The notes under the pieces are model-generated. The model saw only the letters and a list, made by a program, of their open reading frames with translations. It did not search any database and had not been told where the DNA came from. Source: Escherichia phage vB_EcoM_NBG1. Taken from it: a stretch of 64,000 nt of DNA. Positions 1 to 64,000 of the stretch are shown piece after piece. Each line of letters starts with the position of its first letter. The stretch's first letter is position 1. The translations under genes were made by a program, and so were the position numbers. The stretch lies in the sequence record MH243438.1, one strand, 5' to 3'.

Positions 1-94
1 TGCGCTCGACCTTATTACAGGTTGGAAAAGGTACATCACTCAGAGGACTCGACGTTCATGAGGAGAGGTTGCGTTTCCCTTTATTAGGCAAGAA

Positions 95-424
95 TTATAC
101 TCTAGGCTTTTGAGCTTGTTTGGTATTGGATTCCCATGCGGCTTTGGTAATTTTGTTAGCGGCATAACCAAAGGCATTAGATAGAACACCTTTAGAGTTG
201 AATACATCCAATCCAATAAGTACACCGGCTGTGTTAAATTTAGGAGCAAAGTACGCATTAGTTTTAGAAAGAGCTTTTTTCAATTCAGGGTCTTGAACCA
301 AGCCATCAAAAACGCCTTTACTATTTACTTTGTATGTTACTTTGGGATTTTTACCTTCTTCGATAGCAGCTTTCTGTTCCGCAGATAATGTAACTTCAGT
401 GATAAACTCCTGATATGTTTTCAT
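95..424 (-). CDS. internal-protein-like small protein with capsid-targeting N-terminus (MKTYQEFITE)
   Basis: ATG start; N-terminal decapeptide matches the T4 IPI/IPII/IPIII capsid-targeting sequence ending in Glu (prohead protease site); body unrecognised. Confidence 0.6.
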   Translation of the reverse strand: MKTYQEFITEVTLSAEQKAAIEEGKNPKVTYKVNSKGVFDGLVQDPELKKALSKTNAYFAPKFNTAGVLIGLDVFNSKGVLSNAFGYAANKITKAAWESNTKQAQKPRV

Positions 425-449
425 TTTGTTCCTATTGTTTTAATTTATG

Positions 450-764
450 TTATTCTTTAGGGAAGTTTTTAGAGTATGCATCATAAAGTTTATTACCAAT
501 ACGACGGAAGACTTTAGCTGCAAAACGGTTTTCAGGGTTTTTAATCATGATTTGCATCATGTAAGTTCCTGCATCCGAAAGAGCTTCTTCATAGTACCCA
601 TTAATTTCTTTAAGAGTCCTACGTTTACCACCAGGACCATCAACAGTAATTTTCCATTTACCTGTAGAAGTGCGGCTCGGTGGCTCAACTTGTTCAATCC
701 AAATATAACCACCTTCAACGCGTTGGTTGGCGGATTCTGCAATAAATTCTTTATACGTTTTCAT
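450..764 (-). CDS. internal-protein-like small protein (MKTYKEFIAE)
   Basis: Capsid-targeting-type N-terminus; SD AGGAA upstream; repeated early promoter cassette at 765-826. Confidence 0.6.
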   Translation of the reverse strand: MKTYKEFIAESANQRVEGGYIWIEQVEPPSRTSTGKWKITVDGPGGKRRTLKEINGYYEEALSDAGTYMMQIMIKNPENRFAAKVFRRIGNKLYDAYSKNFPKE

Positions 765-828
765 TTTTTGTTTCCTTGTTTGTTTTGATAGAGTAATTAT
801 ACCATATTAATACTTAAGCGTAAACAAT

Positions 829-1089
829 TTAAGCTTTACCGCCAGAAATAATTCCGAAGTTGTTAAAATCGTATCCAGTATCGTCAACATCCACTTTAGG
901 ACTTGCTACAACATAAGCAATTTCACTACGTTTTGCATAGGTGTTGATTTCTTTACCATCGCCACCTAAGAAAGAATACCCATTACGTTTTAATGAGCCA
1001 AAGTCTTCGGCATCACCAATGAAAGCTTTAACTTTAAATTTAGGACATTTGGCATCTGCTTCAATGATAAATTCTTGATACATTTTCAT
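829..1089 (-). CDS. internal-protein-like small protein (MKMYQEFIIE)
   Basis: Capsid-targeting-type N-terminus; immediately downstream of denV on the minus strand. Confidence 0.55.
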   Translation of the reverse strand: MKMYQEFIIEADAKCPKFKVKAFIGDAEDFGSLKRNGYSFLGGDGKEINTYAKRSEIAYVVASPKVDVDDTGYDFNNFGIISGGKA

Positions 1090-1095
1090 TTTTCC

Positions 1096-1509
1096 TTAGT
1101 AAATTGATTTACCATAGTATTTGTACCAAGTCGGACGTTGAGCAATTTTTTCATCTAAGCGTGCTTGACTTATCGCAATGGACTCTTCGGACGGGATGTA
1201 ATTATTACGAAATTCTACAGGAATGTCGGAAATATCCTGGACTGTCGTGTCCTTGATTTTGAAACCACGTTTCAAACATTCGGCTATTAGCTCGATTTGA
1301 CGTAAACGTAAAAATTCGAGTTTGTCGTAAAAGAATGTTACGTGACCTGTGCCTAAGATAAATGTTGGAGAGATTTTAAAATCTTTTACACGTTTACCAT
1401 TTTGAACATGTTTACGGACTGCACCAAATACGCGTGGTAATTCACGATACTCAGCCATAAGATGTTGGTCGGACAGTTCAGAAACAAGTGTTAAATTGAT
1501 ACGAGTCAT
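1096..1509 (-). CDS. denV: endonuclease V, pyrimidine-dimer DNA glycosylase
   Basis: Near-identical to recalled T4 DenV ([12 protein letters not shown]...[12 protein letters not shown]); start moved to ATG at 1509 (MTRINL) preceded by GGAGG. Confidence 0.9.
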
Positions 1510-1567
1510 AATTTCCTCCAAGTAGTTGATAGATGTATAGTATCAAAGTCCTTGGAGGAAGTAAACA
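1510..1567 (-). promoter_or_regulatory. early promoter cassette with stem-loop (GTTTAC -35, 10-bp inverted repeat TTCCTCCAAG/CTTGGAGGAA, SD) upstream of denV
   Basis: RC of plus gtaaac at ~1561-1566; inverted repeat flanks the -10 region; GGAGG SD before ATG. Confidence 0.5.
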
Positions 1568-1849
1568 CTATTTTTCTGAAGCGCCTGAAATATATTTTTC
1601 AAGACGTTGTTTCATTAGCGAGCCGTTCTTAGCGATTTCTTCTGGTTTATCGCACATACGCAACAAGGCTTCAAGCTTAGCGATATCGCTGGTACGTTCA
1701 AATTTGCGAGTATCTATCTTACTAGCAAGTTCAGAAATACGTGCTAATAGACTTTCGGCTTCAACCAAAGCTGCACCTAACTTAGTTGCAAATGTGTCAG
1801 TAGCTTCATTAAGAATAGATTCTGATAAAAATTCACTATATGTTTTCAT
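1568..1849 (-). CDS. internal-protein-like small protein ([10 protein letters not shown])
   Basis: Internal ATG at 1849 with SD GGAAAG; capsid-targeting-type N-terminus; sits between denV and e where T4 has ipII/ipIII; ATGA overlap with e stop. Confidence 0.6.
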
Positions 1850-2334
1850 ATATACGCTTTCCAAGTTCCTGTTTTAAATGTTGAGATTACGCGTTTCGCG
1901 CGATTAGGTGTCTGACGATACCATTTAGATTGGGCTAGATTTACTGCCGCTTCATCCCAACGTTTCTGTTGAAGCATACGAAGAGAATTAGTAAAACCGG
2001 CGACGCCTGCTACGCCCATTTGGAAGACCATATTGACCAATGCACATCGACGAACCGCATCTAAAGAATCATATACCGGTTTAAGTTTAGCATTACCCAA
2101 GATTCCGCGAACGGCTTTATCAACGTCTTCATTAAATAGCTTTTCAGCCTCATCAAGGGTAATTGTACCGTTGCATTTACGACCGATCATTCTGTCAAGT
2201 TCAGCTTTAGCTACGGCTAAAGACGGGTTCTTTGTTACTAAATGGCCTATGCCAATCGTCCAAAAGCCTTCAGTGTCTTTGTATAAAGTCAGTCTAAGAC
2301 CTTCGTCATTACGAAGCATTTCAAATATATTCAT
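1846..2334 (-). CDS. e: lysozyme (endolysin)
   Basis: Near-identical to recalled T4 lysozyme ([21 protein letters not shown]...); start at ATG 2334 preceded by GGGAGG. Confidence 0.93.
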
Positions 2335-2368
2335 AATACCTCCCACGTTTATAGGAGGTATTTATTAC

Positions 2369-2827
2369 TTATAGTAGGGTAGTGAGTACCTTATATAACG
2401 ATTTGCCCATCACATATTCCCATTGAGAAGGTTTAATTAAAGCGAATGCATCAAATTCAGGAATCTGTCGTCCGTCTGGGAATGTATGATAGGAATTACA
2501 AACACTGTTTCTGAATTGCTCGTGCTCTACAGGGATGGTATATAGGAACAGATGAATATTCTTATTGTCTGAGTAATGATGTTCACCTAGGTCTTTCAGG
2601 AAGGCAGGGTCGTATTGTGTAAACCCAGTTTCTTCTTCGCATTCACGAATAGCGGCTTCAATAGGAGATTCGCCAGGTTCGACACGGCCTTTAGGAATAT
2701 CCCACCTATGAGCTAATGCACCTTTAGAACGAGAACCAGTTACACGCCCCATGAATAATTCTTTATCTTCGGTAAGGAAAATAATACCGGCTGATAGTTC
2801 TTTCACTTTATTTTTCTTACTCATCAT
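2369..2827 (-). CDS. nudE: Nudix hydrolase
   Basis: Nudix box G-x5-E-x7-REC-EEETG (GRVEPGESPIEAAIRECEEETGF); position after e as in T4 e.1. Confidence 0.85.
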   Translation of the reverse strand: MMSKKNKVKELSAGIIFLTEDKELFMGRVTGSRSKGALAHRWDIPKGRVEPGESPIEAAIRECEEETGFTQYDPAFLKDLGEHHYSDNKNIHLFLYTIPVEHEQFRNSVCNSYHTFPDGRQIPEFDAFALIKPSQWEYVMGKSLYKVLTTLL

Positions 2828-3053
2828 CTCGGTCCCATGATTTGGCCATTAATTCGGACATAAATTCTTCAATGCGCGTTTCTTTAGATGGACTTTCACT
2901 ATTAGAGACCGCAAGTTTGTAATCTGCAATAGGACAGAACATATCAAGGTCCATATTAAGGTCGTCTTTGATTTTTTCTTCTGACACATCTTTATCGTAT
3001 GTGTACAGATAACTATCACATGATTCTGATTTAATGTAAATTGCTATACTCAT
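2817..3053 (-). CDS. hypothetical protein
   Basis: ORF with internal ATG 3053 (MSIAIY) 9 nt after AGGA; ATGA overlap with upstream gene stop. Confidence 0.5.
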   Translation of the reverse strand: MSIAIYIKSESCDSYLYTYDKDVSEEKIKDDLNMDLDMFCPIADYKLAVSNSESPSKETRIEEFMSELMAKSWDRDDE

Positions 3054-3541
3054 CTCAAATTCCTGCATTCGGTAATAAAACGTTCAACTTCATTATTCTT
3101 GGCCTTTATCTTGTCTTTACGTTCCTGTAAACTACTTTTAACAAGATTAATAATGATGCCTACAGTACCGCCGCCAATGATGCCGCCAACAACACTTATG
3201 ATAATAGATGCTAATAAGATAGCAATAATATCAACAAAACCGAAAGAACTCACCTTAGTACTAAAAAACCATACCGACGGTACAAATATAATCCATCCTG
3301 TTATCCATTGGCACTTATTGAAAAACTTTTCAAGCTCAGCTTGAGTTGTTCGTATTACTTCATCGATAGGTTGATATCCATTAATGTATCTGTTCACGAT
3401 AATACCTGCTGGCTGGTCGATTTTAAATTCTTGGCAAATATGTTTCACTAAGTAGGATGGACATCCTGTCCAATCTACTGAATAGTATGAAATACCTTCG
3501 TTGCCATCGTCTATATTAGACCAATATGTTTTGTTAATCAT
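3050..3541 (-). CDS. hypothetical membrane protein with C-terminal FITECR tail
   Basis: Two hydrophobic segments (WITGWIIFVPSVWFF; FVDIIAILLASIIISVVGGIIGGG); C-terminal ...ERFITECRNLR. Confidence 0.55.
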   Translation of the reverse strand: MINKTYWSNIDDGNEGISYYSVDWTGCPSYLVKHICQEFKIDQPAGIIVNRYINGYQPIDEVIRTTQAELEKFFNKCQWITGWIIFVPSVWFFSTKVSSFGFVDIIAILLASIIISVVGGIIGGGTVGIIINLVKSSLQERKDKIKAKNNEVERFITECRNLR

Positions 3542-4227
3542 TACCAGCCTTCCATAGGGAATTCCAGATAAACTTGAGCATTGACACGAATTTCATTGGT
3601 AATCTTTTTAACTCGGTCTGTATTACGAGATACACGTCCGAACCAACGCCATCCGTTACTAATTGCACGAGAACCAGTGTGCCATGTTTGCCAATCAAAC
3701 TGAAGAAGAGTACGATCTGGAGCTTCCCATTTCTCTAGTTCACCTTTTTCAATTTTTTCGAGGACTTCTTTGTGCCACTGGCGATAGATAAGTTCGCCAT
3801 CAGGAATCTGACTGAACTCTGCAGTTCCTGTTGCAAAATGAGTAGGACACACGTCAGCGTTAACAAGACCAAGAATATGTTCAGAATGGTAACGAGGGTT
3901 GTCATAGTCAGGTTGTCCTGCAGTAATAAAGTGTTGACCAACTGGAATATCAGGGCGAGGAACATCATCATGGTGGTATCCAGGAATAGCAGGATACCAA
4001 CCAGGCATCAGCATATGAACCCGAGAATCAAATACAACATGTTGATTAGTCCAATCAATTGGGAGATTGGCAATAAAGCTACGAGTGATTGAGCCACCAT
4101 TATCCCAAGCAAAACCCAAATCACAATTAAAGAACATTGGTTCATTTTTGATTCGGTCATTTTGTACGTTATGTGCAAAACTACCAACTGCACGAGCTTG
4201 ACTATTAAAAGTTTTAGAACTATTCAT
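3541..4227 (-). CDS. hypothetical protein, possible Fe(II)/2-oxoglutarate dioxygenase-like
   Basis: 228 aa; H85-H86-D87 ... H183 ... R198-V-S pattern resembles HxD...H...RxS triad; not verified by any search. Confidence 0.3.
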   Translation of the reverse strand: MNSSKTFNSQARAVGSFAHNVQNDRIKNEPMFFNCDLGFAWDNGGSITRSFIANLPIDWTNQHVVFDSRVHMLMPGWYPAIPGYHHDDVPRPDIPVGQHFITAGQPDYDNPRYHSEHILGLVNADVCPTHFATGTAEFSQIPDGELIYRQWHKEVLEKIEKGELEKWEAPDRTLLQFDWQTWHTGSRAISNGWRWFGRVSRNTDRVKKITNEIRVNAQVYLEFPMEGW

Positions 4228-4228
4228 A

Positions 4229-4534
4229 TTATTTTCCTCGACATTCTTTAATGAAATTTTCTAGATTGGTAGATTCAATAGCTTTTTTACGAGCTTCTGC
4301 ATGTTCTTCTTCAGACAATTTACATTTATAATTAACCCAGACATTATGGTCGAAACTAGTCGTGGCATATAATAACAATGCTCCAACGAATAGCAAAAAC
4401 GGCGATAAGAATACAAAACCAGGAACACCATCCATATCGTAAGCCTTTTGTAATACTGCAACAGAAAGAGCTGCGTAAAAAGGTGATGCAAATATTGTTA
4501 AAAGACCAATTCGGTTGGTTTCGCCTAATTTCAT
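4229..4534 (-). CDS. hypothetical small membrane protein with C-terminal ENFIKECR tail
   Basis: Two hydrophobic segments; C-terminal ...LENFIKECRGK; SD GAGGAGAA upstream; 1-nt spacer to next gene. Confidence 0.55.
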   Translation of the reverse strand: MKLGETNRIGLLTIFASPFYAALSVAVLQKAYDMDGVPGFVFLSPFLLFVGALLLYATTSFDHNVWVNYKCKLSEEEHAEARKKAIESTNLENFIKECRGK

Positions 4535-4592
4535 AATATTCTCCTCATGTTTTAATAGGACTACTATAATATATCCCTATCAGTTTGTACAC
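4535..4592 (-). promoter_or_regulatory. early promoter/stem-loop cassette (GTGTAC -35 variant, TATAAT/TATAGT -10, ATAGG...CCTAT inverted repeat)
   Basis: Minus-strand reading: GTGTACAAACTGATAGGGATATATTATAGTAGTCCTATTAAAACATGAGGAGAATATTATG. Confidence 0.55.
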
Positions 4593-4793
4593 TTATTTTG
4601 ACATTTCTTCGATGTCACGACGATACCCATCACGAACTTCACGAAGAGCTTCAAGGCCACACATAGGCTCGATACCAGTAATGTGAACTTGATTAATCTG
4701 ATACTCTACATCTTCTAACTGAGCGAAAACATAACGACGTTCTGCTGCACAACCGGGTTTAGCTTTACCGAAACGTTTATTCAAAGTAGTCAT
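4593..4793 (-). CDS. hypothetical protein
   Basis: Internal ATG 4793 (MTTLNKRFGK) preceded by GGAG; cassette upstream. Confidence 0.5.
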   Translation of the reverse strand: MTTLNKRFGKAKPGCAAERRYVFAQLEDVEYQINQVHITGIEPMCGLEALREVRDGYRRDIEEMSK

Positions 4794-4873
4794 TTTTATA
4801 TCTCCATTCACTCATTTGTTTTGATAGGTCTATAGTATCAACAACTACAGACCTTGTAAACTGTTTTGTGAAA
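4794..4873 (-). promoter_or_regulatory. early promoter/stem-loop cassette
   Basis: Minus-strand: CACAAAACAGTTTACAAGGTCTGTAGTTGTTGATACTATAGACCTATCAAAACAAATGAGTGAATGGAGATATAAAAATG; GGTCT...AGACC inverted repeat. Confidence 0.55.
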
Positions 4874-5830
4874 TTATTTGAAAGGTTTTACCATATGAAA
4901 GTTTTGTTTGAAACGCTTGACGTAATCGTCGTGTCCTAAGCTTTGGTACATACTTACTACTTTGCTATAATTTTCCCAAGCGAACTCACGGAACCATCCT
5001 GATGTGATTGATGTACAGACCTTTTCAAGGGCCATCATAAAACTATCACGTGGATGGATTTTAAAGTCGTTAGGAATCTGTGAACGTTCAAGAGCTAATA
5101 CACAAGCTTCTTCATATACACCGGCTAATTTAACCATTTCTGGTAATGATTTGAACTTCTCGCGTGATGTCATAACTTCTGAGCCTTCTTTCATATAAAA
5201 CTTATAAGCAGGCTGGTCAGTTAGTGCAATGGCTTCATGAATAGTATCATGGTCATATGTATAGATGTCATCTTTAAAGAACGCACTTTTAGAAGTGTCA
5301 AGAACTGGGTGAGCATAATTCAAGGTTTCTTTCTGGCGTTTCAGCATAATTTCAGTAAGTTCATCGTTCAGTGTAACACCTTTACCACGAAGATACTGAA
5401 TATGATTCATAGTCTTTAAAAAGAATGGATTATTTTTCTTGAAACGATGAGACATCTTAATTGCAAGACATATCTCGGGAGTTGCCCAGTAAAACCCGTT
5501 CAAACGGTCTTTAGTCAAATTTTTCTTGGCGTATTTTAAAAGGTCATAAGAAGACGTGAAATCTTCAGGAGTGAGTTCACCAACTAATTCACGGACATTA
5601 GTGATTGCCGGAACAATATATGCTTCAAAATGAGTTTCGCGTCCATTATGGAAGCATTTGAAAACTTGGACGTCAGGGTTATCTTGGTGAACGTATACAC
5701 CCATCATTTGATTTTTGAATGCATTCCAAGAACATTGGTCCGCAATAAAATCCCAATCACTATTTTTGATAGCGCTAGAATCAATAAGACCATGATAGTG
5801 AAGTGCACGAGAACCAATAACTAACATCAT
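4874..5830 (-). CDS. hypothetical protein, possible nucleotidyltransferase fold
   Basis: 318 aa; N-terminal VIGSRALHYHGLIDSSAIKNSDWDFIA resembles GS...DxD of Pol-beta-type NTases but spacing is atypical; SD GAGGAA. Confidence 0.3.
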   Translation of the reverse strand: MMLVIGSRALHYHGLIDSSAIKNSDWDFIADQCSWNAFKNQMMGVYVHQDNPDVQVFKCFHNGRETHFEAYIVPAITNVRELVGELTPEDFTSSYDLLKYAKKNLTKDRLNGFYWATPEICLAIKMSHRFKKNNPFFLKTMNHIQYLRGKGVTLNDELTEIMLKRQKETLNYAHPVLDTSKSAFFKDDIYTYDHDTIHEAIALTDQPAYKFYMKEGSEVMTSREKFKSLPEMVKLAGVYEEACVLALERSQIPNDFKIHPRDSFMMALEKVCTSITSGWFREFAWENYSKVVSMYQSLGHDDYVKRFKQNFHMVKPFK

Positions 5831-5855
5831 AATAATTTCCTCGAATTTAGATTAC

Positions 5856-6095
5856 TTAAATTTCACGACATGCGATATTATATTCATCCCAGAGGTCATC
5901 ATGTGAAGCCTCTACCAATGGAACGATTGTACCGTTTATGTCTTCATTATAAGGGCAAATTGTACAGTGCGCATCTTCGAATCGGATGCCTTTGTGTTCA
6001 GATTTTTTATAACGCATATCGAATATCTTTGCAAACTTTTCACGAGTAATAGTTTTAGCAACCACTTTGGTTCCGATACTTTCGTAATAAATCAT
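5856..6095 (-). CDS. hypothetical protein
   Basis: Internal ATG 6095 (MIYYESIG) 8 nt after GGAG; contains HCTICPY; C-terminal ...NIACREI. Confidence 0.5.
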   Translation of the reverse strand: MIYYESIGTKVVAKTITREKFAKIFDMRYKKSEHKGIRFEDAHCTICPYNEDINGTIVPLVEASHDDLWDEYNIACREI

Positions 6096-6157
6096 TGTGG
6101 ACTCCATTTGTTTTGATAGGACTACTATAACATAGCCCTATCTTGTTGTAAACTGTT
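6096..6157 (-). promoter_or_regulatory. early promoter/stem-loop cassette
   Basis: Minus-strand: AACAGTTTACAACAAGATAGGGCTATGTTATAGTAGTCCTATCAAAACAAATGGAGTCCACAATG; -35 GTTTAC, -10 TATAGT, 18-nt spacer. Confidence 0.6.
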
Positions 6158-6355
6158 TTAGCAAGAATAACTAGATGATACCCAGCCTTGAACAGTGATA
6201 CTATTGTGGGATAATGAGATCGCGTCCTGGAGATTCAGACCTGCGTTATCTTCAATCCATAATGTAACTTCTTCGCGTTCTTCTGTTGCAATTTGGAACA
6301 GGTTTTCCAGAGCAGCTACTGCCGTACGTACAGCACAATCTAATTCACGAGACAT
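6158..6355 (-). CDS. small protein, paralog family with C-terminal GWVSSS..C
   Basis: 65 aa ending ...VQGWVSSSYSC; third of three tandem paralogs. Confidence 0.55.
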   Translation of the reverse strand: MSRELDCAVRTAVAALENLFQIATEEREEVTLWIEDNAGLNLQDAISLSHNSITVQGWVSSSYSC

Positions 6356-6364
6356 ATTGTTTCC

Positions 6365-6637
6365 TTAGCAAGTGTGAGAAGATGCGACCCAACCACCAGT
6401 TTCGAGGCTCAGGTTGTAGTCGTATTGGTAAACGTCAGCCCATTCAGCATAGCCGTTTTTTGTACAACGTTCAAGATCGGCTTTAAGATGTCCGGGTGAA
6501 TGATAGGTTCCACCCATACCATAAGCTGGATACAAGTCGAATGTTGTGTTTTGTTTATCAGCAATTTCTTTGGCAGCCTCAATAGCTGCATAGATTTTTG
6601 CTACAGCTTCAGCCAGTTCGGTTTGTTCTTTAGACAT
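6365..6637 (-). CDS. small protein, paralog family with C-terminal GWVASS..C
   Basis: 90 aa ending ...ETGGWVASSHTC; junction TGCTAAGGAAACAATATG to next gene. Confidence 0.55.
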   Translation of the reverse strand: MSKEQTELAEAVAKIYAAIEAAKEIADKQNTTFDLYPAYGMGGTYHSPGHLKADLERCTKNGYAEWADVYQYDYNLSLETGGWVASSHTC

Positions 6638-6646
6638 AATGATTCC

Positions 6647-6952
6647 TTAGCACAACGCAGAAGACGAAACCCAAGCACCTTCAGTAATAACGTAACCGTT
6701 ACCTTCACGCTTAACATCGCCACCATTATTTTCAATTTCATCTTTCATCCACTGGGATACGATTTCACCCTTAGGATAATAAGTACGACCACTACCATAA
6801 TCACCTACAGAAAATGATACAGCATATTGGTCTGCGATCTTTGTTGCTTCTTCTTCGATACGTTCAGCTTGATTCAGAAGTTTATAAATTGCATCTGAAG
6901 CGGATTTGGCATCATTAAACTCTGGTACTTTAATTTCAATAATCTTACTCAT
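6647..6952 (-). CDS. small protein, paralog family with C-terminal AWVSSS..C
   Basis: 101 aa ending ...TEGAWVSSSALC; junction TGCTAAGGAATCATTATG. Confidence 0.55.
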   Translation of the reverse strand: MSKIIEIKVPEFNDAKSASDAIYKLLNQAERIEEEATKIADQYAVSFSVGDYGSGRTYYPKGEIVSQWMKDEIENNGGDVKREGNGYVITEGAWVSSSALC

Positions 6953-7308
6953 TTTCTACATTCCTTAATAAAGTTTTCGATTGTTTCATTTTCACGTTTA
7001 GCTAGGAGTTCATTATAACTAATCATTTGAGAAGCGTAAACCTTTTTATTTTTCTTGTTATGGTTTATAAAATCGTAGTAAAAATAGACCACAGTACAAA
7101 ATGATGCGATGGATGCAAAGGCTTGGGTATACCGTAAGTCCTGCCATTGGTCTGTGAATCCACCGGTATTCCCTATAAATCCTAACACAACTCCGTCAAT
7201 AAGAAATCCAACTAATCCAAAGGCAAATCCCATGCCAATACTCATAATAAAAATTAGAATGTTCTCGCCGAGAGAAGGCCGAACAGTTAAGAGTTTAGGT
7301 TTTTGCAT
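6949..7308 (-). CDS. hypothetical membrane protein with C-terminal ENFIKECR tail
   Basis: Hydrophobic segments (ILIFIMSIGMGFAFGLVGFLIDGVVLGFIG; FASIASFCTVVYFYY); C-terminal ...IENFIKECRK. Confidence 0.55.
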   Translation of the reverse strand: MQKPKLLTVRPSLGENILIFIMSIGMGFAFGLVGFLIDGVVLGFIGNTGGFTDQWQDLRYTQAFASIASFCTVVYFYYDFINHNKKNKKVYASQMISYNELLAKRENETIENFIKECRK

Positions 7309-7682
7309 CTTATTTCCTTAACGAATTCCATAGCTTCTTCGTATTCGTACTTTTTAACAGCTTCGTCATACTGAGCTTGGGCTTTTGCGCACTGAACTTT
7401 CCATTCGCGTACTCGAGCTCTATAATGACGTCCTTGGTACCAATATCCCACCCAGTTAATAGGCATTAATAAAAATGGCACAATAAACGACCCGGCTATA
7501 ATAAGTAAAAACACTGCATCAGACGATATAACTTCACTAGAATCTAAAACAGCTCCTATAATCATAAAGATTAAAAATGCTAAAGCTAAAATAGGGCCAA
7601 ATAGTACTTCGTTTGGGATTAATTTACGTTTGTATTCGTATGCCCAGGGCTTAATTGGTTGATAAAGGGTTGGCTTTGACAT
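7287..7682 (-). CDS. hypothetical membrane protein with degenerate C-terminal EFVKEIRC tail
   Basis: Start moved to ATG 7682 (MSKPTLYQ); two hydrophobic segments; 3' end overlaps next gene start by 22 nt. Confidence 0.5.
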   Translation of the reverse strand: MSKPTLYQPIKPWAYEYKRKLIPNEVLFGPILALAFLIFMIIGAVLDSSEVISSDAVFLLIIAGSFIVPFLLMPINWVGYWYQGRHYRARVREWKVQCAKAQAQYDEAVKKYEYEEAMEFVKEIRCKNLNS

Positions 7683-8253
7683 ATTCTCTACATTCCATAA
7701 TAAATTGCTCAAGGATTAAATTGTTAGTGAAATTAGGACTAACAACCATAGTTTCATAAAGCGCATCAATAGCACTTAAAGCATCAACTCTCTTAAGCAA
7801 AGGCTTGCCTTCATACATAGTTTCAGAATCGACGATTAAAGTGAAGTAGTATTTTTTATTATTGACCAGAACTTCTGTATCAATATAAAACATGTTAGAC
7901 CTCAGAAGCTTATCTCTAAAACCATAATAATCTTTAGAGCGTTCGCTGATATATTCCCATTCAGTGTTTAAACAACAAACAGACCATGTAGGAGCAACGA
8001 AATCGGTGAATCTAATATCATGGTCTGCAACTAGTTTAGCAATAGCTCCGATATCATGAATCATAATACCTGGGGTTAATAAAGATTTTCTGCTATGGCT
8101 AGCCGTTTTCTCAGTAGTCTCATAAGAAGACGACCAGTACCATTTACGTCCAGTTGCAACATATCGTAATGAATCAACTAAAGACGTAGGTGGATTTACC
8201 TTATCTCGGAACTCTTCGAACATTGAGTCAATATCATTATTTTGGTTTCGCAT
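7651..8253 (-). CDS. hypothetical protein with C-terminal QFIMECRE motif
   Basis: Start at ATG 8253 (MRNQNN) 6 nt after AAGGAG; no obvious TM segment; motif 13 aa from the C-terminus. Confidence 0.5.
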   Translation of the reverse strand: MRNQNNDIDSMFEEFRDKVNPPTSLVDSLRYVATGRKWYWSSSYETTEKTASHSRKSLLTPGIMIHDIGAIAKLVADHDIRFTDFVAPTWSVCCLNTEWEYISERSKDYYGFRDKLLRSNMFYIDTEVLVNNKKYYFTLIVDSETMYEGKPLLKRVDALSAIDALYETMVVSPNFTNNLILEQFIMECREYVKANPLSTN

Positions 8254-8270
8254 GTTAACTCCTTTATTAT

Positions 8271-8294
8271 CCAAAAGGAGGACCGGAGTCCTCC
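8271..8294 (-). terminator. rho-independent terminator-like hairpin (GGAGGAC-loop-GTCCTCC then UUUU)
   Basis: 7-bp GC-rich stem followed by T-run on the minus strand, 9 nt downstream of stop at 8303 and ~18 nt before the next ATG. Confidence 0.55.
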
Positions 8295-8302
8295 GTATTA
8301 TT

Positions 8303-8896
8303 TTATTTCAAAGAGTTAATATATTCTTGTACATCAGCAGAAGTGGTTTCGACACCAGCTGGAGTGCCATTGAACGTTTCAACACGAGTCAGAGTGTCTT
8401 CGATATCAACCTTAGTCAGTGCAGCGATTTCAATTACATCATCAGCCGTAGAGATACCAAGGGCATTGGCTGCTCGAGTTTCACGAATGTATTCGAGTTT
8501 GATTGCCAGATTCTGACGAGCATCATCAAGTTCAACCACCTTACGAGCAATTTCAATTCGCATAGCGGCATACCCGTCAGCTTTTGTATTAAGTTGTTCG
8601 GCAGTTCGACGATACAGAAGACCAAGCTTAGCATGCATAGTAACATCTTGTCCTTCAGCCAGGAGCTTACGAATTTCACGTTCCTTAGAAGCGGCTTGCT
8701 TGTTCTTTTCATTAACAAGTTCGCGAATACGTTTTTCTTCATTAATAGATTTAACAGAAGCCGTTTTTAGTTCTTTGATTTGGGTAATCAACTTATCTGC
8801 AGCTGCGTTATACTGTTCTTCGACAGTCAGATTTTTAGCCATAGCAGTACCCAGTTTAGTGCGGATGAATTCAACAAGTTTCTTCAGTGTGTTCAT
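8303..8896 (-). CDS. coiled-coil protein, possibly PspA/IM30-like
   Basis: 197 aa, highly charged helical heptad-like sequence; start at ATG 8896 (MNTLKK) after AAGGT; family assignment is a guess. Confidence 0.3.
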
Positions 8897-8967
8897 ATTA
8901 TTACCTTTCAATTGGTGGTTTATTATCCAACGAGAGCATTATACTCTGCTCTCAAGAGTTTGTAAAT
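8897..8967 (-). promoter_or_regulatory. sigma70-like early promoter with stem-loop (TTTACA-N17/18-TATAAT; GAGAGCA/TGCTCTC inverted repeat around -10)
   Basis: Minus-strand: ATTTACAAACTCTTGAGAGCAGAGTATAATGCTCTCGTTGG... Confidence 0.55.
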
Positions 8968-9194
8968 TATTTTTTAATCAAATTGACATAAAACTCGGCG
9001 TCTTCCGGGTGCATGCCTTCGCAGTATTCTTCAACCATGAACTTCTTAACAGCTTCATAAGGACCACTCAGATTAAGCTCAGTTGTCCAGAACTTGGAAT
9101 CTTGGGCTGAATCGATACGAACTTCAGGGTGTCGGTTGCGAATAACTTCTTCGGTGTATTCATAATCAACGACATCAATACTAACTTTAGCCAT
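8967..9194 (-). CDS. hypothetical protein
   Basis: 75 aa; SD AGAGGAAA; cassette upstream. Confidence 0.5.
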   Translation of the reverse strand: MAKVSIDVVDYEYTEEVIRNRHPEVRIDSAQDSKFWTTELNLSGPYEAVKKFMVEEYCEGMHPEDAEFYVNLIKK

Positions 9195-9240
9195 TTTGTT
9201 TTCCTCTTGATTTGATGTGATTACTATAACATAAACTTAC
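9195..9240 (-). promoter_or_regulatory. early promoter cassette (TTTACA -35, TATAGT -10)
   Basis: Minus-strand: ATTTACATCTAAGTAAGTTTATGTTATAGTAATCACATCAAATCAAGAGGAAAACAAAATG. Confidence 0.5.
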
Positions 9241-9405
9241 TTAGATGTAAATTATTTCAACGTCACCTTTAGCTGCTTTATAACCTTCAGCCCAAGATAC
9301 AACAGAGTTTTTATCCGAGGATTCAAATTCAGGCATTGGACTTTCACCAATATTCACACAGTATGTTTCTTCATTTTCATCGAACCAAATAATTAAAGTA
9401 GTCAT
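9241..9405 (-). CDS. hypothetical small protein (54 aa), not in the ORF track
   Basis: ATG at 9405 preceded by GAGGAG; translation MTTLIIWFDENEETYCVNIGESPMPEFESSDKNSVVSWAEGYKAAKGDVEIIYI; cassette upstream. Confidence 0.45.
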   Translation of the reverse strand: MTTLIIWFDENEETYCVNIGESPMPEFESSDKNSVVSWAEGYKAAKGDVEIIYI

Positions 9406-9473
9406 TTTGTTTACTCCTCTGTAGTTGATAAGTCTATAGTATCACCGTCCTTGGTGCTTGTACATCGTTATTT
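9406..9473 (-). promoter_or_regulatory. early promoter/stem-loop cassette
   Basis: The 44-nt string tcattttgtttactcctctgtagttgataagtctatagtatcac is repeated exactly at 9402-9445 and 44981-45024. Confidence 0.55.
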
Positions 9474-9779
9474 TTAATTTTTCCAACTTAACAACTTGTA
9501 GTGTCCTTCATTCATACATGGTTTATCCCAAGAAATACTAATATATGATTCACCGTCAATAGAAGTCGCCGGGTTTTTCTCTACCGTAAGACCTTCACTT
9601 TCCAGCCATTCAATAGTATTTGCGCATAAATCGGAAGAACACCTCATCGGAAACCTGCAAGATTTTTCACCTTTAGCTGCAGTGTTATACATCTTTTCTA
9701 AAATACGCTTTTGCACGTTTTTAAAAATAGTTTCAGCAGATTCTTCAGATTTTTTATTCAGTTCAGTGTAAAGACTCAT
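9474..9779 (-). CDS. hypothetical protein
   Basis: 101 aa; SD GAGGAAAA; cassette upstream. Confidence 0.5.
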   Translation of the reverse strand: MSLYTELNKKSEESAETIFKNVQKRILEKMYNTAAKGEKSCRFPMRCSSDLCANTIEWLESEGLTVEKNPATSIDGESYISISWDKPCMNEGHYKLLSWKN

Positions 9780-9840
9780 AATATTTTCCTCATGTTTTTA
9801 TAGGTCTATAGTAACACATCTAGGGAAGAAGTAAACAACT
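9780..9840 (-). promoter_or_regulatory. early promoter/stem-loop cassette
   Basis: Minus-strand: GTTTACTTCTTCCCTAGATGTGTTACTATAGACCTATAAAAACATGAGGAAAATATTATG. Confidence 0.55.
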
Positions 9841-9868
9841 TTATGAAATATTTTTATGCCCTAGATGC

Positions 9869-9897
9869 CAAAAAGCCCCAACCTTTCGGAAGGGGCT
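9869..9897 (-). terminator. rho-independent terminator (AGCCCCUUCC-GAAA-GGUUGGGGCU then UUUUU)
   Basis: Long GC stem with GAAA tetraloop followed by U-run on the minus strand, closing the tRNA/small-ORF transcription unit. Confidence 0.6.
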
Positions 9898-9934
9898 ATG
9901 CCTTGCGGCAACCTTGTCGGGGTTCCACCTGCTA

Positions 9935-10205
9935 AGGCAAGTGTTTGTACGAAACGCCGGGATTCGAACCCGGTTATTAAGCAGTTGACGCTACTCAATA
10001 TTTTTAAAAGGCCATATCTCGACCATATCCGAACGTTCCGTCAAAAACGCTACTCGGCTTACGGCAAATATATTTCCTCGAATCGATAATTCTGTGCGCC
10101 GTTTCTGCTGTGATGTAAGGGGATATTAACAAATCGTAAAGATTTATTAAGACCAGTCCTTACTCAGGGAACATCAGTCCGACGACTTACCGGTAGCGAC
10201 CCGGC
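9935..10205 (-). ncRNA. non-coding stretch with tRNA-like T-arm (CCGGGUUCGAAUCCCGG); candidate stable small RNA or tRNA remnant
   Basis: No ORF with SD; perfect T-arm motif at ~9955-9975 but no acceptor-stem partner found; T4 encodes small stable RNAs next to its tRNAs. Confidence 0.25.
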
Positions 10206-10208
10206 TTC

Positions 10209-10553
10209 TTATTTTGGCATATCATCAATTTGCTCTCGACGCCGACGCCATAGATTAATCGCTTCATTGGCACATTCTGCGTTTGGTATATGACGGCAGT
10301 AATATAATGATTCGCGTTTCTGGAACCGATGTTGCAACGGGATTTCGTTTAAAAGGTCTTTACGGTCAAAGTATTCAAAACTAGTTAACCCAGAACGGTT
10401 TTTAATGAACTTCCAATGGCCGAATTCATTTTGAACATAGATGTAATCTGCATGTTGGTATAACAAATTAATCAATCGGTCTGAAATAACTGTATCATTT
10501 TCGTTAAAATAAAACGTTAAATCATGAACTACCAAATAAATATTGCCTTTCAT
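10209..10553 (-). CDS. hypothetical protein
   Basis: Start moved to ATG 10553 (MKGNIY) after GAGGA, so the gene no longer overlaps the tRNA. Confidence 0.5.
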   Translation of the reverse strand: MKGNIYLVVHDLTFYFNENDTVISDRLINLLYQHADYIYVQNEFGHWKFIKNRSGLTSFEYFDRKDLLNEIPLQHRFQKRESLYYCRHIPNAECANEAINLWRRRREQIDDMPK

Positions 10554-10571
10554 ATTTTCCTCACTTAAAGT

Positions 10572-10648
10572 TGGCCGAGACAGAAGGATTCTAACCTTCA
10601 ACCTACGGATTAGAATTCCGTTGCTCTATACAATTGAGCTATGCCTCG
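10572..10648 (-). tRNA. tRNA-Arg (anticodon UCU)
   Basis: Hand-folded cloverleaf: 7-bp acceptor stem (one GU), D-stem GCUC/GAGC, anticodon stem ACGGA/UCCGU with loop AUUCUAA, T-arm GAAGG-UUAGAAU-CCUUC, encoded CCA. Confidence 0.8.
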
Positions 10649-10654
10649 AATATA

Positions 10655-10728
10655 TGACCCAGACCAGATTCGAACTGGTAACCTTTCCCTTATGAGGGGA
10701 CTGCTGCTAACCATTGAGCTACAGGGCC
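10655..10728 (-). tRNA. tRNA with CAU anticodon (Met, or Ile if lysidine-modified)
   Basis: Acceptor stem 6/7 bp, perfect T-arm ACCAG-UUCGAAU-CUGGU, loop CUCAUAA; D-arm and anticodon stem weaker (3-4 bp); no encoded CCA. Confidence 0.6.
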
Positions 10729-10805
10729 TAAATAACTTTCTATTATGAAAGGCACTTTAGAGCACCTTTGGTAATAGAGGGTAGATTAATAATAACACAT
10801 AATTC

Positions 10806-11321
10806 TTAAAGCAAATCAATCATTTTAACAGTCGGCAAAACAATTTCTTCTTCAATATAAGCGAATTCAACACGTTCAACTACACGCAAGAAATCATAGT
10901 CGTAGTATTCGGAAGCATAGCCAAGAATATCAATAAGTCCTTGAGATATCTCATCGCCTTTCACAAAGAACAGGTCGAATACGCGGGCTTCGTCTTCTTC
11001 AGATTTATCACCAAGGTCTACTTCGATACCAAAGACCTTTTTAATAAATTCCGGTTGGAGTTGGTCTGAGAACAGTCCTTCAACCAAGTATTCATAGATT
11101 AAAAGCGAGCAATCACTGAATGGTGTATTACCACAATAACGTTCGGCTTTAGTGCTAGAATGACGACTCTTAAATTTCTTCAAGAGATATTTAAACTGTT
11201 GGAGCTCATGCTCTTCTACACCAAATAATGTTTTGGTTTTATAGTTGTCGCCGTCATTTTCCCAAGTAGTGACATCAATTACGTAACCCTTAGGAATTGT
11301 ACTGCCTAAACAAATATTCAT
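10806..11321 (-). CDS. hypothetical protein
   Basis: 171 aa ORF with ATG start, immediately upstream of the tRNAs. Confidence 0.5.
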   Translation of the reverse strand: MNICLGSTIPKGYVIDVTTWENDGDNYKTKTLFGVEEHELQQFKYLLKKFKSRHSSTKAERYCGNTPFSDCSLLIYEYLVEGLFSDQLQPEFIKKVFGIEVDLGDKSEEDEARVFDLFFVKGDEISQGLIDILGYASEYYDYDFLRVVERVEFAYIEEEIVLPTVKMIDLL

Positions 11322-11325
11322 TTAC

Positions 11326-11616
11326 TCACCGTACCATATTAATGTAATTATATTCAATGCAACGTAATTTCAAAGGATTCTTGAAAATATCATATTCAAG
11401 AGGGCCTTTTTCTGTTTCAATAAAGAAATCAAAGTTAACTGTGTTAAATTTATCGTCTTCACAAAATAATTTAACCTGTGAAGATGAACGGTCGATATAA
11501 ACCTTTTCAACCTCAAAGTTGGTCAGAATACCGTAGTCATCGACTAGTGCTTTAGCTGCACGTTGATCGCTTTCGTATCCGTTCTCAATAGATGACACTT
11601 TAGCATAAAGAATCAT
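11326..11616 (-). CDS. hypothetical protein
   Basis: 96 aa; ATGA overlap with upstream gene stop. Confidence 0.5.
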   Translation of the reverse strand: MILYAKVSSIENGYESDQRAAKALVDDYGILTNFEVEKVYIDRSSSQVKLFCEDDKFNTVNFDFFIETEKGPLEYDIFKNPLKLRCIEYNYINMVR

Positions 11617-11975
11617 GAGTGTTCCACCACTTCAAAGGTATGAGCATCAACAATATGATACCAGTCAAAATTTTCTTCTGCGTTTTTATAAATTTCACGA
11701 AGAGCCTCAACAGTTTTTCCTGTAGCAACAAGGTCGTCAATACCGCCAAGAGGATAACAGTCGTAACCAGCAAACAGAAGGAAATTAACAGTTTCTGTAG
11801 GTTCTGGATGCAGAACACCGTTATCGTCTACCACTTCAAAGAAAGTGTAAGAAGGAGTACAAGTTTTAATCCAAGCCCATGCTTGAGCTGCTGAATCAAA
11901 TGGTCTGCGTATCAAACGACAATCAGGGTCTTTAGAAGGATTTGCTTCAAAATCAGCATATACGTGATATTTCAT
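11613..11975 (-). CDS. hypothetical protein
   Basis: Start at ATG 11975 (MKYHVY) after AGGTGA; coupled to upstream gene (TAAaATG). Confidence 0.5.
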   Translation of the reverse strand: MKYHVYADFEANPSKDPDCRLIRRPFDSAAQAWAWIKTCTPSYTFFEVVDDNGVLHPEPTETVNFLLFAGYDCYPLGGIDDLVATGKTVEALREIYKNAEENFDWYHIVDAHTFEVVEHS

Positions 11976-11976
11976 T

Positions 11977-12162
11977 TTACTCACCTTTTGCAATTTTATC
12001 CATAACGATAGCGATTAAACCGATTAGAAATGCTACTACCAATGAGATAGAATTTTCTGTTGTTGTCAGTAGTCCACAAATGAATCCTACAAACATCGAA
12101 AAACTAAAAGCCATTGAAGCAATTACTACAGCAACATTACGAATCAGTTCAGCGCGTTTCAT
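11977..12162 (-). CDS. hypothetical small membrane protein
   Basis: Start at ATG 12162 (MKRAELIRN) after GGAG; two hydrophobic segments. Confidence 0.5.
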   Translation of the reverse strand: MKRAELIRNVAVVIASMAFSFSMFVGFICGLLTTTENSISLVVAFLIGLIAIVMDKIAKGE

Positions 12163-12232
12163 TTTATTTCTCCATTTACTCATTTGTTTTGATAGGACTA
12201 CTATAACATAGTCCTATCAGCATGTAAACTAC
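12163..12232 (-). promoter_or_regulatory. early promoter/stem-loop cassette with 9-bp inverted repeat ATAGGACTA/TAGTCCTAT
   Basis: Minus-strand: GTTTACATGCTGATAGGACTATGTTATAGTAGTCCTATCAAAACAAATGAGTAAATGGAGAAATAAAATG. Confidence 0.6.
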
Positions 12233-12520
12233 TTACAGAAGAGTTTTTGCAATAATTTTAAGCTGAGCTACAGAAATATGCTTAGCTTTAAACAGTGCAG
12301 TCTCTTCGGCCGGAGAGATAACAATAGTAGCGCCGTCTTTCTTAGCAGACCATCCATCCCCTAAGTAAACAGTACCTTTTACTTCTTCACCGTCAACCAG
12401 ACTAATCATTGGTTTACCCTCACGTCCTTTATTTGCTTTAATAACTTCGGAAGTAAGGGTTGCTTCGGTCAGAGTAGAAACGTTAGCAACAGGTGATATA
12501 AATTCTTTATAGGTTTTCAT
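12233..12520 (-). CDS. internal-protein-like small protein (MKTYKEFISP...), in the T4 ipI position
   Basis: Capsid-targeting-type N-terminus; lies next to 57B as ipI does in T4; body not recognised. Confidence 0.55.
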   Translation of the reverse strand: MKTYKEFISPVANVSTLTEATLTSEVIKANKGREGKPMISLVDGEEVKGTVYLGDGWSAKKDGATIVISPAEETALFKAKHISVAQLKIIAKTLL

Positions 12521-12597
12521 TTTATTTCCTTGAGGTTGTTTATTTGATAGGATGATAGTAACACACCATCATCCTTATGTAAACTGTTTTGTGAAAA
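12521..12597 (-). promoter_or_regulatory. early promoter/stem-loop cassette (AGGATGAT/ATCATCCT inverted repeat)
   Basis: Minus-strand: CACAAAACAGTTTACATAAGGATGATGGTGTGTTACTATCATCCTATCAAATAAACAACCTCAAGGAAATAAAATG. Confidence 0.55.
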
Positions 12598-13283
<686 letters not shown>

Positions 13284-13287
13284 TTTA

Positions 13288-14022
13288 TTACCTTAAGATT
13301 GTTTCAATTTTAGAATAAAGCTCTTCTAAAGAGCCGTCGTTTGTAATAACTAAATCGCCTTCTTCAATAGGCAACCCAGCTTCTGTAATATGTTTATCAG
13401 TGGATTCCGTACCAGAGCGAACCACATGAATAACTGTAGCACCCATCGCTCTAGCGGTTTCCATTTCATGGACTTGGCGTGTATCGGTCACAACATAGTA
13501 ATCGAAATCACTTCCAATATAATCCATATAGTTTAATGCAAAAAGTTTAACCCAATACATACGGTCAAATAAATTAACGACAACATCCGTACCGAGGGCT
13601 TGCATAAGACGGCGGATTGACCATGTGTCGTTGATATTATTTATAGCTTCACGCAGGGCTTCATATGGTTTAATATCTAGATACGAATATCCACCTTCTA
13701 ACGATGATAATACTTTAACATTATTAATCGGTAAATATTGACTTTGCAAATAAATTAGCGCTTCTTCCAATAATTCAATAACATCCAACTTATTGAGATT
13801 TAATGGTGTTTCACGGTCGTATCCAATGCCTTCAAAGTATTCGTATTTCAACTCTGTGAATACATCAGGATTTTCAGCATGTTTACGCCCCCAGGCTATT
13901 GCTAGAGCGTCTTTAATCGGATACGCCAATTGGTATTTTACGGATTTAAAGTTTGAATTGATGTAATCAGCAGTGGTGTCTTTACCACTACGTTTGATGC
14001 CACTTAAAAAGATTAGCTCCAT
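13288..14022 (-). CDS. 1: deoxynucleoside monophosphate kinase
   Basis: Near-identical to recalled T4 gp1 (IFLSG.KRSGKDTTAD...). Confidence 0.9.
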   Translation of the reverse strand: MELIFLSGIKRSGKDTTADYINSNFKSVKYQLAYPIKDALAIAWGRKHAENPDVFTELKYEYFEGIGYDRETPLNLNKLDVIELLEEALIYLQSQYLPINNVKVLSSLEGGYSYLDIKPYEALREAINNINDTWSIRRLMQALGTDVVVNLFDRMYWVKLFALNYMDYIGSDFDYYVVTDTRQVHEMETARAMGATVIHVVRSGTESTDKHITEAGLPIEEGDLVITNDGSLEELYSKIETILR

Positions 14023-14076
14023 AGGTTTTTCCTCATATAATTTATGAGTGATTATAACATACGGAGCTAGAAGCGA

Positions 14077-14661
14077 TTAACGCAAGGAAGGGTGTCTAGA
14101 AATGGATTTAGATTCGACTGCTTGACGTGGTTGTTGAGATACAATGACTTCACCATCCTTTTCTATCGTCATATACGCATAGTGAATAGTTGCTACGCAC
14201 GTAACGGCAGGGTCAGAGTCTTCGGTGTAACTAAATTCAATTTCACTCAAATCAGAAATCCATGGTTTATAGAAATTCGCCGTCAAAACTACTTCTGTCT
14301 TATTGTTATTTAAAATGTGCAAAGTAACAAACTCAGGACCATCGGAGTGGGCCGTATTATGTCCGGTTATATAGTTATTAGTGCTGAGCATCCATTTATA
14401 CATGTTCAACCAGGACGTCATGTCTTCATCAACTATAAATCGTACAATAAAAGGGTCATATTCAAATGTGGTGCCTGCACGCATTGCACGTCCTAACCCC
14501 ATCGTGCCTGTCACAGTTTCAACAACAGGAATTCTCACACCTGGCAATGGAGCTGTTTGGGCATTGAGCACAAAACCTGAAGTTCGTGTACTATCTGGGA
14601 TATCCACAACAAAGTTTGTTATATTTGTTTGGTTAAAAATCTGTCTCGTTGGACGAGTCAT
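14077..14661 (-). CDS. 3: tail completion / sheath stabilizer protein gp3
   Basis: Synteny (1-3-2-4 as in T4); start moved to ATG 14661 because the track start is GTG. Confidence 0.75.
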   Translation of the reverse strand: MTRPTRQIFNQTNITNFVVDIPDSTRTSGFVLNAQTAPLPGVRIPVVETVTGTMGLGRAMRAGTTFEYDPFIVRFIVDEDMTSWLNMYKWMLSTNNYITGHNTAHSDGPEFVTLHILNNNKTEVVLTANFYKPWISDLSEIEFSYTEDSDPAVTCVATIHYAYMTIEKDGEVIVSQQPRQAVESKSISRHPSLR

Positions 14662-14763
14662 AAGCACCTCAAAAACGCTTTAATAAAAATGCAGTATAAT
14701 GGTTTTAGGTCTCTTCCATTAATCCGGTTCAACAGAATATCAGAAGAACGGAAGAGAATAGAA

Positions 14764-15585
14764 TTAAGATTTCCAAACAGTATTCGCGGAGAAACGTTTT
14801 CCTTTTGACATAAACTGCTGAGTAGGTAACATGATTATGTTAGCCCAGTCTTTAGGAGCTATTTCTGTTATTGTTCCTCTAATGTGGCCTGGCAGGTATG
14901 CTTTAATCATTTTGTCAGCACCTTGAAATCCTTTCACCTTGCTCCAGTCTATCTTCAACTTTGTGTTATTAGTAATAGTGGTTGTGCTAGCATATTGCTT
15001 CAGCAATTCTTCAAGAAACTGTTGTCGTGCTTTAGGTGGGATGTAGTGCAAGTTTAACCCATACATCAAATTATGTTTACCTAATCCTAAATAAATAATC
15101 AAAGGATATCTGTCCCAGTATGGCAGAGTATCTTTATGTTTAGCATCATACACGTAAGTATAAATTTTGCCTGGCGTAGGCTTGACTACTTTATGGCCTT
15201 TTACACTTTTCTTAATTGTTTCAACAAACCACTTAGATGATTTGTTGTTTACTGCTGCGCCTTCATTTCTAATCTTTTCTCGTATTGAACTGCGAAACGA
15301 GTTTATCATCAGAAGTTGACGTTCTTGCTTATTGAGTTTATTTTTAGGTTTAGATTCAAGCGTTTCAATTTTCTGTGCAGTCTTAATAGATGATGCATAT
15401 CTAGACATTGCAGATGTAAATGACGAGTATTTTATTCCTTTTGATTCTGCAAATGCTTTTGCAGTGATTCCTTTCTCTTTAGCTTTCTTGTATTCTAATC
15501 CTATCTCAATCCATTTTCTTTCATTCATAGACTGAGCAATCTTAGGGGCTTGTACGCCTTCAGATATAATTTGGAATATGCTCAT
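14764..15585 (-). CDS. 2: DNA end protector protein gp2
   Basis: 273 aa, synteny and length match T4 gp2. Confidence 0.8.
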
Positions 15586-15587
15586 AA

Positions 15588-16037
15588 TTACCCCTTGTAT
15601 CCGAGTTTTCTAAGACCATCTTCGGTTAGAACTCGAAATTTTATATTTCTCTTTTCAGCAACAGCTGAGGCAGCTTTCCATTTGTCACAGTTCACAGACC
15701 AGGTATATATTTCATTCATATAACGTTTCTTTGCTGCGGTAGTAAGATTTGCAGGCTTAATAGGTGGTTGAGTTTCTTTCTTTGGTTTTATTTCTACAAA
15801 GAACTCTTGACCTGATGCATCTTTCATCCATATGTCCATATAGTATCGACGTTTCTTACCTTCTGCGTTACAGAAATATGGAATTACTGCTGTTTCACTA
15901 CCCCATGCAATAATTTCTGGATTTTTATCCAACCATTCGAAAAAGAATTTTTCCCAGTTTGAACGATACGTTATTTTGGTATGGTCTCCACGGTATTTTT
16001 TTAAATTTTTTGGGACCCATTTACCAGAGTAGGCCAT
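15588..16037 (-). CDS. 4: head completion protein gp4
   Basis: Start at ATG 16037 ([11 protein letters not shown]) after AAGGAGGA; the track N-terminal extension runs through the promoter region. Confidence 0.85.
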
Positions 16038-16048
16038 GTTGTCCTCCT

Positions 16049-16056
16049 TATAAATA
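16049..16056 (+). promoter_or_regulatory. T4-type late promoter TATAAATA for gene 53
   Basis: Exact TATAAATA ~43 nt upstream of the gene 53 start. Confidence 0.65.
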
Positions 16057-16063
16057 GTATTAT

Positions 16064-16071
16064 TATTTATA
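16064..16071 (-). promoter_or_regulatory. T4-type late promoter TATAAATA for gene 4
   Basis: Plus-strand tatttata = TATAAATA on the minus strand, ~27 nt upstream of the gene 4 ATG. Confidence 0.6.
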
Positions 16072-16098
16072 CCAATTTCATATTGGAAGGAGACTATC

Positions 16099-16674
16099 TT
16101 GTTATTTACATTCTTCGACCCAATAGGATATAGTGCTAAAACAGTTGATAAGAATGCACCTACTATTCCTATGACAGACATATTTCGTAACTATAAAGAG
16201 TACTTTAAGCGTGTTGCTGCCAATTATAGATTACGTTCTTATTATATTAAAGGCTCTCCACGTCCTGAAGAACTAGCTAATATCATTTATGGCAACCCGC
16301 AATTATACTGGGTTCTTTTGATGTGCAACGATAACTACGACCCGTATTATGGTTGGATTACATCTCAGGAAGCAGCGTATCAAGCTTCTATTCAGAAATA
16401 TGCTAATGCCGGTGGAGACCAAATTCTTTACCATATTAACGAGAACCGTGAGAAATTTTACAATTTAGTTTCATATCCAGACGAGCCTTTAGTGTGGTAC
16501 GATAAAGGTGATGAAGCTCGTAAGTATCCGCAATATAAAGGACCTTTAGCTGCAGTAGATATTTATGAAGCGGCTGTATTAGATAACGAAAAACTTCGTA
16601 AAATAAAAATTGTTGCAAAAGAAGATATAAACTCGTTTATTACTGATTTGATTCGTGAGATGGAGATTGCATAA
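16099..16674 (+). CDS. 53: baseplate wedge protein gp53
   Basis: Near-identical to recalled T4 gp53 (MLFTFFDPI.Y.AKTV.KNAPTIPMTDIFRNYK...); apparent TTG start 7 nt after GGAG. Confidence 0.9.
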   Translation: MLFTFFDPIGYSAKTVDKNAPTIPMTDIFRNYKEYFKRVAANYRLRSYYIKGSPRPEELANIIYGNPQLYWVLLMCNDNYDPYYGWITSQEAAYQASIQKYANAGGDQILYHINENREKFYNLVSYPDEPLVWYDKGDEARKYPQYKGPLAAVDIYEAAVLDNEKLRKIKIVAKEDINSFITDLIREMEIA

Positions 16675-18407
16675 TGGAAATGATTAGCAGTAGCCTTAAT
16701 TGGTTCGTGGGTGTTGTCGAGGACAGAATGGACCCATTAAAACAAGGGCGAGTTCGAGTGCGAGTGGTTGGACTTCATCCCGCACAGAGAGTACAAGGCG
16801 ATGTGCAGGGTATTCCTACAGAAAAACTTCCATGGATGACTGTTATTCAACCTATTACGTCTGCATCAATGTCAGGTATTGGTGGTTCTGTTACAGGTCC
16901 TGTTGAAGGAACTCGAGTATATGGTCATTTCTTAGACAAATGGAAAACAAACGGGATTGTACTTGGTACATACGGCGGAATCGTACGTGAAAAGCCTAAT
17001 AGACTTGAAGGTTTTTCAGACCCGACAGGCCAATATCCGCGACGTTTAGGTAATGATACGAACGTATTAAACCAAGGTGGTGAAGCTGGTTATTATTCGA
17101 ACTCTAACGTAATTCAAGATAACAACTTGGATTATGGTATAAACCCAGACGATACAGATTTAGCAAATATTCCAGAAGATGATGACCCTAATTTTACAAT
17201 AACAGAAATGTTACGTCGTGACGAAGGTCTTCGTGATAAAGTGTATTGGGACCATCTCGGATATCCTACCGTAGGTATTGGACACCTTATCGTAATGGAA
17301 AAGACCCGAGATATGTCTCGAATTAATAAATTGTTATCCGATCAAGTAGGGCGTGAAGTAACAGGAAATCCGGGAACTATTACATTAGAAGAAGCAACAG
17401 CGTTATTTGAGAAAGACCTTGCTAAGATGCAGAAAGACATTCGTTCTAATTCTAAAGTAGGTCCTGTTTATGCTAAAATGAACAGGTCTCGTCAAATGGC
17501 ATTAGAAAACATGTGTTTCCAAATGGGCGTTGGTGGTGTAGCAAAATTCAATACTATGCTTAAAGCAATGGCCACAGGCGATTGGAAAACTGCATACAAA
17601 TCTGGACGCGATTCATTATGGTTCCAACAGACTAAAGGACGCGCTTCACGTGTAACAACAATTATTTTAACCGGTAACATGGAATCATACGGTGTTCCTG
17701 TTAAAACTCCGCCTTCACCAGGAGTTGGTGCCGATTTAGTTACTAGAAATACCGATCCAGAAGACCCGGCCGGTCCTCCTGTTCCATTAGATTCACGTAT
17801 CCTTTTTAAAGAACCAGAATCAAGTTATCGTGGTGAGTATCCATACGTTCATGCTATGGAAACAGAAAGTGGTCATATCCAAGAATTTGACGATACTCCA
17901 GGTAATGAACGTTATCGCTTAGTTCATCCAACAGGGTCATATGAGGAAGTTTCTCCATCCGGCCGTCGTACTCGTAAAACTGTAGAAGACCTTTTTGACA
18001 TCACTAATGGCGATGGGAACTTTTTGATTTCTGGCGATAAGCTTGTTAACGTTGGTGCTAATGAAATATATTATAACATGGCAGACCGCCTCCATCAAAT
18101 AGACGGCAATGACACAATCTTTATTCGTGGTAACCAATCTAAAACTGTTGAAGGCGATGGAACTCTTTACGTTAAGGGTAATATCAAAATAGTTGTTGAC
18201 GGAAATGCAGATATTCTTGTTAAAGGTGATGCTAAAACTCAGGTCGAAGGGAATCATGATTACACCGTCAACGGAAACGTTAAATGGACTGTTAATGGTA
18301 ATGTTGATATGACTGTTGCCGGGGATTGGGCAGAAACAATGTCTACAATGAGCTCAGTAGCTTCAGGACAATACACCGTTGACGGATCTCGTATTGATAT
18401 TGGGTAA
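16674..18407 (+). CDS. 5: baseplate hub and tail lysozyme gp5
   Basis: 577 aa; lysozyme domain (DEGLRDKVYWDHLGYPTVGIGHL) and C-terminal VxG(N/D)xxxx octapeptide beta-helix repeats. Confidence 0.93.
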   Translation: MEMISSSLNWFVGVVEDRMDPLKQGRVRVRVVGLHPAQRVQGDVQGIPTEKLPWMTVIQPITSASMSGIGGSVTGPVEGTRVYGHFLDKWKTNGIVLGTYGGIVREKPNRLEGFSDPTGQYPRRLGNDTNVLNQGGEAGYYSNSNVIQDNNLDYGINPDDTDLANIPEDDDPNFTITEMLRRDEGLRDKVYWDHLGYPTVGIGHLIVMEKTRDMSRINKLLSDQVGREVTGNPGTITLEEATALFEKDLAKMQKDIRSNSKVGPVYAKMNRSRQMALENMCFQMGVGGVAKFNTMLKAMATGDWKTAYKSGRDSLWFQQTKGRASRVTTIILTGNMESYGVPVKTPPSPGVGADLVTRNTDPEDPAGPPVPLDSRILFKEPESSYRGEYPYVHAMETESGHIQEFDDTPGNERYRLVHPTGSYEEVSPSGRRTRKTVEDLFDITNGDGNFLISGDKLVNVGANEIYYNMADRLHQIDGNDTIFIRGNQSKTVEGDGTLYVKGNIKIVVDGNADILVKGDAKTQVEGNHDYTVNGNVKWTVNGNVDMTVAGDWAETMSTMSSVASGQYTVDGSRIDIG

Positions 18408-18410
18408 TAT

Positions 18411-18926
18411 ATGGCACAAATACTTCCTTTAAATACCGACTTAGGAGAAGACATGGAAGGGGCGTCTATTGACGTCCTTTTTACTCCACAGTTAGAAACA
18501 ACCGAAACTTTGGTGTCAATAAATATAACAGATTATGAACCGACACAAGGCATTACGGTAGATGGTAATCGTTTATATGGAACATATGAAAGTGTGTTTA
18601 GCTTTTCTTCGGACGCATTGAAATACCGATTAAATGATGATTTTGAAACTGCATCTTCATGGGATGATTTACCAAAAGATGAGTCTACACAGTTATATTT
18701 GTGGAGAGCTCCTCAGAATCTTCGTAAAGTGTTTAGTTATACGGTTGAAATGATTTATAACTACCAAGAAGAAAGTTCATCAGGCGGTTCTAGAAGTGAC
18801 TCTGGTACAGAACCTCCACCGGCTCCAGTACAAAAAACTCTTACTAAGGTTTATACAAAAACTATAGTAGGAAATTGGAGCAAATGGGCTCATCAATTAC
18901 GAAACTATGTTTATGTGAGGCCGTGA
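18411..18926 (+). CDS. 5.1: gp5.1-like protein
   Basis: Position and size as T4 5.1. Confidence 0.6.
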
Positions 18927-18928
18927 AA

Positions 18929-19222
18929 ATGTCTGGCTTAAGTTACGACAAGTGCGTTACAACAGGTCATGAAGCATGGCCTCCTACTGTAATAAATGCT
19001 TCCCAATCTAAAGTGTTCACCGGCGGTATTCCTGTTCTTGTGGCAGGAGACCAAATAACACCTCATACAGAAATTAAAAAACCATACGAGACTCATGGAG
19101 GTGTTACTGAACCTCGTACATCTAAAGTATACGTCACCGGTAAAAAGGCCGTTCAAATGGCTGACCCAATTTCATGCGGGGATACTGTTTCTCAGGCCTC
19201 GTCAAAAGTCTTTATAAAATAG
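18929..19222 (+). CDS. 5.4: PAAR-repeat baseplate spike tip protein gp5.4
   Basis: 97 aa from ATG 18929; position after 5.1; PAAR-like sequence. Confidence 0.75.
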
Positions 19223-19230
19223 GAATTAAA

Positions 19231-21204
19231 ATGGCAAACACTCCTGTAAATTATCAATTAACCCGAACAGCGAATGCTATTCCCGAGATTTTTATCGGGG
19301 GCACATTTGCCGAAATCAAACAGAACATTATCGAATGGCTTAATGGGCAGAATGAATTTCTTGATTATGATTTTGAAGGTTCGCGTTTAAACGTATTGTG
19401 TGACCTTTTAGCATATAACACTCTTTACATCCAACAGTTCAGTAATAGTGCAGTGTATGAAAGTTTTATGCGTACTGCAAACTTGCGTAGTTCTGTTGTA
19501 CAAGCGGCTCAAGATAACGGATATCTGCCTTCATCTAAATCAGCGGCACAAACAGAAATTATGCTCACATGTACGGATGCATTAAATAGAAACTATATCA
19601 CCATTCCGCGTGGCACTCGTTTCTTAGCATACGCTAAAGATACTTCTGTTAACCCGTATAACTTTGTTTCTACTGAAGATGTCATTGTAGTTAAAGACAA
19701 AAATAACCAATATTTCCCACGTCTTCGATTAGCTCAGGGTCGTATTGTTCGCACTGAATTAACATTTGATAGATTAAAACCTATCATTATTCGTGATAAG
19801 AATATTGACCGTAATTTGGTTAAGTTGTATGTTGACGGGGCAGAATGGATTAACTGGACTCGTAAGTCGATGGTTCACGCTGGTTCTACGTCAACAATCT
19901 ATTATATGCGTGAAACAGTTGATGGGAACACCGAATTTTATTTTGGTGAAGGCGAAATCTCTATTAACACGTCAGAAGGTGCGTTAACATCTAACTATAT
20001 TGGTGGCCTTAAACCTGTTCAGGGTTCTAAAATCGTAATTGAGTATATTTCTACTAATGGCGCAGATGCTAACGGTGCTGTAGGATTTTCTTATGCTGAT
20101 ACATTAGCTAATATCACGGTAATCGATATTAATGAGAACCCTAGCAATAACCCAGACTTTGTCGGGGCCGATGGTGGCGGTGACCCTGAAGATATTGAAC
20201 GTATCCGCGAATTAGGCACAATTAAACGCGAAACTCAACAACGTTGTGTAACCGCTTCCGACTATGACACATTCGTCTCTGAGCGGTTTGGTTCTATTAT
20301 TCAAGCGGTTCAAACATTCACAGATTCATCTAAACCAGGGTACGCATATATTGCTGCTAAGCCTAAATCTGGATTGTATTTGACTTCTGTCCAACGCGAT
20401 GATATCAAAAACTATTTGAATGATTATAACTTAGGGACTATTACACCTGTTGTTATTTCGCCTGATTATTTGTTTATCAAAATGAATATCAAAGTTACAT
20501 ACGCGTTGAATAAACTCCAAGAATCAGAACAATATCTTGAAGGGCAGATTATTAATAAAATAGACCGTTATTATATTGAAGATGTAGAAATTTTTAACTC
20601 ATCGTTTGCAAAATCTAAAATGCTAACTTATGTCGATGATGCAGATATTTCTATTATTGGTTCTTCAGCTACTATTCAAATGGTTCGCGAAGTACAAAAC
20701 TTCTATAAAACGCCTGAGGCCGGTATTAAATACAATAATCAGATTAAAGATAGATCGATGGAATCTAATATATTCTCGTTTGATTCGCACAGACCTAATC
20801 CAGAAAATGCAAACGAAACTATTAAATATGGTGTTCGCATAGTATCTTCTGACCGTAATGACCGTGGCATAGGTCAAGTTATTATTGGTCCATTTGCAGA
20901 CGGTGATGTTGTTGAAAACGAAAATATACAACCTTATACAGGTAATGATTTTAATAAACTTACTGTTACTGACGGACGAAACAAATACTATTCAATTGGT
21001 GAAGTGAATTATCCTGCCGATTCGATTTATTGGAACATTGCTAAAATTGACCTCACTTCAGACCGTTTTGAAGTTCAAACAATTGAACTTTATTCCGACC
21101 CTGCAGATGATATTATTTTTACAAAGGATGGTTCTTTAATCGTATTCGAAAATGACTTACGTCCTCAGTACTTAACTATAGATTTGGAGCCTATTTCACA
21201 ATGA
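19231..21204 (+). CDS. 6: baseplate wedge protein gp6
   Basis: Start at ATG 19231 (MANTPVNYQL) after AGGAATTAAA; synteny. Confidence 0.9.
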   Translation: MANTPVNYQLTRTANAIPEIFIGGTFAEIKQNIIEWLNGQNEFLDYDFEGSRLNVLCDLLAYNTLYIQQFSNSAVYESFMRTANLRSSVVQAAQDNGYLPSSKSAAQTEIMLTCTDALNRNYITIPRGTRFLAYAKDTSVNPYNFVSTEDVIVVKDKNNQYFPRLRLAQGRIVRTELTFDRLKPIIIRDKNIDRNLVKLYVDGAEWINWTRKSMVHAGSTSTIYYMRETVDGNTEFYFGEGEISINTSEGALTSNYIGGLKPVQGSKIVIEYISTNGADANGAVGFSYADTLANITVIDINENPSNNPDFVGADGGGDPEDIERIRELGTIKRETQQRCVTASDYDTFVSERFGSIIQAVQTFTDSSKPGYAYIAAKPKSGLYLTSVQRDDIKNYLNDYNLGTITPVVISPDYLFIKMNIKVTYALNKLQESEQYLEGQIINKIDRYYIEDVEIFNSSFAKSKMLTYVDDADISIIGSSATIQMVREVQNFYKTPEAGIKYNNQIKDRSMESNIFSFDSHRPNPENANETIKYGVRIVSSDRNDRGIGQVIIGPFADGDVVENENIQPYTGNDFNKLTVTDGRNKYYSIGEVNYPADSIYWNIAKIDLTSDRFEVQTIELYSDPADDIIFTKDGSLIVFENDLRPQYLTIDLEPISQ

Positions 21205-24200
21205 CAGTAAAAGCGCCAGCAGTCACAAGTCTCAGAATATCCAAGTTGTCCGCTAACCAAGTTCAAATACGCTGGGATGACGTTGGTGCTAATTTCTACT
21301 ATTTCGTAGAAATCGCTGAGACTAAAACGGCAGACGGGGAAATAATTCCCCCTGCCAGCTACAGATGGATAAATTTAGGATATACTCCTAATAGCAACTG
21401 GTTCGAAAGTAGCTTAGACCCATTAACTTCTTATATTATTCGTGTATCAACTGCCGCCGAAGGCTTCGAGAGATCTGATTGGGTATATACCGAAATATTT
21501 GAATCATTTCAGACTAACGCGTATACATTTCAACATATGATTGAAATGCAATTGGCTAACACTTTTATTAGAGAAAAATTTACAAATAACAACATGGCTT
21601 ATGTCGATTTTAATAACGACACTATAATGGCAGCTCTAATGAATGAATCGTTCCAATTTAGCCCTGCTTATGCGGATATTTCATCTATTAAAAATTTCAT
21701 TATTGGCGAAAATGAGTATCATGAAATTCAAGGTTCGATTCAACAGGTGTGTCATGATATAAACCGTGTTTATTTGATGGAATCCGAAGGAATTCTTTAT
21801 TTGTTTGAACGGTATCAGCCCGTGGTTAAAGTCTCTAATGATAAGGGACAAACCTGGAAATCGGTTAAATTGTTTAATGACCGTGTAGGGTACCCTGTAT
21901 CAAGAACAGTGTATTACCAGACAGATTACACCACGTATGTTCTTGGGTATGATAAGTTATTTTACGGTCGTAAATCAACTGACGTTCGTTGGTCTGCTGA
22001 TGATGTGAGATTTAGTTCTCAAGATATAACATTTGCTAAAATTGGTGACCAGTTAAATTTAGGATTTGACGTAGAAATATTTGGTAACTACGCATCATTA
22101 CCTGCTAACGTATCACGTATTGCAGAAGCTATCGTTTGCAATGACGATTATGTGTACGTCGCTGCTCGAGATAAAGTTCGTTTTATTAAAACTAGTAATG
22201 CCCCTATTGATTCAGACCCGTTATCTCCGACATATTCCGAACGTTTGTTTGAACAAGAAACATTTAACATCACAGGTAACCCTAAGGCAGTTTGCTATAA
22301 AATGGATTCTGTCGGTGGTAAAATATTTGCACTGATTATCGGCGAAGTTGTTAATCTTAACGACGACCCGAGGACCACTCCTATTGTTGATTCTGCTGAT
22401 AAGGGTGTTTACGTTCTAGACCATGATGCTGGCACATTTAAACGTGTGTTTGGTAATACTGAAGAAGAACGTCGTCGTATTGAACCTGGGTACACCAGTA
22501 TGTCTACTGATGGTGTTGAGTTATCTATTTCATCTAGTAATTTTAAATTTCTAGAATCGGATATTGTTGATGACCCAAAAACACAAATCAAGTACGGTTT
22601 AATCGGTGCTGTTAAATATGAGTATCCTCGCGAATGGTTGGCTGATAAACATTATCATATGATGGCATTTATTTCAACTGAAGACTCTCAATGGGAATCG
22701 TTCACTCCTCAACCGATGGAATACTATGCTGAGCCATTCTTTAGTTATTCTAGAAAGTCCGGTACTCGATGTTGGATTAATAACTCAGACAAGGCTGTTG
22801 TAATTTATTCTGATTTACTTTACACTAAGGTTATTGAGAATCATCCACTTAGTTCTTCAGACCGTGAAGTTCATGAATATTGGAAGGACGGTGACTGTAC
22901 AATAGTGATGCCTAACGTAGATTTCACCGGATTTAAAAAATATGCATCCGGCATGATTTTCTATAAATCATCAGGTGAGATTATTTCTTATTATGATTTT
23001 AGTTATCGTGTTAGAGATAATGTTTCTATAATTTGGAAGCCTACTAATATATTCTTAACAGCATCGTTACAAAACCAAGAAAAAGATACCACATGGACTC
23101 CTGTAGAAGAGAACGGTATTGCAGACCCAGATTTACGACCATTGCTCACTACAATGATGCCGGAGTCTTATCTTTTAGATAATACAAACTTCGAAGCATT
23201 CTGCGAGGCTTATATTCAGTATCTTTCTGACGGTTATGGGACTCATTATAACAACCTTTTAAATCTTATTAAAAATCAATATCCGCGAGAAGAACATGCG
23301 TGGGAATATTTATGGTCTGAGATTTATAAACGAAACATTTACTTAAACGCCGAAAAACGCGACTTAGTGTCTCGTTTCTTTGAATCAAGAAGTTATGACT
23401 TCTATTCAACTAAAGGAACTGAAGCATCATATAAATTCTTGTTTAAAGTGCTTTATAACGAAGATGTTGAAATTGAAATTGAATCTAGTTCCGGGACCGA
23501 ATATGATATCATCATTGAATCTGATTCGTTGACAGAAGATTTGGTCGGACAAACCATATACACCGCTACAGGACGTTGTAATGTGACGTATATCGAGAGA
23601 AGTTACTCTAAAGGTAAATTACAATGGACTGTAACAATTCACAACCTCTTAGGTCGTTTAATCCAAGGACAGGAAGTTAAAGCTGAAAGACTCCCTGGTT
23701 TTGAAGGTGAAATTGTTCGTGGTATTAAAGGTAAAGAGCTTTCTCAGAACAACATCGATTACATAAATCGTGGTAGAGCATACTACGTAATGAAGATTAA
23801 ATCTAAACTTCCATCATCTCGTTGGAAATCAGACGTATTACGTTTTGTTCATCCGGTTGGATTTGGATTTATCGCAATTACCCTTCTCACAATGTTTATT
23901 AACACCGGATTAACACTTAAACATGTTGAAACCATTATTAATAAATACAAAAACTATAAGTGGGATTCTGGATTACCGACTAAATATGCAGACCGAGTGG
24001 CTAAATTAGACCCACAAGGAAATGTTGAGTTTGACCCTATTACAGGTAAAGCGATATATGAAATAGGCCCTATGGCTGGTCAAGATTATCCATTGCCTGA
24101 AGATTATAACGCTGAAAACAATAACTCCATATTTCAAGGTCAACTTCCATCGGAACGACGTAAATTGATGAGCCCATTATTTGATGCGTCCGGAACAACA

Positions 24201-24299
24201 TTCTCTAGATTTAGAGATTTGGTTGAACAACGGTTAATCGATAATGTAGGAAATCCAAGAGACCCCGTGAATCCACCACAGGTTAAATTAGATGAATGA
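21201..24299 (+). CDS. 7: baseplate wedge initiator gp7
   Basis: 1032 aa, same length as T4 gp7; synteny. Confidence 0.9.
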   Translation: MTVKAPAVTSLRISKLSANQVQIRWDDVGANFYYFVEIAETKTADGEIIPPASYRWINLGYTPNSNWFESSLDPLTSYIIRVSTAAEGFERSDWVYTEIFESFQTNAYTFQHMIEMQLANTFIREKFTNNNMAYVDFNNDTIMAALMNESFQFSPAYADISSIKNFIIGENEYHEIQGSIQQVCHDINRVYLMESEGILYLFERYQPVVKVSNDKGQTWKSVKLFNDRVGYPVSRTVYYQTDYTTYVLGYDKLFYGRKSTDVRWSADDVRFSSQDITFAKIGDQLNLGFDVEIFGNYASLPANVSRIAEAIVCNDDYVYVAARDKVRFIKTSNAPIDSDPLSPTYSERLFEQETFNITGNPKAVCYKMDSVGGKIFALIIGEVVNLNDDPRTTPIVDSADKGVYVLDHDAGTFKRVFGNTEEERRRIEPGYTSMSTDGVELSISSSNFKFLESDIVDDPKTQIKYGLIGAVKYEYPREWLADKHYHMMAFISTEDSQWESFTPQPMEYYAEPFFSYSRKSGTRCWINNSDKAVVIYSDLLYTKVIENHPLSSSDREVHEYWKDGDCTIVMPNVDFTGFKKYASGMIFYKSSGEIISYYDFSYRVRDNVSIIWKPTNIFLTASLQNQEKDTTWTPVEENGIADPDLRPLLTTMMPESYLLDNTNFEAFCEAYIQYLSDGYGTHYNNLLNLIKNQYPREEHAWEYLWSEIYKRNIYLNAEKRDLVSRFFESRSYDFYSTKGTEASYKFLFKVLYNEDVEIEIESSSGTEYDIIIESDSLTEDLVGQTIYTATGRCNVTYIERSYSKGKLQWTVTIHNLLGRLIQGQEVKAERLPGFEGEIVRGIKGKELSQNNIDYINRGRAYYVMKIKSKLPSSRWKSDVLRFVHPVGFGFIAITLLTMFINTGLTLKHVETIINKYKNYKWDSGLPTKYADRVAKLDPQGNVEFDPITGKAIYEIGPMAGQDYPLPEDYNAENNNSIFQGQLPSERRKLMSPLFDASGTTFSRFRDLVEQRLIDNVGNPRDPVNPPQVKLDE

Positions 24300-25296
24300 T
24301 TCAAGTGTTATCTATCGTGCAATAGTTACATCAAAATTTAGAACAGAGAAAATGCTGAATTTTTATAATTCAGTTGGGGATGGAGATGATAAGAACTCCA
24401 TTTATATTACGTTTGGACGTTCAGAGCCTTGGGCGTCAAATGAAAATGAGGTGGGCTTCGCCCCACCTTATCCTACAGATTCTGTTCTTGGTGTTACTGA
24501 TATGTGGACCCATATGATGGGTACCGTTAAAGTTTTACCTTCAATGTTAGATTCTGTTATTCCTAGACGTGATTGGGGAGATGTGCGATATCCAGACCCT
24601 TACACGTTTAGAATTAACGATATAGTCGCATGTAATACTGCTCCGTACAACGCGACAGAAGTTGGAGCTGGTTGGTTAATTTACCGTTGTTTAGATGTCC
24701 CTGACGTAGGGCTCTGTTCAATAGAATCTTTAGATAATAAAGATGAATGTCTTAAATTAGGTGGTAAATGGACCCCGTCTGTTCGTTCTATGTCTCCTCC
24801 TGAAGGCAGAGGCGATGCTAATGGGGTTATCGAAACCGGTGATGGATATATTTGGGAATACCTTTATGAGATTCCTGCCGATGTGTCAATTAACCGTTGC
24901 ACTAACGAATATCTTGTAGTTCCATGGCCGGAAGAAATTAAAGAAGACCCCACCCGTTGGGGATATGAAAATAACTTAACTTGGCAACAAGATGACTACG
25001 GTTTGATTTACCGTGTTAAAGCTAATACGATGCGGTTTAAAGCATATTTTGATTCTGTTTATTTCCCTGAGGCAGCTTTGCCTGGTAACAAGGGTTTTAG
25101 ACAGATATCAATTATCGCAAACCCGTTAGAAGCTAAGAAAAATCCAAATGACCCTAATGTTAAAGCAGAAAAGGATTATTACGACCCTAGAGACCTGCAA
25201 CGTCATTCCGGTGAAATGATTTATATGGAAAACCGACCACCTGTTATTATGGCAATGGACCAAACAGAAGAAATTAACATTTTGTTTATGTTTTAA
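24292..25296 (+). CDS. 8: baseplate wedge protein gp8
   Basis: 334 aa, synteny. Confidence 0.9.
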   Translation: MNDSSVIYRAIVTSKFRTEKMLNFYNSVGDGDDKNSIYITFGRSEPWASNENEVGFAPPYPTDSVLGVTDMWTHMMGTVKVLPSMLDSVIPRRDWGDVRYPDPYTFRINDIVACNTAPYNATEVGAGWLIYRCLDVPDVGLCSIESLDNKDECLKLGGKWTPSVRSMSPPEGRGDANGVIETGDGYIWEYLYEIPADVSINRCTNEYLVVPWPEEIKEDPTRWGYENNLTWQQDDYGLIYRVKANTMRFKAYFDSVYFPEAALPGNKGFRQISIIANPLEAKKNPNDPNVKAEKDYYDPRDLQRHSGEMIYMENRPPVIMAMDQTEEINILFMF

Positions 25297-25299
25297 TTA

Positions 25300-25324
25300 G
25301 GGAGCCTTCGGGCTCCCATTTTTG
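25300..25324 (+). terminator. rho-independent terminator GGGAGCC-uucg-GGCUCCC then UUUUU
   Basis: Perfect 7-bp stem with UUCG tetraloop and T-run directly after the gp8 stop. Confidence 0.7.
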
Positions 25325-25328
25325 TATC

Positions 25329-25336
25329 TATAAATA
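25329..25336 (+). promoter_or_regulatory. late promoter TATAAATA for gene 9
   Basis: Exact TATAAATA ~33 nt upstream of the gp9 ATG. Confidence 0.65.
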
Positions 25337-25368
25337 GAATATAATATCGGACAACAAAAGGCAGAATT

Positions 25369-26241
25369 ATGGCATTTTTTAAGCAAACTCCTAAACAATT
25401 AATCGATACCGGCGAAATTGGTAATGCCTCAACAGGTGATATCTTATTCGACGGTGGTAATAAAATAAATGACGATATCAACGCTATTTACAATGCATTT
25501 GGCGATCAACGTAAAATGGCCGTAGCAGATGGAACCGGACCTACAGGTCAAACTATTCATGCCACAGGTTATTATCAAAAAGGAAAGGCGGTCGATTATC
25601 AAACTCCTATTAAACCAGGCACTATGCATGATATTGATGCTTCTGATGGTGGTGTGATTGTTATTATTGACCGTCCTGAATTAGGTGACTCTGTAGAATT
25701 CATAAACTCTAATGGGTCTATTTCTGTTAACAATCCTTTAAGTATCCAAGTAACCGATGGTTCGATTAAAGGTGTTCTTAATAATCTTGTTATTTCAACC
25801 CCTTATACCCATGTTGTTCTTCGTTGTGTTGAACTTAATGGGCCAACTTCAGTATGGAATTATTCTACTGATAGCATGTTTGGGCAGAAAGAATCTCCTG
25901 TCGATGGGACTTGGAGTCTTACAGGAAACACAGTTTCTATTCCTCTGTTTTATCGCACAGATTATAACATGGCTAAATTGCTTGTTACATGCCAATCCGC
26001 TGACGGTAGAAAAATAAAAACATGCGAAATAAATATTCTAATAGATACAATTAACTCAGAAGTTCTTTCTACCGAATTTGCAGTAATGCGAGTTGGTAAT
26101 GTAGATGAAACAGACGAGATTGCTAATATTAGCTTTAGTATTATTAACAACTTTGCTACTATGACGATTACATCCGATATTATTGGATTACGTTCAGCAG
26201 TTAAAATTATCTCAACTCAGAAAATTGGGGTCGCTCAATAA
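25369..26241 (+). CDS. 9: baseplate wedge / long tail fiber socket gp9
   Basis: 290 aa, synteny. Confidence 0.9.
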   Translation: MAFFKQTPKQLIDTGEIGNASTGDILFDGGNKINDDINAIYNAFGDQRKMAVADGTGPTGQTIHATGYYQKGKAVDYQTPIKPGTMHDIDASDGGVIVIIDRPELGDSVEFINSNGSISVNNPLSIQVTDGSIKGVLNNLVISTPYTHVVLRCVELNGPTSVWNYSTDSMFGQKESPVDGTWSLTGNTVSIPLFYRTDYNMAKLLVTCQSADGRKIKTCEINILIDTINSEVLSTEFAVMRVGNVDETDEIANISFSIINNFATMTITSDIIGLRSAVKIISTQKIGVAQ

Positions 26242-28046
26242 TGAAACAAAATATTAAAATTGGTAACGTCGTTGATGACGGACAAGGCGATTACCTTCGT
26301 CGAGGTGGTGAAAAAATAAATGAGAACTTTGACGAAATCTATTATGAATTAGGTGATGGTGAAGTTCCTTACGCCGCTGGTGCGTGGAAGACTTATGATG
26401 CGGCTGATGGTCTTAATCTTAAGGCCGCTTGGGGTAAATCTTATGCAATTAATACTACTTCTGGACGAGTTTCGGTAAATCTTCCTAAAGGGACAATTGC
26501 AGACTATAATAAAGTTATTCGTGCTCGTGACGTATTTGCAACTTGGAACATTAACCCTGTTACTTTAATTCCGGCAAACGGAGACACGATTAAAGGTTCT
26601 TCATCTCCGGTAGAAATTAACGTTCAGTTCTCTGATTTAGAATTAGTTTATTGTGCTCCTGGACGTTGGGAATACATCAAGAACAAACAAATTGATAAAA
26701 TAGTTAGCTCTGACATTAGTAATGTTGCTCGTAGAGAATATCTGGTTGAAACCCAAGGTCAGACCGATTTCATGGATGTTTTTAATGGAACCTCTTATAA
26801 CGTTAACAACATTCGCGTAAAACATCGTGGCAACGAATTGTATTATGGTGATGTATTCAGTGATAATAGTGATTTTGGTTCTCCAGGCGCTAATCCTGGT
26901 GAACTGGTTGCACTCGATGGATTTAATATTAGATTACGCCAACCATGTAATGTTGGCGACACTGTACAAATTGAGACATTCCTAGACGGTGTTTCTCAGT
27001 GGCGTAGTTCATATACTCGTCGCCAAGTTCGCATTTTAGATAGTAAATTGACTGCTAAAAAGTCTATTGACGGAAGTATTTACGTCACTGATTTGAGTAC
27101 ATTCAGGTCTATTCCATTTACAGCATTTGGTATTAATCCTACGGAACCACCTAACCCGAATTCATTAGAAGTTCGCTTCAATGGTATTCTCCAAGAATTA
27201 GCTGGTACTGTTGGAACTCCTATTTTCCGTTGTGAAGGTGTGGATGCTGATTCTGAAGAGTCATGCGCTAATCTCGGTGGGACATGGACTCAATCGTATA
27301 CAGATTATGCGATTGAATATACTGATAATATCCCTAGCGCAATTCTGTTTGACCGTCAATTTGAAGACCAAGACATTATTACCATCACATGGTTTAATAA
27401 CGATTTAGGAACTCTTCTTGAAATGGAAGAAATCCTTGATGCCACTGACGAGAAATATGTTTCTCAAGGGTCTAACATTGAAATTACTGGCGATGTTGCA
27501 TTAACCGATTTTGATAAAATCGGCTGGCCTAATGTAGAACCTGTTCCTACATATGAACGTGAATTCTCGACTATCTCAGCAATATTTGACACAATTTATC
27601 CTGTTGGGACTATTTACGAAAATGCGGTTAACCCTAATAATCCAGCCACTTATTTAGGTTTTGGTTCGTGGAAAATTTGGGGACAAGGCAAAGTATTAGC
27701 AGGTTGGAATGATGACGCGTCGGATCCTAATTTTGCATTAAATAATAATGACCTTGACATCAATGGTAACCCTACTCATACCGCAGGTGGTACCGTTGGT
27801 GTAACAACCATCACATTAGAAAATGCTGATTTACCAGCTACACAAACCGATGAAAAGGTTCTTATTTCTGATGATAATGGTACAGTAATTATAGGCGGTT
27901 GCCAATATGACCCGGATGAAGAAGGTCCTATTTACACTAAATATCGTGAAGACCATGCAAAGACTAATGGATCTCATGTTCCAGCGCGTTCTATAACTAA
28001 TATTCAGCCATCTATAACTGTATACCGTTGGGTAAGGATTGCATAA
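26241..28046 (+). CDS. 10: baseplate wedge and tail pin gp10
   Basis: 601 aa, synteny. Confidence 0.9.
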
Positions 28047-28705
28047 TGACTGTACTTAATACAAAGGCGGGAGTTATTTCCCGTCATGCTGATTTTTTGA
28101 ATTACAGAAAAAATCCAGATCAAATTGATGTTTTAAACAACCAAGCTGTAGGTTCCGTGACTATTTCTCAGTTAGCTCGCGGTTTTTATGATGCTAACGT
28201 AGAATCTGCAATAAATGATGTCCATAATATGGCACGAGCTGATATTGGTACTGTTGTCACAAACACTTCAGGCATATCGCCTGAAGGTACAGCACAAGTT
28301 GATTATTGGACTTTTTCTGGTGATGTTCTCGACGATACTTTGGCCCCTGGAACGCCGGTCGTTATTAACGTATTTGGACTTGCGGTTAAAGCAACAATCG
28401 GTATGACTGATAACGAATTAACGGCACAAGTTCGTATAGCTTTACAAGAAGCCATTGCTAATCAAATCGCTATTTCTTCTTATAAAGACCATCCGTCCGA
28501 AGGTAATAAACTTCAGGTGACATATTTAGATAACCAACGTCATGTGTTGCCAACATATGCTTCGTTTGGTGTAACAATTTCGCAAGAAATTTTGTCTGAA
28601 GCAAAATCCGGATACGGAACATGGAATTTATTGGGTGCCCAAACGGTTACTCTTGATAACCATAATACTCCTACCGTTTTCTACCACTTTGTGAGAGCCT
28701 CATGA
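28046..28705 (+). CDS. 11: baseplate wedge and tail pin gp11
   Basis: ATG at 28046 overlapping gp10 stop gives 219 aa, the T4 gp11 length; the track start is an upstream TTG. Confidence 0.9.
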
Positions 28706-30285
28706 GTAATAACAATACATACCAACACGTTTCAAACGAATCCATTTACGTTGAATTCGACCCTACGGGGTCGAATTTTCCAGATACAGTCACTAATGTC
28801 CAAGCCGCATTAGCTGCTATTTCTCCTTCAGGTGTTAATGGTGTACCGGAAGCAACAACTACTACACCAGGAATTATTCAAATAGCTACTCCACAAGAAG
28901 TTATTGATGGATTAGATAATAGTAAAGCTGTTACTCCGGCATCACTGAATGCTCGTCTACAATATCCTAATGCAACCGAAACTCAATATGGCTTAACTCG
29001 TTATGCTACTGAAGATGAAGCAGTAACAGGAACTATTGACGATGCATCAATTACTCCGCTTAAATTGAATCAAAAAATAGACGATGTATTTCAGACAAAA
29101 GTGTCAACAGAAGCAACAAATGGTGTAATTAAAATTTCAACTTCTGCTGCGGCATTAGCTGGTTCTGATGATACAACGGCAATGACCCCGTTAAAAACAC
29201 AACAATTAGCAATTAAACTTATTTCACAAATTGCTCCAAATAATAGTGACGCCACCGAATCTATTACCGGTGTTGTTCGTTTGGCTACAGTTGCTCAAGC
29301 ACAACAAGGCACCCTGCGTGAAGGCTATGCAATTTCACCTTATACCTTTATGAATTCAGTAGCATCAGAAACTAATAAAGGTGTCGTTAAACTAGGGACA
29401 CAGACTGAAGTAAATAGTAACAACTCTTCAGTTGTAGTGACCGGCGCAACATTAAACGGACGTGGTGCTACAACTTCTTTACGTGGAGTTGTTCGTTTAA
29501 CTACACAAGCGGGTAGCCAATCAGGTGGTGATGGTTCTTCTGCCCTTGCTTGGAATGCTGATGTTATCCACCAACGAGGCGGACAAACTATTAATGGCAC
29601 GCTTCGCATTAATAATACGTTGACGGTTGGTTCTGGTGGCGCTAATATAACGGGTAATGTCAATATGACCGGTGGTTATATTCAAGGCAATCGTATTGTG
29701 ACTCAAAATGAATTAGACCGAATTCTTCCAGTTGGCGCTATTACAATGTGGGCTGCAGATAGTTTACCGAGTTCTGACTGGCGCTTCTGTCACGGTGGGA
29801 CCGTTTCTGCTTCAGAATGTCCGGTATATGCTTCCAGAATTGGGACACGATATGGCGGTAGTTCTTCTAACCCAGGCTTGCCTGATATGCGTGGATTATT
29901 TGTTCGTGGCTCAGGTCGTGGCTCTCACTTAACAAATCCAAATGTTAATGGTAATGACCAGTTTGGTAAGCCTAGATTAGGTGTAGGTTGTACTGGTGGA
30001 TATGTTGGTGAAGTACAGAAACAACAGATGTCTTATCATAAACACGCTGGCGGATTTGGTGAGCATGATGATTCTGGAGCATTTGGTAATACCCGTAGAT
30101 CAAATTTTGTTGGTACACGTAAAGGACTTGACTGGGATAACCGTTCATACTTCACCAATGACGGATACGAAATTGACCCGGCATCACAACGAAATTCCAA
30201 ATATACATTAAATCGTCCTGAATTAATTGGAAATGAAACACGTCCATGGAACATTTCTTTAAACTATATTATTAAGGTAAAATAA
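28702..30285 (+). CDS. 12: short tail fiber gp12
   Basis: 527 aa, same length as T4 gp12; synteny. Confidence 0.9.
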
Positions 30286-31733
30286 TGACTGATATAACTC
30301 TGGTAGATTTACCATATGTTGACGGTCCGCCAGACGCGGGTCAGAGTCGTATTGAATGGATTAAAAACGATGAAGAAATAACAGGCGCTGACACAAAATA
30401 CGGTTCTGAAGGTGTAATGAACCGTCCTATTGTTGAAGTTCAACGTAACGTAGAAGCGTTAGATGTTAATATTAAAACTATAGCATCTTCTTTGAATACG
30501 GCCAATGAAGATATCAAAGTTATTCAAGGTATTTTAGATGTTTCTGGGGATGTTGATGCTCTTGCACAGATAGGTCAGAACACCCAAGATATCGATGTCA
30601 TTAAAGTCACAGTTCAAACCCATGCTAGTGAATTGAATGATTTGAATGAACATATTGATGCGAATACTGATGATATTGGTGTTTATAATCAGGAAACAGA
30701 TTCAGTTTATAGAACGGTTCGTAACGACCTGCTTTGGATTAAAAATGAATTAGGACAATATACTGGTCAAGATATTAATGGGGTTCCTACTCCAGGAAAT
30801 GATAGCACTGGTATGAAACGCCGTATTATGACTAATAGCTCCGTAATTGTTGACCATGGCGTTCGATTAACTGATTTAGAAACTAAATTTGCTGATTCTG
30901 ATGTTGGCTCTTTAACTATTGAAGTCGAACACTTGCGCGAAGAAATGGGGCCTCGTACTTCTTTCACTACCCCGGTGTTTAGTCGTCTTTCCAGTATTGA
31001 TTTAACTTTGTCGCGTCAAAATGCTGACTTGGATGGCATTAAACAGTCTATTGGGTATCCTAATACGACTTCTATTATTACTACCACTAATGCAAATAGT
31101 TCAGCAATAAATGACATTAATCTTGAGCTCAATCAATCAGGTGGTATTAAACCTCGTTTGACTACGGTAGAAACTGCCATTGGCGCTGATGATTTGCCTA
31201 CTACAATCCAAGGACGTATTAAACTCAATACTGATGCTATCGGAGCATTGAACACTGTTGTCGGCTCTGATTCTTCGTCAGGACTGCGTTTTAATGTGTC
31301 ATGGTTAAATAACGTAGTCGGTGTTGACGCTTCAGGTGGGAAACCGGAACCAGACGGCTCTTTGCTTTATCGTACTCGAGAGCTTGAAGGAACTATCAGT
31401 GGGATGAGTAATGACATTCAGAACATTCAAACTGATGTTGGGACTAATAGCACAGGAATTAAGGGTTCTGTAAACACATTAAATACTCTTATAAATGGCA
31501 CCAACCCAAATGGTTCGACTGTTGAAGAACGCGGTATATTGCCTACAGTTAAAAGTCATGATACGACAATTAATGGTTTAACTTCTAGAATTGCTACTCT
31601 TGAAACTGATTTGGCCGCTGCAGAAGCTGAAATCCAAACTCTTAAGGAAGCTGGATATATTGAAGATGCTCCTTCAGACGGTAAATTCTATGTTCGCAAA
31701 GATGGTGCATGGGTTGAACTTCCTACAGCTTAA
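30285..31733 (+). CDS. wac: fibritin (whisker)
   Basis: Coiled-coil protein ending in foldon-like GYIEDAPSDGKFYVRKDGAWVELPTA. Confidence 0.9.
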   Translation: MTDITLVDLPYVDGPPDAGQSRIEWIKNDEEITGADTKYGSEGVMNRPIVEVQRNVEALDVNIKTIASSLNTANEDIKVIQGILDVSGDVDALAQIGQNTQDIDVIKVTVQTHASELNDLNEHIDANTDDIGVYNQETDSVYRTVRNDLLWIKNELGQYTGQDINGVPTPGNDSTGMKRRIMTNSSVIVDHGVRLTDLETKFADSDVGSLTIEVEHLREEMGPRTSFTTPVFSRLSSIDLTLSRQNADLDGIKQSIGYPNTTSIITTTNANSSAINDINLELNQSGGIKPRLTTVETAIGADDLPTTIQGRIKLNTDAIGALNTVVGSDSSSGLRFNVSWLNNVVGVDASGGKPEPDGSLLYRTRELEGTISGMSNDIQNIQTDVGTNSTGIKGSVNTLNTLINGTNPNGSTVEERGILPTVKSHDTTINGLTSRIATLETDLAAAEAEIQTLKEAGYIEDAPSDGKFYVRKDGAWVELPTA

Positions 31734-31738
31734 TGAAA

Positions 31739-31754
31739 AGGGCCTTCGGGCCCT
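31739..31754 (+). other. stable hairpin AGGGCC-uucg-GGCCCU after wac (no U-run)
   Basis: 6-bp stem with UUCG tetraloop between wac and gene 13. Confidence 0.5.
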
Positions 31755-31765
31755 AAAGGATTTAT

Positions 31766-32692
31766 ATGTCAGGTTATAATGCACAAAACCCTAAAGAATT
31801 AAAGGACGTAATATTACGTCGTTTAGGCGCTCCTATTGTAAATGTTGAATTAACTACAGACCAAATTTATGATTGTATTTCACGAGCGTTAGAACTTTAT
31901 GGCGAATACCATTTTGACGGGTTGAATAAAGGTTTCCATGTATTTTTTGTTGATGACGAAGAAAAATACCGTCACGGCGTATTTGATATGCGTGGTTCTA
32001 ACGTATTTGCCGTAACAAGAATTATAAGAACAAATGTTGGCTCTATTACTTCAATGGATGGTAATGCAACTTATCCATGGTTCACTGATTTCCTTTTAGG
32101 AATGGCTGGTGTTTCAGGTGGTATGGGTAGTAATTGTGGTAAATTCTACGGCCCGAACGCTTTTGGCGCAGACCTTGGGTATTATTCTCAATTAGTATCT
32201 TATATGGGTATGCTTCAAGATATGATTGCTCCTCTTCCAGATTTTTGGTTTAACTCTGCAAACGAGCAATTAAAAGTAATGGGTAACTTTAGACAGAAAG
32301 ATGTCATTATCGTTGAATCATATGTTCGCTCTTATATCGAGACCCATAAGATGGTAGGAAATACAGTAGGGTACGGACAGGTCGGTCCTCGTGATTCATG
32401 GTCTATTTCTGAACGTTATGATAATCCAGACCATAATTTGGTCGGACGACGAGTTGGTGAAGATCCTGCAACTAAACAAGGCGCATACAACAACCGCTGG
32501 GTTAAAGATTATGCAACTGCATTAGCTAAAGAGCTTAATGGACAAATTCTTGCTAAACATCAAGGTATGATGTTACCGGGTGGCGTCACTGTTGATGGTG
32601 TTCGATTAATTGAAGAAGCTCGTTTAGAGAAAGAAGCTTTACGAGAAGAGTTATATTTACTGGACCCTCCTGCAGGTATTTTGGTAGGTTAA
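31766..32692 (+). CDS. 13: neck protein gp13
   Basis: 308 aa, synteny. Confidence 0.9.
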
Positions 32693-32693
32693 T

Positions 32694-33458
32694 ATGGCAA
32701 CTTATGATAAAAATCTTTTCGCCAAGCTAGAAAATCGTGGTGGGTATTCTCAGACAAATGAGACCGAAATCCTCAATCCATTTGTCAATTTTAATAACTA
32801 TGAGAATAGTCAGACATTAGCCGATGTTCTAGTGGCAGAAAGCATACAGATGCGCGGTATTGAATGTTTTTATGTTCCACGTGAATATGTTGCCGTGGAC
32901 CTTATCTTTGGTGAGGACCTTAAAAATAAATTTACTAAAGCATGGAAATTTGCTGCATATCTGAACTCTTTTGAAGGTTATGAAGGAGCGAAATCGTTCT
33001 TTAGCAACTTCGGAATGCAAGTTCAAGACGAAGTTACATTATCTATTAACCCGGGTCTTTTCAAACACCAGGTCAACAATCAGGAGCCTAAGGAAGGTGA
33101 TTTAATATACTTCCCAATGGACAACAGTTTGTTTGAGATTAACTGGGTTGAACCATATGACCCATTCTATCAAGTAGGTAAAAATGCGATTCGTAAAATT
33201 ACCGCAGGCAAGTTTATTTACTCTGGCGAAGAAATCAATCCGGTGCTTCAGAAAAATGAAGGTATCAATATACCTGAATTTAGTGACTTGGAACTTAACC
33301 CTGTTAGAAATCTTGACGGTATCCATGACATTAATATCGATGAGTATTCTGAAGTTGAGCAAATCAATTCAGAGGCAAGTGAATACGTTGAGCCGTATGT
33401 AGTAGTTAACAACCGTGGTAGACAAAATTCACCATTTGACGATGGGTTTATGAATTAA
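32694..33458 (+). CDS. 14: neck protein gp14
   Basis: 254 aa, synteny. Confidence 0.9.
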
Positions 33459-33482
33459 TAAATAGATAAGATAAAGCAAACA

Positions 33483-33498
33483 CCGGTCGAAAGGCCGG
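33483..33498 (+). other. hairpin CCGGUC-gaaa-GGCCGG in the gene 15 leader
   Basis: 6-bp stem (one GU) with GAAA tetraloop immediately before SD AGGAG. Confidence 0.45.
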
Positions 33499-33507
33499 TT
33501 AGGAGAA

Positions 33508-34332
33508 ATGATGTTTGGTTATTTTTACAACTCGTCGTTCAGGCGATATATCACAATGATGGGCGATTTGTTTTCAAATATCCAAGTTAACCGTCAATTG
33601 TCTACAGGCAATAAATTAATTAGAGTTCCTATTACGTATGCATCTAAAGAGCACTTTATGATGAAACTTAATAAATGGACCTCTATAAACTCACAAGAAG
33701 ATGTGGCTAAAGTCGAAACTATTCTACCACGTATAAATCTCCAAATGGTAGATTTCGTTTATAACCCAACGTTTAAAACGAATATATTGAATAACTCTCT
33801 TTTGAGTAAATCGACTAAGGATATTGTAGACCAATACAACCCATCACCAATTAAAATGATTTTTGAACTGAGCATCTTTACTCGTTATGAAGATGATATG
33901 TTCCAAATCGTTGAGCAAATTATTCCATATTTTCAGCCGCATTTTAATACGACTATGATTGAGCAATATGGGCAGGATATTCCATTTGAAAGGGATATTA
34001 AAGTCGTATGGATGGCAGCAGCAATGGATGAACAAATAGACGGTGATAATTTATCCCGTCGACGTTTAGAGTGGTCATTAACATTTGAAGTAAATGGATG
34101 GATGTATCCTCCGGTAGGCGCAGCTGAAGGCCTTATTAAAACGACTTATCTTGATTTTCATGCTAATGAACGAGACCTTCAAACAGCCGCCAGTGTTTTT
34201 GAATCAGTTGATACAGAAATTAAACCGAGAGACGTTGAAGCACAAGATTGGAATGGTGAAGTTGAACAAACTTATACTCATGATATTCCAATCCCGACTC
34301 CACCAACCCCTCCTGGTCCTAGAAAACAATAA
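33508..34332 (+). CDS. 15: tail sheath stabilizer / completion protein gp15
   Basis: 274 aa, synteny. Confidence 0.9.
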   Translation: MMFGYFYNSSFRRYITMMGDLFSNIQVNRQLSTGNKLIRVPITYASKEHFMMKLNKWTSINSQEDVAKVETILPRINLQMVDFVYNPTFKTNILNNSLLSKSTKDIVDQYNPSPIKMIFELSIFTRYEDDMFQIVEQIIPYFQPHFNTTMIEQYGQDIPFERDIKVVWMAAAMDEQIDGDNLSRRRLEWSLTFEVNGWMYPPVGAAEGLIKTTYLDFHANERDLQTAASVFESVDTEIKPRDVEAQDWNGEVEQTYTHDIPIPTPPTPPGPRKQ

Positions 34333-34341
34333 GAGGTAAAT

Positions 34342-36655
<2,314 letters not shown>

Positions 36656-36685
36656 ATAAAATAAAGCAAATTAAGAGGAATTAAA

Positions 36686-38668
36686 ATGGCACTTCTCTCT
36701 CCGGGCGTTGAGCTCAAAGAAACTACCGTACAGAGTACTGTAGTTAATAACTCCACTGGTACTGCTGCCCTGGCTGGAAAATTCCAATGGGGACCTGCAT
36801 TCCAGATTAAACAAATCACTGATGAAGTTGCATTGGTTGATATGTTTGGTACTCCTAATACAGATACAGCAGATTATTTCATGTCTGCTATGAACTTCCT
36901 TCAATATGGTAATGACCTTCGTGTTGTACGCGCAGTTGATCGTGATACTGCTAAGAACTCATCTCCTGTAGCAGGCAATATTGAATTCACAATCTCTGCT
37001 GCTGGTAGTAACTATGCAGTTGGTGATAAAATTATCGTTAAGTATTTGACCGAAACTGTTGAAGCAGATGGTTATGTCACTTCAGTTGATGTCGATGGTA
37101 AAATTCTTAACATTTATATCCCAACCGGTAAAATTATTGCTCGTGCAAAAGAAATTAATGAATATCCGGCATTGGGTTCTAACTGGACCGCCGAAGTTGC
37201 CAGTTCTTCTTCTGGACTCTCTGGCGTTATTACAATTGGTTCTATCGTAACCGATTCAGGTATTCTGTTAACTGAAGTTGAAACTTCTGAAGAAGCTATT
37301 ACTTCTCTAACTTTCCAAGAATCTATTAAAAAATATGGTGTCCCAGGCGTAGTTGCTCTTTATCCTGGTGAACTTGGCGACCAGCTCGAAATTGAAATCG
37401 TATCTAAAGCAGACTATGACAAAGGTGCTTCAGCCCAGTTAAAAATTTATCCTGATGGTGGTACTCGTGCATCTACGGCTAAAGCAATCTTTGGGTATGG
37501 CCCACAAACTGATGACCAATATGCAATTATCGTTCGTCGTAACGATGCTGTAGTTCAGAGCGTAATTCTTTCTACTAAACGCGGTGAACGCGATATTTAT
37601 GGTAGTAATATCTTTATTGATGATTTCTTTGCTAAAGGCGCAAGCAATTATATTTTCGCTACGGCACAAGGTTGGCCAAAAGGTTTCTCTGGCGTAATCA
37701 AACTGGGTGGTGGCTTATCATCTAATGAAACGGTTGACGCTGGTGATTTAATGGAAGCTTGGGATTTGTTTGCTGACCGCGAATCTGTTAATGCGCAGTT
37801 GTTTATTGCCGGTTCTTGTGCAGGTGAATCTTTAGAAGTTGCTTCTACAGTTCAGAAACATGTTGTAGCAATTGGTGATTCTCGCCAAGATTGCTTGGTT
37901 CTTTGCTCACCGCCACGTGCAACTATAGTCGGTATTCCTGTTAATCGTGCAGTTGATAATCTGGTTGATTGGCGTACTGCATCAGGAACTTACACTGATA
38001 ATAACTTTAATGTAAGTTCTACTTATGCTGCTATTGACGGTAACTATAAATATCAATATGACAAATATAATGACGTGAATCGTTGGGTTCCGTTAGCTGC
38101 TGATATTGCAGGTCTTTGTGCTCGCACAGACAATATTTCTCAGCCTTGGATGTCTCCGGCTGGTTATAACCGTGGACAAATTCTTAACGTTATTAAGCTT
38201 GCAATTGAAACTCGTCAACCACAACGTGATCGTTTGTATCAGGAAGCTATTAACCCTGTTACTGGTACCGGTGGCGATGGATATGTTCTGTATGGTGATA
38301 AAACTGCCACTTCCGTTCCTTCACCATTTGACCGTATTAACGTTCGTCGTTTGTTCAATATGGTTAAAACGAACATTGGTTCAGCATCTAAATATCGCCT
38401 GTTTGAATTGAACAACGCATTTACCCGTTCTTCTTTCCGTACAGAGACTTCTCAATATCTACAGGGTATTAAAGCTCTCGGTGGTGTATATAACTTTAAA
38501 GTTGTTTGTGATACTACCAATAACACCCCAGCAGTTATCGACCGTAATGAATTTGTAGCTACTTTCTACTTACAACCTGCCCGCTCGATAAATTATATTA
38601 CGTTGAACTTTGTAGCAACAGCAACTGGTGCCGATTTCGACGAACTGATTGGTGCTGTAGGTGGTTAA
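36686..38668 (+). CDS. 18: tail sheath protein gp18
   Basis: 660 aa, synteny. Confidence 0.93.
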   Translation: MALLSPGVELKETTVQSTVVNNSTGTAALAGKFQWGPAFQIKQITDEVALVDMFGTPNTDTADYFMSAMNFLQYGNDLRVVRAVDRDTAKNSSPVAGNIEFTISAAGSNYAVGDKIIVKYLTETVEADGYVTSVDVDGKILNIYIPTGKIIARAKEINEYPALGSNWTAEVASSSSGLSGVITIGSIVTDSGILLTEVETSEEAITSLTFQESIKKYGVPGVVALYPGELGDQLEIEIVSKADYDKGASAQLKIYPDGGTRASTAKAIFGYGPQTDDQYAIIVRRNDAVVQSVILSTKRGERDIYGSNIFIDDFFAKGASNYIFATAQGWPKGFSGVIKLGGGLSSNETVDAGDLMEAWDLFADRESVNAQLFIAGSCAGESLEVASTVQKHVVAIGDSRQDCLVLCSPPRATIVGIPVNRAVDNLVDWRTASGTYTDNNFNVSSTYAAIDGNYKYQYDKYNDVNRWVPLAADIAGLCARTDNISQPWMSPAGYNRGQILNVIKLAIETRQPQRDRLYQEAINPVTGTGGDGYVLYGDKTATSVPSPFDRINVRRLFNMVKTNIGSASKYRLFELNNAFTRSSFRTETSQYLQGIKALGGVYNFKVVCDTTNNTPAVIDRNEFVATFYLQPARSINYITLNFVATATGADFDELIGAVGG

Positions 38669-38679
38669 TAAGACGCCTG

Positions 38680-38701
38680 ATGGGCTATTTCGGTAGCCCA
38701 T
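38680..38701 (+). other. hairpin ATGGGCTA-loop-TAGCCCAT after gene 18
   Basis: 8-bp stem; its 3' arm abuts the late promoter. Confidence 0.5.
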
Positions 38702-38708
38702 ATAAATA
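38701..38708 (+). promoter_or_regulatory. late promoter TATAAATA for gene 19
   Basis: Exact TATAAATA between the two hairpins upstream of gp19. Confidence 0.65.
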
Positions 38709-38734
38709 TACTATATCGTTTAAAAATTAATTCT

Positions 38735-38762
38735 ATGGGCATCCGGTTAATCCTAAGCCCAT
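38735..38762 (+). other. second hairpin ATGGGC...GCCCAT in the gene 19 leader
   Basis: 6-bp stem with 16-nt loop; arms identical in sequence to those of the 38680-38701 hairpin. Confidence 0.45.
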
Positions 38763-38780
38763 ATTACTACAGAGGCTAAT

Positions 38781-39272
38781 ATGTTTGTAGATGACGTAAC
38801 TCGTGCCTTCGAATCTGGTGATTTCGCTCGCCCTAACCTGTTCGAAGTAGAAATCTCTTATCTTGGGCAAAACTTTAGCTTCCAGTGTCGTGCTACGGCT
38901 CTTCCTGCTGCAATCGTTGAAAAGGTTCCTGTTTCTTATATGAACCGTAAAATTAACGTGGCCGGTGACCGTACATTCGATGATTGGACTATTACAGTAA
39001 TGAACGATGATGCCCATAGCATTCGTCAGAAATTTGTTGATTGGCAAGGTATTGCAGCAGGTCAAGGTAATGAAATTACCGGTGGTAAACCTGCTGAATA
39101 TAAAAAGACTGCTATCGTTCGTCAATTTGCTCGTGATGCTAAAACGGTCACTAAAGAAGTTGAAATTGTCGGCTTGTGGCCTACTAACGTTGGTGAAGTA
39201 TCTCTTGACTGGGACAGTAATAACGAGATTGAAACGTTCGAAGTAACTCTTGCTCTTGATTGGTGGGAATAA
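38781..39272 (+). CDS. 19: tail tube protein gp19
   Basis: 163 aa, same as T4 gp19. Confidence 0.93.
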   Translation: MFVDDVTRAFESGDFARPNLFEVEISYLGQNFSFQCRATALPAAIVEKVPVSYMNRKINVAGDRTFDDWTITVMNDDAHSIRQKFVDWQGIAAGQGNEITGGKPAEYKKTAIVRQFARDAKTVTKEVEIVGLWPTNVGEVSLDWDSNNEIETFEVTLALDWWE

Positions 39273-39278
39273 TCTGGT

Positions 39279-39294
39279 TGGGGAGAAATCCCCA
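39279..39294 (+). other. hairpin UGGGGA-gaaa-UCCCCA after gene 19
   Basis: 6-bp stem with GAAA tetraloop. Confidence 0.5.
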
Positions 39295-39320
39295 GCTTCC
39301 CGTGATGACGGAGAAGTCCA

Positions 39321-39328
39321 TATAAATA
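39321..39328 (+). promoter_or_regulatory. late promoter TATAAATA for gene 20
   Basis: Exact TATAAATATAACTATA ~30 nt upstream of the gp20 ATG. Confidence 0.65.
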
Positions 39329-39356
39329 TAACTATAATTCCCATTCGGAGAATACA

Positions 39357-40928
39357 ATGAAATTTAATATCTTAAGTTTGTTTGCTCCATGGGCAAAAAT
39401 GGACGAACGTGATTACAAAGACCAAGAAAAAGAAAATTTAGAATCTATCACCGCACCAAAATTGGACGACGGCGCTAAAGAATACGAAGTATCTGAAAAT
39501 GAAGCACAGCAAACATATAATGCTATGTTTCAGAGAATGTTCGGTAGTCAAGAACCAGGGCTCAAATCAACCCGTGAATTAATCGATACGTATCGAAATT
39601 TGATGACAAACTATGAAGTGGATAATGCAGTCTCTGAAATAGTTTCCGATGCTATCGTATATGAAGATGATACAGAAGTCGTTTCTATAAATTTAGACAA
39701 CACAAAATTTAGTCCAAATATCAAATCAATGATGTTGGATGAATTTAACGAAGTGTTGAATCATTTATCTTTCCAACGTAAAGGTTCAGATCATTTTAGA
39801 CGTTGGTATGTGGATTCTCGAATTTTCTTCCATAAAATTATTGACCCTAAACGCCCTAAAGAAGGTATTAAAGAGCTTCGTCGTTTAGACCCACGTCAAG
39901 TTCAATATGTCCGTGAAGTTATTACAACCACTGAAGCCGGTGTTAAAATAGTCAAGGGTTATAAAGAATATTTCATTTATGACACATCACACGAATCTTA
40001 TGCTTGTGATGGACGCATATATGAAGCTGGCACAAAAATAAAAATCCCTAAAGCTGCGATTGTTTATGCCCATTCTGGTTTAGTTGATTGTTGTGGTAAA
40101 AATATCATCGGTTATTTGCATCGGGCTATTAAGCCAGCGAACCAATTAAAACTTCTTGAAGATGCTGTCGTAATTTATCGTATTACTCGTGCTCCCGATC
40201 GTCGTGTATGGTACGTTGATACAGGTAATATGCCTTCAAGAAAAGCAGCAGAACATATGCAACATGTTATGAATACGATGAAAAACCGTATTGCATATGA
40301 TGCTACTACAGGCAAGATTAAAAACCAGCAGCATATTATGTCGATGACCGAAGATTATTGGTTACAACGACGTGATGGTAAAGCAGTAACAGAAGTTGAC
40401 ACATTACCAGGTGCAGATAATACTGGAAATATGGAAGATGTACGTTGGTTCCGTAATGCGCTTTATATGGCTTTACGTATTCCTATTACCCGTATTCCAA
40501 GTGACCAAGGTGGTATACAGTTTGATGCTGGTACTTCTATTACACGAGATGAATTATCATTTGGTAAATTTATTCGTGAGCTGCAACATAAATTTGAAGA
40601 GATATTCCTAGACCCGCTTAAAACTAATTTAATTCTTAAAGGAATTATTACAGAAGATGAGTGGAATGATGAAATAAATAATATTAAGATAAAATTTCAT
40701 CGGGATAGTTATTTCTCGGAATTAAAGGATGCTGAGATTCTGGAGCGTCGCATTAATATGCTTCAGATGGCCGAACCATTTATTGGTAAATATATTTCTC
40801 ACAGAACAGCTATGAAAGATATTCTTCAGATGTCTGACGAGGAAATTGAACAAGAGGCTAAGCAAATTGAAGAAGAGTCGAAAGAGGCTCGTTTCCAAGA
40901 CCCCGACCAAGAACAAGAGGATTTTTAA
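39357..40928 (+). CDS. 20: portal vertex protein gp20
   Basis: 523 aa, synteny. Confidence 0.93.
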
Positions 40929-41164
40929 TGGACGATTTAATTCAAGCTATTAAATCAAACGACCTCGTTGCTACTCGAAAGTTTTTTGAAAGTGCAATGG
41001 CAGAAAAAACGGTTCGTTTGATTGAAGCACGCAAAGCAGAAATCGCTTCTCAATTTTTGATTGAAGGCGAAGAACCTGAAGAAGAAAAGAAAGCTAAAGC
41101 TTCGGAAGACGACGCTGATGAAGGCGATGACGACGAAGACGATGATGATGAGGACGATGAATAA
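40928..41164 (+). CDS. 67: prohead core protein gp67
   Basis: 78 aa with poly-acidic C-terminus ([19 protein letters not shown]). Confidence 0.85.
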
Positions 41165-41589
41165 TGTATCTTATCCCTGAATCTTATGAATTGGTACTCG
41201 AAAATGTCGAAGCACTTATTCCTGAAGCACAGGGCCGAATCGATGCATTGTCTTCTGCTCTCGATATTGACGATATAAATACTATTATCGAGAACATGCT
41301 TGAAACTGAAACGGATTTAGCTGTTGCAATGGCTTCCATTATTAATGAAGAACAGTTAAATGAGTTTATCGTTAAACATGTTTCTTCTCGTGGTGAAGTC
41401 ACCCGCACTAAAGACCGTAAAACTCGTGAACGTAACGCGTTCCAAACAACTGGTCTTTCTAAAGCAAAACGTAGACAAATCGCTCGTAAGGTCGTTAAAG
41501 CTAAAAAAGCTAACCCTTCAGGCCAAGTTAAAGGCTTGCGTAAGCGTAAAAAGGCTCTTAAACGTCGTAAAGCATTAGGATTAAGCTAA
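41164..41589 (+). CDS. 68: prohead core protein gp68
   Basis: 141 aa, synteny. Confidence 0.85.
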
Positions 41590-42230
41590 TGAATAAACCC
41601 GAGTTACTTATTGAAACTTGGGGTCAACCCGGTGAGATTATTGATGGCGTTCCAATGTTGGAATCTCATGATGGAAAAGATTCTGGCTTAAAACCAGGGC
41701 TTTATATAGAAGGTATTTTTCTTCAGGCAGAGGTTGTTAACCGAAATAAACGTTTATATCCTAAACGCGTTTTGGAAAAAGCAGTAAGTGACTATATTAA
41801 AGAACAAGTCGCAACCAAACAAGCCCTTGGAGAATTAAACCATCCACCTCGTGCAAATGTTGACCCTATGCAAGCCGCTATCATTATTGAAGATATGTGG
41901 TGGAAAGGAAACGATGTATATGGACGTGCTAGAATTATTGAAGGCGACCATGGTCCCGGCGATAAATTAGCTGCTAATATACGAGCTGGTTGGATTCCAG
42001 GTGTTTCCTCTCGTGGTCTTGGTTCTTTAACCGACACCAATAAAGGGTACCGTATCGTGAACGAAGGATTTAAATTAACCGTCGGCGTAGATGCCGTATG
42101 GGGACCTTCTGCTCCAGATGCTTGGGTTACTCCTAAACAAATATCAGAATCAGAAAATTCGGTGGAAACCACCAAAAACAGTGCTGATGAAGCATTTAAA
42201 GCTCTCGCAGAGAGTTTAAAAGCATTATAA
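41589..42230 (+). CDS. 21: prohead core scaffold protein and protease gp21
   Basis: 213 aa, synteny. Confidence 0.9.
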   Translation: MNKPELLIETWGQPGEIIDGVPMLESHDGKDSGLKPGLYIEGIFLQAEVVNRNKRLYPKRVLEKAVSDYIKEQVATKQALGELNHPPRANVDPMQAAIIIEDMWWKGNDVYGRARIIEGDHGPGDKLAANIRAGWIPGVSSRGLGSLTDTNKGYRIVNEGFKLTVGVDAVWGPSAPDAWVTPKQISESENSVETTKNSADEAFKALAESLKAL

Positions 42231-42263
42231 ATAATAATGTAATCTAAACCACAGGACACTAAA

Positions 42264-43076
42264 ATGATCAAAGAACAACTTTTGAAAGAAGCTCAGAACA
42301 TCGAGACTTCAGTTGCTCTTAATAGTGTTTTCGAATCAGTAGAACTGTCTCCGGACGTTAAAGCTAATTTCAGCACTGTATTCGAAGCCACCGTTAAGCA
42401 GGAAGCAGTCAAGCTGGCTGAATCTCATATCAAAGCCATCGCCGAAAAAGCCGAAGAAGAAGTTGAAAAGGCTAAAGAAGATGCTGAAGAGAAAGCTGAT
42501 AAAAAATTGGCTGAACAAGCTTCTAAATTCCTAGACCATCTTGCAAAAGAATGGCTCGCAGAAAACCAAATCGCAGTTGATAAAGGCATTAAAGCTGATT
42601 TGTTCGAATCCATGCTTGGTGGTCTGAAAGAACTGTTTGTTGAACATAACGTTGTTGTTCCAGAAGAATCTGTAGATGTTGTAGCAGAAATGGAAGAAGA
42701 GCTGGCCGAACATAAAGAAGAAACCGCTCGTTTGTTCGAAGAAGTTACCAAACGTGATGCATATATCAATTACGTTCAGCGTGAAACCGCTATTAATGAA
42801 AGCGTAAAAGACCTGACTGAATCTCAGAAAGAAAAAGTTATTGGCCTAGTTGAAGGTATGGATTATTCTGACGCATTTGGTACTAAGTTAACTGCTATTG
42901 TAGAAATGGTTAAAGGTTCTACTAAAGAAGAAGCCGCTATTACCGAAAGTATAAATACAGTTGACAATGACGCTGCCGGTCTTAATTTTGTTGCCGAAGC
43001 AGTTGACACTACCACAACTCAGGTAGAACAGAATTCTAATGTAAGTTTATATGCGAAAGTCGCATCTCGTTTCTAA
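42264..43076 (+). CDS. 22: prohead core scaffold protein gp22
   Basis: 270 aa, acidic coiled-coil. Confidence 0.9.
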   Translation: MIKEQLLKEAQNIETSVALNSVFESVELSPDVKANFSTVFEATVKQEAVKLAESHIKAIAEKAEEEVEKAKEDAEEKADKKLAEQASKFLDHLAKEWLAENQIAVDKGIKADLFESMLGGLKELFVEHNVVVPEESVDVVAEMEEELAEHKEETARLFEEVTKRDAYINYVQRETAINESVKDLTESQKEKVIGLVEGMDYSDAFGTKLTAIVEMVKGSTKEEAAITESINTVDNDAAGLNFVAEAVDTTTTQVEQNSNVSLYAKVASRF

Positions 43077-43093
43077 TTTAAAGGTTAACACAA

Positions 43094-44662
43094 ATGACTA
43101 CTATCAAAACTAAAGCTCAGCTCGTAGACAAATGGAAAGAACTGCTGGAAGGTGAAGGCCTGCCGGAAATCGCTAATAGCAAGCAGGCTATTATCGCTAA
43201 AATCTTCGAAAACCAGGAAAAAGATTTCGAAGTATCCCCTGAATATAAAGACGAGAAAATCGCTCAGGCATTTGGTTCTTTCTTGACCGAAGCTGAAATT
43301 GGTGGTGACCATGGTTATAATGCTCAGAACATCGCAGCGGGTCAAACCTCTGGTGCAGTAACCCAAATTGGGCCGGCAGTTATGGGTATGGTTCGTCGTG
43401 CTATTCCTAATCTGATCGCTTTTGATATTTGTGGTGTTCAGCCTATGAACAGCCCGACCGGTCAGGTATTTGCTCTCCGTGCAGTATATGGTAAAGACCC
43501 TATCGCTGCTGGCGCTAAAGAAGCTTTCCATCCGATGTATGCTCCAGATGCGATGTTCTCTGGTCAGGGTGCTGCTAAGAAATTCCCAGCTCTGGCTGCT
43601 GACACTACTACTGTTGTAGGTGATATCTATACTCACTTCTTCCAAGAAACTGGTACTGTATATCTGCAAGCTTCTGCTGTCGTAACACTTGATTCTGGTG
43701 CAACTGATGCAGCTAAATTAGATGCAGAAGTTAAGAAACAAATGGAAGCTGGTGCACTGGTAGAAATCGCTGAAGGTATGGCTACTTCTATCGCTGAACT
43801 CCAGGAAGGTTTCAACGGTTCTACCGATAACCCATGGAATGAAATGGGCTTCCGTATCGATAAACAAGTTATTGAAGCTAAATCTCGCCAGCTGAAAGCT
43901 GCTTACTCTATCGAATTAGCACAAGACCTCCGTGCAGTACACGGTATGGATGCTGATGCTGAACTGAGCGGTATTCTTGCTACTGAAATTATGCTGGAAA
44001 TCAACCGTGAAGTTGTTGATTGGATTAACTACTCGGCACAGGTTGGTAAATCTGGTATGACCCTGACTCCGGGTTCTAAAGCTGGTGTATTTGACTTCCA
44101 GGACCCGATTGATATCCGTGGTGCTCGTTGGGCCGGTGAAAGCTTTAAATCTCTGTTGTTCCAGATTGATAAAGAAGCAGTTGAAATTGCTCGTCAAACC
44201 GGTCGTGGTGAAGGTAACTTCATTATCGCTTCCCGTAACGTAGTTAACGTACTGGCTTCAGTTGATACTGGTATTTCTTACGCTGCACAGGGTCTGGCTT
44301 CTGGTTTTAATACCGACACTACTAAGTCTGTATTTGCCGGTGTACTTGGTGGTAAATACCGCGTATACATCGACCAGTATGCTAAACAGGATTACTTCAC
44401 CGTTGGTTACAAAGGCGCTAACGAAATGGATGCAGGTATTTACTATGCTCCTTACGTTGCACTTACCCCACTGCGTGGTTCTGATCCTAAGAACTTCCAG
44501 CCGGTAATGGGCTTTAAAACTCGTTACGGTATCGGTGTTAACCCGTTTGCTGAAAGTTCCCTGCAGGCTCCAGGTGCTCGCATCCAGTCCGGTATGCCGT
44601 CTATCCTGAACAGCCTTGGTAAGAACGCTTACTTCCGCCGTGTATATGTAAAAGGCATCTAA
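43094..44662 (+). CDS. 23: major capsid protein gp23
   Basis: 522 aa, near-identical to recalled T4 gp23. Confidence 0.95.
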   Translation: MTTIKTKAQLVDKWKELLEGEGLPEIANSKQAIIAKIFENQEKDFEVSPEYKDEKIAQAFGSFLTEAEIGGDHGYNAQNIAAGQTSGAVTQIGPAVMGMVRRAIPNLIAFDICGVQPMNSPTGQVFALRAVYGKDPIAAGAKEAFHPMYAPDAMFSGQGAAKKFPALAADTTTVVGDIYTHFFQETGTVYLQASAVVTLDSGATDAAKLDAEVKKQMEAGALVEIAEGMATSIAELQEGFNGSTDNPWNEMGFRIDKQVIEAKSRQLKAAYSIELAQDLRAVHGMDADAELSGILATEIMLEINREVVDWINYSAQVGKSGMTLTPGSKAGVFDFQDPIDIRGARWAGESFKSLLFQIDKEAVEIARQTGRGEGNFIIASRNVVNVLASVDTGISYAAQGLASGFNTDTTKSVFAGVLGGKYRVYIDQYAKQDYFTVGYKGANEMDAGIYYAPYVALTPLRGSDPKNFQPVMGFKTRYGIGVNPFAESSLQAPGARIQSGMPSILNSLGKNAYFRRVYVKGI

Positions 44663-44686
44663 TCTTAATTGATTAAATCTTATTTT

Positions 44687-44711
44687 GGGAGACTTCGGTC
44701 TCCCATTTTTG
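44687..44711 (+). terminator. rho-independent terminator GGGAGAC-uucg-GUCUCCC then AUUUUUGG
   Basis: 7-bp stem with UUCG tetraloop and T-run after the gp23 stop. Confidence 0.7.
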
Positions 44712-44714
44712 GTT

Positions 44715-44984
44715 TTATTTCTGTGCAATTTCGATGTAAGTTTTCAAAATATTTTGCCAATTAGGCATACCTTCTTGGACATATGCTGGAGAACCGTCTT
44801 TGTTTTTGAATGATGCAAGTTTATCAGTGGCCCAATAACCTTTAGCTCGAGCTTCAGAATCAACTTTCATCCATACTTTGTTGAAGGCATTACCATTAAC
44901 TTTTGCACCGTATTTTTCTACTAACTTAACTGCTTCAGCTTCCAGAACTTTTAAAGTATCTCGTAAGAAACGTGCTTTAGTCAT
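44715..44984 (-). CDS. hypothetical protein (89 aa) between genes 23 and 24
   Basis: ATG with SD GAGGAG; driven by a cassette copy; occupies the slot where T4 carries segD. Confidence 0.55.
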   Translation of the reverse strand: MTKARFLRDTLKVLEAEAVKLVEKYGAKVNGNAFNKVWMKVDSEARAKGYWATDKLASFKNKDGSPAYVQEGMPNWQNILKTYIEIAQK

Positions 44985-45044
44985 TTTGTTTACTCCTCTG
45001 TAGTTGATAAGTCTATAGTATCACATACCAAATACGTTGTAAAC
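44985..45044 (-). promoter_or_regulatory. early promoter/stem-loop cassette (exact 44-nt repeat of the 9402-9445 copy)
   Basis: Identical 44-nt string; -35 GTTTAC at ~45039-45044. Confidence 0.55.
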
Positions 45045-45050
45045 AATCTT

Positions 45051-45058
45051 TATAAATA
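45051..45058 (+). promoter_or_regulatory. late promoter TATAAATA for gene 24
   Basis: Exact TATAAATA ~28 nt upstream of the gp24 ATG, 7 nt from the minus-strand -35. Confidence 0.65.
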
Positions 45059-45085
45059 ATCTATATCACATAAGGAAAAAATGCA

Positions 45086-46369
45086 ATGAGTAAAATCCAA
45101 AAATTATTGCGTGAATCTACAACGTCTACTAGCAACTCAATCGGTCGCCCAAATCTCGTTGCTTTGACTCGCGCTACGACTAAATTAATATATTCTGACA
45201 TTGTAGCAACACAAAGAACTAATCAACCTGTTGCTGCTTTTTATGGTATCAAATATCTTAACCCAGACAACGAATTAACATTTAAAACTGGTGCTACTTA
45301 TGCAGGTGAAGCTGGATATGTAGACCGAGAAAAAATTACCGAACTCACAGAAGAATCAAAAGTCACATTAAATAAAGGCGATTTTTTCAAATATAATAAT
45401 ATCGTCTATAAAGTGTTAGAAGATACGCCATTTGCAGATATTCAAGAAAGTGATCTAGAATTAGCTCTTCAGATTGCAGTCGTTCATTTAAAGGTACGGT
45501 TATTTTCAGATGCAGCGGTAACAAGCAAATTTGAAAGCTCTGGTAGCGAAATTTCTGATGCAAGATTCCAGATTAATAAATGGCAAACTTCAGTCAAATC
45601 TCGTAAACTTAAAACCGGCCTCACGGTTGAATTAGCGCAAGATTTGGAAGCGAATGGATTTGATGCCCCTAACTTCTTAGAAGATTTGCTTGCTACTGAA
45701 ATGGCTGATGAAATTAATAAAGATATTCTTCAGTCTTTAATTACTGTATCGAAACGTTATAAAGTTACTGGAATTACTGATACCGGATTTATTGACTTGA
45801 GCTATGCGTCTGCTCCAGAAGCAGGTCGTTCATTATACCGAATGGTATGCGAAATGGTTTCGCATATCCAAAAAGAGTCAACTTATACTGCAACGTTTTG
45901 CGTAGCCTCAGCTCGTGCAGCTGCTATTCTTGCTGCTTCTGGTTGGTTAAAACATAAGCCAGAAGATGACAAGTATCTTTCACAAAATGCTTATGGATTC
46001 TTGGCAAATGGATTACCTCTTTACTGCGATACCAACAGTCCGTTAGATTATGTTATTGTGGGTGTTGTAGAAAATATCGGCGAAAAAGAAATTGTAGGGT
46101 CCATCTTTTATGCTCCATACACTGAAGGAGTAGATTTAGATGACCCGGAACATGTTGGTGCATTTAAAGTTGTAGTTGATCCAGAAAGCTTGCAACCGTC
46201 TATCGGATTATTGGTTAGATATGCTTTATCAGCAAATCCTTACACAGTAGCAAAAGACGAAAAAGAAGCGAGAGTAATTGATGGCGGGGACATGGATAAA
46301 ATGGCAGGACGTTCAGACTTGTCTGTTTTACTCGGTGTTAAATTGCCTAAAATTATTATAGATGAATAA
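45086..46369 (+). CDS. 24: head vertex protein gp24
   Basis: 427 aa, same as T4 gp24; gp23 paralog. Confidence 0.93.
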   Translation: MSKIQKLLRESTTSTSNSIGRPNLVALTRATTKLIYSDIVATQRTNQPVAAFYGIKYLNPDNELTFKTGATYAGEAGYVDREKITELTEESKVTLNKGDFFKYNNIVYKVLEDTPFADIQESDLELALQIAVVHLKVRLFSDAAVTSKFESSGSEISDARFQINKWQTSVKSRKLKTGLTVELAQDLEANGFDAPNFLEDLLATEMADEINKDILQSLITVSKRYKVTGITDTGFIDLSYASAPEAGRSLYRMVCEMVSHIQKESTYTATFCVASARAAAILAASGWLKHKPEDDKYLSQNAYGFLANGLPLYCDTNSPLDYVIVGVVENIGEKEIVGSIFYAPYTEGVDLDDPEHVGAFKVVVDPESLQPSIGLLVRYALSANPYTVAKDEKEARVIDGGDMDKMAGRSDLSVLLGVKLPKIIIDE

Positions 46370-46372
46370 ACG

Positions 46373-46398
46373 AAAAAGGGACCGTAAGGTCCCTTTTT
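46373..46398. terminator. bidirectional terminator AAAAA-GGGACC-guaa-GGUCCC-UUUUU
   Basis: Perfect 6-bp stem flanked by A-run and T-run between convergent genes 24 and rnlB. Confidence 0.7.
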
Positions 46399-46400
46399 CG

Positions 46401-47399
46401 TTATGATACTAATTCAATCCATGCAGGACGCAGAACATCTTGCACCATTCGGACTAATTCTTTCTTAACAAGATTCGGATTATCGGATGATGTTAATACA
46501 ATACCTTCACGAGAAGTTTCTTCCAGAATATCTTGAACAGTCAATCCCATCACTTTGCCAAAATCTTTTGGCGTTACAGTCCCAATCTTAGAAATCACAT
46601 TATTAACACGATTTAATGTAACATAACAAGCTAGAACATCAAGCAAGTTTTTGTCAATTTCGGTTAATGGAACCTGAGTTTTAATAGGCTTATCAGACTT
46701 TTTCTTTTCACTGAATTTAGAGTTCTTGCACTTAATAGCTACACGAGTACCGTTTGGCAGCCATTTAGGGAAACAAGGCTTCAGAACATAACCTTCTGCT
46801 GTATTATCGCCAATAACATTAGCATCAAATACACAATTATTTGCTTCTACAAGGTCTTCTGACGCAGTAGCATTATAAGCGGCTAAGACGGAATCAAGGT
46901 CATTTGGAATCGTGATAAGAGCATCGAATGTTCCACGACCGAGCATTGGTGCCATTTTAAAACCGAATTCATTACAGAAATCTTGCATTTCGTAATCGGT
47001 CAAATACGTATTATCACCACTTTCTGTATTGATAAGGATATCGAACACATAAAAATCTTTTTCACCGTAGTCAACACCTTTCTGGATTCCACCACCAGCG
47101 AATTCACCGAATACTTGATATGATACGGCTCGAGCTGTGTACATGAATTCCTGAACGGCTTTAATAGCTTTATCATACTTCTTAAGTACGATTTCATAAC
47201 CATAAAAATCTTCTGCTGGAAGAATAGGGCCTGTGCGCTTGGCGCATGTGACGTTGTCACGTTCAATTATTAACGAGAAGTTAGTCCCATGGATTTTCTC
47301 ACGTGCTACCCAAACACCAGTAGTCAAACCATTAGTGTAGAGTTTTTCAATAACCTTAGAGTTGTAGTGGTTTTCAAGACTGCTGTATTTCTTAAACAT
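46401..47399 (-). CDS. rnlB: RNA ligase 2
   Basis: 332 aa, near-identical to recalled T4 Rnl2 ([15 protein letters not shown]...EKIHGTNFS). Confidence 0.93.
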
Positions 47400-47490
47400 A
47401 AATCACCATTATAAATAATAATATCAAAATAATTAGCAGAGACTCTATCTCCGACCCGATGTTTAATTTGAATGGATAGAACCTAGATTC

Positions 47491-47517
47491 ATTATACCAT
47501 CAAAAAATGTAAAGCAT
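47491..47517 (-). promoter_or_regulatory. T4 middle-type promoter (MotA box ATGCTTTA, 13-nt spacer, TATAAT)
   Basis: Minus-strand: ATATGCTTTACATTTTTTGATGGTATAATG. Confidence 0.45.
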
Positions 47518-47518
47518 A

Positions 47519-47770
47519 TTAGAACTTGATTTCTATCCAATGACCATCACGCTGGTCGTGATTAATTTTGTACTGAAAGCCGTTATCACGAAGCCATTGA
47601 CCGACTTGTTCAGTTATAGTTAAATCGTTCTTTGACGGGTAGTACGTGAATTGTGTCTGGCCTTTGTCAGCGGCTTTCTCTGCCATCACAGAGAAGTTAG
47701 TAATAAAATCACTCAACAAATTAGCTTTAGTGGCCAGTGCCCTTTCTCTTAATTCCTGTGCAAAACTCAT
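47519..47770 (-). CDS. hypothetical protein (T4 24.2 position)
   Basis: 83 aa; synteny between rnlB and hoc. Confidence 0.55.
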   Translation of the reverse strand: MSFAQELRERALATKANLLSDFITNFSVMAEKAADKGQTQFTYYPSKNDLTITEQVGQWLRDNGFQYKINHDQRDGHWIEIKF

Positions 47771-47961
47771 TTCTTCACCTTTTTGTTAATCAAACGTTTA
47801 CGGTATACAACTTTTTCTTTTGCTTTAAACTTTGACCGAGCTGTCTCGGCTTTAGTCCATAGTAATCCAACTTCTTTAGGTTGTAAACCAATTTTTTGAG
47901 CAATTTCTACGAATGAAAATCCCGCCTCATGTAATGTATAAACTTCAACTTCAGCTCTCAT
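47767..47961 (-). CDS. hypothetical protein (T4 24.3 position)
   Basis: Start moved to ATG 47961 (MRAEVEV); the track start is TTG. Confidence 0.55.
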   Translation of the reverse strand: MRAEVEVYTLHEAGFSFVEIAQKIGLQPKEVGLLWTKAETARSKFKAKEKVVYRKRLINKKVKK

Positions 47962-48025
47962 AATCAATCCCGTATTATTTGGTTTGTGCCATTATATACA
48001 TCAATCTCAAGTTGTGTTTTGTATG

Positions 48026-48056
48026 CTTTAAAAACGAAGAAAGGGGCCGAAGCCCC
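48026..48056 (-). terminator. rho-independent terminator AGGGGC-uucg-GCCCCU then U-rich tract
   Basis: 6-bp stem with UUCG tetraloop followed by UUUCUUCGUUUUU just after the hoc stop. Confidence 0.65.
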
Positions 48057-48062
48057 TTACGA

Positions 48063-49193
48063 TTATGGATATGTATAGATGATACCAGTTTCCAAAGCAG
48101 TTTTATGGATGATGTATCCATTACGTGATTCTTGAACATCAACTTCCGGATAGTCTTTCATCATCTTCTGAAGAGTGTAACGATGCAGGTAGTATTTACT
48201 ATCTGGATCTTCAGTTTTCCAATCTTTACCTTCTTCAGTCATTTTTTGGATTTCATCCATAACCCACCATCCGCACCAGATGTAAGCTGAAGTACGATGT
48301 GGAAGAGGATGAACATAAGGTAATTCACCTTCTGGTTCCGGAGCAACTTTATCAGTTACCTGAACTTGACCTTCTGCTGTAATAGTTTTGCTATCGTAAT
48401 CAGTTGCAGTAATAGTTGCAGTAACTTCAATAGTTTGACTTCCAATAGACGAGGTATCAACGGTATATACATTAGTTGACCCTTCTACAGGAGAAGAATC
48501 TTTCTTCCATGAATACGCAATTTGCGCTTCTTCTGGAGCATCAGTGACATTAGCGGTAAATGTAGCCGAAGCATCTTGCTGAACGTTAATAGAAGGAGGA
48601 GTCAATGTAACCTGTGGATTCATTGTCTTCTTATTAACCGTTAATGATACTTCATTCGAAGTAACTTCCTTTGCATCATAATCTGTCGCGGTTACTTGGG
48701 CTACACATTTAATTCTTTTTACTCCACTTGCAGTTGGAGTATAGCTAAATGTAGAGTTAGTTTCTCCACCAACCTGTGAATCATCTACATACCACTGATA
48801 CGTAGCAGATGCGCCTGATGGCTGCGAAGCCAAAGCAGCGGTAAATTCAACAGCTGTTCCAATCACTCCAGCCGCAGGACTAGCAGGAGTTACGGCTAAG
48901 GTAGTCGTCTGTGTCTTATTTTGAACTGTGATAGTCGTAGTAATTTCTGCTGTTTCAGCGTCAGTATCAGGAATAGTATTTGTTGCAACAACTTTAATTG
49001 TTTTTGTTCCAGCAGGTCCTTTTAACACGTAATCAAAAGTTTCTGCCGATCCTACTTGAGGAGCATCGTCTACACTCCATGCATAGGTAATAGTTCCACC
49101 TTCAGTTTGACCACTGGGTGCAGCAGTAAACTGCTTAGTCTCATCTATAACTCCAGTAGGTGTTTTAGGAGTTATATCAACTGTAAAAGCCAT
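48063..49193 (-). CDS. hoc: highly immunogenic outer capsid protein
   Basis: 376 aa; three Ig-like repeats and C-terminal capsid-binding region; near-identical to recalled T4 Hoc. Confidence 0.93.
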   Translation of the reverse strand: MAFTVDITPKTPTGVIDETKQFTAAPSGQTEGGTITYAWSVDDAPQVGSAETFDYVLKGPAGTKTIKVVATNTIPDTDAETAEITTTITVQNKTQTTTLAVTPASPAAGVIGTAVEFTAALASQPSGASATYQWYVDDSQVGGETNSTFSYTPTASGVKRIKCVAQVTATDYDAKEVTSNEVSLTVNKKTMNPQVTLTPPSINVQQDASATFTANVTDAPEEAQIAYSWKKDSSPVEGSTNVYTVDTSSIGSQTIEVTATITATDYDSKTITAEGQVQVTDKVAPEPEGELPYVHPLPHRTSAYIWCGWWVMDEIQKMTEEGKDWKTEDPDSKYYLHRYTLQKMMKDYPEVDVQESRNGYIIHKTALETGIIYTYP

Positions 49194-49202
49194 AAGTTAT
49201 CC

Positions 49203-49871
49203 TTATTTTAATGTTACGAAAGAAGAATTACGAGTTTCACGAATTAGAACTGATCCATCGCGATTAATATAATAAATTAAGCTAAATAATGTTTGGTGAG
49301 CAGAAGCGTGCACAAAACTGGTTGGGCGAGATTTCCAATCTGGGGTTTCGGCTATCCATTGATAAATCCACCAAGGAACAGTAACATATCCTGGGCCTTT
49401 GCCTAATTTAATGAGTGTAGGACTAAAATTTTCAGGCAGAACAAATTTTACTTCTTTATTTACCTCTGGCTCAGGTTCTTTTTCAGATTCAACAACCTGA
49501 GTAATTGCTTCTTCGAATTTATCATGGTCGAATTCTTTTTCTTGTTCGACAACTTCTAATACTTCAGCTTGTTCTGTTGGAGAATCAAACAACAGAATAG
49601 CTTCTTCTTTAACTTCTTCGTTGGTGAAATTAACACCGTCCACATCATCTGCGGCAGTAATTAAATCGGTGATAGATAATCCATCAGTTTCAGGTAATGG
49701 TTCATCAGCCAGTGCGTTAAGAGCTTCTTCGATATCAATAACAATATTATCGAATGATTTTGTTTTCTTAACACTAATGCCAAATTGTTCCGCATATTCA
49801 AACAGTTTAGCTTTGGCTTCCTTTTTATCAGAAAGAGCACGTAACTCTTCAATATAGTCTTTATCGATCAT
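49203..49871 (-). CDS. inh: prohead protease inhibitor Inh
   Basis: 222 aa, position next to hoc. Confidence 0.8.
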   Translation of the reverse strand: MIDKDYIEELRALSDKKEAKAKLFEYAEQFGISVKKTKSFDNIVIDIEEALNALADEPLPETDGLSITDLITAADDVDGVNFTNEEVKEEAILLFDSPTEQAEVLEVVEQEKEFDHDKFEEAITQVVESEKEPEPEVNKEVKFVLPENFSPTLIKLGKGPGYVTVPWWIYQWIAETPDWKSRPTSFVHASAHQTLFSLIYYINRDGSVLIRETRNSSFVTLK

Positions 49872-49884
49872 GATATTTCCTCAT

Positions 49885-49892
49885 TATAAATA
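49885..49892 (+). promoter_or_regulatory. late promoter TATAAATA upstream of the segE-like gene
   Basis: TATAAATATAACTATA, a 16-nt match to the gene 20 late promoter. Confidence 0.55.
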
Positions 49893-49920
49893 TAACTATA
49901 TTTATTACATGGAAAAGAGT

Positions 49921-50652
49921 ATGTATCACTTTGTTTATGAGACCGTAAATTTAATCAATGGTAAAAAGTACATTGGCAAACATTCTACAGAAAATTTAAA
50001 TGATTCGTATCTAGGGTCAGGTGTTGCCTTAAATCGCGCTATCAAAAAATACGGAGAAGAATCATTTAAACGTTCAATAATTAAACAATTTGAAACTTCC
50101 GCTGAAGCTTTAGAATACGAAGCTCAGTTAGTAACAGAGGATTTGGTCAAATCTAACGAGTATTATAATATGCGCCAAGGCGGTGAAGGTGGAAGGTATA
50201 AGTACACCGAAGCTGATAAGACTAAAATGTCTAATAGTGCTAAAGAACGAATAAAGAGGCTTGGTCATAATCTTTTAGGAAAACACAGATCGGAAGAAAC
50301 AAAAAGAAAACTATCTGAAACAAATAAACGTCGATACTCTGAAGACCCAACATGCCACGGGCGGTATGGTACAGGAAAGCCAAAGATTGATAAAATTAAA
50401 GGTCCTAAAAATCCTACAACTCTAAATAAAATTTGTGTTAACAACGGTAAAGAAAACAGATTTATATCAGCTGAGGACCCGATGCCTGAAGGATTTGTAA
50501 AAGGAATGGTCCAACTTAATAGAAAATCTAGAAAGGGCTGTGAAGTAAAACCTACGACCACCGGCAGAATATGGGTAAATAACGGGGCTATAAATAAATT
50601 AGTAAATCCGTTATCCATCCCAGATGGATATGTTAAAGGCCGTTTAAGGTAA
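49921..50652 (+). CDS. segE: GIY-YIG homing endonuclease (segE-like)
   Basis: N-terminal YHFVYETVNLINGKKYIGKHS GIY-YIG motif; position between inh and uvsW as T4 segE; start ambiguous (49909 or 49921). Confidence 0.7.
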   Translation: MYHFVYETVNLINGKKYIGKHSTENLNDSYLGSGVALNRAIKKYGEESFKRSIIKQFETSAEALEYEAQLVTEDLVKSNEYYNMRQGGEGGRYKYTEADKTKMSNSAKERIKRLGHNLLGKHRSEETKRKLSETNKRRYSEDPTCHGRYGTGKPKIDKIKGPKNPTTLNKICVNNGKENRFISAEDPMPEGFVKGMVQLNRKSRKGCEVKPTTTGRIWVNNGAINKLVNPLSIPDGYVKGRLR

Positions 50653-50657
50653 TTATT

Positions 50658-52172
50658 ATGACAGATATTAAAGTACATTTTCATGATTTTAGCCATGTAA
50701 GAATTGAATGCGACGAAAGCGTGTTCTATGAATTACGCGACTTTTTTAGCTTTGAAGCCGATGGGTACAAATTCAACCCGCGTTACAAATATGGGAACTG
50801 GGATGGTAGAATTAGACTTTTAGATTACAACCGTTTGTTACCATATGGACTTGTAGGACAAATAAAAAAGTTCTGTAGCAATATGAGTTATTCTGTATGG
50901 ATTGACCCTAAAATCTTTGAGACCGAAGACCTTACCAGGGAAGATTTTGACGCATGGCTTTCTAAACAAGAAATTTATTCAGGCAACGCCAAAATCGAAC
51001 CACATTGGTATCAAAAAGATGCAGTATATGAAGGACTAGTTAATCGTCGTCGAATTTTAAACCTTCCGACATCAGCAGGTAAATCACTAATCCAAGCACT
51101 TTTAGCTCGGTATTATCTAGAGAACTATGAAGGTAAAATTCTCATTATCGTCCCTACAACAGCATTGACAACCCAGATGGCTAATGATTTTGTTGATTAT
51201 CGCTTGTTTAGTCATTCGATGATTAAGAAAATTGGCGGTGGTGCTGATAAAGCAGACAAATCTAAAAACGACGCTCCAATTATTGTTGGCACATGGCAAA
51301 CGGTAGTTAAGCAGCCTAAAGAATGGTTCTCTCAGTTCGGTATGATGATGAACGATGAATGCCACTTAGCAACAGGCAAAAGTATTTCTTCAATCATCGC
51401 AGGATTAAATAATTGTATGTTTAAATTCGGTTTATCTGGCTCATTAAGAGACGGAAAGGCCAATGTAATGCAGTACGTAGGTATGTTCGGCGAAATCTTC
51501 CGTCCTGTTAGCACGTCTAAATTAATGGAAGATGGACAGGTAACTGAGCTTAAGATTAATAGTATTTTCCTTCGTTATCCAGACGAATTCGCCACCAAAT
51601 TAAAAGGTAAAACATACCAAGAAGAAGTTAAAATTATTACCGGACTAAAACGACGTACAAAGTGGATTGCTCAACTTTCAGTCAAATTGGCTAAGAAAGA
51701 CGAGAACGCCTTTGTAATGTTTAAACACGTTACACACGGTAAAGAAATATTTGAAGCTATTAAAGAGCTTGGATACGAAAAAGTTTATTACGTATCAGGC
51801 GAAGTTGATACTGAAACACGTAACGCGCTTAAAGTCATGGCAGAAAATGGTAAAGGCATTATTATTGTCGCATCATATGGAGTATTCTCTACCGGTATTT
51901 CAGTCAAGAATCTTCATCATGTTATTTTTGCCCATGGTGTTAAATCAAAAATTATCGTACTTCAAACAGTAGGTCGTGTGCTTCGTAAGCATGGTTCTAA
52001 AGCTGTTGCTACAGTTTGGGATCTCATCGATGACGCAGGTGTAAAACCTAAATCATTAAATACTAAAAAGAAGTATACTCATCTTAATTACTTGTTAAAA
52101 CACGGTATTGATCGTATCCAACGTTACGCTGATGAGAAATTTAACTATGTAATGAAAACAATTAATTTATAA
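50658..52172 (+). CDS. uvsW: DNA/RNA helicase UvsW
   Basis: 504 aa; near-identical N-terminus to recalled T4 UvsW (DIKVHFHDFSHVRI...). Confidence 0.93.
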   Translation: MTDIKVHFHDFSHVRIECDESVFYELRDFFSFEADGYKFNPRYKYGNWDGRIRLLDYNRLLPYGLVGQIKKFCSNMSYSVWIDPKIFETEDLTREDFDAWLSKQEIYSGNAKIEPHWYQKDAVYEGLVNRRRILNLPTSAGKSLIQALLARYYLENYEGKILIIVPTTALTTQMANDFVDYRLFSHSMIKKIGGGADKADKSKNDAPIIVGTWQTVVKQPKEWFSQFGMMMNDECHLATGKSISSIIAGLNNCMFKFGLSGSLRDGKANVMQYVGMFGEIFRPVSTSKLMEDGQVTELKINSIFLRYPDEFATKLKGKTYQEEVKIITGLKRRTKWIAQLSVKLAKKDENAFVMFKHVTHGKEIFEAIKELGYEKVYYVSGEVDTETRNALKVMAENGKGIIIVASYGVFSTGISVKNLHHVIFAHGVKSKIIVLQTVGRVLRKHGSKAVATVWDLIDDAGVKPKSLNTKKKYTHLNYLLKHGIDRIQRYADEKFNYVMKTINL

Positions 52173-52186
52173 GGGCTTCGGCCCTT
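52171..52186 (+). other. hairpin AAGGGC-uucg-GCCCUU between uvsW and uvsW.1
   Basis: 6-bp stem with UUCG tetraloop overlapping the uvsW stop, followed by SD AGGAG. Confidence 0.5.
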
Positions 52187-52197
52187 AGGAGATAAAA

Positions 52198-52428
52198 ATG
52201 GTACTTGAATTTAAACAATTTTTATACGAAGCATCTATTGACGAATTCATGGGTAAAATTGCTAGTTGTCATACCCTAGAAGGGCTTGAAGAATTGGAAG
52301 CTTATTATAAGAAACGTATAAAAGAAACGGAATTAAAAGATACAGATGATATTTCTGTCAGGGATGCCTTAGCAGGTAAGCGTGCCGAACTTGAAGGCGA
52401 TGATGAGGATGTGGAAGAAGACTTCTAA
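52198..52428 (+). CDS. uvsW.1: UvsW.1 protein
   Basis: 76 aa acidic protein after uvsW. Confidence 0.8.
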   Translation: MVLEFKQFLYEASIDEFMGKIASCHTLEGLEELEAYYKKRIKETELKDTDDISVRDALAGKRAELEGDDEDVEEDF

Positions 52429-52430
52429 TT

Positions 52431-52468
52431 AAAAAAAAGGCCCGACCTTTTTGGAAGGGCCAAAAACC
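52431..52468 (-). terminator. terminator for the minus-strand uvsY operon (GGCCC...GGGCC then U8)
   Basis: On the minus strand: GGUUUUUGGCCC-loop-GGGCCUUUUUUUU. Confidence 0.55.
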
Positions 52469-52487
52469 ATAGGCAAAAAAGGTAACA

Positions 52488-52655
52488 CTATAGTAAAAGT
52501 TGGGTTTCGTTCAATTGCTCTTCTGAACTTTCTGAAACCGGCAATTGTTGTACATAATTATAACAAGGACCAGGATGTGCTGGGCCTTTGTCTGTTTCAA
52601 CAACCAATGCAGAATCGATTGGAGTTTTACAGACAACACAAATCTTATCTGACAT
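52488..52655 (-). CDS. small Cys-containing protein (uvsY.-2 position), not in the ORF track
   Basis: ATG 52655 after AGGAGG; translation MSDKICVVCKTPIDSALVVETDKGPAHPGPCYNYVQQLPVSESSEEQLNETQLLL; CxxC...PC zinc-ribbon-like. Confidence 0.5.
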   Translation of the reverse strand: MSDKICVVCKTPIDSALVVETDKGPAHPGPCYNYVQQLPVSESSEEQLNETQLLL

Positions 52656-52687
52656 GATTGCCTCCTAAGTTGAAATTACATATCTAT

Positions 52688-52912
52688 TTATACAACTCTC
52701 ATATGCATATCAATGCCCATATCTTTAGAATAAAAATATTCATCAAGATATCCGGCAAATTTTCCTTTAATATAAAGGACATCTTCACCACACGGATGGT
52801 CTGCCAGGATACGAATATCCTGACGACGTAGACGATACTTTTCCATTAGGAATTTAATTTCAGTTTCAAATTCTTCGTCATTATTAAAGGCATCTTCAAT
52901 TGAATAACGCAT
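52688..52912 (-). CDS. hypothetical protein (uvsY.-1 position)
   Basis: 74 aa; immediately downstream of uvsY. Confidence 0.6.
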   Translation of the reverse strand: MRYSIEDAFNNDEEFETEIKFLMEKYRLRRQDIRILADHPCGEDVLYIKGKFAGYLDEYFYSKDMGIDMHMRVV

Positions 52913-53325
52913 TATTGCCCCGCTTCAAATTCTCGCATATCCTGGATATGTTTAAGTGCAAAACTACGAGACTTAACTGCGTCAAGTGCACCACTACAGA
53001 ACTCAAGTAAAATTCCCCAGTATTGTAAAGTAGTCTCTATTTTAAGCACATCTTTATCTGCAGCCAGGACAGTTTTCATTTCAGATTTCTCGTATCGGTC
53101 CATACTGAATTCATCACCGTCACCTCGTCCCGAGTAGTAGTCTAATCTTGCTTTTAGAGCAGTTTTCTTCTGAGTCTCTATACGCAACATTTCTTTACGA
53201 ATAAATGAGTGCTTACGTAGCCATTTGCTGTATAACTTAACATTATTCGCTGTCTCATATTGCAACTTTGTTGTATCAATAGCTAAGTCTGCGTCTAACT
53301 CTTCCTGTAAATCTTCCAGCTTCAT
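52912..53325 (-). CDS. uvsY: recombination mediator UvsY
   Basis: Start at ATG 53325 (MKLEDLQEEL) gives 137 aa; near-identical to recalled T4 UvsY. Confidence 0.9.
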   Translation of the reverse strand: MKLEDLQEELDADLAIDTTKLQYETANNVKLYSKWLRKHSFIRKEMLRIETQKKTALKARLDYYSGRGDGDEFSMDRYEKSEMKTVLAADKDVLKIETTLQYWGILLEFCSGALDAVKSRSFALKHIQDMREFEAGQ

Positions 53326-53379
53326 AATATTCTCTCTTTTACTAATAATCTCCCGGCTGTATCGGAAGGACCTAAAACC

Positions 53380-53405
53380 ATTATACATAGGTTGCCTTGA
53401 AGCAT
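53380..53405 (-). promoter_or_regulatory. T4 middle-type promoter for uvsY (MotA box ATGCTTCA, 12-nt spacer, TATAAT)
   Basis: Minus-strand: TAATGCTTCAAGGCAACCTATGTATAATGG; uvsY is a middle gene in T4. Confidence 0.55.
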
Positions 53406-53803
53406 TACACTCTATTGCTTGACGCTAACTGAAGTTTAATTTGTTCAATATCGTCAGGGTTGTCTACGACCGAAAATCTAATCTCTACTATAACCGTATA
53501 GTCATCATATACTGGCGTTACACTTACAGAAAGTTTGTCGATGCGTGGCTCATAGTTACGGACAGCTGCCTGGATATTACGCTCAATCGTATCGGCTGTA
53601 AGTGGTGTCATGTTCTCGAAAAGTTCGTCGACCAAATCACATCCAAATTCAGGGTCGAAGGGGCGTGAGCCTTTTCTAGTTGTCACTATGCCAAGAAGAC
53701 TATTTTTAATAGAACGAAGTCCTACAGAACGAGCAACGTCCTTGTTCCAATCCATACGCATTTCTGGGTCGATATCTGAATAAAGTTTATTGATATTAGA
53801 CAT
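53405..53803 (-). CDS. 25: baseplate wedge protein gp25
   Basis: 132 aa, same as T4 gp25. Confidence 0.9.
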   Translation of the reverse strand: MSNINKLYSDIDPEMRMDWNKDVARSVGLRSIKNSLLGIVTTRKGSRPFDPEFGCDLVDELFENMTPLTADTIERNIQAAVRNYEPRIDKLSVSVTPVYDDYTVIVEIRFSVVDNPDDIEQIKLQLASSNRV

Positions 53804-54429
53804 TATAGTAACTCAAAGAATTCTTTGAGGCCTCGTATTGTGTGAACGTGTGACGCCCCACATTTGGGACATTTAATAGGGGTTGCCAGATAAATCGATG
53901 GCGATACCAAAAGATTTTTAATATTGATCATGTCATCTTCTGTTATAAGGCCGTAAAGGTCGTTTATTTCTGCTTCAGTTAAATCTTCAACAGGGATGGA
54001 CTCTCCATTGACAAAAACGGCCTCAATACATGAAGCAATCATTAATGCGATATTTTTATCGTCAAATAATTTAGGTTGACGGAACTTAATTTTAATACCA
54101 CTAAACGAATACCAGGGATCGGCCTGTTCATCTAATTGAGTGTGCAATAAATTCATATAGACTTGAAATGAATGCCCACAGGAACAATTCCAGGTGTGTT
54201 CTTGATTCACTTCACCTAATGAATGGGCCCACAGATTTACCAACAATAACTCGGCTTCTTGTTTAGTCAAGTTTTTAGCATTAGAGCAATTAGTGATAAT
54301 ATTGTTCACTGCTGATTCAATAGTACCGGTAGCCCGCGCACCTATGAGTCCTAAATATTCTTTTAAAGTAAAGGCTCTACAATTCACTTCTTTATCGCCT
54401 AAACGTACTGTAAACGTATATTTGTACAT
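53803..54429 (-). CDS. 26: baseplate hub protein gp26
   Basis: 208 aa, synteny. Confidence 0.85.
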   Translation of the reverse strand: MYKYTFTVRLGDKEVNCRAFTLKEYLGLIGARATGTIESAVNNIITNCSNAKNLTKQEAELLLVNLWAHSLGEVNQEHTWNCSCGHSFQVYMNLLHTQLDEQADPWYSFSGIKIKFRQPKLFDDKNIALMIASCIEAVFVNGESIPVEDLTEAEINDLYGLITEDDMINIKNLLVSPSIYLATPIKCPKCGASHVHTIRGLKEFFELL

Positions 54430-54446
54430 GTTAACTCCTTTATTGT

Positions 54447-54459
54447 GTATTTATAAATA
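54447..54459. promoter_or_regulatory. palindromic bidirectional late promoter TATTTATAAATA (gene 26 leftward, gene 51 rightward)
   Basis: 12-bp perfect palindrome containing TATAAATA on both strands, between divergent genes 26 and 51. Confidence 0.6.
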
Positions 54460-54476
54460 ATAGAAAAGGAGTAATT

Positions 54477-55229
54477 ATGGCTAATATAATTCGTTGTAAA
54501 TTACCGGATGGTGTTCATCGTTTTAAGCCGTTCACCGTAGCGGATTATAGAGACTTTTTACTAGTTAGAAATGATATCGAACATCGTTCGCCACAAGAAC
54601 AAAAAGAAATAATTGCCGATCTGATTGATGATTATTTTGGCGAGTACCCTAAAACATGGCAACCATTTATATTCCTGCAAGTTTTTGCAGGCTCTATAGG
54701 TAAAACAAAAGTTCCCGTTATTTTCACTTGCCCTAAATGCTCTAAAGAAAAAACTGCACCATTTGAGATATATCAAAAAGAACTAGTCGAACCTGAACTT
54801 GATGTTGCTGGTATAAAAATACGTTTTTCTTTCCCTGAAAAGTTTTATGACAATAAAGCATTAATGATAAGTGAAAACATAAAAGAAATATATTATAATG
54901 ATGAATGGTACCCATGGAATGATTTGACTGAAGAGAACCAAATCCAAGTAATAGAAGCAATAGACATTGACTCGCTCGAGAAGGTTATTGCTTCTATGAA
55001 TCCTATTAATTTGACCCTTAGATTAGGTTGTTGTGAACGACATGTTAAAACATATACTGATATCTTAGAGGTTTTTAAATTGTTAGTTAACCCTGATGAG
55101 ATTTTTACATTCTATCAGATAAACCATTCACTGGTAAAGAGTCAATACACATTGGATTCTATTATGCAAATGATTCCTGTTGAACGTGGTATTGCTTTAA
55201 CATTAGTAGAAAAGGACCATAAAAAATGA
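54477..55229 (+). CDS. 51: baseplate hub assembly catalyst gp51
   Basis: 250 aa, synteny; SD AAGGAG. Confidence 0.85.
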
Positions 55230-56398
55230 AAGTATTCCAACGTCCAGGATATCCTAACTTAAGCGTTAAATTATACCAAGATTATTCGGCTTGGCAAGAA
55301 AATAGATACGTTGAACTCGCGGCAACAATAACAACTTTAACCATGCGAGATTCGCTATATGGAAGAAATGAAGGGATTCTTCAATTTTATGACACTAAAA
55401 ACATCCACACTAAAATGGACGGTAGACAGATAGTTCAAATCTCTGTTTCAAATTCAAACACACCTCTCCAAGTTAGAACTCGAATTTATGGATGTAGACA
55501 TTATTCTGTGTCTGTGGACTCAAAAGGTGACAATATTATTGCAATTGAGCTTGGAACAATACATTCTATAGAGAACCTTAAATTTGGGCGACCATTCTTC
55601 CCGGACGCAGGCGAATCTATACGTGAAATGTTAGGTGTCATATACAAAGACCGTGCGTTAATTACTCCGCCAATAAACACTATTAATGCTTATGTTCCTG
55701 ATATCCCTTGGACAAGCACATTTGATGATTATTTGGCATATGTCAGAGAATTAGGACTTGCTACAGCGAGTGATAAGTTCGTATTCGTATGGCAAGATAT
55801 TTTAGGCGTAAACATGATTGACTACGATACTCTTATTGGTCAGGAAGGCATTAAGATGATTGTAGGTGAGCCAAATACTGTAGGTCAGTATATTCAAGAG
55901 CTTGAGTATCCATTAGTATGGGATTTCACCTGGATGACTAAAGCTAACCAATTTACACGAGACCCTATTAAAAACGCTACGATATTCGCTCATTCATTTT
56001 TAGATACATCTATTCCGGTTATTGTTACAGGCGATGGTGATAATGCTATTCTTGTGTCAAGATCCGGTGGATATTCCGAAATGACCTATCGTAATGGATT
56101 TGAAGAAGCAAGTCGTCTTCAGACAATGGCTCAATATGACGGATATGCTAAATGCACTACTACAGGTAATTTTAACATAACGCCTGCTACTAAAATTATA
56201 TTTGTTGACCAAAAGAACCAATTCAAATCCGAATTTTACGTGGATGAAGTTATTCACGAGTTATCAAATAACAACTCACAAACTCATCTGTACATGTTTA
56301 CCAACTCAATGGTGTTAGAACCTGTTAACCCAGTTAAGGTTAAAAATGAACTTAAATCTGATTCTACCTCTAAAGAAAATAATTCTACCACAGTCTAA
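55226..56398 (+). CDS. 27: baseplate hub protein gp27
   Basis: 390 aa, synteny. Confidence 0.9.
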
Positions 56399-56879
56399 TA
56401 AAAAGGTAATGATTCCTAAATTAGGGCTTAAACATTATAATCTTTTAAAGGACGTTAAAGGTCCTGATGAAAACATGAAAATCTTAGCTGATTCTATTTG
56501 TAAAAATATGAGTCCCGCAGATTTTGATTTTGCATGTCTACATATATTGGAATTTAATAACAAACTTAAGTCTGAAGTTGAAAAAGACGGATTCACATAT
56601 AAACTAGATGACGTCTATGTATGCCAACGAACAGAATTCCAATTCCAAGGCAATACTTTTTATTTTAGACCTCCAGGCAAATTTGAACAATTCGCTACAA
56701 TCAGTGAAATGCTATCAAATTGCTTAATAAAAGTTAATGACGAAGAGAAAGAAATTTCTTTCCTTGAGATGCCTGCTTTTGTAATCAAATGGGCAGAAGA
56801 CCTTTCGACAACTATTGCTATTCCAGGCCCTAATGGTCCTATTAAGGGTATAGCAGAAATTATTGGATTGCTTGAATGA
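56346..56879 (+). CDS. 28: baseplate hub distal subunit gp28
   Basis: 177 aa, same as T4 gp28; overlaps the gp27 3' end; alternative start at 56409. Confidence 0.8.
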
Positions 56880-58648
56880 AACCTGAAGAAATGAAATCCA
56901 TGCGTAGAAATAAGGTCATTGCCGATAATAAACCACAAAAAGTAGCTGCAACAGCAGCTACCGATTCATTAGAAGCATTGAATGACATTTCATCAAAACT
57001 AGACGATGTCCAAGCCGCGTCTGAACTCACATCACAAAGTGTAGAAGATAAAGGCAATGGAATTATTGAATCAATTGGAGACTTAAAGAATTCGACAGAT
57101 AATACTGCTGAAGGCACAGAGCTTATCGCAGAAGTTATTGAAAAACAAACTGAAGTCACTAAAAGTATAAACGAAGTTTCTAGTGCAATAAGCTCTAAGT
57201 TAGACCGATTAGCTACATTATTAGAGCAAAAATTACAAACATCTACCGCTATTCAAAATACAGGAGGCACCTCTCTTGAAGTAATTGAGAACGCAATACC
57301 TGTTAAAGTGGTTGAGAATGAAACTTCTGATGAGTTGTTTAAAGCATTCCCTACACCTGAAAAGATTGATAATAAGCCAGACGAAGATTTCTTTCCAGTC
57401 CCGGTTCAAGAAAGTGCTAATTCTACTTCCGATTCTAAAGGCGGAATTAGCTTTAAATTGAGCGATAAAATTGCAATGCTCACCAAAACAGTTCAAACCG
57501 GGTTTAATAAATCAATATCCATTTCAGACAGAATTGCTGGAATGCTTTTCAAATACACTATAACGGCTGCTATTGAAGCAGCAAAAATGGCCGCACTTAT
57601 TCTTGGTATTGTTATCGGTATTGATTTATTGATAGTCCATTTCAAATATTGGACAGACAAGTTCACTTCTGCCTGGGATTTATTTGATGAAAACTTTACT
57701 AAATTCTCCGACGAAGCTAAAGAGTGGGGTAAATTCTTAAGTGATATATTCACTTCTATTGACTCGATAAAACAATTGTGGGAAGCTGGAGACTGGGGTG
57801 GTTTAACCGTTGCTATTGTCAAAGGTGTAGGAACAGCATTAATGAACTTAGGTGAACTAATTCAATTAGGAATGGCTAAACTCTCCGCGTCTATATTGCG
57901 TGCTATAGGTTTTGGTGATACCGCAGACGAAATAGAAGGACGTGCTTTAGAAGGATTCCAAGAAACTACTGGGAACAAATTAAAGAAAGAAGACCAAGAG
58001 AAAGTCGCTAAATATCAAATGAAACGTGACGATGGGGAATTAGGAACCGTTTCTAAAGGTCTTGATATGTTACAACGCGGCAAAACATTCGTTACTAACT
58101 GGGTTCGTGGTAATGACAATAAAGAAGAGTTTAGTACAAGTGATGAGCGCGCTGCGGAATCAGCAAAATTAAAAGAGTTACCTGAAGAGGAACGTAAAGA
58201 GGCGTACATAAAAGCGAATGAAACTCGTGCTGCACTGGTTAGATTTGAGGATTATATCGATAAAATCGATATGACTAATCCAGAAAATGCTAAAAACGTC
58301 GAGAAGTCTTATGCTGATTTAAGTAAACTTATTAAAGACCCTGAACTTAATAAAACTCCTGTTGTTAAAAAGGAAATAGATGCTAGATTTGAAAAGCTAA
58401 ATAATAAAATGGCTGAAGCCAAAAAGGCTCAGACTACAGTTAAGCCTGAATCTTCGTCTAAATCTCCGGAAGCAAAACAAGTTCAGTCAATAGAGAAAGG
58501 ACGTGCTTCTGAATCTAAACAACAGCAACCGGTAGCGGCGATTAGTAACACAAATAATGTCGTCAAAAAGAATACCGTAGTCCAGAATATGACCCCTGTA
58601 ACAAGTACAACGGCTCCTGGAATTTTCCATGCCACCGGTGTTAATTAA
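56876..58648 (+). CDS. 29: baseplate hub / tail length determinator gp29
   Basis: 590 aa, same as T4 gp29. Confidence 0.9.
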   Translation: MKPEEMKSMRRNKVIADNKPQKVAATAATDSLEALNDISSKLDDVQAASELTSQSVEDKGNGIIESIGDLKNSTDNTAEGTELIAEVIEKQTEVTKSINEVSSAISSKLDRLATLLEQKLQTSTAIQNTGGTSLEVIENAIPVKVVENETSDELFKAFPTPEKIDNKPDEDFFPVPVQESANSTSDSKGGISFKLSDKIAMLTKTVQTGFNKSISISDRIAGMLFKYTITAAIEAAKMAALILGIVIGIDLLIVHFKYWTDKFTSAWDLFDENFTKFSDEAKEWGKFLSDIFTSIDSIKQLWEAGDWGGLTVAIVKGVGTALMNLGELIQLGMAKLSASILRAIGFGDTADEIEGRALEGFQETTGNKLKKEDQEKVAKYQMKRDDGELGTVSKGLDMLQRGKTFVTNWVRGNDNKEEFSTSDERAAESAKLKELPEEERKEAYIKANETRAALVRFEDYIDKIDMTNPENAKNVEKSYADLSKLIKDPELNKTPVVKKEIDARFEKLNNKMAEAKKAQTTVKPESSSKSPEAKQVQSIEKGRASESKQQQPVAAISNTNNVVKKNTVVQNMTPVTSTTAPGIFHATGVN

Positions 58649-58656
58649 GGATTATT

Positions 58657-59766
58657 ATGATTAGTGTAAAAGAAATAGTAGTAGATGCAAAGGATTTAAA
58701 TAAAGCAATCCCAGTCTCAGAAAGTGCTGGGCAAAGCACTAAAACCGAAACAACTACTAAAACTTATGTTGCTCAATTTCCTACAGGAAGAGCAGCCGGA
58801 AATGACTCCACAGGAGACTTCCAGGTAACAGACCTTTATAAGAATGGATTATTATTTACCGCGTACAATATGTCTGCACGCGATTCAGGATCCCTCAGGA
58901 ATTTACGTCCGGCATATGCCGGTACTTCATCTAATGGTATCATATCAGATTTAACTGATAATGTGAAAGATGCAGTGACTAAATTCTCTAATGGATTGCT
59001 TCCTGCCGGGGCTAATAAATCTACTATAAATAAAACTCCTGTTGCTAATATACTTTTGCCACGTTCCAAATCTGACGTCGATACAACTTCACATCGTTTT
59101 AATGATATCGGTGATAGCCTTATTACTAAAGGTGGAGGTACTGCTACGGGTGTTTTAAGTAACATTGCTTCTACTGCAGTCTTTGGTGCATTAGATTCTA
59201 TTACTCAAGGGCTTATGGCTGATAATAACGAACAGATTTATACGACTTCTCGTAGTATGTACGGTGGTGCTGAGAACCGTACCAAAGTCTTTACATGGGA
59301 TTTAACTCCACGTTCAACTGAAGACCTTATGGCTATTATAAACATTTACCAGTATTTTAACTATTTCTCTTATGGTGAGACTGGTAAATCACAGTATGCC
59401 CAAGAGATTAAAAGTTATTTAGACGAATGGTACCGTTCAACGTTTATTGAGCCTATGACGCCGGATGATGCAGTAAAAAATAAGACATTGTTTGAAAAGA
59501 TTACTGCGTCATTAACAAATGTATTAGTTGTAAGCAACCCTACAATTTGGATGGTTAAAAACTTTGGTTATACGTCTAAATTTGATGGATTAACTGACGT
59601 ATTTGGTCCATGCCAAATACAAAGCGTACGTTTTGATAAAACTCCAAATGGACAATTTAATGGTCTTGCTGTTGCTCCTAACTTACCATCAACATTTACG
59701 TTAGAGATAACAATGCGAGAAATTATTACATTAAACCGTTCTTCACTTTATGCGGGGACTTTCTAA
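58657..59766 (+). CDS. 48: baseplate tail tube cap gp48
   Basis: 369 aa, synteny. Confidence 0.88.
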   Translation: MISVKEIVVDAKDLNKAIPVSESAGQSTKTETTTKTYVAQFPTGRAAGNDSTGDFQVTDLYKNGLLFTAYNMSARDSGSLRNLRPAYAGTSSNGIISDLTDNVKDAVTKFSNGLLPAGANKSTINKTPVANILLPRSKSDVDTTSHRFNDIGDSLITKGGGTATGVLSNIASTAVFGALDSITQGLMADNNEQIYTTSRSMYGGAENRTKVFTWDLTPRSTEDLMAIINIYQYFNYFSYGETGKSQYAQEIKSYLDEWYRSTFIEPMTPDDAVKNKTLFEKITASLTNVLVVSNPTIWMVKNFGYTSKFDGLTDVFGPCQIQSVRFDKTPNGQFNGLAVAPNLPSTFTLEITMREIITLNRSSLYAGTF

Positions 59767-60728
59767 TGTACTCTTTAGAAGAATTTAATAACCAAGCTAT
59801 AAATGCAGATTTCCAACGAAACAATATGTTTAGTTGTGTATTTGCTACTACACCATCAACCAAATCGTCTTCACTAATTTCGTCAATTGGTAGTTTTGCT
59901 TATAATAACTTAGGGTTGGATTCAGATTGGCTAGGATTGTCTCAAGGTGATATCAATCAGGGCGTAACAACCCTGATTACAGCAGGAACACAGAAATTAA
60001 TTCGAAAATCAGGTATAAGTAAATATCTGATTGGAGCAATGAGTCAACGTACGGTACAAAGCTTGTTAGGTGAGTTCACAGTAGGAGCTTATCTGATAGA
60101 CTTCTTCAATATGGCATATAATAATACAGGTTTAATGATTTATTCTGTAAAAATGCCTGAGAACCGATTATCTTATGAAACGGATTTCAACTATAACTCC
60201 CCGAACATCCGAATTACCGGCCGAGAAATGGACCCATTAGTAATAAGCTTTAGAATGGATTCCGAAGCATCTAACTTTAGAGCAATGCAAGACTGGGTAA
60301 ACTCAGTCCAAGACCCTGTAACAGGTCTTCGTGCTTTACCACAAGACGTCGAAGCAGATATTCAGGTTAATTTACACGCACGAAATGGTTTACCACATAC
60401 CGCTGTCATGTTCACAGGATGTATTCCTGTTAGTGTCTCTTCTCCTGAGTTAACGTATGATGGTGATAATCAGATAACAGTTTTTGATGTAACATTTGCT
60501 TATCGCGTTATGCAATCAGGTGCTGTAAATAGGCAGGCTGCTTTAGAATGGCTGGAATCAGGACTTATTAGTAGTGTTTCAGGAATGTTTGGAAATAATC
60601 AGAATGATTCTGGGCTAGGAAGTGCAGTATCAAGACTTTCTAGATTAGGTGGGACTGCTGGAGGTGTGTCTAATATAAACACATTGACAGGTGTGGTGAA
60701 TTCTGCGTCAAGAGTTTTAGGACTATAA
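59766..60728 (+). CDS. 54: baseplate tail tube initiator gp54
   Basis: 320 aa, same as T4 gp54. Confidence 0.9.
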   Translation: MYSLEEFNNQAINADFQRNNMFSCVFATTPSTKSSSLISSIGSFAYNNLGLDSDWLGLSQGDINQGVTTLITAGTQKLIRKSGISKYLIGAMSQRTVQSLLGEFTVGAYLIDFFNMAYNNTGLMIYSVKMPENRLSYETDFNYNSPNIRITGREMDPLVISFRMDSEASNFRAMQDWVNSVQDPVTGLRALPQDVEADIQVNLHARNGLPHTAVMFTGCIPVSVSSPELTYDGDNQITVFDVTFAYRVMQSGAVNRQAALEWLESGLISSVSGMFGNNQNDSGLGSAVSRLSRLGGTAGGVSNINTLTGVVNSASRVLGL

Positions 60729-60757
60729 GAAAAAGGGAGACGTTGTCTCCCTTTAGG
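60729..60757. terminator. bidirectional terminator AAAAA-GGGAGAC-guu-GUCUCCC-UUU
   Basis: 7-bp stem between convergent gene 54 and the alt-region ORF; A-run and T-rich flank. Confidence 0.65.
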
Positions 60758-60760
60758 GGT

Positions 60761-61054
60761 TTATTTACGGAATGAAAGGAATGCTGGTGCTCGGAATGGA
60801 GTATCATCTTTAGAGTATTTAACTAATACGACCATTGGTACCTCTGTTTCTAAATGACCTGTCACTACACCGATAAAAATTTGATCAGTGTGCTCAGGGT
60901 CACGAAAGTTTTTAAGAGGTTCCATAGCAATATGGAATGCACCTGGGAATACTCGATTCAATTCGTCAATCACAGCTTCGTTAAAAACATCATCCGCTGG
61001 GATAGCATCTTCAACTACTAGTTCTTGACCATTAAAGCGAAGCATAGATTTCAT
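60761..61054 (-). CDS. hypothetical protein (alt.-1..-3 position)
   Basis: Start at ATG 61054 (MKSMLRFNGQ) after GAGGAA; cassette upstream. Confidence 0.5.
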   Translation of the reverse strand: MKSMLRFNGQELVVEDAIPADDVFNEAVIDELNRVFPGAFHIAMEPLKNFRDPEHTDQIFIGVVTGHLETEVPMVVLVKYSKDDTPFRAPAFLSFRK

Positions 61055-61113
61055 AACGTTTTCCTCATGTTGTTGATGGGATGATAGTATCACACATCCA
61101 TGTGTTTGTAAAC
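61055..61113 (-). promoter_or_regulatory. early promoter/stem-loop cassette
   Basis: Minus-strand: GTTTACAAACACATGGATGTGTGATACTATCATCCCATCAACAACATGAGGAAAACGTTATG. Confidence 0.55.
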
Positions 61114-63200
61114 TATCCTTGGATAAATTTAAACGGAACTGATTCTAAATCCATTAAAGATGCTAACAATTTCAAACCTTTAGGTGCACTAGTTTTTTCT
61201 ACAAATGAGGCAAAAGATACCGGCTCATCTGATTCGATTTCACCCGTCATAGCAACTACCTCGCCTGTTTCCATGAGAACATCACCATCGTAAATGACAG
61301 CTTCGTCCAACTGGTCCGAGGACATGACTTCAGCTTGAATAAATTTAAGGTTGGATTCTAAACCTGCACCAGTGTCAGATGACGCATCTGTAATTTTATT
61401 TATCTGCAAGAGAATGCCTCTAGGCAAAATAATTTCTTGCTCATTAGGGTGATTACTCAACTGTCCCGGATAAATCACGTTAACTTTATGGGCGCCATCA
61501 ATAGCCCATCCAACGTTAACACGGATTTGTTCTGGTGCATGCATAGCTGTTCTTACTTGACTAGGAGAAATAGTAACACCTTCGTCGTTATTGTCAATGT
61601 TAAGCTCTTTGCGAACTTCTTCAGGAGCAAGTCCAAGGGCAACGTTCTCTTTAAACCCACCGAAAATAATAGGAGCTAGTGAAGTGGAAACATAGTTTCT
61701 GAAATAGAATACCTTATTTTTAACCATTGCTTCGTAAATAGGCATTCTGATAGACTGAGCTCTATATAACGTTAGTCCTTCAGGTAAACGGTCTCCATTT
61801 AAAAACGCCGAATCAAGACCATCAATAGCGCGTTTAACTTCATCTTCATCCGCAACATCGTAAAAATCTGGTTTATAACGACCTAACAACATATTATTGA
61901 TATCTGTATATGCAGAAGAGGCATATTCACGAATAGCTCGTTTTTCAGAAACAGAGTATTGTTTAGGGTCCCGATTCATTGTTATATTAAAGGTGCCTCT
62001 AGCCGATTCTCGGGCATAAGTATACATCACATTAGACAAGAACGCTGATTTACGTTGTTTCCAAGTTCTTTCAGATACTTCAGCTAAAACGTCGTCAGGC
62101 AGTTGGAAATTATCACGTCTAAAATCTTCAAACCATTCGTCTTTAATAGAGTCTGCAATTTCATTTGCAGCTTCAACAAAAGCAGCTAATGCTTTAACAG
62201 ATGTTGTTTTTTCGGTTTTAATTTTCTTAGCAAACTTTTCTAAAGTCGGCTTAATAACACCACCATAAGAAACTTCATCAGCAAATTTAAAGGATTCATC
62301 AATACGATTATAAATCTTATTTTCGATATCAGCAACTAAAGTGCCTTTTGCTGTGGATGATGCTTGGGCTAGTACGATTTCATATGCTTCAGGAAGTAAT
62401 TCGGCTGTAGCCGGGCCACTAACTTCTTTAGCAGAATTTTCGTATTTCTGGAATAACTCACCTTCTTGGCGGTCAGCTTCTAAAGATTGACTTGCTGCAA
62501 TAGCACGACGAGAAATTTTAGTACGAGCAATAACAGGCTTATCTTTACGTTTTTCTTCTACAGCAGCAATAGAACCAGCGATAGCCGTTTCTTTGGTGAC
62601 CTTTTCGCCAGTCTTTTTACTCACATAAACTTCGCCAACATCAGAATCTACTTTCGTGTACAACTCTGTGTTAATGTTAGGGATGCCTTTAATATCTTCA
62701 ATGTTGGCATTTTTACGAACCATCATCACATAGGTGTGTTTACCTGTGAATTGATACATTGCCGACAATACTTTAAAACGACCACCGGTTTTAGTAGAAA
62801 CTAAACGAGCAAGAAGAGTTTGAAGCTGTTGTCCACGTCCTTTCAATTTCTTGGTAGGGAATCGGAACAGAACTGCATCCATACGAAGAGCTTTAACTTG
62901 TTCATATACTGTATTGAAAATGGTGTTGATTGCATCAATAGGAGCAGGACCAAGGCCATTTTTCAATTCAGCGAGATTACCCTTTTCAGACAGACTCATA
63001 ATAACAACATGAGCGTATTTGTCGCCGAGTTTAACTTGTTTTACAGCATCGCCTTCGGAAAGGTAAGAGAATAAACGAACTACAATATTTGTATCGATAT
63101 CACCAATTTTCCAGACTTGTGGAACTTTAGCTTTAGGGTTCAAATTGACGACAGGAAGACTGCCTTCAGATTCAAACACTTCATTTAATTGTTCAGACAT
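61113..63200 (-). CDS. alt: ADP-ribosyltransferase Alt (capsid-packaged)
   Basis: 695 aa; position between 54 and 30; ART-like R...STS...EQE (FRNYVSTS, NEQEII). Confidence 0.8.
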   Translation of the reverse strand: MSEQLNEVFESEGSLPVVNLNPKAKVPQVWKIGDIDTNIVVRLFSYLSEGDAVKQVKLGDKYAHVVIMSLSEKGNLAELKNGLGPAPIDAINTIFNTVYEQVKALRMDAVLFRFPTKKLKGRGQQLQTLLARLVSTKTGGRFKVLSAMYQFTGKHTYVMMVRKNANIEDIKGIPNINTELYTKVDSDVGEVYVSKKTGEKVTKETAIAGSIAAVEEKRKDKPVIARTKISRRAIAASQSLEADRQEGELFQKYENSAKEVSGPATAELLPEAYEIVLAQASSTAKGTLVADIENKIYNRIDESFKFADEVSYGGVIKPTLEKFAKKIKTEKTTSVKALAAFVEAANEIADSIKDEWFEDFRRDNFQLPDDVLAEVSERTWKQRKSAFLSNVMYTYARESARGTFNITMNRDPKQYSVSEKRAIREYASSAYTDINNMLLGRYKPDFYDVADEDEVKRAIDGLDSAFLNGDRLPEGLTLYRAQSIRMPIYEAMVKNKVFYFRNYVSTSLAPIIFGGFKENVALGLAPEEVRKELNIDNNDEGVTISPSQVRTAMHAPEQIRVNVGWAIDGAHKVNVIYPGQLSNHPNEQEIILPRGILLQINKITDASSDTGAGLESNLKFIQAEVMSSDQLDEAVIYDGDVLMETGEVVAMTGEIESDEPVSFASFVEKTSAPKGLKLLASLMDLESVPFKFIQG

Positions 63201-63230
63201 AGTGTTTTCCTTTTAGTAATAATTTATATT

Positions 63231-63256
63231 TATGCCAAAAAGAGCCCGAAGGCTCT
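63231..63256 (-). terminator. terminator-like hairpin AGAGCC-uucg-GGCUCU then UUUUUGG
   Basis: 6-bp stem with UUCG tetraloop on the minus strand between the 63256-63444 ORF and alt. Confidence 0.5.
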
Positions 63257-63444
63257 TAATCCACAATCGGAAGCAAAGTACGATAAACTTCAAAATTAGA
63301 GCCTTTTTCGTACTTATCGAAATTGTCCATAAAAATATGATAGGAATCGTTATTAGGAAAATCTAATATAATCTGAGAGCAAGAGGTGGAAACATCTCCA
63401 CCATCCTTCTTAGCTACAATAACTGTTTCTAAATAAGCTTTCAT
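63256..63444 (-). CDS. hypothetical small protein
   Basis: Start at ATG 63444 (MKAYLETV), TAATG-coupled to the ligase stop. Confidence 0.5.
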   Translation of the reverse strand: MKAYLETVIVAKKDGGDVSTSCSQIILDFPNNDSYHIFMDNFDKYEKGSNFEVYRTLLPIVD

Positions 63445-64000
63445 TATAAACCTGTCTGGGACCACGGTCCAAATACGTCTTCAAACGAATCCGCTTCTGT
63501 TTTATCAAAACGGAACCCTTTAATAATTGGAAGGAAAATACCTACAGTACCTTCACGGCCTTTAGAATGAACCCAACCATTACATTCACAATCAGCGATA
63601 CGTCCAATTAATTTACCTTCACGAGCTTCGGTCATTAATCGTTCACGGTCTAAATCATGACGCTCGTCTAAAGGAATAAGAACCTTTACACCGTCAACTG
63701 TTTTATGAGTTGTATCTTTAAAACCTGACCCACAATCGGTTGTAATACGACGACAACGTGATACGAGTTCGACACCACCTAATTTGTTAGGGTCTTTAGA
63801 GTGTTCATAGTATCCTACAACTTCTAAAGCGATATCAATAACTTCTTTAAATTTAATTAGGTTCTTAGAGCGTTTGTTTTCCCAATATGAATCACGGTTT
63901 TTAAGAATAATACCTTCAAGACCTTGGTCAACATATTTTTTATAAACCACTTTAGCTTCGTCAAGATTACGAACTAACTGATTTTCAATTGGCTCAATTC
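63444..64000 (-). CDS. 30: ATP-dependent DNA ligase, C-terminal part (5' end beyond window)
   Basis: Frame stays open to the window edge; the track start is an internal GTG; position after alt as in T4. Confidence 0.75.
   Translation of the reverse strand, partial: IEPIENQLVRNLDEAKVVYKKYVDQGLEGIILKNRDSYWENKRSKNLIKFKEVIDIALEVVGYYEHSKDPNKLGGVELVSRCRRITTDCGSGFKDTTHKTVDGVKVLIPLDERHDLDRERLMTEAREGKLIGRIADCECNGWVHSKGREGTVGIFLPIIKGFRFDKTEADSFEDVFGPWSQTGL

Follow-up and report, generated by a model that had tools for sequence, protein, structure and literature searches.

The closest described counterparts of the genes analysed here are the internal proteins (Ips) of T4 and its relatives, several of which act against restriction. 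T4 Ip1, Ip2 and Ip3 each block a distinct GmrSD type IV nuclease (PMC12373910); T4 IPI is a GmrSD inhibitor (PMC6024577), IPII/IPIII inhibit GmrSD of ECOR21/ECOR17 (PMC12373910), and IPIII lacking its leader is active in the cytoplasm (PMC9391042). In addition, the leader-bearing protein Bas37_0260, encoded at the ipI locus of Bas37 (identified as phage KarlGJung), is an McrBC inhibitor according to the HIDEN-SEQ preprint (10.1101/2025.11.20.689424). Mutational work has established that Tyr4 and Phe7 of the leader are required for targeting and Glu10 for processing (PMC9026906). Polymorphic ip cassettes of T-even phages, the Ip4-Ip13 series, go back to Repoila et al. (1994, EMBO J 13:4181), as cited in PMC12373910.

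The window, that is the whole 64 kb stretch of DNA that was analysed, shares 97.6-99% identity with RB69 and further phages of Mosigvirus, and its denV-region layout is common to at least 73 sequenced phages. Five minus-strand ORFs begin MK(T/M)YxEF(I/L) and sit in the two ip hotspots, e-denV-vs.8 and 57B-tRNA.4, an arrangement that is the same in other genera. These genes, their neighbours and the head genes that bear on them are as follows.

95..424, minus strand: IPa, which is RB69ORF123c; 109 aa, leader MKTYQEFITE, predicted mature part of 99 aa with pI 9.7.
450..764, minus strand: IPb, which is Ip10; 104 aa, leader MKTYKEFIAE, predicted mature part of 94 aa with pI 9.6.
796..824, minus strand: promoter-like site of T4-early type before IPb; TTTACG, 17 nt, TG-TATAAT.
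829..1089, minus strand: IPc, which is RB69ORF125c; 86 aa, leader MKMYQEFIIE, predicted mature part of 76 aa with pI 6.4.
1096..1509, minus strand: denV, pyrimidine-dimer glycosylase; Pfam Pyr_excise, E 5e-14, and RB69 annotation.
1568..1849, minus strand: IPd, which is RB69ORF127c; 93 aa, leader ending LSE at residue 10, mature part of 83 aa with pI 6.3.
1846..2334, minus strand: endolysin e, upstream neighbour of IPd; Pfam Phage_lysozyme.
12233..12520, minus strand: ipI, the T4 IPI orthologue; 95 aa, start MKTYKEFISPVANVSTLTE; Pfam IPI_T4, E 1.3e-50.
40928-41164: gp67, just upstream of gp21-gp22; Pfam GP67, E 4.7e-20.
41164-41589: gp68, assigned by ORF position and RB69 synteny.
41589..42230, plus strand: gp21 prohead protease; Pfam Peptidase_S77, E 2.8e-107.
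42264..43076, plus strand: gp22 scaffolding core protein; Pfam T4_CASP, E 1.5e-89.

The leader sets these five ORFs apart from everything else in the window. A six-frame translation of the 64 kb contains MK.Y.EF at exactly five sites, all of them ORF starts. When all start codons followed by 45 or more codons were scored less strictly, over seven positions, the five Ip ORFs reached 7, 7, 7, 7 and 6, with the next best at an unconvincing 5. Because the motif is confined to the five ORF starts and the next candidates reach only 5, chance is excluded. Tyr4, Phe7 and Ile or Leu at position 8 are present in all five leaders and Glu10 in four; judged by their residues, these are genuine capsid-targeting leaders of the T4 type. 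Each propeptide is closed by an (L/I)-x-Glu motif, a predicted cleavage site, which reads ITE, IAE, IIE and LSE at residue 10 in IPa, IPb, IPc and IPd, respectively, and LTE at residue 19 in IPI; in IPd, LNE at residues 13-15 is another possible site. The gp21 protease encoded in the window is the enzyme expected to take off the leaders.

The original prediction of five ORFs with a T4-type targeting leader is borne out at all five positions, with the corrections that the third ORF has Met at position 3 and that the fifth is without Glu10. Its cleavage motif had two residues before the glutamate, where there is one, and its end of the array at 1864 belongs to a TTG-extended ORF, the ATG of IPd lying at 1849. 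The span 95-1864 does contain Ip genes, but it also holds denV, a conserved gene for a non-internal protein inside the cassette array. Nor does T4 carry unrelated ORFs on the far side of denV, as had been supposed: its denV-vs.8 interval is an empty 26-nt gap, so that the three genes found there are an insertion relative to T4 rather than a replacement.

The array is tightly packed, with the IPd ATG overlapping the stop codon of e (ATGA) and IPc starting 7 nt past the denV stop. No exact late promoter (TATAAATA) lies beside the Ip genes on the minus strand, so late expression would have to come by read-through or by coupling to e. The promoter-like site at 796..824, a consensus match alone, has 10/12 matches and an extended -10; an early-type promoter-like site also precedes ipI. 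The Shine-Dalgarno sequence of denV lies within a hairpin (dG -19.2, z -5.1) that also encloses an early-promoter-like site, and that of e is sequestered by a hairpin with UAUAAAC in its loop.

The match to IPI_T4 and to T4 IPI* (PDB 2JUB) is confined to ORF 12233-12520, the other four ORFs being without one. Its propeptide has 19 residues and ends in LTE (17-19), the first (L/I)xE site, in agreement with where mature T4 IPI* begins, leaving a mature part of 76 aa. Residues 20-95 are identical to T4 IPI* at 72/76 positions, and no residue of the mature part differs from RB69 IPI, which has been reported to differ from T4 IPI in four residues (PMC6024577).

The mature parts of the other ORFs had been described as unrecognised along with that of IPI, a description that does not fit all of them: ORF5 is IPI, ORF2 is Ip10, and RefSeq RB69 labels ORF3 and ORF4 (IPc and IPd) "internal head protein". 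IPb falls into one 90%-identity cluster with CAA84455, the phage Pol protein that received the name Ip10 in 1994 ("Ip10 [Enterobacteria phage Pol]"). Its identity is 71% to SP18 Ip10 and 48-55% to Karamvirus homologues, and it matches 189 phage records; some database entries of its family are labelled "IpII" or "internal head protein III". A CsgH-like beta-sandwich for IPb, suggested by a weak Pfam match (E 0.074) and PDB 2n59 (E 0.069), found no support in the fold search and is a lead only. Mature IPc alone matches phrog_2667, "internal head protein" (E 2e-11), and 217 phage records match IPc, including Gaprivervirus SP18, with names that give Escherichia, Shigella, Salmonella and Proteus hosts. 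IPd matches phrog_3499, "internal head protein" (E 5e-40), and is 47-54% identical to Ip5. Ip5 is bas37_0261, and we rejected IPd as a homologue of the McrBC inhibitor Bas37_0260, which is the product of the adjoining gene and has no similarity to the window proteins.

IPa carries neither a name nor an "internal protein" label in the database records examined, where it is "hypothetical" throughout. By tblastn it occurs in 90 phage records, 76 of them at 95% identity or more (Mosigvirus), and relatives of 32% identity adjoin denV in Dhakavirus. In an exhaustive HMMER search, mature IPa recovered itself and a single leader-bearing relative of 33% identity; its other matches, weak and to long or repeat-containing proteins, were judged noise. 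IPa and IPb both match phrog_3966, and paralogy between the two was considered and rejected, as the hhalign probability of 93.8% with the leader fell to 0.14% once the leader was trimmed.

The four non-IPI bodies have no detectable relation to each other; aside from the weak Pfam match of IPb, IPa-IPd have no match in NCBIfam or Pfam, and a PDB sequence search gave no relatives for them, nor for T4 IPII or IPIII. Word-indexed homologue searches yielded close relatives only (3, 12 and 2 proteins). The structural modelling proposed with the original prediction was of little help, with AlphaFold2 mean pLDDT of 46.8 for IPb (3-sequence alignment) and 44.9 for IPc (5-sequence alignment), too poor to interpret, and a Foldseek search of the IPb model (pLDDT 46.8) against the PDB found nothing at E <= 0.001.

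At both loci, Ip cassettes are gained and lost among relatives. With denV set aside, all genes from e to vs.8 bear the leader in phi25-307, S143_2, SP18, PSD9 and CC31, and an extra 347-bp cassette in RB69 has an identical promoter, 5'UTR and leader start on its flanks. The set in the window is therefore not unusually expanded, as had been proposed, since RB69 has six leader-bearing genes and phi25-307 at least seven.

Taken together, we regard it as likely that the five ORFs are members of the T4-type Ip system of an RB69-like Mosigvirus, packaged, injected and probably anti-restriction. In such a model, the leader, the first ten residues, would bring each small protein into the gp22/gp67/gp68 prohead scaffolding core, gp21 would cut past (I/L)-x-Glu at residue 10 in four proteins and at residue 19 in IPI, and the mature proteins of 76-99 residues would remain inside the head, many copies of each, until injected with the DNA. 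For the window Ips, packaging, cleavage and injection are expected from experiments with T4; a literature search for virion proteomics or processing data on Mosigvirus Ips did not find any. The bodies are interchangeable cassettes at the two hotspots, apparently gained, lost and moved through recombination in the common leader and 5'UTR DNA. IPI blocks GmrSD-type modification-dependent nucleases; IPa, IPb, IPc and IPd, by analogy, most likely have anti-restriction activity too, each against one first-response defence, most probably another type IV restriction enzyme that would attack the sugar-modified cytosine DNA of Mosigvirus-type phages. GmrSD-family enzymes do act on Mosigvirus DNA as a substrate (PMC6024577; PMC13390438). 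The near-neutral pI of IPc and IPd (6.3-6.4), unlike the basic T4 IPs, counts against this model, as does the lack of an exact late promoter beside the genes.

Charge also bears on the main alternative, namely that the proteins are packaged mainly as structural or physical parts, for charge neutralisation, DNA condensation or an IPIII-like aid to assembly, without any particular target in the host. A basic pI (9.0-9.7) is seen for IPa, IPb and IPI*, which resemble T4 IPII and IPIII in this; in T4, lysines of the internal proteins touch DNA phosphates, and heads of an IPIII mutant assemble more slowly (PMC3012670; PMC9026906). However, the non-basic IPc and IPd fit such a role poorly, unrelated bodies swapped freely among phages and loci are typical of arms-race accessory genes, and 4/4 T-even Ips with an assigned function inhibit restriction, so that we consider a mainly structural role unlikely.

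Decay was suggested by the RB69 reference record (AY303349), in which the leader of ORF127c is scrambled (MKTYMNFYQN), Glu10 of ORF123c is replaced by Ala and ORF124c has a C-terminal frameshift, as if some Ip genes were decaying and their products had dropped out of packaging or use. Yet leaders and frames are intact in the window and in all sampled cluster members, the leader being canonical in those of IPa and IPd, and the exact IPa, IPb and IPd sequences of the window each occur on 108-220 contigs. Given this, the RB69 variants are outliers, from old sequencing errors or laboratory-strain mutations, and decay is a very improbable account. Least probable of all, by a shade, is that the genes of IPa-IPd are merely T4 IPII and IPIII orthologues that have diverged. 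They do share the e-denV neighbourhood with ipII and ipIII and, through the IPb family, some database labels, but in BLAST the alignments to both T4 proteins stop within residues 1-18 (the leader), the T4 proteins belong to phrog_7857 (IPII) and phrog_5341 (IPIII) whereas the window mature parts match only phrog_3966, 2667 and 3499, and true IPII and IPIII orthologues lie beside IPa-IPd in phi25-307 and S143_2, an outcome in line with the original prediction.

Within the injected anti-restriction reading, the targets may not all be of one kind. Ten ip genes tried on further GmrSD groups gave no new inhibitory pairs (Silas et al.), so type IV targets are not guaranteed for every Ip. Here we speculate, with some reserve, that at least one cassette has a target beyond the GmrSD and McrBC nucleases for which an Ip inhibitor has been described; IPa, which is restricted to Mosigvirus, and the two non-basic proteins, IPc and IPd, would be the best candidates. 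Such a target might be an enzyme that acts specifically on arabinosylated 5-hydroxycytosine DNA or a first-response defence other than restriction, and if this were true, the array would represent a broader injected anti-defence arsenal.

The observation is real, but it is of a kind already known, as variable leader-bearing Ip sets have been described since 1994. Injected counter-defence is already the published view of such proteins (PMC3012670; PMC12373910; 10.1101/2025.11.20.689424), and the leader and the loci are likewise in print. The main value of the present analysis thus lies in annotation and in a target list of four abundant, probably injected proteins from widespread coliphages that are therapeutic candidates, and pairing each Ip with its host defence would help to explain the host range of Mosigvirus.

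Among the nearest known systems is T4 IPI (PF11634, 2JUB), which inhibits GmrSD of E. coli CT596 and is like the window IPI in its locus beside 57B and its 19-residue propeptide ending LTE; the window IPI differs in four mature-part substitutions and in Pro in place of Glu at leader position 10. The DNA to be protected differs as well, carrying arabinosylated cytosine derivatives in RB69-like phages and glucosylated ones in T4 (PMC6024577, PMC13390438). T4 IPII and IPIII are alike in leader, neighbourhood, size class (IPII) and presumed delivery, with no similarity in their bodies, and Bas37_0260 has the same leader (MKTYQEFIAE) and lies beside Ip5 at the ipI locus, with no BLAST similarity to the five window proteins. 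The T-even Ip4-Ip13 cassettes share with the window genes a common leader, unrelated bodies and a hotspot location; IPb is Ip10 itself, and IPd is Ip5-like, with the difference that Ip5 occupies the ipI locus in Tequatroviruses whereas its relative here lies at the e-denV locus.

The five leader-bearing internal-protein (Ip) genes are a real feature that was correctly recognised, but such sets are standard in this group of phages and have been described repeatedly. All five predicted ORFs, IPa to IPd and ipI, were found on the minus strand, where the gene order is e, IPd, denV, IPc, IPb, IPa:

2334-2362, minus strand: RNA hairpin over the e Shine-Dalgarno (dG -16.3 kcal/mol, z -3.8)
1846-2334, minus strand: e
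1568-1849, minus strand: IPd
1510-1560, minus strand: RNA hairpin UUCCUCCAAG...CUUGGAGGAA (dG -19.2 kcal/mol, z -5.1)
1096-1509, minus strand: denV
829-1089, minus strand: IPc
796-824: T4-early-type promoter-like site preceding IPb (consensus match)
450-764, minus strand: IPb
95-424, minus strand: IPa
12233-12520, minus strand: ipI

The gene vs.8 lies just past the left end of the window, and the fifth ORF adjoins 57B, 57A and gene 1, the classical ipI position. A nucleotide search with the first 2.4 kb matched 506 phage records, 73 of which covered at least 80% of the query at one place. Near-identity to the closest record, Escherichia phage vB_Eco_F31 (99.0%), and to RB69 (AY303349, positions 63355-65752, 97.6%) indicates that this is an RB69-like Mosigvirus (Straboviridae, Tevenvirinae). 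Dozens of sequenced genomes share this arrangement, and the 'expanded set' is not unusual.

A six-frame scan of the window for MK.Y.EF hit the first codon of each of the five ip ORFs and no other site, and in a looser seven-position scan of every possible start codon the five ORFs scored 7, 7, 7, 7 and 6, lower scorers being unconvincing. All five carry the capsid-targeting leader, although the predicted MKTY start reads MKMY in IPc. The true start of the fourth ORF is an ATG at position 1849 that shares bases with the e stop codon (ATGA); the 1864 end of the noted range belongs to a TTG-extended ORF. Tyr4, Phe7 and Ile/Leu8 are invariant, and four of the five leaders have Glu10; ipI lacks it and has LTE (residues 17-19) as its first (L/I)xE. 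In T4 IPIII, mutations at residues 4 and 7 affect targeting and those at residues 8 and 10 affect processing (PMC9026906). Since synonymous positions vary among the five leaders, the motif is kept at the protein level and not through recent DNA duplication.

The possibility that the bodies, i.e. the proteins minus their leaders, are simply diverged IPII or IPIII is contradicted by BLAST alignments of the non-IPI proteins, which stop within the first 10-18 residues and hence cover the leader only, by PHROG families distinct from those of T4 IPII (phrog_7857) and IPIII (phrog_5341), and by true orthologues alongside: phi25-307 has both IPII and IPIII in the IPa-IPb interval, S143_2 only IPIII. 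IPa and IPb both match phrog_3966, and their hhalign probability collapses from 93.8% to 0.14% once the leader is trimmed, so that their likeness is a leader effect. Sequence comparison thus identifies the four non-IPI bodies as neither IPII/IPIII derivatives nor paralogues of one another.

Nor were the mature parts as unrecognised as had been proposed: one is IPI, one was named in 1994 and two are annotated internal head proteins. ORF 12233-12520 is identified as IPI by its match to Pfam IPI_T4 (E 1.3e-50) and by 72 identities in an end-to-end alignment of residues 20-95 with the 76-residue NMR structure 2JUB. RB69 IPI has exactly the same mature part; it is described as carrying four residue differences from T4 IPI and as stopping GmrSD-family enzymes from restricting RB69 infection (PMC6024577). 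IPb is assigned as Ip10, named in 1994, as it clusters at 90% identity with 'Ip10 [Enterobacteria phage Pol]' (CAA84455); its identity is 71% to the Ip10 of Shigella phage SP18 and, in Karamvirus, 48-55% to denV-adjoining proteins. IPd, in phrog_3499 'internal head protein', is identified as an Ip5 relative by 47-54% identity to annotated ip5 of Tequatroviruses, in which the gene lies in the ipI locus and not between e and denV. IPc belongs to phrog_2667 'internal head protein', together with RB69p156. IPa is the least characterised of the five: it is found at ≥95% identity in 76 phage records, is labelled 'hypothetical' in every record examined, and has denV-adjoining relatives in Dhakavirus (32% identity).

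An exhaustive HMMER search with IPa returned one distant leader-bearing relative only; its weak matches to long or repeat-containing proteins, e.g. MBG-domain proteins, are probably compositional noise. The mature part of IPa repeats an NSKGV motif (KVNSKGVFDG, VFNSKGVLSN). For IPb, CsgH, an inhibitor of curli (Pfam PF21112, E 0.074; PDB 2n59, E 0.069), and myomesin Ig domains gave weak matches over almost the full length, hinting at a possible small beta-sandwich that the fold search did not corroborate. The proposed structure predictions were unreliable (AlphaFold2 pLDDT 46.8 for IPb, 44.9 for IPc), Foldseek with the IPb model returned nothing significant, and a PDB sequence search found no relatives for IPa-IPd or for T4 IPII and IPIII.

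Processing and scaffold proteins are also encoded in the window, including gp67 and an ORF syntenic with gp68:

41589-42230: gp21 prohead protease (Peptidase_S77, E 2.8e-107)
42264-43076: gp22 scaffold

By T4 precedent, the window Ips would be packaged, cleaved and injected; a literature search found no Mosigvirus virion proteomics.

Expression signals in the window are consensus matches only. GTTTAC-spacer-TAnnnT sites, spotted by eye, precede ipI and denV, and 7 nt separate the denV stop from the IPc start. There are 19 copies of the T4 late-promoter octamer TATAAATA in the window against ~8 expected, with 14 on the plus strand and 17 at 16-59 kb, the structural-gene part. Since exact TATAAATA is absent from the minus strand near any of the five ip genes, the late synthesis that prohead loading requires is inferred, e.g. 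from IPd-e coupling. The 1510-1560 hairpin pairs the denV Shine-Dalgarno and encloses an early-promoter-like GTTTAC...TACTAT, so that the ribosome site would be hidden in read-through transcripts and exposed in those begun inside the loop. The e hairpin carries a late-promoter-like UAUAAAC in its loop, an arrangement similar to that known for T4 gene e, and IPd may share the late control of e because its start overlaps the e stop codon.

The idea of injected counter-defence proteins was not new, as the literature already states the same hypothesis. IPIII is needed on ECOR17, where host-expressed IPIII works without its leader (Srikant et al., PMC9391042). At least ten Ips have been reported. 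Each of Ip1, Ip2 and Ip3 blocks its own GmrSD enzyme and gives no cross-protection, and ten ip genes set against further GmrSD groups yielded no new pairs (Silas et al. 2025, PMC12373910). The leader-bearing Bas37_0260 of the ipI locus inhibits McrBC (HIDEN-SEQ preprint, 10.1101/2025.11.20.689424); we traced Bas37 to phage KarlGJung, where this inhibitor adjoins Ip5, and found no similarity to any of the five window proteins. Mosigvirus DNA contains arabinosylated cytosine derivatives, and GmrSD-family enzymes, BrxU among them, cut it (PMC6024577; PMC13390438), which makes type IV nucleases plausible targets of the window Ips. By analogy, IPa-IPd may act against host defences, and the value left lies in four candidate injected proteins to pair with targets, among them IPa, which no record examined annotates as an internal protein.

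Three internal-protein genes, ORF123c, ORF124c and ORF127c, differ between the RB69 record and the window and were compared over these stretches (RB69 coordinates are those of stretch L001 of AY303349):

1595-1924, with window 95-424
1993-2265, with window 450-764
3068-3349, with window 1568-1849

ORF127c starts MKTYMNFYQN, its leader destroyed apparently by a compensated double frameshift, ORF123c has Ala instead of the cleavage Glu10, and a C-terminal frameshift leaves ORF124c with 90 aa instead of 104 aa. As every cluster member sampled for IPa and IPd has the canonical leader, the RB69 variants are put down to old errors of sequencing or to mutations of the laboratory strain. RB69 also has an extra 347-bp cassette in the ipI-57B interval, the leader-bearing RB69p156 (108 aa, phrog_2667), which the window lacks (window 12521-12597 compared with 9750-10187 of RB69 stretch L004). 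On the 57B side, window ipI and RB69p156 share an identical promoter and 5'UTR of ~70 nt as well as identical first leader codons, which suggests gain or loss through recombination within the shared leader region. Whereas the denV-vs.8 gap in T4 is just 26 nt, Mosigvirus, Gaprivervirus, Dhakavirus and Karamvirus have 1-5 leader-bearing genes in this place, all starting MKTY(Q/K/N)(E/Q)F(I/M), and gene content identifies both ip loci as cassette hotspots.

Follow-up and report, generated by a model that had tools for sequence, protein, structure and literature searches.

The window analysed here, a 64,000-nt stretch of Escherichia phage vB_EcoM_NBG1 (MH243438.1), comes from an RB69-like Mosigvirus. 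It contains five open reading frames that carry a similar short C-terminal tail, namely e.2, RB69ORF133c (hereafter B), e.3, e.4 and e.5, all of them on the minus strand and located where a first-pass annotation had placed them. These genes, with their C-termini given up to the stop codon, and the operon context upstream of e.5 are as follows.

3050..3541, minus strand: e.2, open reading frame of 163 amino acids; C-terminus VERFITECRNLR
4229..4534, minus strand: gene B (RB69ORF133c), 101 amino acids, two transmembrane segments; C-terminus LENFIKECRGK
6949..7308, minus strand: e.3, 119 amino acids, membrane hairpin; C-terminus IENFIKECRK
7287..7682, minus strand: e.4, 131 amino acids, two transmembrane segments; C-terminus AMEFVKEIRCKNLNS
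7651..8253, minus strand: e.5, 200 amino acids, no transmembrane segment; C-terminus LEQFIMECREYVKANPLSTN
8277..8966, minus strand: upstream operon context, the whole stretch directly adjoining e.5
8294-8277, minus strand: hairpin between e.6 and e.5
8303-8896, minus strand: gene e.6, upstream of e.5
8966-8938, minus strand: early-type promoter-like site, by comparison with promoters annotated in the T4 record L13089

Hydrophobic segments of transmembrane length are present in e.2, B, e.3 and e.4 and lacking in e.5, in line with the earlier prediction of such segments for four of the five. The e.2 protein has a conserved domain at its N-terminus, followed by hydrophobic transmembrane segments (about residues 92-135) and by a C-terminal stretch predicted to be cytoplasmic; it is 90% identical to its RB69 orthologue and matches PHROG 2203 ('membrane protein'). 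Gene B, which is restricted to Mosigvirus, matches the same family weakly (E 0.0019). In e.5, 11 residues that overlap the e.4 start follow the segment LEQFIMECR, and a search for relatives of this protein outside the T-even phages found none. Mosig-, Tequatro-, Gapriver- and Dhakavirus all share the gene order e.6, e.5, e.4, e.3; in Kanagawa-, Marfa- and Winklervirus, just one e.4/e.3-like gene accompanies e.6 and an e.5-like gene.

Within the window, each tail adjoins the start of the downstream gene, and in e.2, B, e.3 and e.4 some of its codons, or those just past it, act as a Shine-Dalgarno (SD) sequence.

3062..3079, minus strand: tail FITECR of e.2 (TTTATTACCGAATGCAGG); next ATG (3053-3051) 8 nt on, SD AGGA from the Arg-Asn codons
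4238..4255, minus strand: tail FIKECR of B (TTCATTAAAGAATGTCGA); next ATG (4227) 10 nt on, SD GAGGA from the Arg-Gly codons
6955..6972, minus strand: tail FIKECR of e.3 (TTTATTAAGGAATGTAGA); next ATG (6952) 2 nt on, Lys-Glu codons AAGGAA forming the SD
7308..7325, minus strand: variant tail FVKEIR(C) of e.4 (TTCGTTAAGGAAATAAGA); the e.3 ATG (7308-7306) overlaps the Arg-Cys codons
7687..7704, minus strand: tail FIMECR of e.5 (TTTATTATGGAATGTAGA); e.4 ATG (7682) 4 nt on

The observation is real, and the recurrence of the tail far exceeds chance. Across six frames of the window, the expression F[IV].E[CI]R matches at the five sites listed and nowhere else, never more than 11 residues from a stop codon. 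For the strict form F[IV].[ED]CR, the window has four matches, where 100 mononucleotide shuffles give 0.05 on average, and the entire 168,903-bp T4 genome has three (e.5, e.3 and the e.2 remnant), all C-terminal; in both, the motif is confined to this gene cluster. At the DNA level, TTYATTNNNGAATGYMGR matches exactly four times, against a mean of 0.18 in dinucleotide-preserving shuffles; a fifth match with one mismatch (36794-36811) is spurious, lying antisense within the tail-sheath gene. The consensus is h-x-x-[F/W]-[I/V]-K/x-x-C-R, followed by 0-15 residues to the C-terminus, and e.4 has I, S or V in place of the Cys. We found no prior description of this shared tail.

The tail extends well beyond the window: Mosig-, Tequatro-, Gapriver-, Dhaka-, Kanagawa-, Marfa- and Winklervirus, seven genera in all, have three to five carriers in each genome rather than one. 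Of these carriers, e.2, e.3, e.4 and B are membrane proteins and e.5 is soluble, as is X99, our name for a protein of about 100 amino acids that carries the tail in other genera. Profile comparison with hhalign joins most of these through the tail only, with 10-19 tail columns aligned for e.2/e.3, e.2/e.4, e.5/e.3, B/e.2, B/e.3 and X99/e.5. The exception is e.3 against e.4, which align over 59 columns (88% probability) covering TM2 and the tail and which both begin with M-x-K-P-x-L; these two are likely to be paralogues, judging by the alignment. At least three body types otherwise lacking detectable similarity are thus joined by the tail (the e.2 type, the e.3/e.4 hairpin, and the soluble e.5 and X99), which bears out the earlier description of a recurrent tail on largely dissimilar proteins and speaks against full-length paralogy, homology past the tail being limited to e.3/e.4. 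Marfavirus has two adjacent e.2-like genes, both ending in W[IV]KGCRK, that look like duplicates.

Conservation is centred on the peptide. Each orthologue alignment (five genera) has 11-17 invariant columns, F, C and R among them, and pairwise identity is higher in the tail (0.50-0.59) than in the remainder of the protein (0.32-0.41). Codons turn over while amino acids stay constant (Arg AGG/AGA/CGT/CGA, Cys TGT/TGC, Phe TTT/TTC); B and e.3 in the window, both encoding ENFIKECR, show four synonymous differences across eight codons. The wobble differences from which selection on the peptide had first been suspected are real, and they are much larger in other genera, where the amino acids hold. 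The distance from motif to next ATG ranges over 0-31 nt (22 nt in VR20 e.5, 31 nt in Entb_45 e.5) and is 0-10 nt in the window, a narrower range than the 0-40 nt proposed for it. The SD also has different sources: the Lys-Glu codons AAGGAA in e.3 and e.4, and codons past the motif in e.2 and B (AGGAA, GAGGA). Because codons turn over and spacing varies, selection acts on the peptide and not on a fixed ribosome-binding block; the idea that the next SD is supplied by a block conserved as DNA is not supported in the form proposed. On these comparisons, it is purifying selection on the amino acids that keeps the tail. The DNA-level resemblance is the product of a conserved peptide and AT-rich codon bias, and, like the use of tail codons as SD sequences, it is secondary to the peptide, since the peptide is encoded at tightly packed gene junctions. 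Tight or overlapping junctions are just as typical of neighbouring genes that lack the tail.

One motif position changes between lineages. Position 4 is acidic in 17 of 17 tails from the T4/Mosig/Gapriver/Dhaka group and in two of 13 from Kanagawa-, Marfa- and Winklervirus. The replacements vary (Q, N, G, H, Y, M), which rules out gene conversion as their source. The change is a shared shift in constraint, and the evidence for it comes from essentially one deep phylogenetic split.

The repeated tail DNA also marks a site of gene loss or gain. Presence or absence of e.2 is polymorphic in Tequatrovirus, with the junction inside TGCAGGAAA, which is common to the e.3 and e.2 tails; the genotype without e.2 is common (RB32, RB33, PP01 and PST; at least 40 of the best 60 records). 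In this one polymorphism, the junction shows the repeat to be a crossover site, as a side effect of the repeated peptide. In p000v, the body of e.3 is deleted and yet the tail and the downstream start are retained. No single tail carrier seems indispensable, because T4 has a frameshift in e.2 and many Tequatroviruses lack the gene.

We give about an even chance to the reading that the tail is a cytoplasmic docking or assembly motif tying these proteins together or to a shared partner; the e.2-e.5 proteins probably work as one module. The cluster would be co-transcribed early, from e.6 through e.5, e.4 and e.3 to e.2 and nudE. In the membrane carriers, the tail lies about 25-45 residues past the last transmembrane segment, and Lys/Arg clusters flank that segment, which by the positive-inside rule would place the tail in the cytoplasm. 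There, at or near the C-terminus and probably ending an α-helix, it could serve proteins that are otherwise unrelated as a site for binding the same partner or for mutual bundling, yielding a single membrane-associated module. Three things suggest a common partner or mutual assembly: co-transcription, the cytoplasmic side on which the tails would all lie, and the correlated change at position 4. Weighing against this reading are the missing Cys of e.4, the dispensability of e.2 and the essentially single split behind the position-4 change. Since 0-15 residues separate motif and C-terminus, recognition could not hinge on a free carboxylate. AlphaFold2 models (pLDDT 54 for e.5 and 33 for e.2) are too poor to judge whether the tail is exposed or packed. 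Tandem duplication may have produced e.3/e.4 and the Marfavirus e.2-like pair, and recombination at the repeated tail DNA may have grafted the tail onto other bodies.

If the tails have a single origin, as they may, the case for a tail on unrelated proteins becomes weaker. One ancestral small membrane-protein gene might have been duplicated in tandem, its copies diverging in their bodies and keeping a functionless tail whose last codons are frozen by overlap with the downstream initiation region. The e.3/e.4 alignment and shared start, the Marfavirus pair, the weak match of B to the e.2 PHROG across its transmembrane and tail part, and the doubling of e.3 and e.4 tail codons as SD sequences are all in keeping with such a relic. 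Nucleotide constraint, however, should freeze wobble, and instead the amino acids are fixed and the codons change; the VR20 and Entb_45 e.5 motifs are conserved although they lie 22-31 nt upstream of the next start, beyond the ribosome-binding site; soluble e.5 and X99 have nothing else in common with the membrane proteins; and tail-less neighbours have junctions equally tight. We regard this history as unlikely. The evidence for peptide-level selection would equally fit a signal that involves no shared complex, such as a tag by which a host or phage protease recognizes proteins for degradation or quality control, or an amphipathic membrane-surface helix. In E. coli, both degrons and membrane-targeting helices are familiar C-terminal features, and the tails are moderately amphipathic (hydrophobic moment 0.32-0.64). 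A targeting helix would nevertheless be redundant in the four carriers that are already integral membrane proteins, and as a membrane anchor the tail would be short and is strongly charged; the C-terminal degrons known from E. coli are non-polar and occupy the very end of the protein, whereas this motif has 0-15 residues after it; and a host-encoded reader would not predict a lineage-wide change at position 4, the hosts being closely related. Such a signal is, in our estimation, quite unlikely.

Two further readings place the function at the gene junction. Selection on the peptide whatever the body, constant proximity to the stop codon and, in the window, a position within the ribosome footprint of the next start could all reflect a nascent peptide that acts in cis from the exit tunnel, slowing the ribosome at the end of the open reading frame and tuning re-initiation on the overlapping downstream gene. 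We know of no arrest motif that resembles the tail, however; the distances vary (0-15 codons to the stop, 0-31 nt to the next start), and position 4 differs between phage lineages although Escherichia, Klebsiella, Enterobacter and Serratia offer the same ribosome tunnel. We consider this extremely improbable. Very unlikely, too, is that the DNA or RNA itself is selected, as a gene-junction cassette for translational coupling, a portable homology patch or both, in effect a coding-region analogue of PeSLs. The e.2 junction and the common e.2-less genotype, the retained tail and start in p000v and the adjacency of each tail to a downstream start in the window speak for it. Against it, nucleotide identity between tails is low beyond what the peptide dictates, as the synonymous differences between B and e.3 illustrate, the exact repeat in T4 being only 9 bp; spacing to the start codon is not fixed; and none of the promoter-like or terminator-like elements looked for coincides with a tail. 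A single indel boundary, moreover, could arise by chance recombination at any short direct repeat, and the PeSL paper itself invokes recombination events at small randomly homologous sequences (PMC4122927). Of the recombination linker suggested by the first-pass annotation, the one junction inside the repeat thus stands, as a consequence and with no demonstrated function.

PeSLs resemble the tails in being short repeats at gene boundaries in plastic regions of T4-type genomes, in lying at indel junctions and in including the SD sequence and start of the next gene. They are, however, intergenic, conserved as DNA and equipped with -35/-10 boxes and a stem-loop (PeSL-like units lie in the window at 4591-4536, 4860-4812 and 6152-6108), whereas the tail lies inside coding sequence, has neither promoter nor hairpin, and keeps its peptide while the codons turn over. 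The T-even tandem paralogue families, of which e.3/e.4 and the Marfavirus pair look like further cases, are exemplified in the window by the W-V-S-S-S-x-x-C family (6158-6952), again adjacent small accessory genes with a common C-terminal signature. Two of its members (6647-6952 and 6365-6637) match PHROG 899 over most of their length, and the third (6158-6355) matches a different family, PHROG 4882; the FIxECR tail, in contrast, spans at least three dissimilar body types.

Short C-terminal peptides on otherwise unrelated proteins of one phage, conserved as peptides, are also found in the sliding-clamp (gp45) binding tails of T4 gp43, gp33 and gp55, and the bacterial β-clamp-binding peptide QL[SD]LF is likewise carried by unrelated proteins. 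The e-cluster differs in its motif, F-[IV]-K-x-C-R as against hydrophobic LDFLF-type clamp tails, which is not always at the extreme C-terminus; in its carriers, mostly membrane proteins of no assigned function from one operon; and in its hub, which is putative. Clamp tails let several proteins dock on one hub, and we propose that the e-cluster tails might do the same.

The short C-terminal peptide F-[I/V]-x-E-C-R, which we denote the tail, is carried by five minus-strand proteins, e.2, B (RB69ORF133c, 101 aa), e.3, e.4 and e.5. Their genes and those around them were assigned by T4/RB69 homology, and RB69-like Mosigvirus genomes are 95–98% identical to the 5.6-kb region.

8303-8896, minus strand: e.6
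7651-8253, minus strand: e.5, tail-bearing
7287-7682, minus strand: e.4, tail-bearing
6949-7308, minus strand: e.3, tail-bearing
4229-4534, minus strand: B, tail-bearing, Mosigvirus only
3050-3541, minus strand: e.2, tail-bearing
2369-2827, minus strand: nudE
1846-2346, minus strand: lysozyme e, an ORF call from GTG, with the T4-type MNIFEML start some codons inside

Rechecking of the ORFs and sequences placed all five tails where the first-pass annotation had put them and, as it had also reported, four of the five proteins contain transmembrane-length hydrophobic segments, e.5 having none. When all 64 kb are translated in six frames, F[IV].E[CI]R occurs at only the five tail sites, each within 11 residues of the stop; in e.5 the Phe, Cys and Arg of the motif are residues 184, 188 and 189. 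The strict form F[IV].[ED]CR has four matches in the window (shuffle mean 0.05) and three in the complete T4 genome (168,903 bp), in e.5, e.3 and the e.2 remnant, all C-terminal. An early-type promoter-like site lies upstream of e.6 and a hairpin downstream of it, the same arrangement as annotated in the old T4 record L13089; from this layout we infer that the tail-bearing genes are co-transcribed.

Several other features lie in the same region. The strong GC-rich hairpin between e.6 and e.5 (8277-8294; GGAGGAC-TCCG-GTCCTCC, then a T run) has a T4 counterpart at the equivalent position (GGGGC-UUCG-GCCCC) and is probably an operon-internal attenuator or RNA-stabilizing structure. A 228-aa protein directly upstream of e.2 (3541-4227, minus strand) is unusually widespread: T4-like phages of Aeromonas and Klebsiella have it at 75–82% identity, mycobacteriophages, Gordonia phages and one Bacillus phage at about 30%, and one prophage record labels it 'oxidoreductase'. 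Another conserved neighbour is the DUF7275 protein at 4874-5830. The operon also contains a second C-terminal signature family, adjacent small ORFs whose products terminate in W-[VI]-[SA]-S-S-x-x-C, the Cys being the final residue (SSSxxC genes). The window has three copies; other genera have four to six (L010 9351-10617, L009 5935-7558, L018 5539-7111, L023 2644-3203). These ORFs belong to PHROG 899 and 4882, families without known function, and they or their neighbours are labelled 'sulfurtransferase' in some GenBank records. A promoter-like site inside e.3 (7040-7012, minus strand; TTTACG, 17-nt spacer, TATAAT; 10 of 12 matches), about 40 nt upstream of the e.3 tail, may serve the SSSxxC genes downstream of it as an internal promoter or be a chance match. 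Three repeated intergenic units look like PeSLs, the promoter and stem-loop recombination cassettes of T4-type phages; each has a T4 early-promoter-like -35/-10 (GTTTACA ... TATAGT) within an inverted repeat (ATAGG...CCTAT), followed by a Shine–Dalgarno sequence and start codon, and they flank B and the Mosigvirus-specific gene at 4593-4793.

6647-6952, minus strand: SSSxxC ORF
6365-6637, minus strand: SSSxxC ORF
6158-6355, minus strand: SSSxxC ORF
6152-6108, minus strand: PeSL-like unit
4860-4812, minus strand: PeSL-like unit
4591-4536, minus strand: PeSL-like unit

We compared the syntenic region in T4 and other Tequatroviruses, VR20 (Gaprivervirus), dhaeg (Dhakavirus), Entb_45 (Kanagawavirus), Marfa and Potts1 (Marfavirus) and X20 (Winklervirus), taking the phage GenBank collection as the source; an IMG/VR locus search with e.4 gave six loci. 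Across seven genera, three to five proteins per genome between e.6 and nudE bear the tail, with the consensus [FW]-[IV]-K-x-C-R and then 0–15 more residues. The e.3 gene is present in roughly 700 T-even genomes.

Tail sequences in related phages.
T4: e.5 FVKECR; e.4 FVKESR(C); e.3 FVIDCR; e.2 FITECR
VR20: FIAECR, FIKEVR, FIKECK, FIEECR
Entb_45: FVDQCR, FIKNVR, FIKQCR (on X99, a soluble protein of 99 aa), FVKGCR
Marfa: FIKHCR, FLKEIR, FIKYCR, WIKGCR, WVKGCR
X20: FVKMCR, FIKECR (then stop), FIKGCR, FIRGIR

At motif position 4, all 17 tails of the T4/Mosig/Gapriver/Dhaka group have Glu or Asp, and just 2 of the 13 tails from Kanagawa-, Marfa- and Winklervirus have an acidic residue; essentially one deep phylogenetic split underlies this correlation. 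The replacements in the latter genera are Q, N, G, H, Y and M, reached via different codons. This pattern is a shift in constraint common to several protein families rather than gene conversion; a common partner or tail–tail contact would produce it, and it would be unexpected were the motif read by a host component such as the ribosome.

To compare the carriers, orthologue alignments of e.2, e.3, e.4 and e.5 (five genera, 5 sequences each) were converted to profiles and aligned using hhalign. The e.3 and e.4 profiles share a 59-column alignment (88% probability) that takes in the second transmembrane segment as well as the tail, and, because both proteins also start M-x-K-P-x-L, they are likely tandem duplicates. 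For e.2/e.3, e.2/e.4, e.5/e.3, B/e.2, B/e.3 and X99/e.5, the tail columns alone align (10–19 columns). With the exception of e.3/e.4, the homology over most of the length that would mark a full-length paralogous family is absent, and the earlier description of a tail on otherwise dissimilar proteins holds, as the profile alignments stop at the tail. B has a weak match to the e.2 PHROG family (E 0.0019) over the transmembrane and tail part, and the precomputed families PF26896 (e.2) and PF26876 (e.5) are distinct. Word-indexed searches with e.2 and e.5 found close relatives only, and e.5, run with phmmer against the full set of 1.84 billion representatives, matched T-even relatives only; these homology searches gave no functional lead for either protein, and a local copy of Pfam contained no significant match for any tail-bearing protein. 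A by-eye resemblance of e.6 to PspA was dropped, there being no such Pfam match. Only the tail thus seems to unite at least three kinds of body, namely that of e.2, the hairpin of e.3/e.4 and that of the soluble proteins e.5 and X99; given the shallow alignments (5 sequences), these bodies may be very distantly homologous through very ancient common descent.

Conservation across these alignments points to the peptide as the unit of selection. F, C and R are among the 11–17 invariant columns in every five-genus orthologue alignment, and identity is 0.50–0.59 in the tail versus 0.32–0.41 in the remainder of each protein. The residues stay constant as their codons vary among orthologues and paralogues (Arg AGG/AGA/CGT/CGA; Cys TGT/TGC; Phe TTT/TTC), with ATT, ATC, GTT, GTG and GTA all used for Ile/Val, and four synonymous differences separate the eight codons that specify ENFIKECR in both B and e.3 of the window. 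Invariant residues, codon turnover and better conservation than in the bodies together bear out the selection on the peptide that the first-pass annotation had suggested. Its other proposal, a conserved DNA block supplying the Shine–Dalgarno sequence of the next gene, is not supported in that form by the comparison. The gap from motif to next ATG is 0, 2, 4, 8 or 10 nt in the window and widens in e.5 of VR20 (22 nt) and of Entb_45 (31 nt), and the Shine–Dalgarno sequence comes from Lys-Glu codons in e.3/e.4 and from post-motif codons in e.2/B. A ribosome-binding site would keep a fixed spacing of about 5–13 nt and conserve nucleotides, wobble positions included; the tails do neither. That the tail is a DNA or RNA junction cassette is, in our judgement, very unlikely. 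Its DNA pattern has four exact matches in the window against 0.18 expected, and the resemblance is that produced by a conserved peptide together with AT-rich codon bias. A fifth match (36794-36811, one mismatch), antisense inside the tail-sheath gene, was set aside as chance. Reading of the tail sequences against the consensus sequences found no RegB (GGAG) sites, MotA boxes or late promoters, and no minus-strand promoter- or terminator-like site overlaps 3062-3079, 4238-4255, 6955-6972, 7308-7325 or 7687-7704. Codon turnover and variable spacing to the next start also contradict an unlikely alternative in which the tail is a paralogy relic, frozen by its overlap with the downstream initiation region. 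At the level of sequence, the comparison establishes the tail as a cluster-specific C-terminal peptide motif, evidently under purifying selection, on co-transcribed and mostly unrelated proteins.

The same codons also mark sites of gene loss. In most Tequatroviruses, e.2 is intact (162 aa) and ends NNFITECRKLK; in T4 it is split by a 1-nt deletion (L001 6360-6850; AF158101 67484-67960), and the tail persists in another frame. The annotated T4 e.2 (102 aa) is without the tail, and the annotated T4 nudE start (MQEIKM...) is an ATG within the e.2 tail codons GA-ATG-C; the real nudE start looks like the second ATG, with a proper AGGA upstream. The e.2 gene is precisely absent from L006 (8650-8830), RB32, RB33, PP01, PST and others, with at least 40 such cases among the 60 best records, and is therefore dispensable and polymorphic in Tequatrovirus. 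The e.2-less junction runs from e.3 through GATTGCAGGAAA and, across the breakpoint, TTAAAATGAAAACA into nudE, which places the indel crossover inside TGCAGGAAA, a 9-bp repeat common to the e.3 and e.2 tails. Mosigviruses of the p000v type have lost the e.3 body yet retain the final 31 codons of the gene, tail and start of the next gene included.

L002 (p000v), 4991-5090: deletion of the e.3 body
L004, about 8400-8500: deletion of the e.3 body

Tail-only tblastn matches in p000v and relatives, considered as a tail on a new body, proved to be remnants of this deletion. The tails thus appear to behave as breakpoints at which a whole gene is lost or gained in frame. The suggestion of a recombination linker stands in so far as the e.2 indel junction, a single case, lies inside the tail repeat; the tails contain no promoter or hairpin and are unconserved as DNA, so we take the breakpoint role for a side effect rather than the function under selection.

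Most economically, the tail would be a docking or assembly motif through which its carriers bind a single partner or one another, a reading to which we give roughly an even chance. In the membrane proteins, the tail lies about 25–45 residues past the last transmembrane segment, and the Lys/Arg clusters flanking that segment would make it cytoplasmic by the positive-inside rule; the spacing of its residues would place h, F, I/V and C on one helix face (tail hydrophobic moment 0.32–0.64). AlphaFold2 draws the tail as a helix, at unusable confidence, in both e.5 (pLDDT 54, 6-sequence alignment) and e.2 (pLDDT 33, 9 near-identical sequences). A different role as a peptide signal, for instance as a degron or as a helix at the membrane surface, seems quite improbable to us, and a cis-acting nascent peptide scarcely credible: arrest motifs act at a defined distance, whereas the distance here from motif to stop is 0–15 codons. 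As a long shot, docking could extend to a new multi-subunit phage membrane complex in which the tails are the contacts and Cys residues across chains build a metal, Fe–S or redox site. In such a complex, e.2, e.3, e.5 and B or X99 would each give one helix with a single invariant Cys-Arg, e.4 would be a Cys-shifted variant subunit and the inter-subunit site would adjoin the inner membrane; the same codons would act as a portable homology patch, allowing subunits to be exchanged by recombination with the assembly interface undisturbed.

T4 is among the best-studied viruses, and e.2–e.6 and their neighbours are still without known function. Our literature searches found no description of the tail motif and nothing relevant under the gene names e.2–e.6. 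A short C-terminal motif common to several proteins is a well-known kind of thing; what is new is the present example, the proteins that carry it and the fact that it doubles as a recombination breakpoint. Its presence on three to five proteins in seven genera is the first sequence-based evidence of a functional link among e.2–e.6, and offers a small, precise experimental handle on their partner and process. Nothing is overturned; T4 genes without known function become a testable module.

The closest T4 precedent is the C-terminal clamp-binding tail common to gp43, gp33 and gp55. Tails that bind gp45 or the beta clamp are hydrophobic, of the LDFLF or QL[SD]LF type, at the extreme C terminus; the present motif, [FW]-[IV]-K-x-C-R, does not fit that consensus and is not always formed by the last residues. 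The T4 capsid-targeting sequence (MKTYQEFIAE type) is N-terminal on prohead-internal proteins, and gp21 cleaves at L/I-x-E, in which Glu is invariant. We rejected such a site for the tail, which is C-terminal on carriers with transmembrane-length hydrophobic segments and has D, Q, N, G, H, Y or M in place of Glu in T4 e.3 and in Kanagawa-, Marfa- and Winklervirus. PeSLs remove or add genes at gene boundaries in T4-type phages (PMC2839356, PMC4122927). They are intergenic, with a sigma-70-type -35/-10 and a stem-loop (PMC2839356, PMC4122927), whereas the tails all lie inside ORFs; the location of PeSLs at indel boundaries between related phages is matched by the e.2 junction, a behavioural resemblance in one case. 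The tail shows cleanly how a coding repeat located at gene junctions can be under selection as peptide yet serve as a breakpoint for gene loss or gain, and such breakpoints would complement the intergenic PeSL route of modular evolution in T4-type phages.

Follow-up and report, generated by a model that had tools for sequence, protein, structure and literature searches.

A diverged phage protein family with a predicted Fe(II)/2-oxoglutarate oxygenase fold and a partial linkage to NAD+ salvage genes

The 228-residue protein encoded at positions 3541 to 4227 of a 64,000-nucleotide stretch of DNA from Escherichia phage vB_EcoM_NBG1 (MH243438.1; the whole stretch is referred to as the window) is probably a catalytically competent non-heme Fe(II)/2-oxoglutarate (2OG)–dependent oxygenase, an assignment that extends to the enzyme class only. 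Judged from its sequences, it belongs to a distinct, diverged and uncurated family that is almost exclusively of phages. The strongest signal in the gene neighborhoods of this family is for NAD+ salvage and not for DNA repair. The fold assignment alone is ordinary, because the class is well known and had already been guessed by two automatic database labels.

Gene, operon, and predicted fold

The target is a real, selected gene, whose protein is identical to the hypothetical protein mobillu_78 of Escherichia phage mobillu (Mosigvirus). The span given in a preliminary description of the window was confirmed exactly, and the gene was placed on the minus strand, which that description had left unstated. 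The gene and its neighbors are as follows:

2369 to 2827, minus strand: NudE-type Nudix hydrolase (Pfam NUDIX, E 3e-16), two genes downstream of the target in the same orientation
3050 to 3541, minus strand: 163-aa membrane protein (phrog_2203 membrane protein), downstream of the target
3541 to 4227, minus strand: target gene, 228-aa predicted Fe(II)/2OG oxygenase, ORF call with an ATG start
4229 to 4534, minus strand: 101-aa small membrane-type protein (phrog_9798), upstream and in the same transcription unit as the target
4874 to 5830, minus strand: 318-aa protein with DUF7277 and DUF7275 (Pfam), ~650 nt upstream of the target

Translational coupling of the target had been claimed previously and was borne out at the sequence level. 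The TAA stop of the upstream gene lies 1 nt ahead of the target ATG, a GAGGAAA motif stands a few bases 5' of that ATG, and the ATG of the downstream gene overlaps the target stop codon as TAATG. The target is probably an early or accessory gene coupled in translation to these two small membrane proteins. The NudE-type gene, which carries the annotation nudix hydrolase in mobillu, was considered as context only.

A jelly-roll, or double-stranded β-helix (DSBH), fold, proposed earlier as a check on the oxygenase reading, was predicted with high confidence for the 228-aa protein, with low pLDDT at residues 225–228. In PhyH-like proteins, an N-terminal helical region packs on the major sheet and an extended insert separates DSBH strands IV and V. 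In the predicted model of the phage protein, helices 23–28, 37–43, 46–53, and 57–60 are followed by a strand at 65–73, and a helix at 147–160 is placed between strands 129–138 and 165–168. The short strand 182–185 carrying H183 would by inference be DSBH strand VII. The structural neighbors of the model were exclusively 2OG oxygenases, with moderate scores; PhyH-type small-molecule enzymes ranked above AlkB homologs, which were mid-ranked. Of the branches of the DSBH superfamily, the PhyH-type one is nearest to the predicted family fold. The closest matches in a BFVD fold search were unnamed proteins of the same family, along with weak PhyH or P4H-like viral proteins.

Searches by sequence gave a different picture. 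Pfam matched no family to the target protein at E<=1, no 2OG family to 56 diverged members, and nothing to long or fused members, and the family had no match in NCBIfam. Additionally, phmmer and profile searches of the PDB gave no significant sequence match; hits to isopentenyl-diphosphate isomerase and rhinovirus VP2 (E>0.1) were rejected as noise. The earlier reading of the protein as an Fe(II)/2OG enzyme is supported by the fold and the conserved motif, whereas none of the curated 2OG profiles, those of AlkB and PhyH included, matched its sequence.

Conserved residues and comparison with known oxygenases

The bare HxD...H...RxS pattern is weak by itself and within reach of chance, as 834 of 20,000 shuffled versions of this protein (~4%) contained it with loose spacing. 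Its significance derives from the conservation of the residues across homologs and not from the pattern. The positions previously assigned to H85-H86-D87, H183, and R198-V199-S200 proved correct when the codons were checked against the DNA. The codons of the residues considered here are located as follows:

3967 to 3975, minus strand: H85-H86-D87 (H85 at 3973–3975, D87 at 3967–3969), including H85 and D87 as proposed HxD Fe(II) ligands on the basis of conservation
3841 to 3843, minus strand: T129, at the start of strand 129–138, 91% conserved
3679 to 3681, minus strand: H183, proposed distal Fe(II) ligand on the basis of conservation and the model strand 182–185
3628 to 3648, minus strand: R194-W-F-G-R198-V-S200 (R198 at 3634–3636, S200 at 3628–3630), on strand 192–201, proposed from conservation as the site for the 2OG C5 carboxylate and a substrate anion
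3544 to 3549, minus strand: C-terminal G227-W228, the last two residues, 92% and 91% conserved, respectively

Among 124 representatives of 50%-identity clusters, H85 was conserved in 99%, D87 in 98% (with one Glu), H183 and R198 in 98% each, and Ser or Thr at position 200 in 94%. The motif persisted in homologs down to ~25% identity, including gp078 of Pseudoalteromonas phage H101 (27% identical), and conservation in homologs, the other check proposed beforehand, was thereby confirmed. H85, D87, and H183 are accordingly proposed as the Fe(II) facial triad. H86, which had been put forward as an iron ligand and mutation target, was conserved in only 51% of the representatives and is a variable position outside the motif; the first iron ligand would be H85.

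The preliminary description had assigned 2OG binding to R198. A conserved basic residue was indeed found there, but R198 is not the sole choice: R194, which had been overlooked, was 98% conserved among the same representatives. R194 lies at H183+11 and R198 at H183+15, both on model strand 192–201. In PhyH-type enzymes, the 2OG arginine is found at distal His+11, as for R259 of EctD, which is H248+11 (PMC2871039). From this spacing, R194 appears to be no weaker a candidate than R198-x-S200 for the binding of 2OG. R91 and R214 are further conserved arginines of the family.

PhyH-type enzymes (human PHYH 2a1x, EctD 4nmi/3emr, EasH 4nao, ColD 8xpf, and HygX 4xc9) represent the closest known fold class and would share with the phage proteins the 2OG arginine at distal His+11 (R259 in EctD, R194 here). 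However, unlike PhyH-type enzymes, the phage proteins matched neither PF05721 nor any other Pfam model, and the family is phage-restricted and shorter, at about 205–230 aa compared to 250–300 aa. It also has an additional conserved R198-x-S/T200 and a C-terminal NEIRxQVQVY...GW tail. The PhyH-type enzymes have a His-x-Ser motif, in which the serine two residues after the distal histidine hydrogen bonds to 2OG (PMC2871039). In contrast, the phage family has His-x-Gly/Ala, with Gly in 70%, Ala in 22%, and Ser in 3 of the 124 cluster representatives at position 185.

The spacing of H183, R194, and R198 reproduces the local distal His-x10-Arg-x3-Arg arrangement of TauD/TfdA-type enzymes, represented by H255, R266, and R270 in TauD, and the phage family has a conserved threonine (T129) upstream of H183. 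The arginine spacing differs from that of AlkB/ALKBH proteins (H187...R204...R210 in AlkB), which also rank below the PhyH-type enzymes structurally, and there was no match to PF13532 (AlkB-type, 2OG-FeII_Oxy_2) and no sign of a nucleotide-recognition lid. The 2OG-Fe(II) oxygenases and PhyH-like auxiliary genes of cyanophages and giant viruses likewise encode viral DSBH oxygenases and account for weak BFVD matches; however, they bear recognizable Pfam domains and names, which the phage family does not.

Which residues matter can be read from tandem fusions whose second copy is degenerate. In three such fusions (P0137, P0185, and P0258), the first copy retains all of the motif residues, and in the second copy H85, D87, H183, R194, and T129 are lost together, while the fold residues and the terminal GW are kept. 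T129 is gone in all three degenerate copies and R194 is replaced by Gln, Gln, and Asn, whereas R198 and S200 are kept in one of them. The equivalent of the terminal G227-W228 is kept solely by the C-terminal copy. As suggested by these fusions, the enzyme probably acts as a dimer whose interface would include the conserved C-terminal Gly-Trp.

In the mechanism we propose, H85, D87, and H183 would form a 2-His-1-carboxylate facial triad, and 2OG would chelate the iron with its C5 carboxylate held by R194. R198-x-S/T200 and T129 may line the same pocket as R194. Oxygen-dependent decarboxylation of 2OG would then generate an Fe(IV)=O species for substrate hydroxylation or oxidative dealkylation.

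Family distribution and linkage to NAD+ salvage genes

The search for homologs identified 1290 sequences, with 603 cluster representatives at 50% identity, that are almost exclusively phage-borne, in T4-like, T7-like, jumbo, and actinobacterial phages. They are annotated "hypothetical" nearly everywhere, the existing automatic labels being "Phytanoyl-CoA dioxygenase family" in UniRef and a single "2OG-Fe(II) oxygenase" in GenBank. A search from H101 gp078, the most divergent cultured member, returned 51 relatives, of which not one carried a domain or an informative name. With >1,200 sequences in ~600 clusters at 50% identity, the family is large, and neither Pfam nor NCBIfam has a model of it; its curation would be made possible by the catalytic residues identified here.

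A gene for a NadV-like nicotinamide phosphoribosyltransferase was found in the flank of 13 loci, representing 10 of 48 lineages at 70% dereplication, and NAPRTase was the commonest Pfam family among 128 immediate neighbors. In five lineages the NadV-like gene lay <=700 nt from the oxygenase gene. The called ORFs showed a 4-bp stop/start overlap of the two genes at three loci (L030, L040, and L060); at a fourth (L068) the ORF map also showed a 4-bp overlap, yet the tblastn HSPs ended 21 nt apart. The occurrence of NARP2 in 1.1% of phages was too generous as a NadV baseline and was replaced by conservative ones, namely frequencies of 22–33% among medium and jumbo phages and of 4.0% over all records, against which the linkage gave a binomial p of ~1e-4 to 6e-10.

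Both NAD+-reconstitution pathways were represented. NARP1-type modules (Prs-like plus NadV-like) were linked to the family in phage H101 and at L030, L061, and L117, and NARP2-type modules (NAMPT plus NMNAT-Nudix) were likewise linked to family members. In addition, a gene for an ADP-ribosylglycohydrolase adjoins the family member at two loci (L106 and L074). Two upstream ORFs of ~480–490 aa (L085 and L087), NAMPT-like by size, were rejected because they are actually DnaB helicases. The NadV linkage is nevertheless partial, as NARP genes were absent from the window, from T7-like phages, and from most family lineages.

Family members adjoin, and are often translationally coupled with, a NadV-like gene of the known NARP1 (Adps plus Namat) and NARP2 (Nampt plus Nmnat) systems. 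However, both systems work without a dioxygenase, and most members, including the target, reside in genomes or regions without NARP genes. No dioxygenase component is mentioned in the NARP paper, the NARP3 paper, or a survey of viral NAD+/ADP-ribose genes (PMC9503650), and nothing relevant to a NadV–dioxygenase link was found in the literature searched. The pairing across both pathways is a testable lead in the active field of phage escape from NAD+-depleting immunity, for which phage H101, where the linked genes are gp075–gp078, provides a cultured test system.

Candidate substrates and competing explanations

Given the recurrent pairing of the gene with NadV-like genes of NAD+-reconstitution modules, our best, tentative guess places the substrate among the small anionic metabolites or adducts of NAD+, ADP-ribose, or nucleotide metabolism and not in bulk DNA. 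An AlkB-like role in the repair or modification of nucleic acid is somewhat doubtful. Such an enzyme would demethylate or hydroxylate bases of DNA, or more plausibly of RNA or tRNA, as part of phage RNA repair or tRNA maintenance. Against it stand the lack of a match to AlkB or any nucleic-acid oxygenase profile and the higher structural rank of PhyH-type small-molecule enzymes. Of the first 84 loci, just 3 had an RtcB gene <=8 kb from the family gene (5 including Mycobacterium prophages), and no single RNA-repair gene was coupled as tightly or as repeatedly as NadV.

A more specific form of the NAD+-related reading is that the family is an unrecognized accessory enzyme of phage NAD+/ADP-ribose counter-defense. 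It would form a two-gene cassette with the NadV-like genes of NARP1 and NARP2 and oxidize an NAD+-derived molecule. We regard this as unlikely. The enzyme might act on an immune signal or dead-end product derived from ADP-ribose, destroying or recycling it, or it might use AlkB-style oxidation to strip nucleic acid of an ADP-ribosyl group or another N-linked adduct. If true, the NAD+-centered conflict between phage and host would extend to oxidative chemistry.

A protein hydroxylase for host takeover, similar to prolyl 4-hydroxylases or ribosomal oxygenases and acting on a host or phage protein, is improbable. P4H and JmjC profiles were unmatched, no recurrent partner gene points to a protein target, and the conserved R91, R194, R198, and R214 would better suit an anionic small molecule or nucleotide. 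We give a similarly low weight to a cupin/DSBH protein that does not use 2OG, such as a metal-dependent isomerase or hydrolase, or a ligand binder that might, for example, soak up an NAD-derived signal; its arginines would bind phosphates and not 2OG. The failure of sequence searches to match any 2OG family and the moderate structural scores are consistent with such a protein, and the association with phosphoribosyl and ADP-ribose enzymes also suits a phosphate-binding site. Finally, a chance motif in an ORF without enzymatic significance, for which the frequency of the loose pattern in shuffles might argue, is effectively refuted by 98–99% conservation over hundreds of diverged homologs and by the confidently predicted fold.

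Some observations on gene context were made alongside these comparisons. In the cultured phages Yersinia fHe-Yen9-01, Stenotrophomonas SBP2phi2, and Aeromonas CC2, the family gene is surrounded nearly entirely by hypothetical proteins. Proximity to tRNA genes (~9 of 46 diverged loci) was too near the chance level for large phages to be taken as evidence. A linkage to RtcB/tRNA ligase was first suggested by phages Bongo and Smoothie; on the locus counts given above it does not hold in general and was retained as one element of the RNA-repair theme. The DUF7277 and DUF7275 gene found upstream of the target is also present close to family members of widely separated lineages, namely T4-likes, Aeromonas CC2-like phages, and two further loci (L116 and L118).

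The gene, its neighbours and its family

The window is a Mosigvirus (T4-like, Straboviridae) segment with about 98% identity to Escherichia phages p000y, vB_Eco_F31 and mobillu. The open reading frame placed at 3541-4227 by the preliminary description is present on the minus strand, with an ATG start and a product of 228 aa that is identical to hypothetical protein mobillu_78. The residues named there, H85-H86-D87, H183 and R198-V-S200, are also found at their positions, with codons that match the DNA. The gene sits in a tightly packed same-strand array and is probably expressed early. The TAA stop of the upstream 101-aa gene lies one base before its ATG, a GAGGAAA Shine-Dalgarno-like element is present, and the ATG of the downstream 163-aa gene overlaps its stop as TAATG. 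On the basis of this packing, the translational coupling previously ascribed to the gene is plausible.

Several sets of small proteins with shared termini are encoded in the window. The C-terminal motif E-x-F-I-(K/T/M)-E-C-R is common to five predicted membrane or unknown proteins near the target (e.g., ...ENFIKECRGK, ...ERFITECRNLR, ...ENFIKECRK and ...EQFIMECRE...), which look like a paralogous family with two members plausibly coupled translationally to the target gene. Three tandem paralogs (65, 90 and 101 aa) all terminate in G-W-V-x-S-S-x-x-C. Another four proteins start with MK(T/M)Y(Q/K/S)EF(I/L)xE, which resembles the capsid-targeting sequence of T4 internal proteins, and appear to be an internal-protein paralog set flanking denV and e.

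Small protein sets of the window
3050-3541, 4229-4534, 6949-7308, 7287-7712, 7651-8274, minus: C-terminal E-x-F-I-(K/T/M)-E-C-R
6158-6355, 6365-6637, 6647-6952, minus: C-terminal G-W-V-x-S-S-x-x-C
95-424, 450-764, 829-1089, 1568-1864, minus: N-terminal MK(T/M)Y(Q/K/S)EF(I/L)xE

The target is a real, strongly conserved, phage-wide gene. A 90%-clustered collection yielded 1290 homologs, an exhaustive HMMER scan 603 representatives of 50%-identity clusters, and the phage collection 472 records with a family gene. Carriers include enterobacterial and Aeromonas T4-likes, Klebsiella, Serratia, Stenotrophomonas, Mycobacterium and Gordonia phages and an Alteromonas podophage. Bacteria and archaea (one genome each of approximately 185,000 species) yielded just 26 loci, most of them within phage-like replication modules, which makes this an essentially viral family. 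Nearly all copies bear the annotation "hypothetical", apart from one UniRef cluster named "Phytanoyl-CoA dioxygenase family protein" and one GenBank record, "2OG-Fe(II) oxygenase" of Citrobacter phage Ursula. PHROGs assigns the target to phrog_1843, function unknown. Pfam at E≤1 gave no match for the target, 56 diverged members or longer members, NCBIfam gave none, and neither the sequence nor the family profile found a credible match in the PDB. Relatives of the most divergent cultured member (gp078 of Pseudoalteromonas phage H101) likewise carry no Pfam label. The target family is probably a diverged new family inside a well-known enzyme kind.

Proposed active site and predicted fold

The loose HxD...H...RxS pattern on which the oxygenase reading had been based arises in about 4% of shuffles of the target sequence, and on its own it is weak evidence. 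Conservation was examined in an alignment of 123 near-full-length cluster representatives plus the query, giving the family signature H85-x-D87 ... H183-x10-R194-x3-R198-x-S/T200. Most of the proposed motif is thus conserved, at 98-99% for H85, D87, H183 and R198, whereas H86 is not.

Conservation of target residues
H85: 99%
D87: 98% (one Glu)
H183: 98%
R194: 98%
R198: 98%
D67: 97%
R91: 97%
Y220: 95%
S/T200: 94%
R214: 93%
H117: 92%
G227: 92%
T129: 91%
W228: 91%
H86: 51%

Three long homologous proteins (P0137, P0185 and P0258; 387-444 aa) each join two family domains head to tail and provide a natural map of the catalytic residues. Every conserved residue is kept in the N-terminal copy. The C-terminal copy lacks H85, D87, H183, T129 and R194 (here Q, Q and N), all lost together; H71 and R69 are mostly gone too. 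It keeps the fold-type residues G192 and W193 and the terminal Gly-Trp. The signature is lost as a unit in the degenerate duplicated domains, which implies that the triad works with R194 and T129 as a single functional unit, in keeping with an Fe/2OG site. The three fusions count as one event, since a common "DLYKGW" ending suggests a single ancient duplication. They also make it likely that the native protein is dimeric, perhaps obligately, and tolerates a pseudo-subunit.

An AlphaFold2 model built with 52 homologs (mean pLDDT 90.6, pTM 0.88) showed N-terminal helices followed by a beta-rich core. H183 lies in a short strand (182-185) and R194, R198 and S200 in a long one (192-201), which in the model would correspond to strands VII and VIII of the double-stranded beta-helix (DSBH), which canonically carry the distal His and the 2OG-binding Arg, respectively. 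In the PhyH-type reference EctD, the Fe ligands are H146, D148 and H248, and the 2OG arginine, R259, lies at His+11 (PMC2871039); R194 of the target likewise lies at distal His+11. The His-x-Ser feature specific to PhyH-type enzymes (PMC2871039) is largely absent from the target family, as position 185 is mostly Gly or Ala, and R198-x-S/T200 is a classical RxS motif at His+15. Fe(II)/2OG-dependent catalysis would employ H85, D87 and H183 as Fe ligands, with 2OG bound by R194 or possibly R198; R194 is slightly favored as the catalytic arginine because one degenerate copy still has R198 and S200.

The DSBH fold anticipated from the motif is borne out by a confident model whose structural neighbors are almost exclusively 2OG oxygenases. 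These make up all but one of the 50 PDB matches listed by Foldseek, including HygX, ThoJ, ColD, MysH, SptF and KanJ, with weak scores (E about 1e-3, TM 0.3-0.4); the exception, at rank 45, is 9gyz_A, a DUF4867 protein of unknown function. A fold search of BFVD returned unnamed members of the target family and weak PhyH/P4H-like viral proteins. The fold assignment is consistent, and the similarity to known structures remains remote. A cupin function other than that of an oxygenase seems improbable, and the target is likely an Fe(II)/2OG-dependent oxygenase. Residues 93-100 (D-I-P-V-G-Q-H-F, nt ~3928-3951) form an insertion peculiar to the T4-like clade; more than 90% of the other family representatives have a gap there. 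This stretch coincides with the internal region that the model predicts least confidently (pLDDT 69-79).

Genomic neighborhoods and candidate substrates

Flanking ORFs were clustered from 80 viral-contig loci, 26 genomic loci, annotated phage regions and 11 contig look-ups (L-numbers denote loci or contigs with homologs). The commonest neighbor in diverged loci is an ORF of approximately 490 aa, always on the same strand as the homolog, which Pfam identifies as NAMPT_N plus NAPRTase, i.e., NadV/Nampt-like. Such a gene lies within the flank in 13 loci. Among the called ORFs of L030, L040 and L060, its stop and the homolog start share 4 bp, and the L068 ORF map shows the same overlap (6589-7989 / 7986-8645), although tblastn sets the HSP ends 21 nt apart; L054 has one small ORF between the two genes. 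The NadV-like proteins of different lineages are only 27-49% identical and other flanking genes are mostly unique to each locus; the pairing is not a matter of inherited synteny.

Both types of phage NAD+ reconstitution pathway are represented. A NMNAT(CTP_transf_like)+Nudix gene (NARP2 type) is also present in seven loci, and L030 and L061 carry a Prs-like gene (NARP1 type) in its place. Phage H101 encodes, in order, a ribose-phosphate pyrophosphokinase-like protein (gp075), an HNH protein (gp076), nicotinamide phosphoribosyltransferase (gp077) and, starting 76 nt downstream, gp078, a genuine member of the family by hhalign (probability 99.5%, E 2e-22, 27% identity) that retains the motif. 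TARA scaffold L117 has the same layout. In both, a homing-type HNH endonuclease gene separates the Prs-like and NadV-like genes of a NARP1-type module (L114, i.e., H101, 1601-2164; L117 2262-2831). ADP-ribose-processing genes recur as well: the homolog is followed by an ADP-ribosylglycohydrolase (ARH) and a weak NAMPT-like gene in archaeal MAG contig L106, and NMNAT-Nudix, NAMPT, homolog and ARH occur together in L074. A macro-domain protein lies about 6 kb from the homolog in T4-likes; such a protein is also found next to NAMPT in L068 and, in L054, 2.4 kb downstream from the homolog. A census that took the closest ORF of ≥100 aa on either side in one locus per lineage (128 proteins, 75 lineages) gave NAPRTase as the commonest Pfam family (5/128) and ADP_ribosyl_GH twice.

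NadV-like genes occur in 2013 of the 50,697 records (4.0%) of the phage collection used, and PMC9503650 reports them for 22% of medium-sized phages and 33% of jumbo phages; NARP2 is found in ~1.1% of phage genomes, and NARP1 and NARP2 together in ~5% (NARP paper). We set deliberately generous per-lineage chances: 1.3-5% that NadV lies within ±8 kb, and 0.2-0.8% that it is adjacent. At 70% dereplication, NadV lay within the flank in 10 of 48 lineages (binomial tail ~1e-4 to 6e-10) and within 700 nt in five (~4e-5 to 5e-8). These tails are rough estimates; the lineages are only partly independent of one another, and accessory genes tend to group together. The excess also holds at 60% and 80%. 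The juxtaposition with NadV, in both NARP types and often overlapping, is statistically unusual. Among the papers searched, none names a dioxygenase, a DSBH protein or a cupin as a companion of viral NAD+ salvage: the NARP paper mentions no extra operon genes, a survey of 21,191 viral proteomes (PMC9503650) does not contain the relevant words, and a targeted literature search found no such partner. A further pathway, NARP3, consists of PnuC and NadR.

RNA/tRNA maintenance is the second recurrent theme, comprising RtcB (five loci), PF09414 RNA ligase, Rnl1 with PNKP, Thg1, aaRS with CCA-adding enzyme, and tRNA arrays. In Mycobacterium phage Bongo and Gordonia phage Smoothie, the homolog lies next to RtcB and tRNA arrays. 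As a general rule, RtcB linkage was rejected (within 8 kb in only 3/84 loci). T7-like contigs have the homolog directly after RNA or DNA polymerase with no NAD genes near, and bacterial or prophage loci have it beside DnaB or PolA. The window holds no NadV, NMNAT, ARH, macro, RtcB or PF09414 ligase homolog, the nearest relevant neighbor being a NudE-type Nudix gene two genes downstream of the target. Approximately 650 nt upstream lies a 318-aa DUF7277+DUF7275 protein, which recurs in Aeromonas CC2-like phages and at two further loci, where the homolog is only ~27-30% identical to the target and the DUF7275 domains share 44-50% identity. At the N-terminus of the DUF7277+DUF7275 protein, the pattern GS...x17...DxD would fit a Pol-beta-type nucleotidyltransferase; a PDB search by sequence found no match.

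Occurrences of the DUF7277+DUF7275 protein
4874-5830, minus: window
3083-3997: L116
9446-10399: L118

NAD-salvage, ADP-ribose-processing and RNA-repair genes share neighborhoods in large phages (PMC9503650), and the NadV signal may therefore be partly regional. Regional co-location accounts least easily for the translational coupling seen in several unrelated lineages. We tentatively suggest that the substrate is a small molecule or adduct related to NAD+, ADP-ribose or nucleotides. The nucleic-acid substrate of the preliminary description, most plausibly RNA or tRNA, is only slightly less likely, and a protein substrate is quite unlikely. The main interest of the finding is a testable link to phage NAD+ counter-defence.

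Two further features recur near homologs. A protein of approximately 680 aa without Pfam match and a small adjacent partner ORF (~125 aa) lie within a few kb of the homolog in four viral contigs, and NadV is present in two of these as well.

Occurrences of the ~680-aa protein
2278-4377: L030
9158-11149: L036
11960-14116: L048
2072-4048: L054

ARAGORN predicted permuted tmRNA-like genes beside large tRNA arrays in L040 (12881-13525) and L060 (12312-12700), both of which also carry the NAMPT-oxygenase pair.

Follow-up and report, generated by a model that had tools for sequence, protein, structure and literature searches.

Repeated cassettes of predicted early promoters in an RB69-like phage and their association with gene gain and loss

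Thirteen cassettes on one strand

The window analysed here is a 64,000-nucleotide stretch of Escherichia phage vB_EcoM_NBG1 (MH243438.1). It belongs to an RB69-like Mosigvirus and covers the ipII/III-e-tRNA-ipI hyperplastic region, being 95–97% identical to Mosigvirus genomes across ipII/III-denV-e-tRNA-ipI-57B. The initial annotation listed 13 copies of a promoter and stem-loop cassette, and all of them are present on the minus strand where it placed them. Early promoters predicted in RB69 are given as Pe.

762–840, minus strand: cassette 1; -35 GTTTACG, -10 TATAAT (796–801), no -10 hairpin; leader, SD and ATG (764) of a 104-aa internal-protein-like ORF; Pe:64193
1507–1580, minus strand: cassette 2, upstream of denV; -10 TACTAT (1537–1542), SD with GGAG; no hairpin straddling the -10, another weak fold from -35 to -10; Pe:64934
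4532–4605, minus strand: cassette 3, upstream of ORF 4229–4534; GTGTACA, -10 TATAGT (4563–4568), SD with GGAG; hairpin GATAGGGAT/AGTCCTAT over the -10; Pe:67959
4791–4880, minus strand: cassette 4, upstream of small ORF 4593–4793; TTTCACAAAACAGTTTACA, -10 TACTAT (4832–4837); hairpin AGGTCTGTAG/CTATAGACCT, -15.5 kcal/mol
6096–6170, minus strand: cassette 5, upstream of ORF 5856–6098; -10 TATAGT (6124–6129); hairpin GATAGGGCTAT/ATAGTCCTATC, -16.0 kcal/mol; Pe:69254
8894–8980, minus strand: cassette 6, upstream of e.6; ATTTACA, -10 TATAAT (8938–8943); hairpin GAGAGCA/TGCTCTC over the -10; Pe:72069
9192–9262, minus strand: cassette 7, upstream of frd.3 (8967–9194); -35 (9246–9251) inside the end of the upstream ORF, -10 TATAGT (9223–9228), no hairpin; Pe:72354
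9399–9485, minus strand: cassette 8, upstream of ORF 9241–9405; ATGTACA, -10 TACTAT (9436–9441), no hairpin; 47-nt core plus leader identical to cassette 12; Pe:72567
9777–9850, minus strand: cassette 9, upstream of ORF 9474–9779; 16-nt spacer, -10 TACTAT (9808–9813), no -10 hairpin, canonical terminator about 30 nt upstream; probable counterpart of Pe:72936
9865–9896, minus strand: intrinsic terminator GCCCCTTCC-GAAA-GGTTGGGGC plus T5, just upstream of cassette 9
12160–12245, minus strand: cassette 10, upstream of tRNA.4 (11977–12162); -10 TATAGT (12200–12205), SD with GGAG; strongest hairpin, TGATAGGACTAT/GTAGTCCTATCA, -17.7 kcal/mol; Pe:76459
12518–12605, minus strand: cassette 11, upstream of ipI (12233–12520); TTTCACAAAACAGTTTACA, -10 TACTAT (12555–12560); hairpin AGGATGATGGTG/TACTATCATCCT, -15.4 kcal/mol; Pe:77187
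44978–45060, minus strand: cassette 12, upstream of 89-aa ORF 44715–44984; -10 TACTAT (45015–45020), no hairpin, no co-oriented gene upstream
61052–61125, minus strand: cassette 13, between alt and a downstream 97-aa ORF (alt.-3 in RB69); -10 TACTAT (61084–61089), weak hairpin GGATG/CATCC; Pe:125323 by coordinate arithmetic

The cassette runs from an A-rich tract through GTTTACA, 17 nt, TGn-TAYWRT and a NNNCCTATCAAAACAA-like leader to SD and ATG. The -10 types are those originally reported (TACTAT in seven copies, TATAGT in four, TATAAT in two), and the extended -10 TGn is found in 11 of the 13. The proposed spacer of 17–18 nt, counted from TTTACA, is 17 nt in 12 copies but 16 nt in one. SD and ATG do follow every copy, each opening a correctly oriented ORF of 54–197 aa. 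Two details required correction: CACAAAACA, said to precede the copies often, does so in only two of 13, and the range 9195–9240 given for cassette 7 omits its own -35.

A strict pattern, TTTAC-N17/18-TAYWRT, matches 14 times in the 64-kb window, 14/14 on the minus strand, against a shuffle expectation of 1.57 (14 reached in 0/100 shuffles). A PWM over -48..+16 retrieves precisely the 13 cassettes in the window, with leave-one-out scores of 8.1–54 bits; the runner-up scores 7.3 on the minus strand and the plus-strand top 5.5. The copies align well past the generic AT-rich promoter features to which the likeness might have been confined, the discriminator/leader CCTATCAAAACAA is conserved among them, and the top direct-repeat families of the window are the cassette itself. 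Upstream, core and leader modules are common to copies in a mosaic pattern (repeat families D1–D3, D11). The reported 44-nt identity is true and longer, an exact 47-nt duplicate (9399–9445 = 44978–45024) between cassettes 8 and 12, whose loci lie 35 kb apart. A further site at 47859–47887 (Pe:112451 of Nolan) has a good UP/-35/-10 but no shared leader, SD or ATG, and was rejected as another copy.

Eleven of the 13 copies correspond to RB69 early promoters predicted in Nolan et al. 2006, ten of them by coordinates; the copy at 45015 was assigned through its alignment with the stretch between g23 and g24 of RB69 that holds Pe:109605. In T4, the same type of cassette occupies syntenic sites upstream of ipI, trna.4, e.8, denV and regB. 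The consensus aAAA-GTTTACA-N17(TGn)-TAYWRT with C at -3/-2 is the published T4/RB69 early consensus: in both sets GTTTAC lies at -36..-31, the -40s are A-rich, a GT-rich/TGn stretch precedes a TAnnnT -10, and C stands at -3..-1 (Miller 2003, Nolan 2006, Hinton 2010). Nothing essential differs, although the published descriptions mention neither a -10 inverted repeat (0 in Nolan 2006) nor a shared leader. We infer promoter function because of this match together with orthology, and start sites, promoter strength and timing are likewise predictions from sequence and orthology. Host sigma70 RNA polymerase would bind the UP-like A-tract, the GTTTACA -35, the TGn extended -10 and the TAYWRT -10, and transcription would start ~7 nt downstream of the -10, at the A of CCTATC. 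Each early promoter thus predicted is fused to a short, unstructured A-rich leader, an SD and the initiation codon of a small early gene.

Indels at cassettes

Indel junctions were compared against ten Mosigvirus relatives. As the initial annotation had anticipated, cassette-ORF units are the indel boundaries in this set and chimeric cassettes are left at the junctions; most ORF-sized indels break within a cassette or at its edge. RB69, in which cassette 3 is the crossover partner of cassette 4 (4580/4855), is without window positions 4581–4854 and their ORF and keeps one chimeric cassette. A second cassette-by-cassette event joins cassettes 7 and 8 in ATK47 (9216/9399; chimera verified). At the cassette 6 -35 (8958–8972) a 306-bp ORF is inserted in SA79RD and JN02, and a replacement breakpoint coincides with the edge of cassette 8 (9481). 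Three distinct events fall at cassette 9 (9792–9870), where 9792–9896 is an insertion and deletion hotspot among the ten relatives. Two different ORF insertions lie between duplicated cassettes at 12173–12235, the cassette 10 locus, as an extra ORF in FP43 (+332 bp) and in ATK47 (+373 bp, Ip7). Cassette 12 and ORF 44715–44984 are inserted between late genes 23 and 24 as a discrete module, missing from Tequatrovirus genomes. Among 150 Mosigvirus records, the cassette 13 locus is conserved and free of indels. Not all breakpoints are in cassettes: others lie in a terminator repeat or in the 5' end that internal-protein genes have in common; the terminator at 9865–9896 is doubled around a 154-aa ORF in F31, APCEc01, SA79RD and ATK47.

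The copies could be alike only by functional constraint on promoters and leaders, with no gene shuffling and with indels that are simply intergenic. The most conserved columns are indeed known RNA polymerase contact elements (Hinton review), and gene-preserving indels must fall between genes, where cassettes hold about a third of the junctions. Under a fair null, with cassettes at 11 of ~34 gene junctions and several events at one hotspot, the indel-cassette association is moderately significant (roughly P = 0.03). However, the 47-nt identity between such distant loci takes in spacer and leader positions that are under no constraint, copies have modules in common as a mosaic, and the parental halves can be read in chimeric cassettes. 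In addition, the inserted ORFs of relatives lie between two near-identical cassettes, and crossovers inside cassette homology are seen for 5–6 events. We consider constraint without shuffling quite improbable.

Less probable still is a dedicated mobile element, with cassettes as its ends and a site- or structure-specific recombinase recognising the stem-loop (a mini-circle pathway). PeSL mini-circles were obtained by inverse PCR and a stem-loop-binding protein was speculated upon (Arbiol 2010), and the ORF-plus-cassette unit acts as a module here. Yet crossovers fall over the -35, spacer, start site or leader in different events, and no recombinase gene is associated with the cassette-ORF units. 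Copies without a hairpin also recombine: three of the six such copies have done so, hence the hairpin is not needed for shuffling. We see no indication of dedicated mobilisation machinery, and the terminator and the internal-protein 5' repeat serve equally as crossover sites. Such scattered crossovers, including those in non-cassette repeats, fit general homologous recombination.

The indels speak for general recombination at short homologies, which is the PeSL model (Arbiol 2010; Comeau 2014; Repoila 1994) in its T-even form. Many small early transcription units each carry a promoter of this kind, with 30–50 nt of near identity among copies, and the comparisons show that the phage's very active homologous recombination takes cassettes and other short repeats as crossover points. 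Crossing over between two copies removes, adds or exchanges the intervening ORF, and an intact chimeric promoter is left every time. Overall, the 13 repeats are very likely RB69-like T4-type early promoters with leader and ribosome site that double as recombination homologies. Their role as homologies for gene gain and loss is real, but already described for T4-type phages.

Relation to published PeSLs

The likeness to PeSLs first proposed for the cassettes holds in that A-rich tract, promoter, stem-loop, SD and ATG match the published elements, with a stem-loop in only about half of the copies; published stem-loops lie between -35 and -10 or overlap the -10. The RB49/phi1 PeSLs (Arbiol et al. 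2010) are likewise composites of ~70–100 bp reaching from an AT-rich tract to the ATG, concentrated in hyperplastic regions beside ORF indels between close relatives. They differ in their near-perfect TTGACA/TATAAT and GC-rich (polyG/polyC) stems, one shown to terminate transcription, whereas the present copies have a GTTTAC -35 and AT-rich stems (AGGNN/NNCCT). The copies are T-even-type elements built on T4 early promoters, and T-even elements were described as analogs, not homologs, of RB49 PeSLs (Arbiol et al. 2010).

The T4/PST PeSLs (Comeau 2014) and the T-even IP-locus elements (Repoila 1994) share the consensus TTTACW-N17-TAYWAT, the same loci (two internal-protein loci and the e-tRNA region) and the same proposal that IP genes and ORFans are shuffled when elements recombine with one another. 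A 43-bp direct repeat on either side of RB69ORF156c is recorded in the GenBank entry of ATK47. In T4/PST the stem-loops lie just upstream of the promoter (Comeau 2014), whereas here most straddle the -10; only the copy at 9808 has an upstream stem, and this is a true terminator. We found no cataloguing of the Mosigvirus set as PeSLs in searchable papers.

A hairpin across the -10 in a subset of copies

An inverted repeat around the -10 had been ascribed to each copy; it is present in only about seven of 13. Folding gave a significant -10 hairpin at 4563, 4832, 6124, 12200 and 12555 (z -3.8 to -5.5) and a weaker one at 8938 and 61084; none was found at 796, 9223, 9436, 9808 and 45015, and 1537 folds differently. 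The 5' arm lies in the spacer and the 3' arm over the -10/discriminator, ending at the start site. Own-spacer pairing exceeds that of chimeras in the window (P = 0.002–0.016). Of 99 non-redundant promoter clusters from IMG/VR and relatives, 16% have a hairpin at or below -10 kcal/mol, versus 1.6% of chimeras (~10-fold enrichment) and 1.1% of shuffles; roughly 15–25% of T4-type early promoters generally carry one. The position is sharply confined to -30..+5, with the peak in 36-nt windows spanning -36..+8; at least 15 distinct versions of -6..-1 are each matched by a spacer of complementary sequence, and main-register pairing counts are bimodal. Changes on both sides occur in 9 of 12 pairs, counts inflated by an alignment chosen for pairing. 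The hairpin genuinely exists in a subset, with compensatory variation, and selection on it is shown.

Hairpins are 3–4 times commoner at cassettes that coincide with the end of a co-oriented ORF, an association that drops to P = 0.08–0.2 in the high-confidence subset. They are also commoner with GGAG in the leader (70% versus 39%, P = 0.02), which could reflect common ancestry of leaders.

Enrichment at the ends of co-oriented ORFs would suit rho-independent terminators of the upstream gene. The SA79RD record carries 'terminator' features on the orthologous stems (WebGeSTer), and the RB49 PeSL211/210 stem-loop cut lacZ like rrnB T1 in a reporter assay (Arbiol 2010). However, the assayed stem is of the polyG/polyC type, unlike the AT-rich stems here (-8 to -18 kcal/mol), and canonical GC-rich, T-run terminators exist elsewhere in the region (8277–8294, 9865–9896). 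The present stems are followed by AUCAAAACAA, and none of 20 hairpin clusters has a U-tract 3' of the stem, which makes classical intrinsic termination unlikely.

The inverted repeat may instead act on DNA, forming a cruciform, or a single-strand hairpin, across the -10, discriminator and start site that would modulate open-complex formation, supercoiling sensitivity or early-promoter shut-off, a mechanism that according to reviews is not understood. In every case the 3' arm takes in -10..+1, exactly the stretch that melts when the open complex forms; many dyads have their centre close to -11; and the sense/antisense folding asymmetry is not robust, vanishing under strand-symmetric selection. 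On the other hand, the stem has no fixed register with respect to the -10 (pair-sum from -22 to -30), which is odd for precise promoter mechanics, and G-T wobbles, which weaken DNA hairpins, are common (32/249 pairs in the sense fold). The correlation with an upstream co-oriented ORF and downstream GGAG is not expected from a model confined to DNA, and most early promoters have no hairpin. We hold a DNA-level role to be doubtful.

Since the hairpin lies upstream of its own promoter's start, it can take RNA form only when transcription reads through from the upstream gene, and we infer that it acts on such read-through RNA. Most likely it would be a structure near the 3' end of the upstream cistron; because the stop codon directly adjoins the -35, such a structure has no space other than the promoter. 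It might act by attenuating transcription or, once RegB or RNase E has cut the A-rich leader or GGAG SD just downstream, as a barrier to 3' exonucleases. RB69 encodes RegB, and RegB cuts expose 3' ends to RNase II/R.

The REP/BIME elements of enterobacteria, short stem-loops that lie between genes at cistron 3' ends and lack a U-tract, are thought to stall 3' exonucleases and are also recombination substrates. Their likeness to the cassette hairpins is one of function only, with the protective role putative here and no sequence relationship, and the cassette hairpins, unlike REP/BIME, are embedded in a promoter.

Early-promoter cassettes in the hyperplastic region

More than 100 RB69-like Mosigvirus coliphages, F31, APCEc01, JS09, SA79RD and RB69 among them, are 95-97% identical to window positions 4400-12700. 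By the annotations of these relatives, the first 13 kb is a T4-type hyperplastic region (HPR) with all genes on the minus strand in the order ipII/ipIII-like - denV - e - nudE - e.2..e.6 - frd.3 - rnaC - tRNA-Arg/Met - tRNA.2-4 - ipI - 57B. The remainder of the window carries late structural genes and alt:

43094-44662, gp23, late structural gene
45086-46369, gp24, late structural gene
61113-63200, alt

Within the HPR, rnaC (species 1 RNA, annotated in ATK47 and T4) corresponds to a non-coding minus-strand stretch at about 9900-10200 with a tRNA-like 3' part and no Rfam match at the gathering threshold. At this threshold Rfam returned two tRNAs only from the whole window and no match at the cassettes. 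A MotA-box-like middle promoter (TTTGCTTTA, 12 nt, TATTAT) lies at 10789-10815 on the minus strand, 5' of tRNA-Met/tRNA-Arg, and its box overlaps the stop codon of ORF 10806-11321.

All 13 copies of the cassette (early promoter, leader, SD and ATG) listed in the initial annotation were found, all on the minus strand; we name them by the coordinates of their -10 elements (796, 1537, 4563, 4832, 6124, 8938, 9223, 9436, 9808, 12200, 12555, 45015 and 61084). Two details required correction: the range 9195-9240 assigned to one copy leaves out its -35 at 9246-9251, and CACAAAACA, described as often preceding the -35, was seen before two copies only. Anchored at the -10, the copies align beyond generic promoter features and yield the consensus aAAA.a-GTTTACA-a.ct..tagg..T.TGn-TAYWRT-agtCCTATCAAaacaa, followed by SD and ATG. 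The strict pattern TTTAC-N17/18-TAYWRT has 14 matches, every one on the minus strand, versus 1.57 expected (0 of 100 shuffles reach 14). A PWM built from the consensus columns recovers exactly the 13 copies (leave-one-out scores 8.1-54 bits; next-best minus-strand site 7.3 bits; plus-strand maximum 5.5), and the largest direct-repeat families of the window are the cassette. A generic sigma70 scan was uninformative in this AT-rich DNA (59 sites versus 47 expected).

The -35 is GTTTAC in nine copies and ATTTAC (twice), GTGTAC or ATGTAC in the rest, with an A-rich, UP-like aAAA.a consensus directly 5' of it. Twelve copies have a 17-nt spacer and one has a spacer of 16 nt; the -10 reads TACTAT, TATAGT or TATAAT, and an extended -10 (TGn) is present in 11/13. 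Every copy stands upstream of an ORF (54-197 aa) whose ATG is 21-35 nt from the predicted start site. The upstream gene ends with a stop codon that touches or overlaps the cassette -35. Eleven copies fall within the first 12.6 kb (the ipII/III-e-tRNA-ipI region), in agreement with the preference of PeSLs for hyperplastic regions and ORFan neighbors; the remaining two precede small early ORFs wedged in among late or core genes. The full composite of about 100 bp (AT-rich tract, promoter, -10 stem, SD and ATG) occurs in seven copies, one has an upstream terminator stem instead, and five are without any stem-loop. Two further early-promoter-like sites are present in the window:

47859-47887, minus strand, Pe:112451, strong UP/-35/-10, in or at the end of a coding sequence 5' of rnlB
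7012-7040, minus strand, Pe:70143

Both are sigma70-like, correspond to the RB69 Pe sites named (Nolan 2006) and lack the common leader, SD and ATG; hence the promoter motif by itself is not what repeats, and the unit is the promoter with its leader.

T4-type early promoters combine GTTTAC at -36..-31, an A-rich UP-like tract, a GT-rich/TGn segment and TAnnnT, and those of RB69 have C at -3..-1 (Nolan 2006; Hinton 2010). Judged by sequence, the cassette consensus is that of T4-type early promoters. The supplementary table of Nolan 2006 gives 58 predicted early promoters (Pe) in RB69, to which 11 of our 13 copies correspond, 10 by coordinates and 45015 by alignment. Nine of the 11 HPR copies, mapped onto RB69 with Blast, lie 42-48 nt from the 5' end of a listed site (Pe:64193, 64934, 67959, 69254, 72069, 72354, 72567, 76459 and 77187). 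Copy 61084 equals Pe:125323 by coordinate arithmetic, and 45015 aligns with the RB69 g23-g24 intergenic region that holds Pe:109605. Copy 4832 has no RB69 counterpart because its ORF is missing from RB69. The same cassette type precedes ipI, trna.4, e.8, denV and regB in T4, whose RefSeq record carries no annotated promoter features. We infer that the cassettes are active as promoters.

A hairpin across the -10 element

The initial annotation placed a short inverted repeat around the -10 of each copy, which holds for part of the set. The repeat is strong in 4563, 4832, 6124, 12200 and 12555 (z -3.8 to -5.5), and 8938 and 61084 have a weaker one. Copies 796, 9223, 9436, 9808 and 45015 have none, and 1537 folds differently. 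Across the window copies, a spacer pairs better with the -10/discriminator of the copy to which it belongs than with that of another copy (permutation test, P = 0.016 by stem length, 0.0024 by energy).

We extended the comparison with an IMG/VR scan for GTTTAC-N17-TAYWRT-N6-ATCAA (120 loci) and with a promoter collection obtained by a PWM ignoring the spacer and positions -6..-1 (219 unique sequences, 99 clusters). Hairpins of -10 kcal/mol or lower within -30..+6 were found in 16% of clusters versus 1.6% of chimeras and 1.1% of spacer shuffles (permutation test, P < 0.0002). In a sliding-window profile of 54 high-confidence clusters, hairpins peak sharply in 36-nt windows spanning -36..+8 (24-31% of clusters); they are nearly missing over -70..-13 and +1..+60, with a slight secondary rise at about -100..-55. 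The -6..-1 hexamer takes at least 15 different forms, each with a complementary spacer, and stem sequences differ; T4 and ATK47 add the variants GATGAGGTA/TACCTCATC and GATAGGGTA/TACCCTATC. The end of the 3' arm always falls within -2 to +6, and in the commonest register the counts of paired positions are bimodal across all promoters. Among promoters chosen for their pairing, 9 of 12 pairs have changes on both sides (40 cells versus 7.2 in shuffles), a count that the selection inflates. Given the enrichment, the position and the varied complementary stems, the hairpin is a position-specific trait under selection, carried by a subset of T4-type early promoters and over-represented in the window. 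A binding site for a dimeric sequence-specific repressor was considered and rejected, since arm sequences vary among copies while complementarity is kept.

The hairpin ends at the start site and is thus missing from the promoter's own transcript; an RNA form would exist only in read-through transcripts. The stem is followed by AUCAAAACAA, without a U-tract, and is unlike the canonical terminators at 8277-8294 and 9865-9896; a generic terminator scan misses the -10 hairpins because they have no T-run. The missing U-tract makes the 'rho-independent terminator' labels in the SA79RD record doubtful, and canonical intrinsic termination at these stems seems unlikely. Folding asymmetry between sense and antisense strands was tried as a way of separating RNA-level from DNA-level function and discarded: the first signal (P = 0.001) arose because the set had been selected on sense energy, and under strand-symmetric selection it vanished (P = 0.25-0.54).

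Hairpins are 3-4 times commoner in cassettes that mark the end of a co-oriented ORF (P = 0.02-0.09); in the high-confidence subset the direction is the same and the association suggestive only (P = 0.08-0.2). In the wider promoter sample they are also commoner where the leader contains a RegB-type GGAG (70% versus 39%, P = 0.02). GGAG followed by A-rich sequence, the motif of the RegB endoribonuclease, is found in seven of the 13 SD regions (1537, 4563, 4832, 6124, 9436, 12200 and 45015), and RB69 encodes RegB. Cuts by RegB open 3' ends to RNase II/R and induce RNase E/G cleavage in A-rich sequence. We prefer to read the hairpin as a 3'-proximal structure of the upstream cistron, which would serve as an attenuator or exonuclease block. 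In a more speculative RNA reading, the hairpin and the GGAG site some 20-30 nt downstream would form one unit: once the downstream cistron is inactivated by RegB or RNase E, the hairpin would cap and preserve the upstream one. A role at the DNA level is a less probable alternative, either in melting of the promoter or in the so far unexplained shut-off of early transcription; in its speculative form, the hairpin would let DNA topology or a structure-binding factor act on these promoters during shut-off. The approximately 10-fold enrichment, the position at -30..+5, the compensatory variation and the links to upstream ORFs and GGAG are compatible with both the RNA and the DNA reading. That the -10 hairpin is, in either form, a distinct selected regulatory element of a T4-type early-promoter subclass and not a degenerate terminator is a proposal we make tentatively, and we consider it rather doubtful.

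Gene exchange at cassettes and at other repeats

The suggestion that cassette-ORF units form indel boundaries was borne out for most ORF-scale events. We compared window positions 1-17701 with nine Mosigvirus relatives and RB69; cassettes make up 11 of about 34 gene junctions, and about 9 of 14 ORF-scale events fall at them, leaving chimeric cassettes.

Junctions at cassettes (window coordinates)
4580/4855, ORF 4593-4793 missing from RB69, a single chimeric cassette kept
8958-8972, 306-bp ORF insertion in SA79RD and JN02, at the -35 of copy 8938
9216/9399, ORF 9241-9405 missing from ATK47
9481-9519, 3' end of ORF 9474-9779 replaced in five phages, at the upstream edge of copy 9436
9842-9870, 9865-9896 and 9792-9870, copy 9808 or its immediate upstream flank, with one deletion, a 1.2-kb RB69 segment and ORF insertions of two different kinds
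12184-12235 and 12173-12175, FP43 +332 bp and ATK47 +373 bp (Ip7), at copy 12200

Against a conservative gene-junction null, the excess of events at cassettes reaches only moderate significance (P of about 0.03 in our own binomial estimate), and hotspots are reused. Chimeras were verified in ATK47 (9436 x 9223), in FP43 and ATK47 (12200) and in RB69 (4563 x 4832). By direct alignment, the single ATK47 cassette equals copy 9436 until TATCAA at the start site and copy 9223 beyond it, and copy 12200 matches the upstream FP43 copy on its left and the downstream FP43 copy on its right, with a shared core of about 45 nt. The g23-g24 ORF and its cassette (about 44663-45036) together form a discrete module, which Tequatrovirus genomes lack. 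Copy 61084 showed no indel among 150 genomes.

Other exchanges use repeats that are not promoters. At junctions 433/1059 (FP43, ATK47) and 12498-12524 (RB69 ORF156c) the crossover lies in another repeat family: five internal-protein-like genes share the 5' end AAAATGAAAACGTATAAAGAATTTAT (MKTYKEFI...), presumably a capsid-targeting leader. Its five sites are given below, followed by a repeated terminator:

402-427, minus strand, AAAATGAAAACGTATAAAGAATTTAT repeat
742-767, minus strand, AAAATGAAAACGTATAAAGAATTTAT repeat
1067-1092, minus strand, AAAATGAAAACGTATAAAGAATTTAT repeat
1827-1852, minus strand, AAAATGAAAACGTATAAAGAATTTAT repeat
12498-12523, minus strand, AAAATGAAAACGTATAAAGAATTTAT repeat
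9865-9896, minus strand, canonical terminator GCCCCTTCCGAAAGGTTGGGGC plus T5

Two copies of this terminator (10469-10500 and 11012-11043 of sequence L003) bracket the F31-type insertion of a 154-aa ORF, and RB69 has an additional exact copy elsewhere (sequence L131, position 2018), which argues that the repeated terminator acts as a recombination site. Further events off promoters comprise one in the tRNA cluster and two small intragenic deletions. Crossover points within cassettes are spread over the -35, spacer, start site and leader. This scatter, together with the use of other repeats, indicates that cassettes are shuffled by general short-homology recombination and not by a dedicated site-specific system; a site-specific mobilization mechanism was rejected on the same grounds.

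The identical 44-nt string reported for copies 9436 and 45015 is exact and extends to 47 nt (9399-9445 = 44978-45024). Gene conversion was considered for this pair and is not demonstrated by it: the RB69 ORF145c copy is identical to that of the window, and only the RB69 g23-g24 copy has three private changes, so the duplicate is old. Separately, the HY126 and JN02 orthologues of hairpin-less copy 9223 (L004, 9826, and L006, 10126, respectively) have the discriminator AGTCCTATC rather than AATCACATC; the three clustered changes turn it into an exact match of the 12200/6124 core, a pattern suggestive of patchy gene conversion between cassettes.

Relation to PeSL elements

The cassettes had been proposed to be promoter-early stem-loop (PeSL) elements, and their architecture, complete with a stem in about half of the copies, and their behavior match PeSLs, as a T-even-type analog. 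Comeau 2014 gives the promoter consensus TTTACW-N17-TAYWAT (T4/PST, nt-1/KVP40). As credited by Arbiol et al., Repoila 1994 placed such elements at two IP loci of T-even phages; the ATK47 GenBank record has a 43-bp direct repeat flanking an IP gene. Arbiol et al. describe the T-even elements as built on T4 early promoters, with stems that are weaker and AT-rich, and term them 'analogs, not homologs' of the RB49 PeSLs. On sequence grounds, the window contains exactly these analog elements. RB49 PeSLs have a TTGACA -35 and a GC-rich polyG/polyC stem, whereas the window cassettes have a GTTTAC -35 and AT-rich AGGNN/NNCCT stems. Since the RB49-specific features are absent, we file the cassettes as T-even-type PeSL-like early-promoter cassettes, outside the RB49 homology group.

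The importance of these results is mainly confirmatory: the shuffling phenomenon is already published and the promoters are already predicted in RB69. They extend the PeSL picture to a third T-even lineage, in which early promoters of the RB69-like accessory region double as transcription signals and as short homologies for swapping small, often anti-host genes, internal proteins and ORFans among them. Such swapping explains why Mosigvirus genomes that are otherwise 96% identical are mosaics in gene content. Annotators should label the intergenic repeats early promoters, and should not label their stems rho-independent terminators as in some records. The quantified evidence for selection on the -10-straddling hairpin is a modest addition, and this hairpin alone retains open scientific value.

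Other repeats were noted among the late genes. Positions 25282-25331 and 44669-44718 have in common a terminator-like hairpin, GGGAGNCTTCGGNCTCCC plus a T-run, after late genes, the second directly after gene 23. A tandem 15-nt coding repeat at 41104-41163, inside a late gene, is rich in GAT/GAA/GAC (an acidic D/E stretch).
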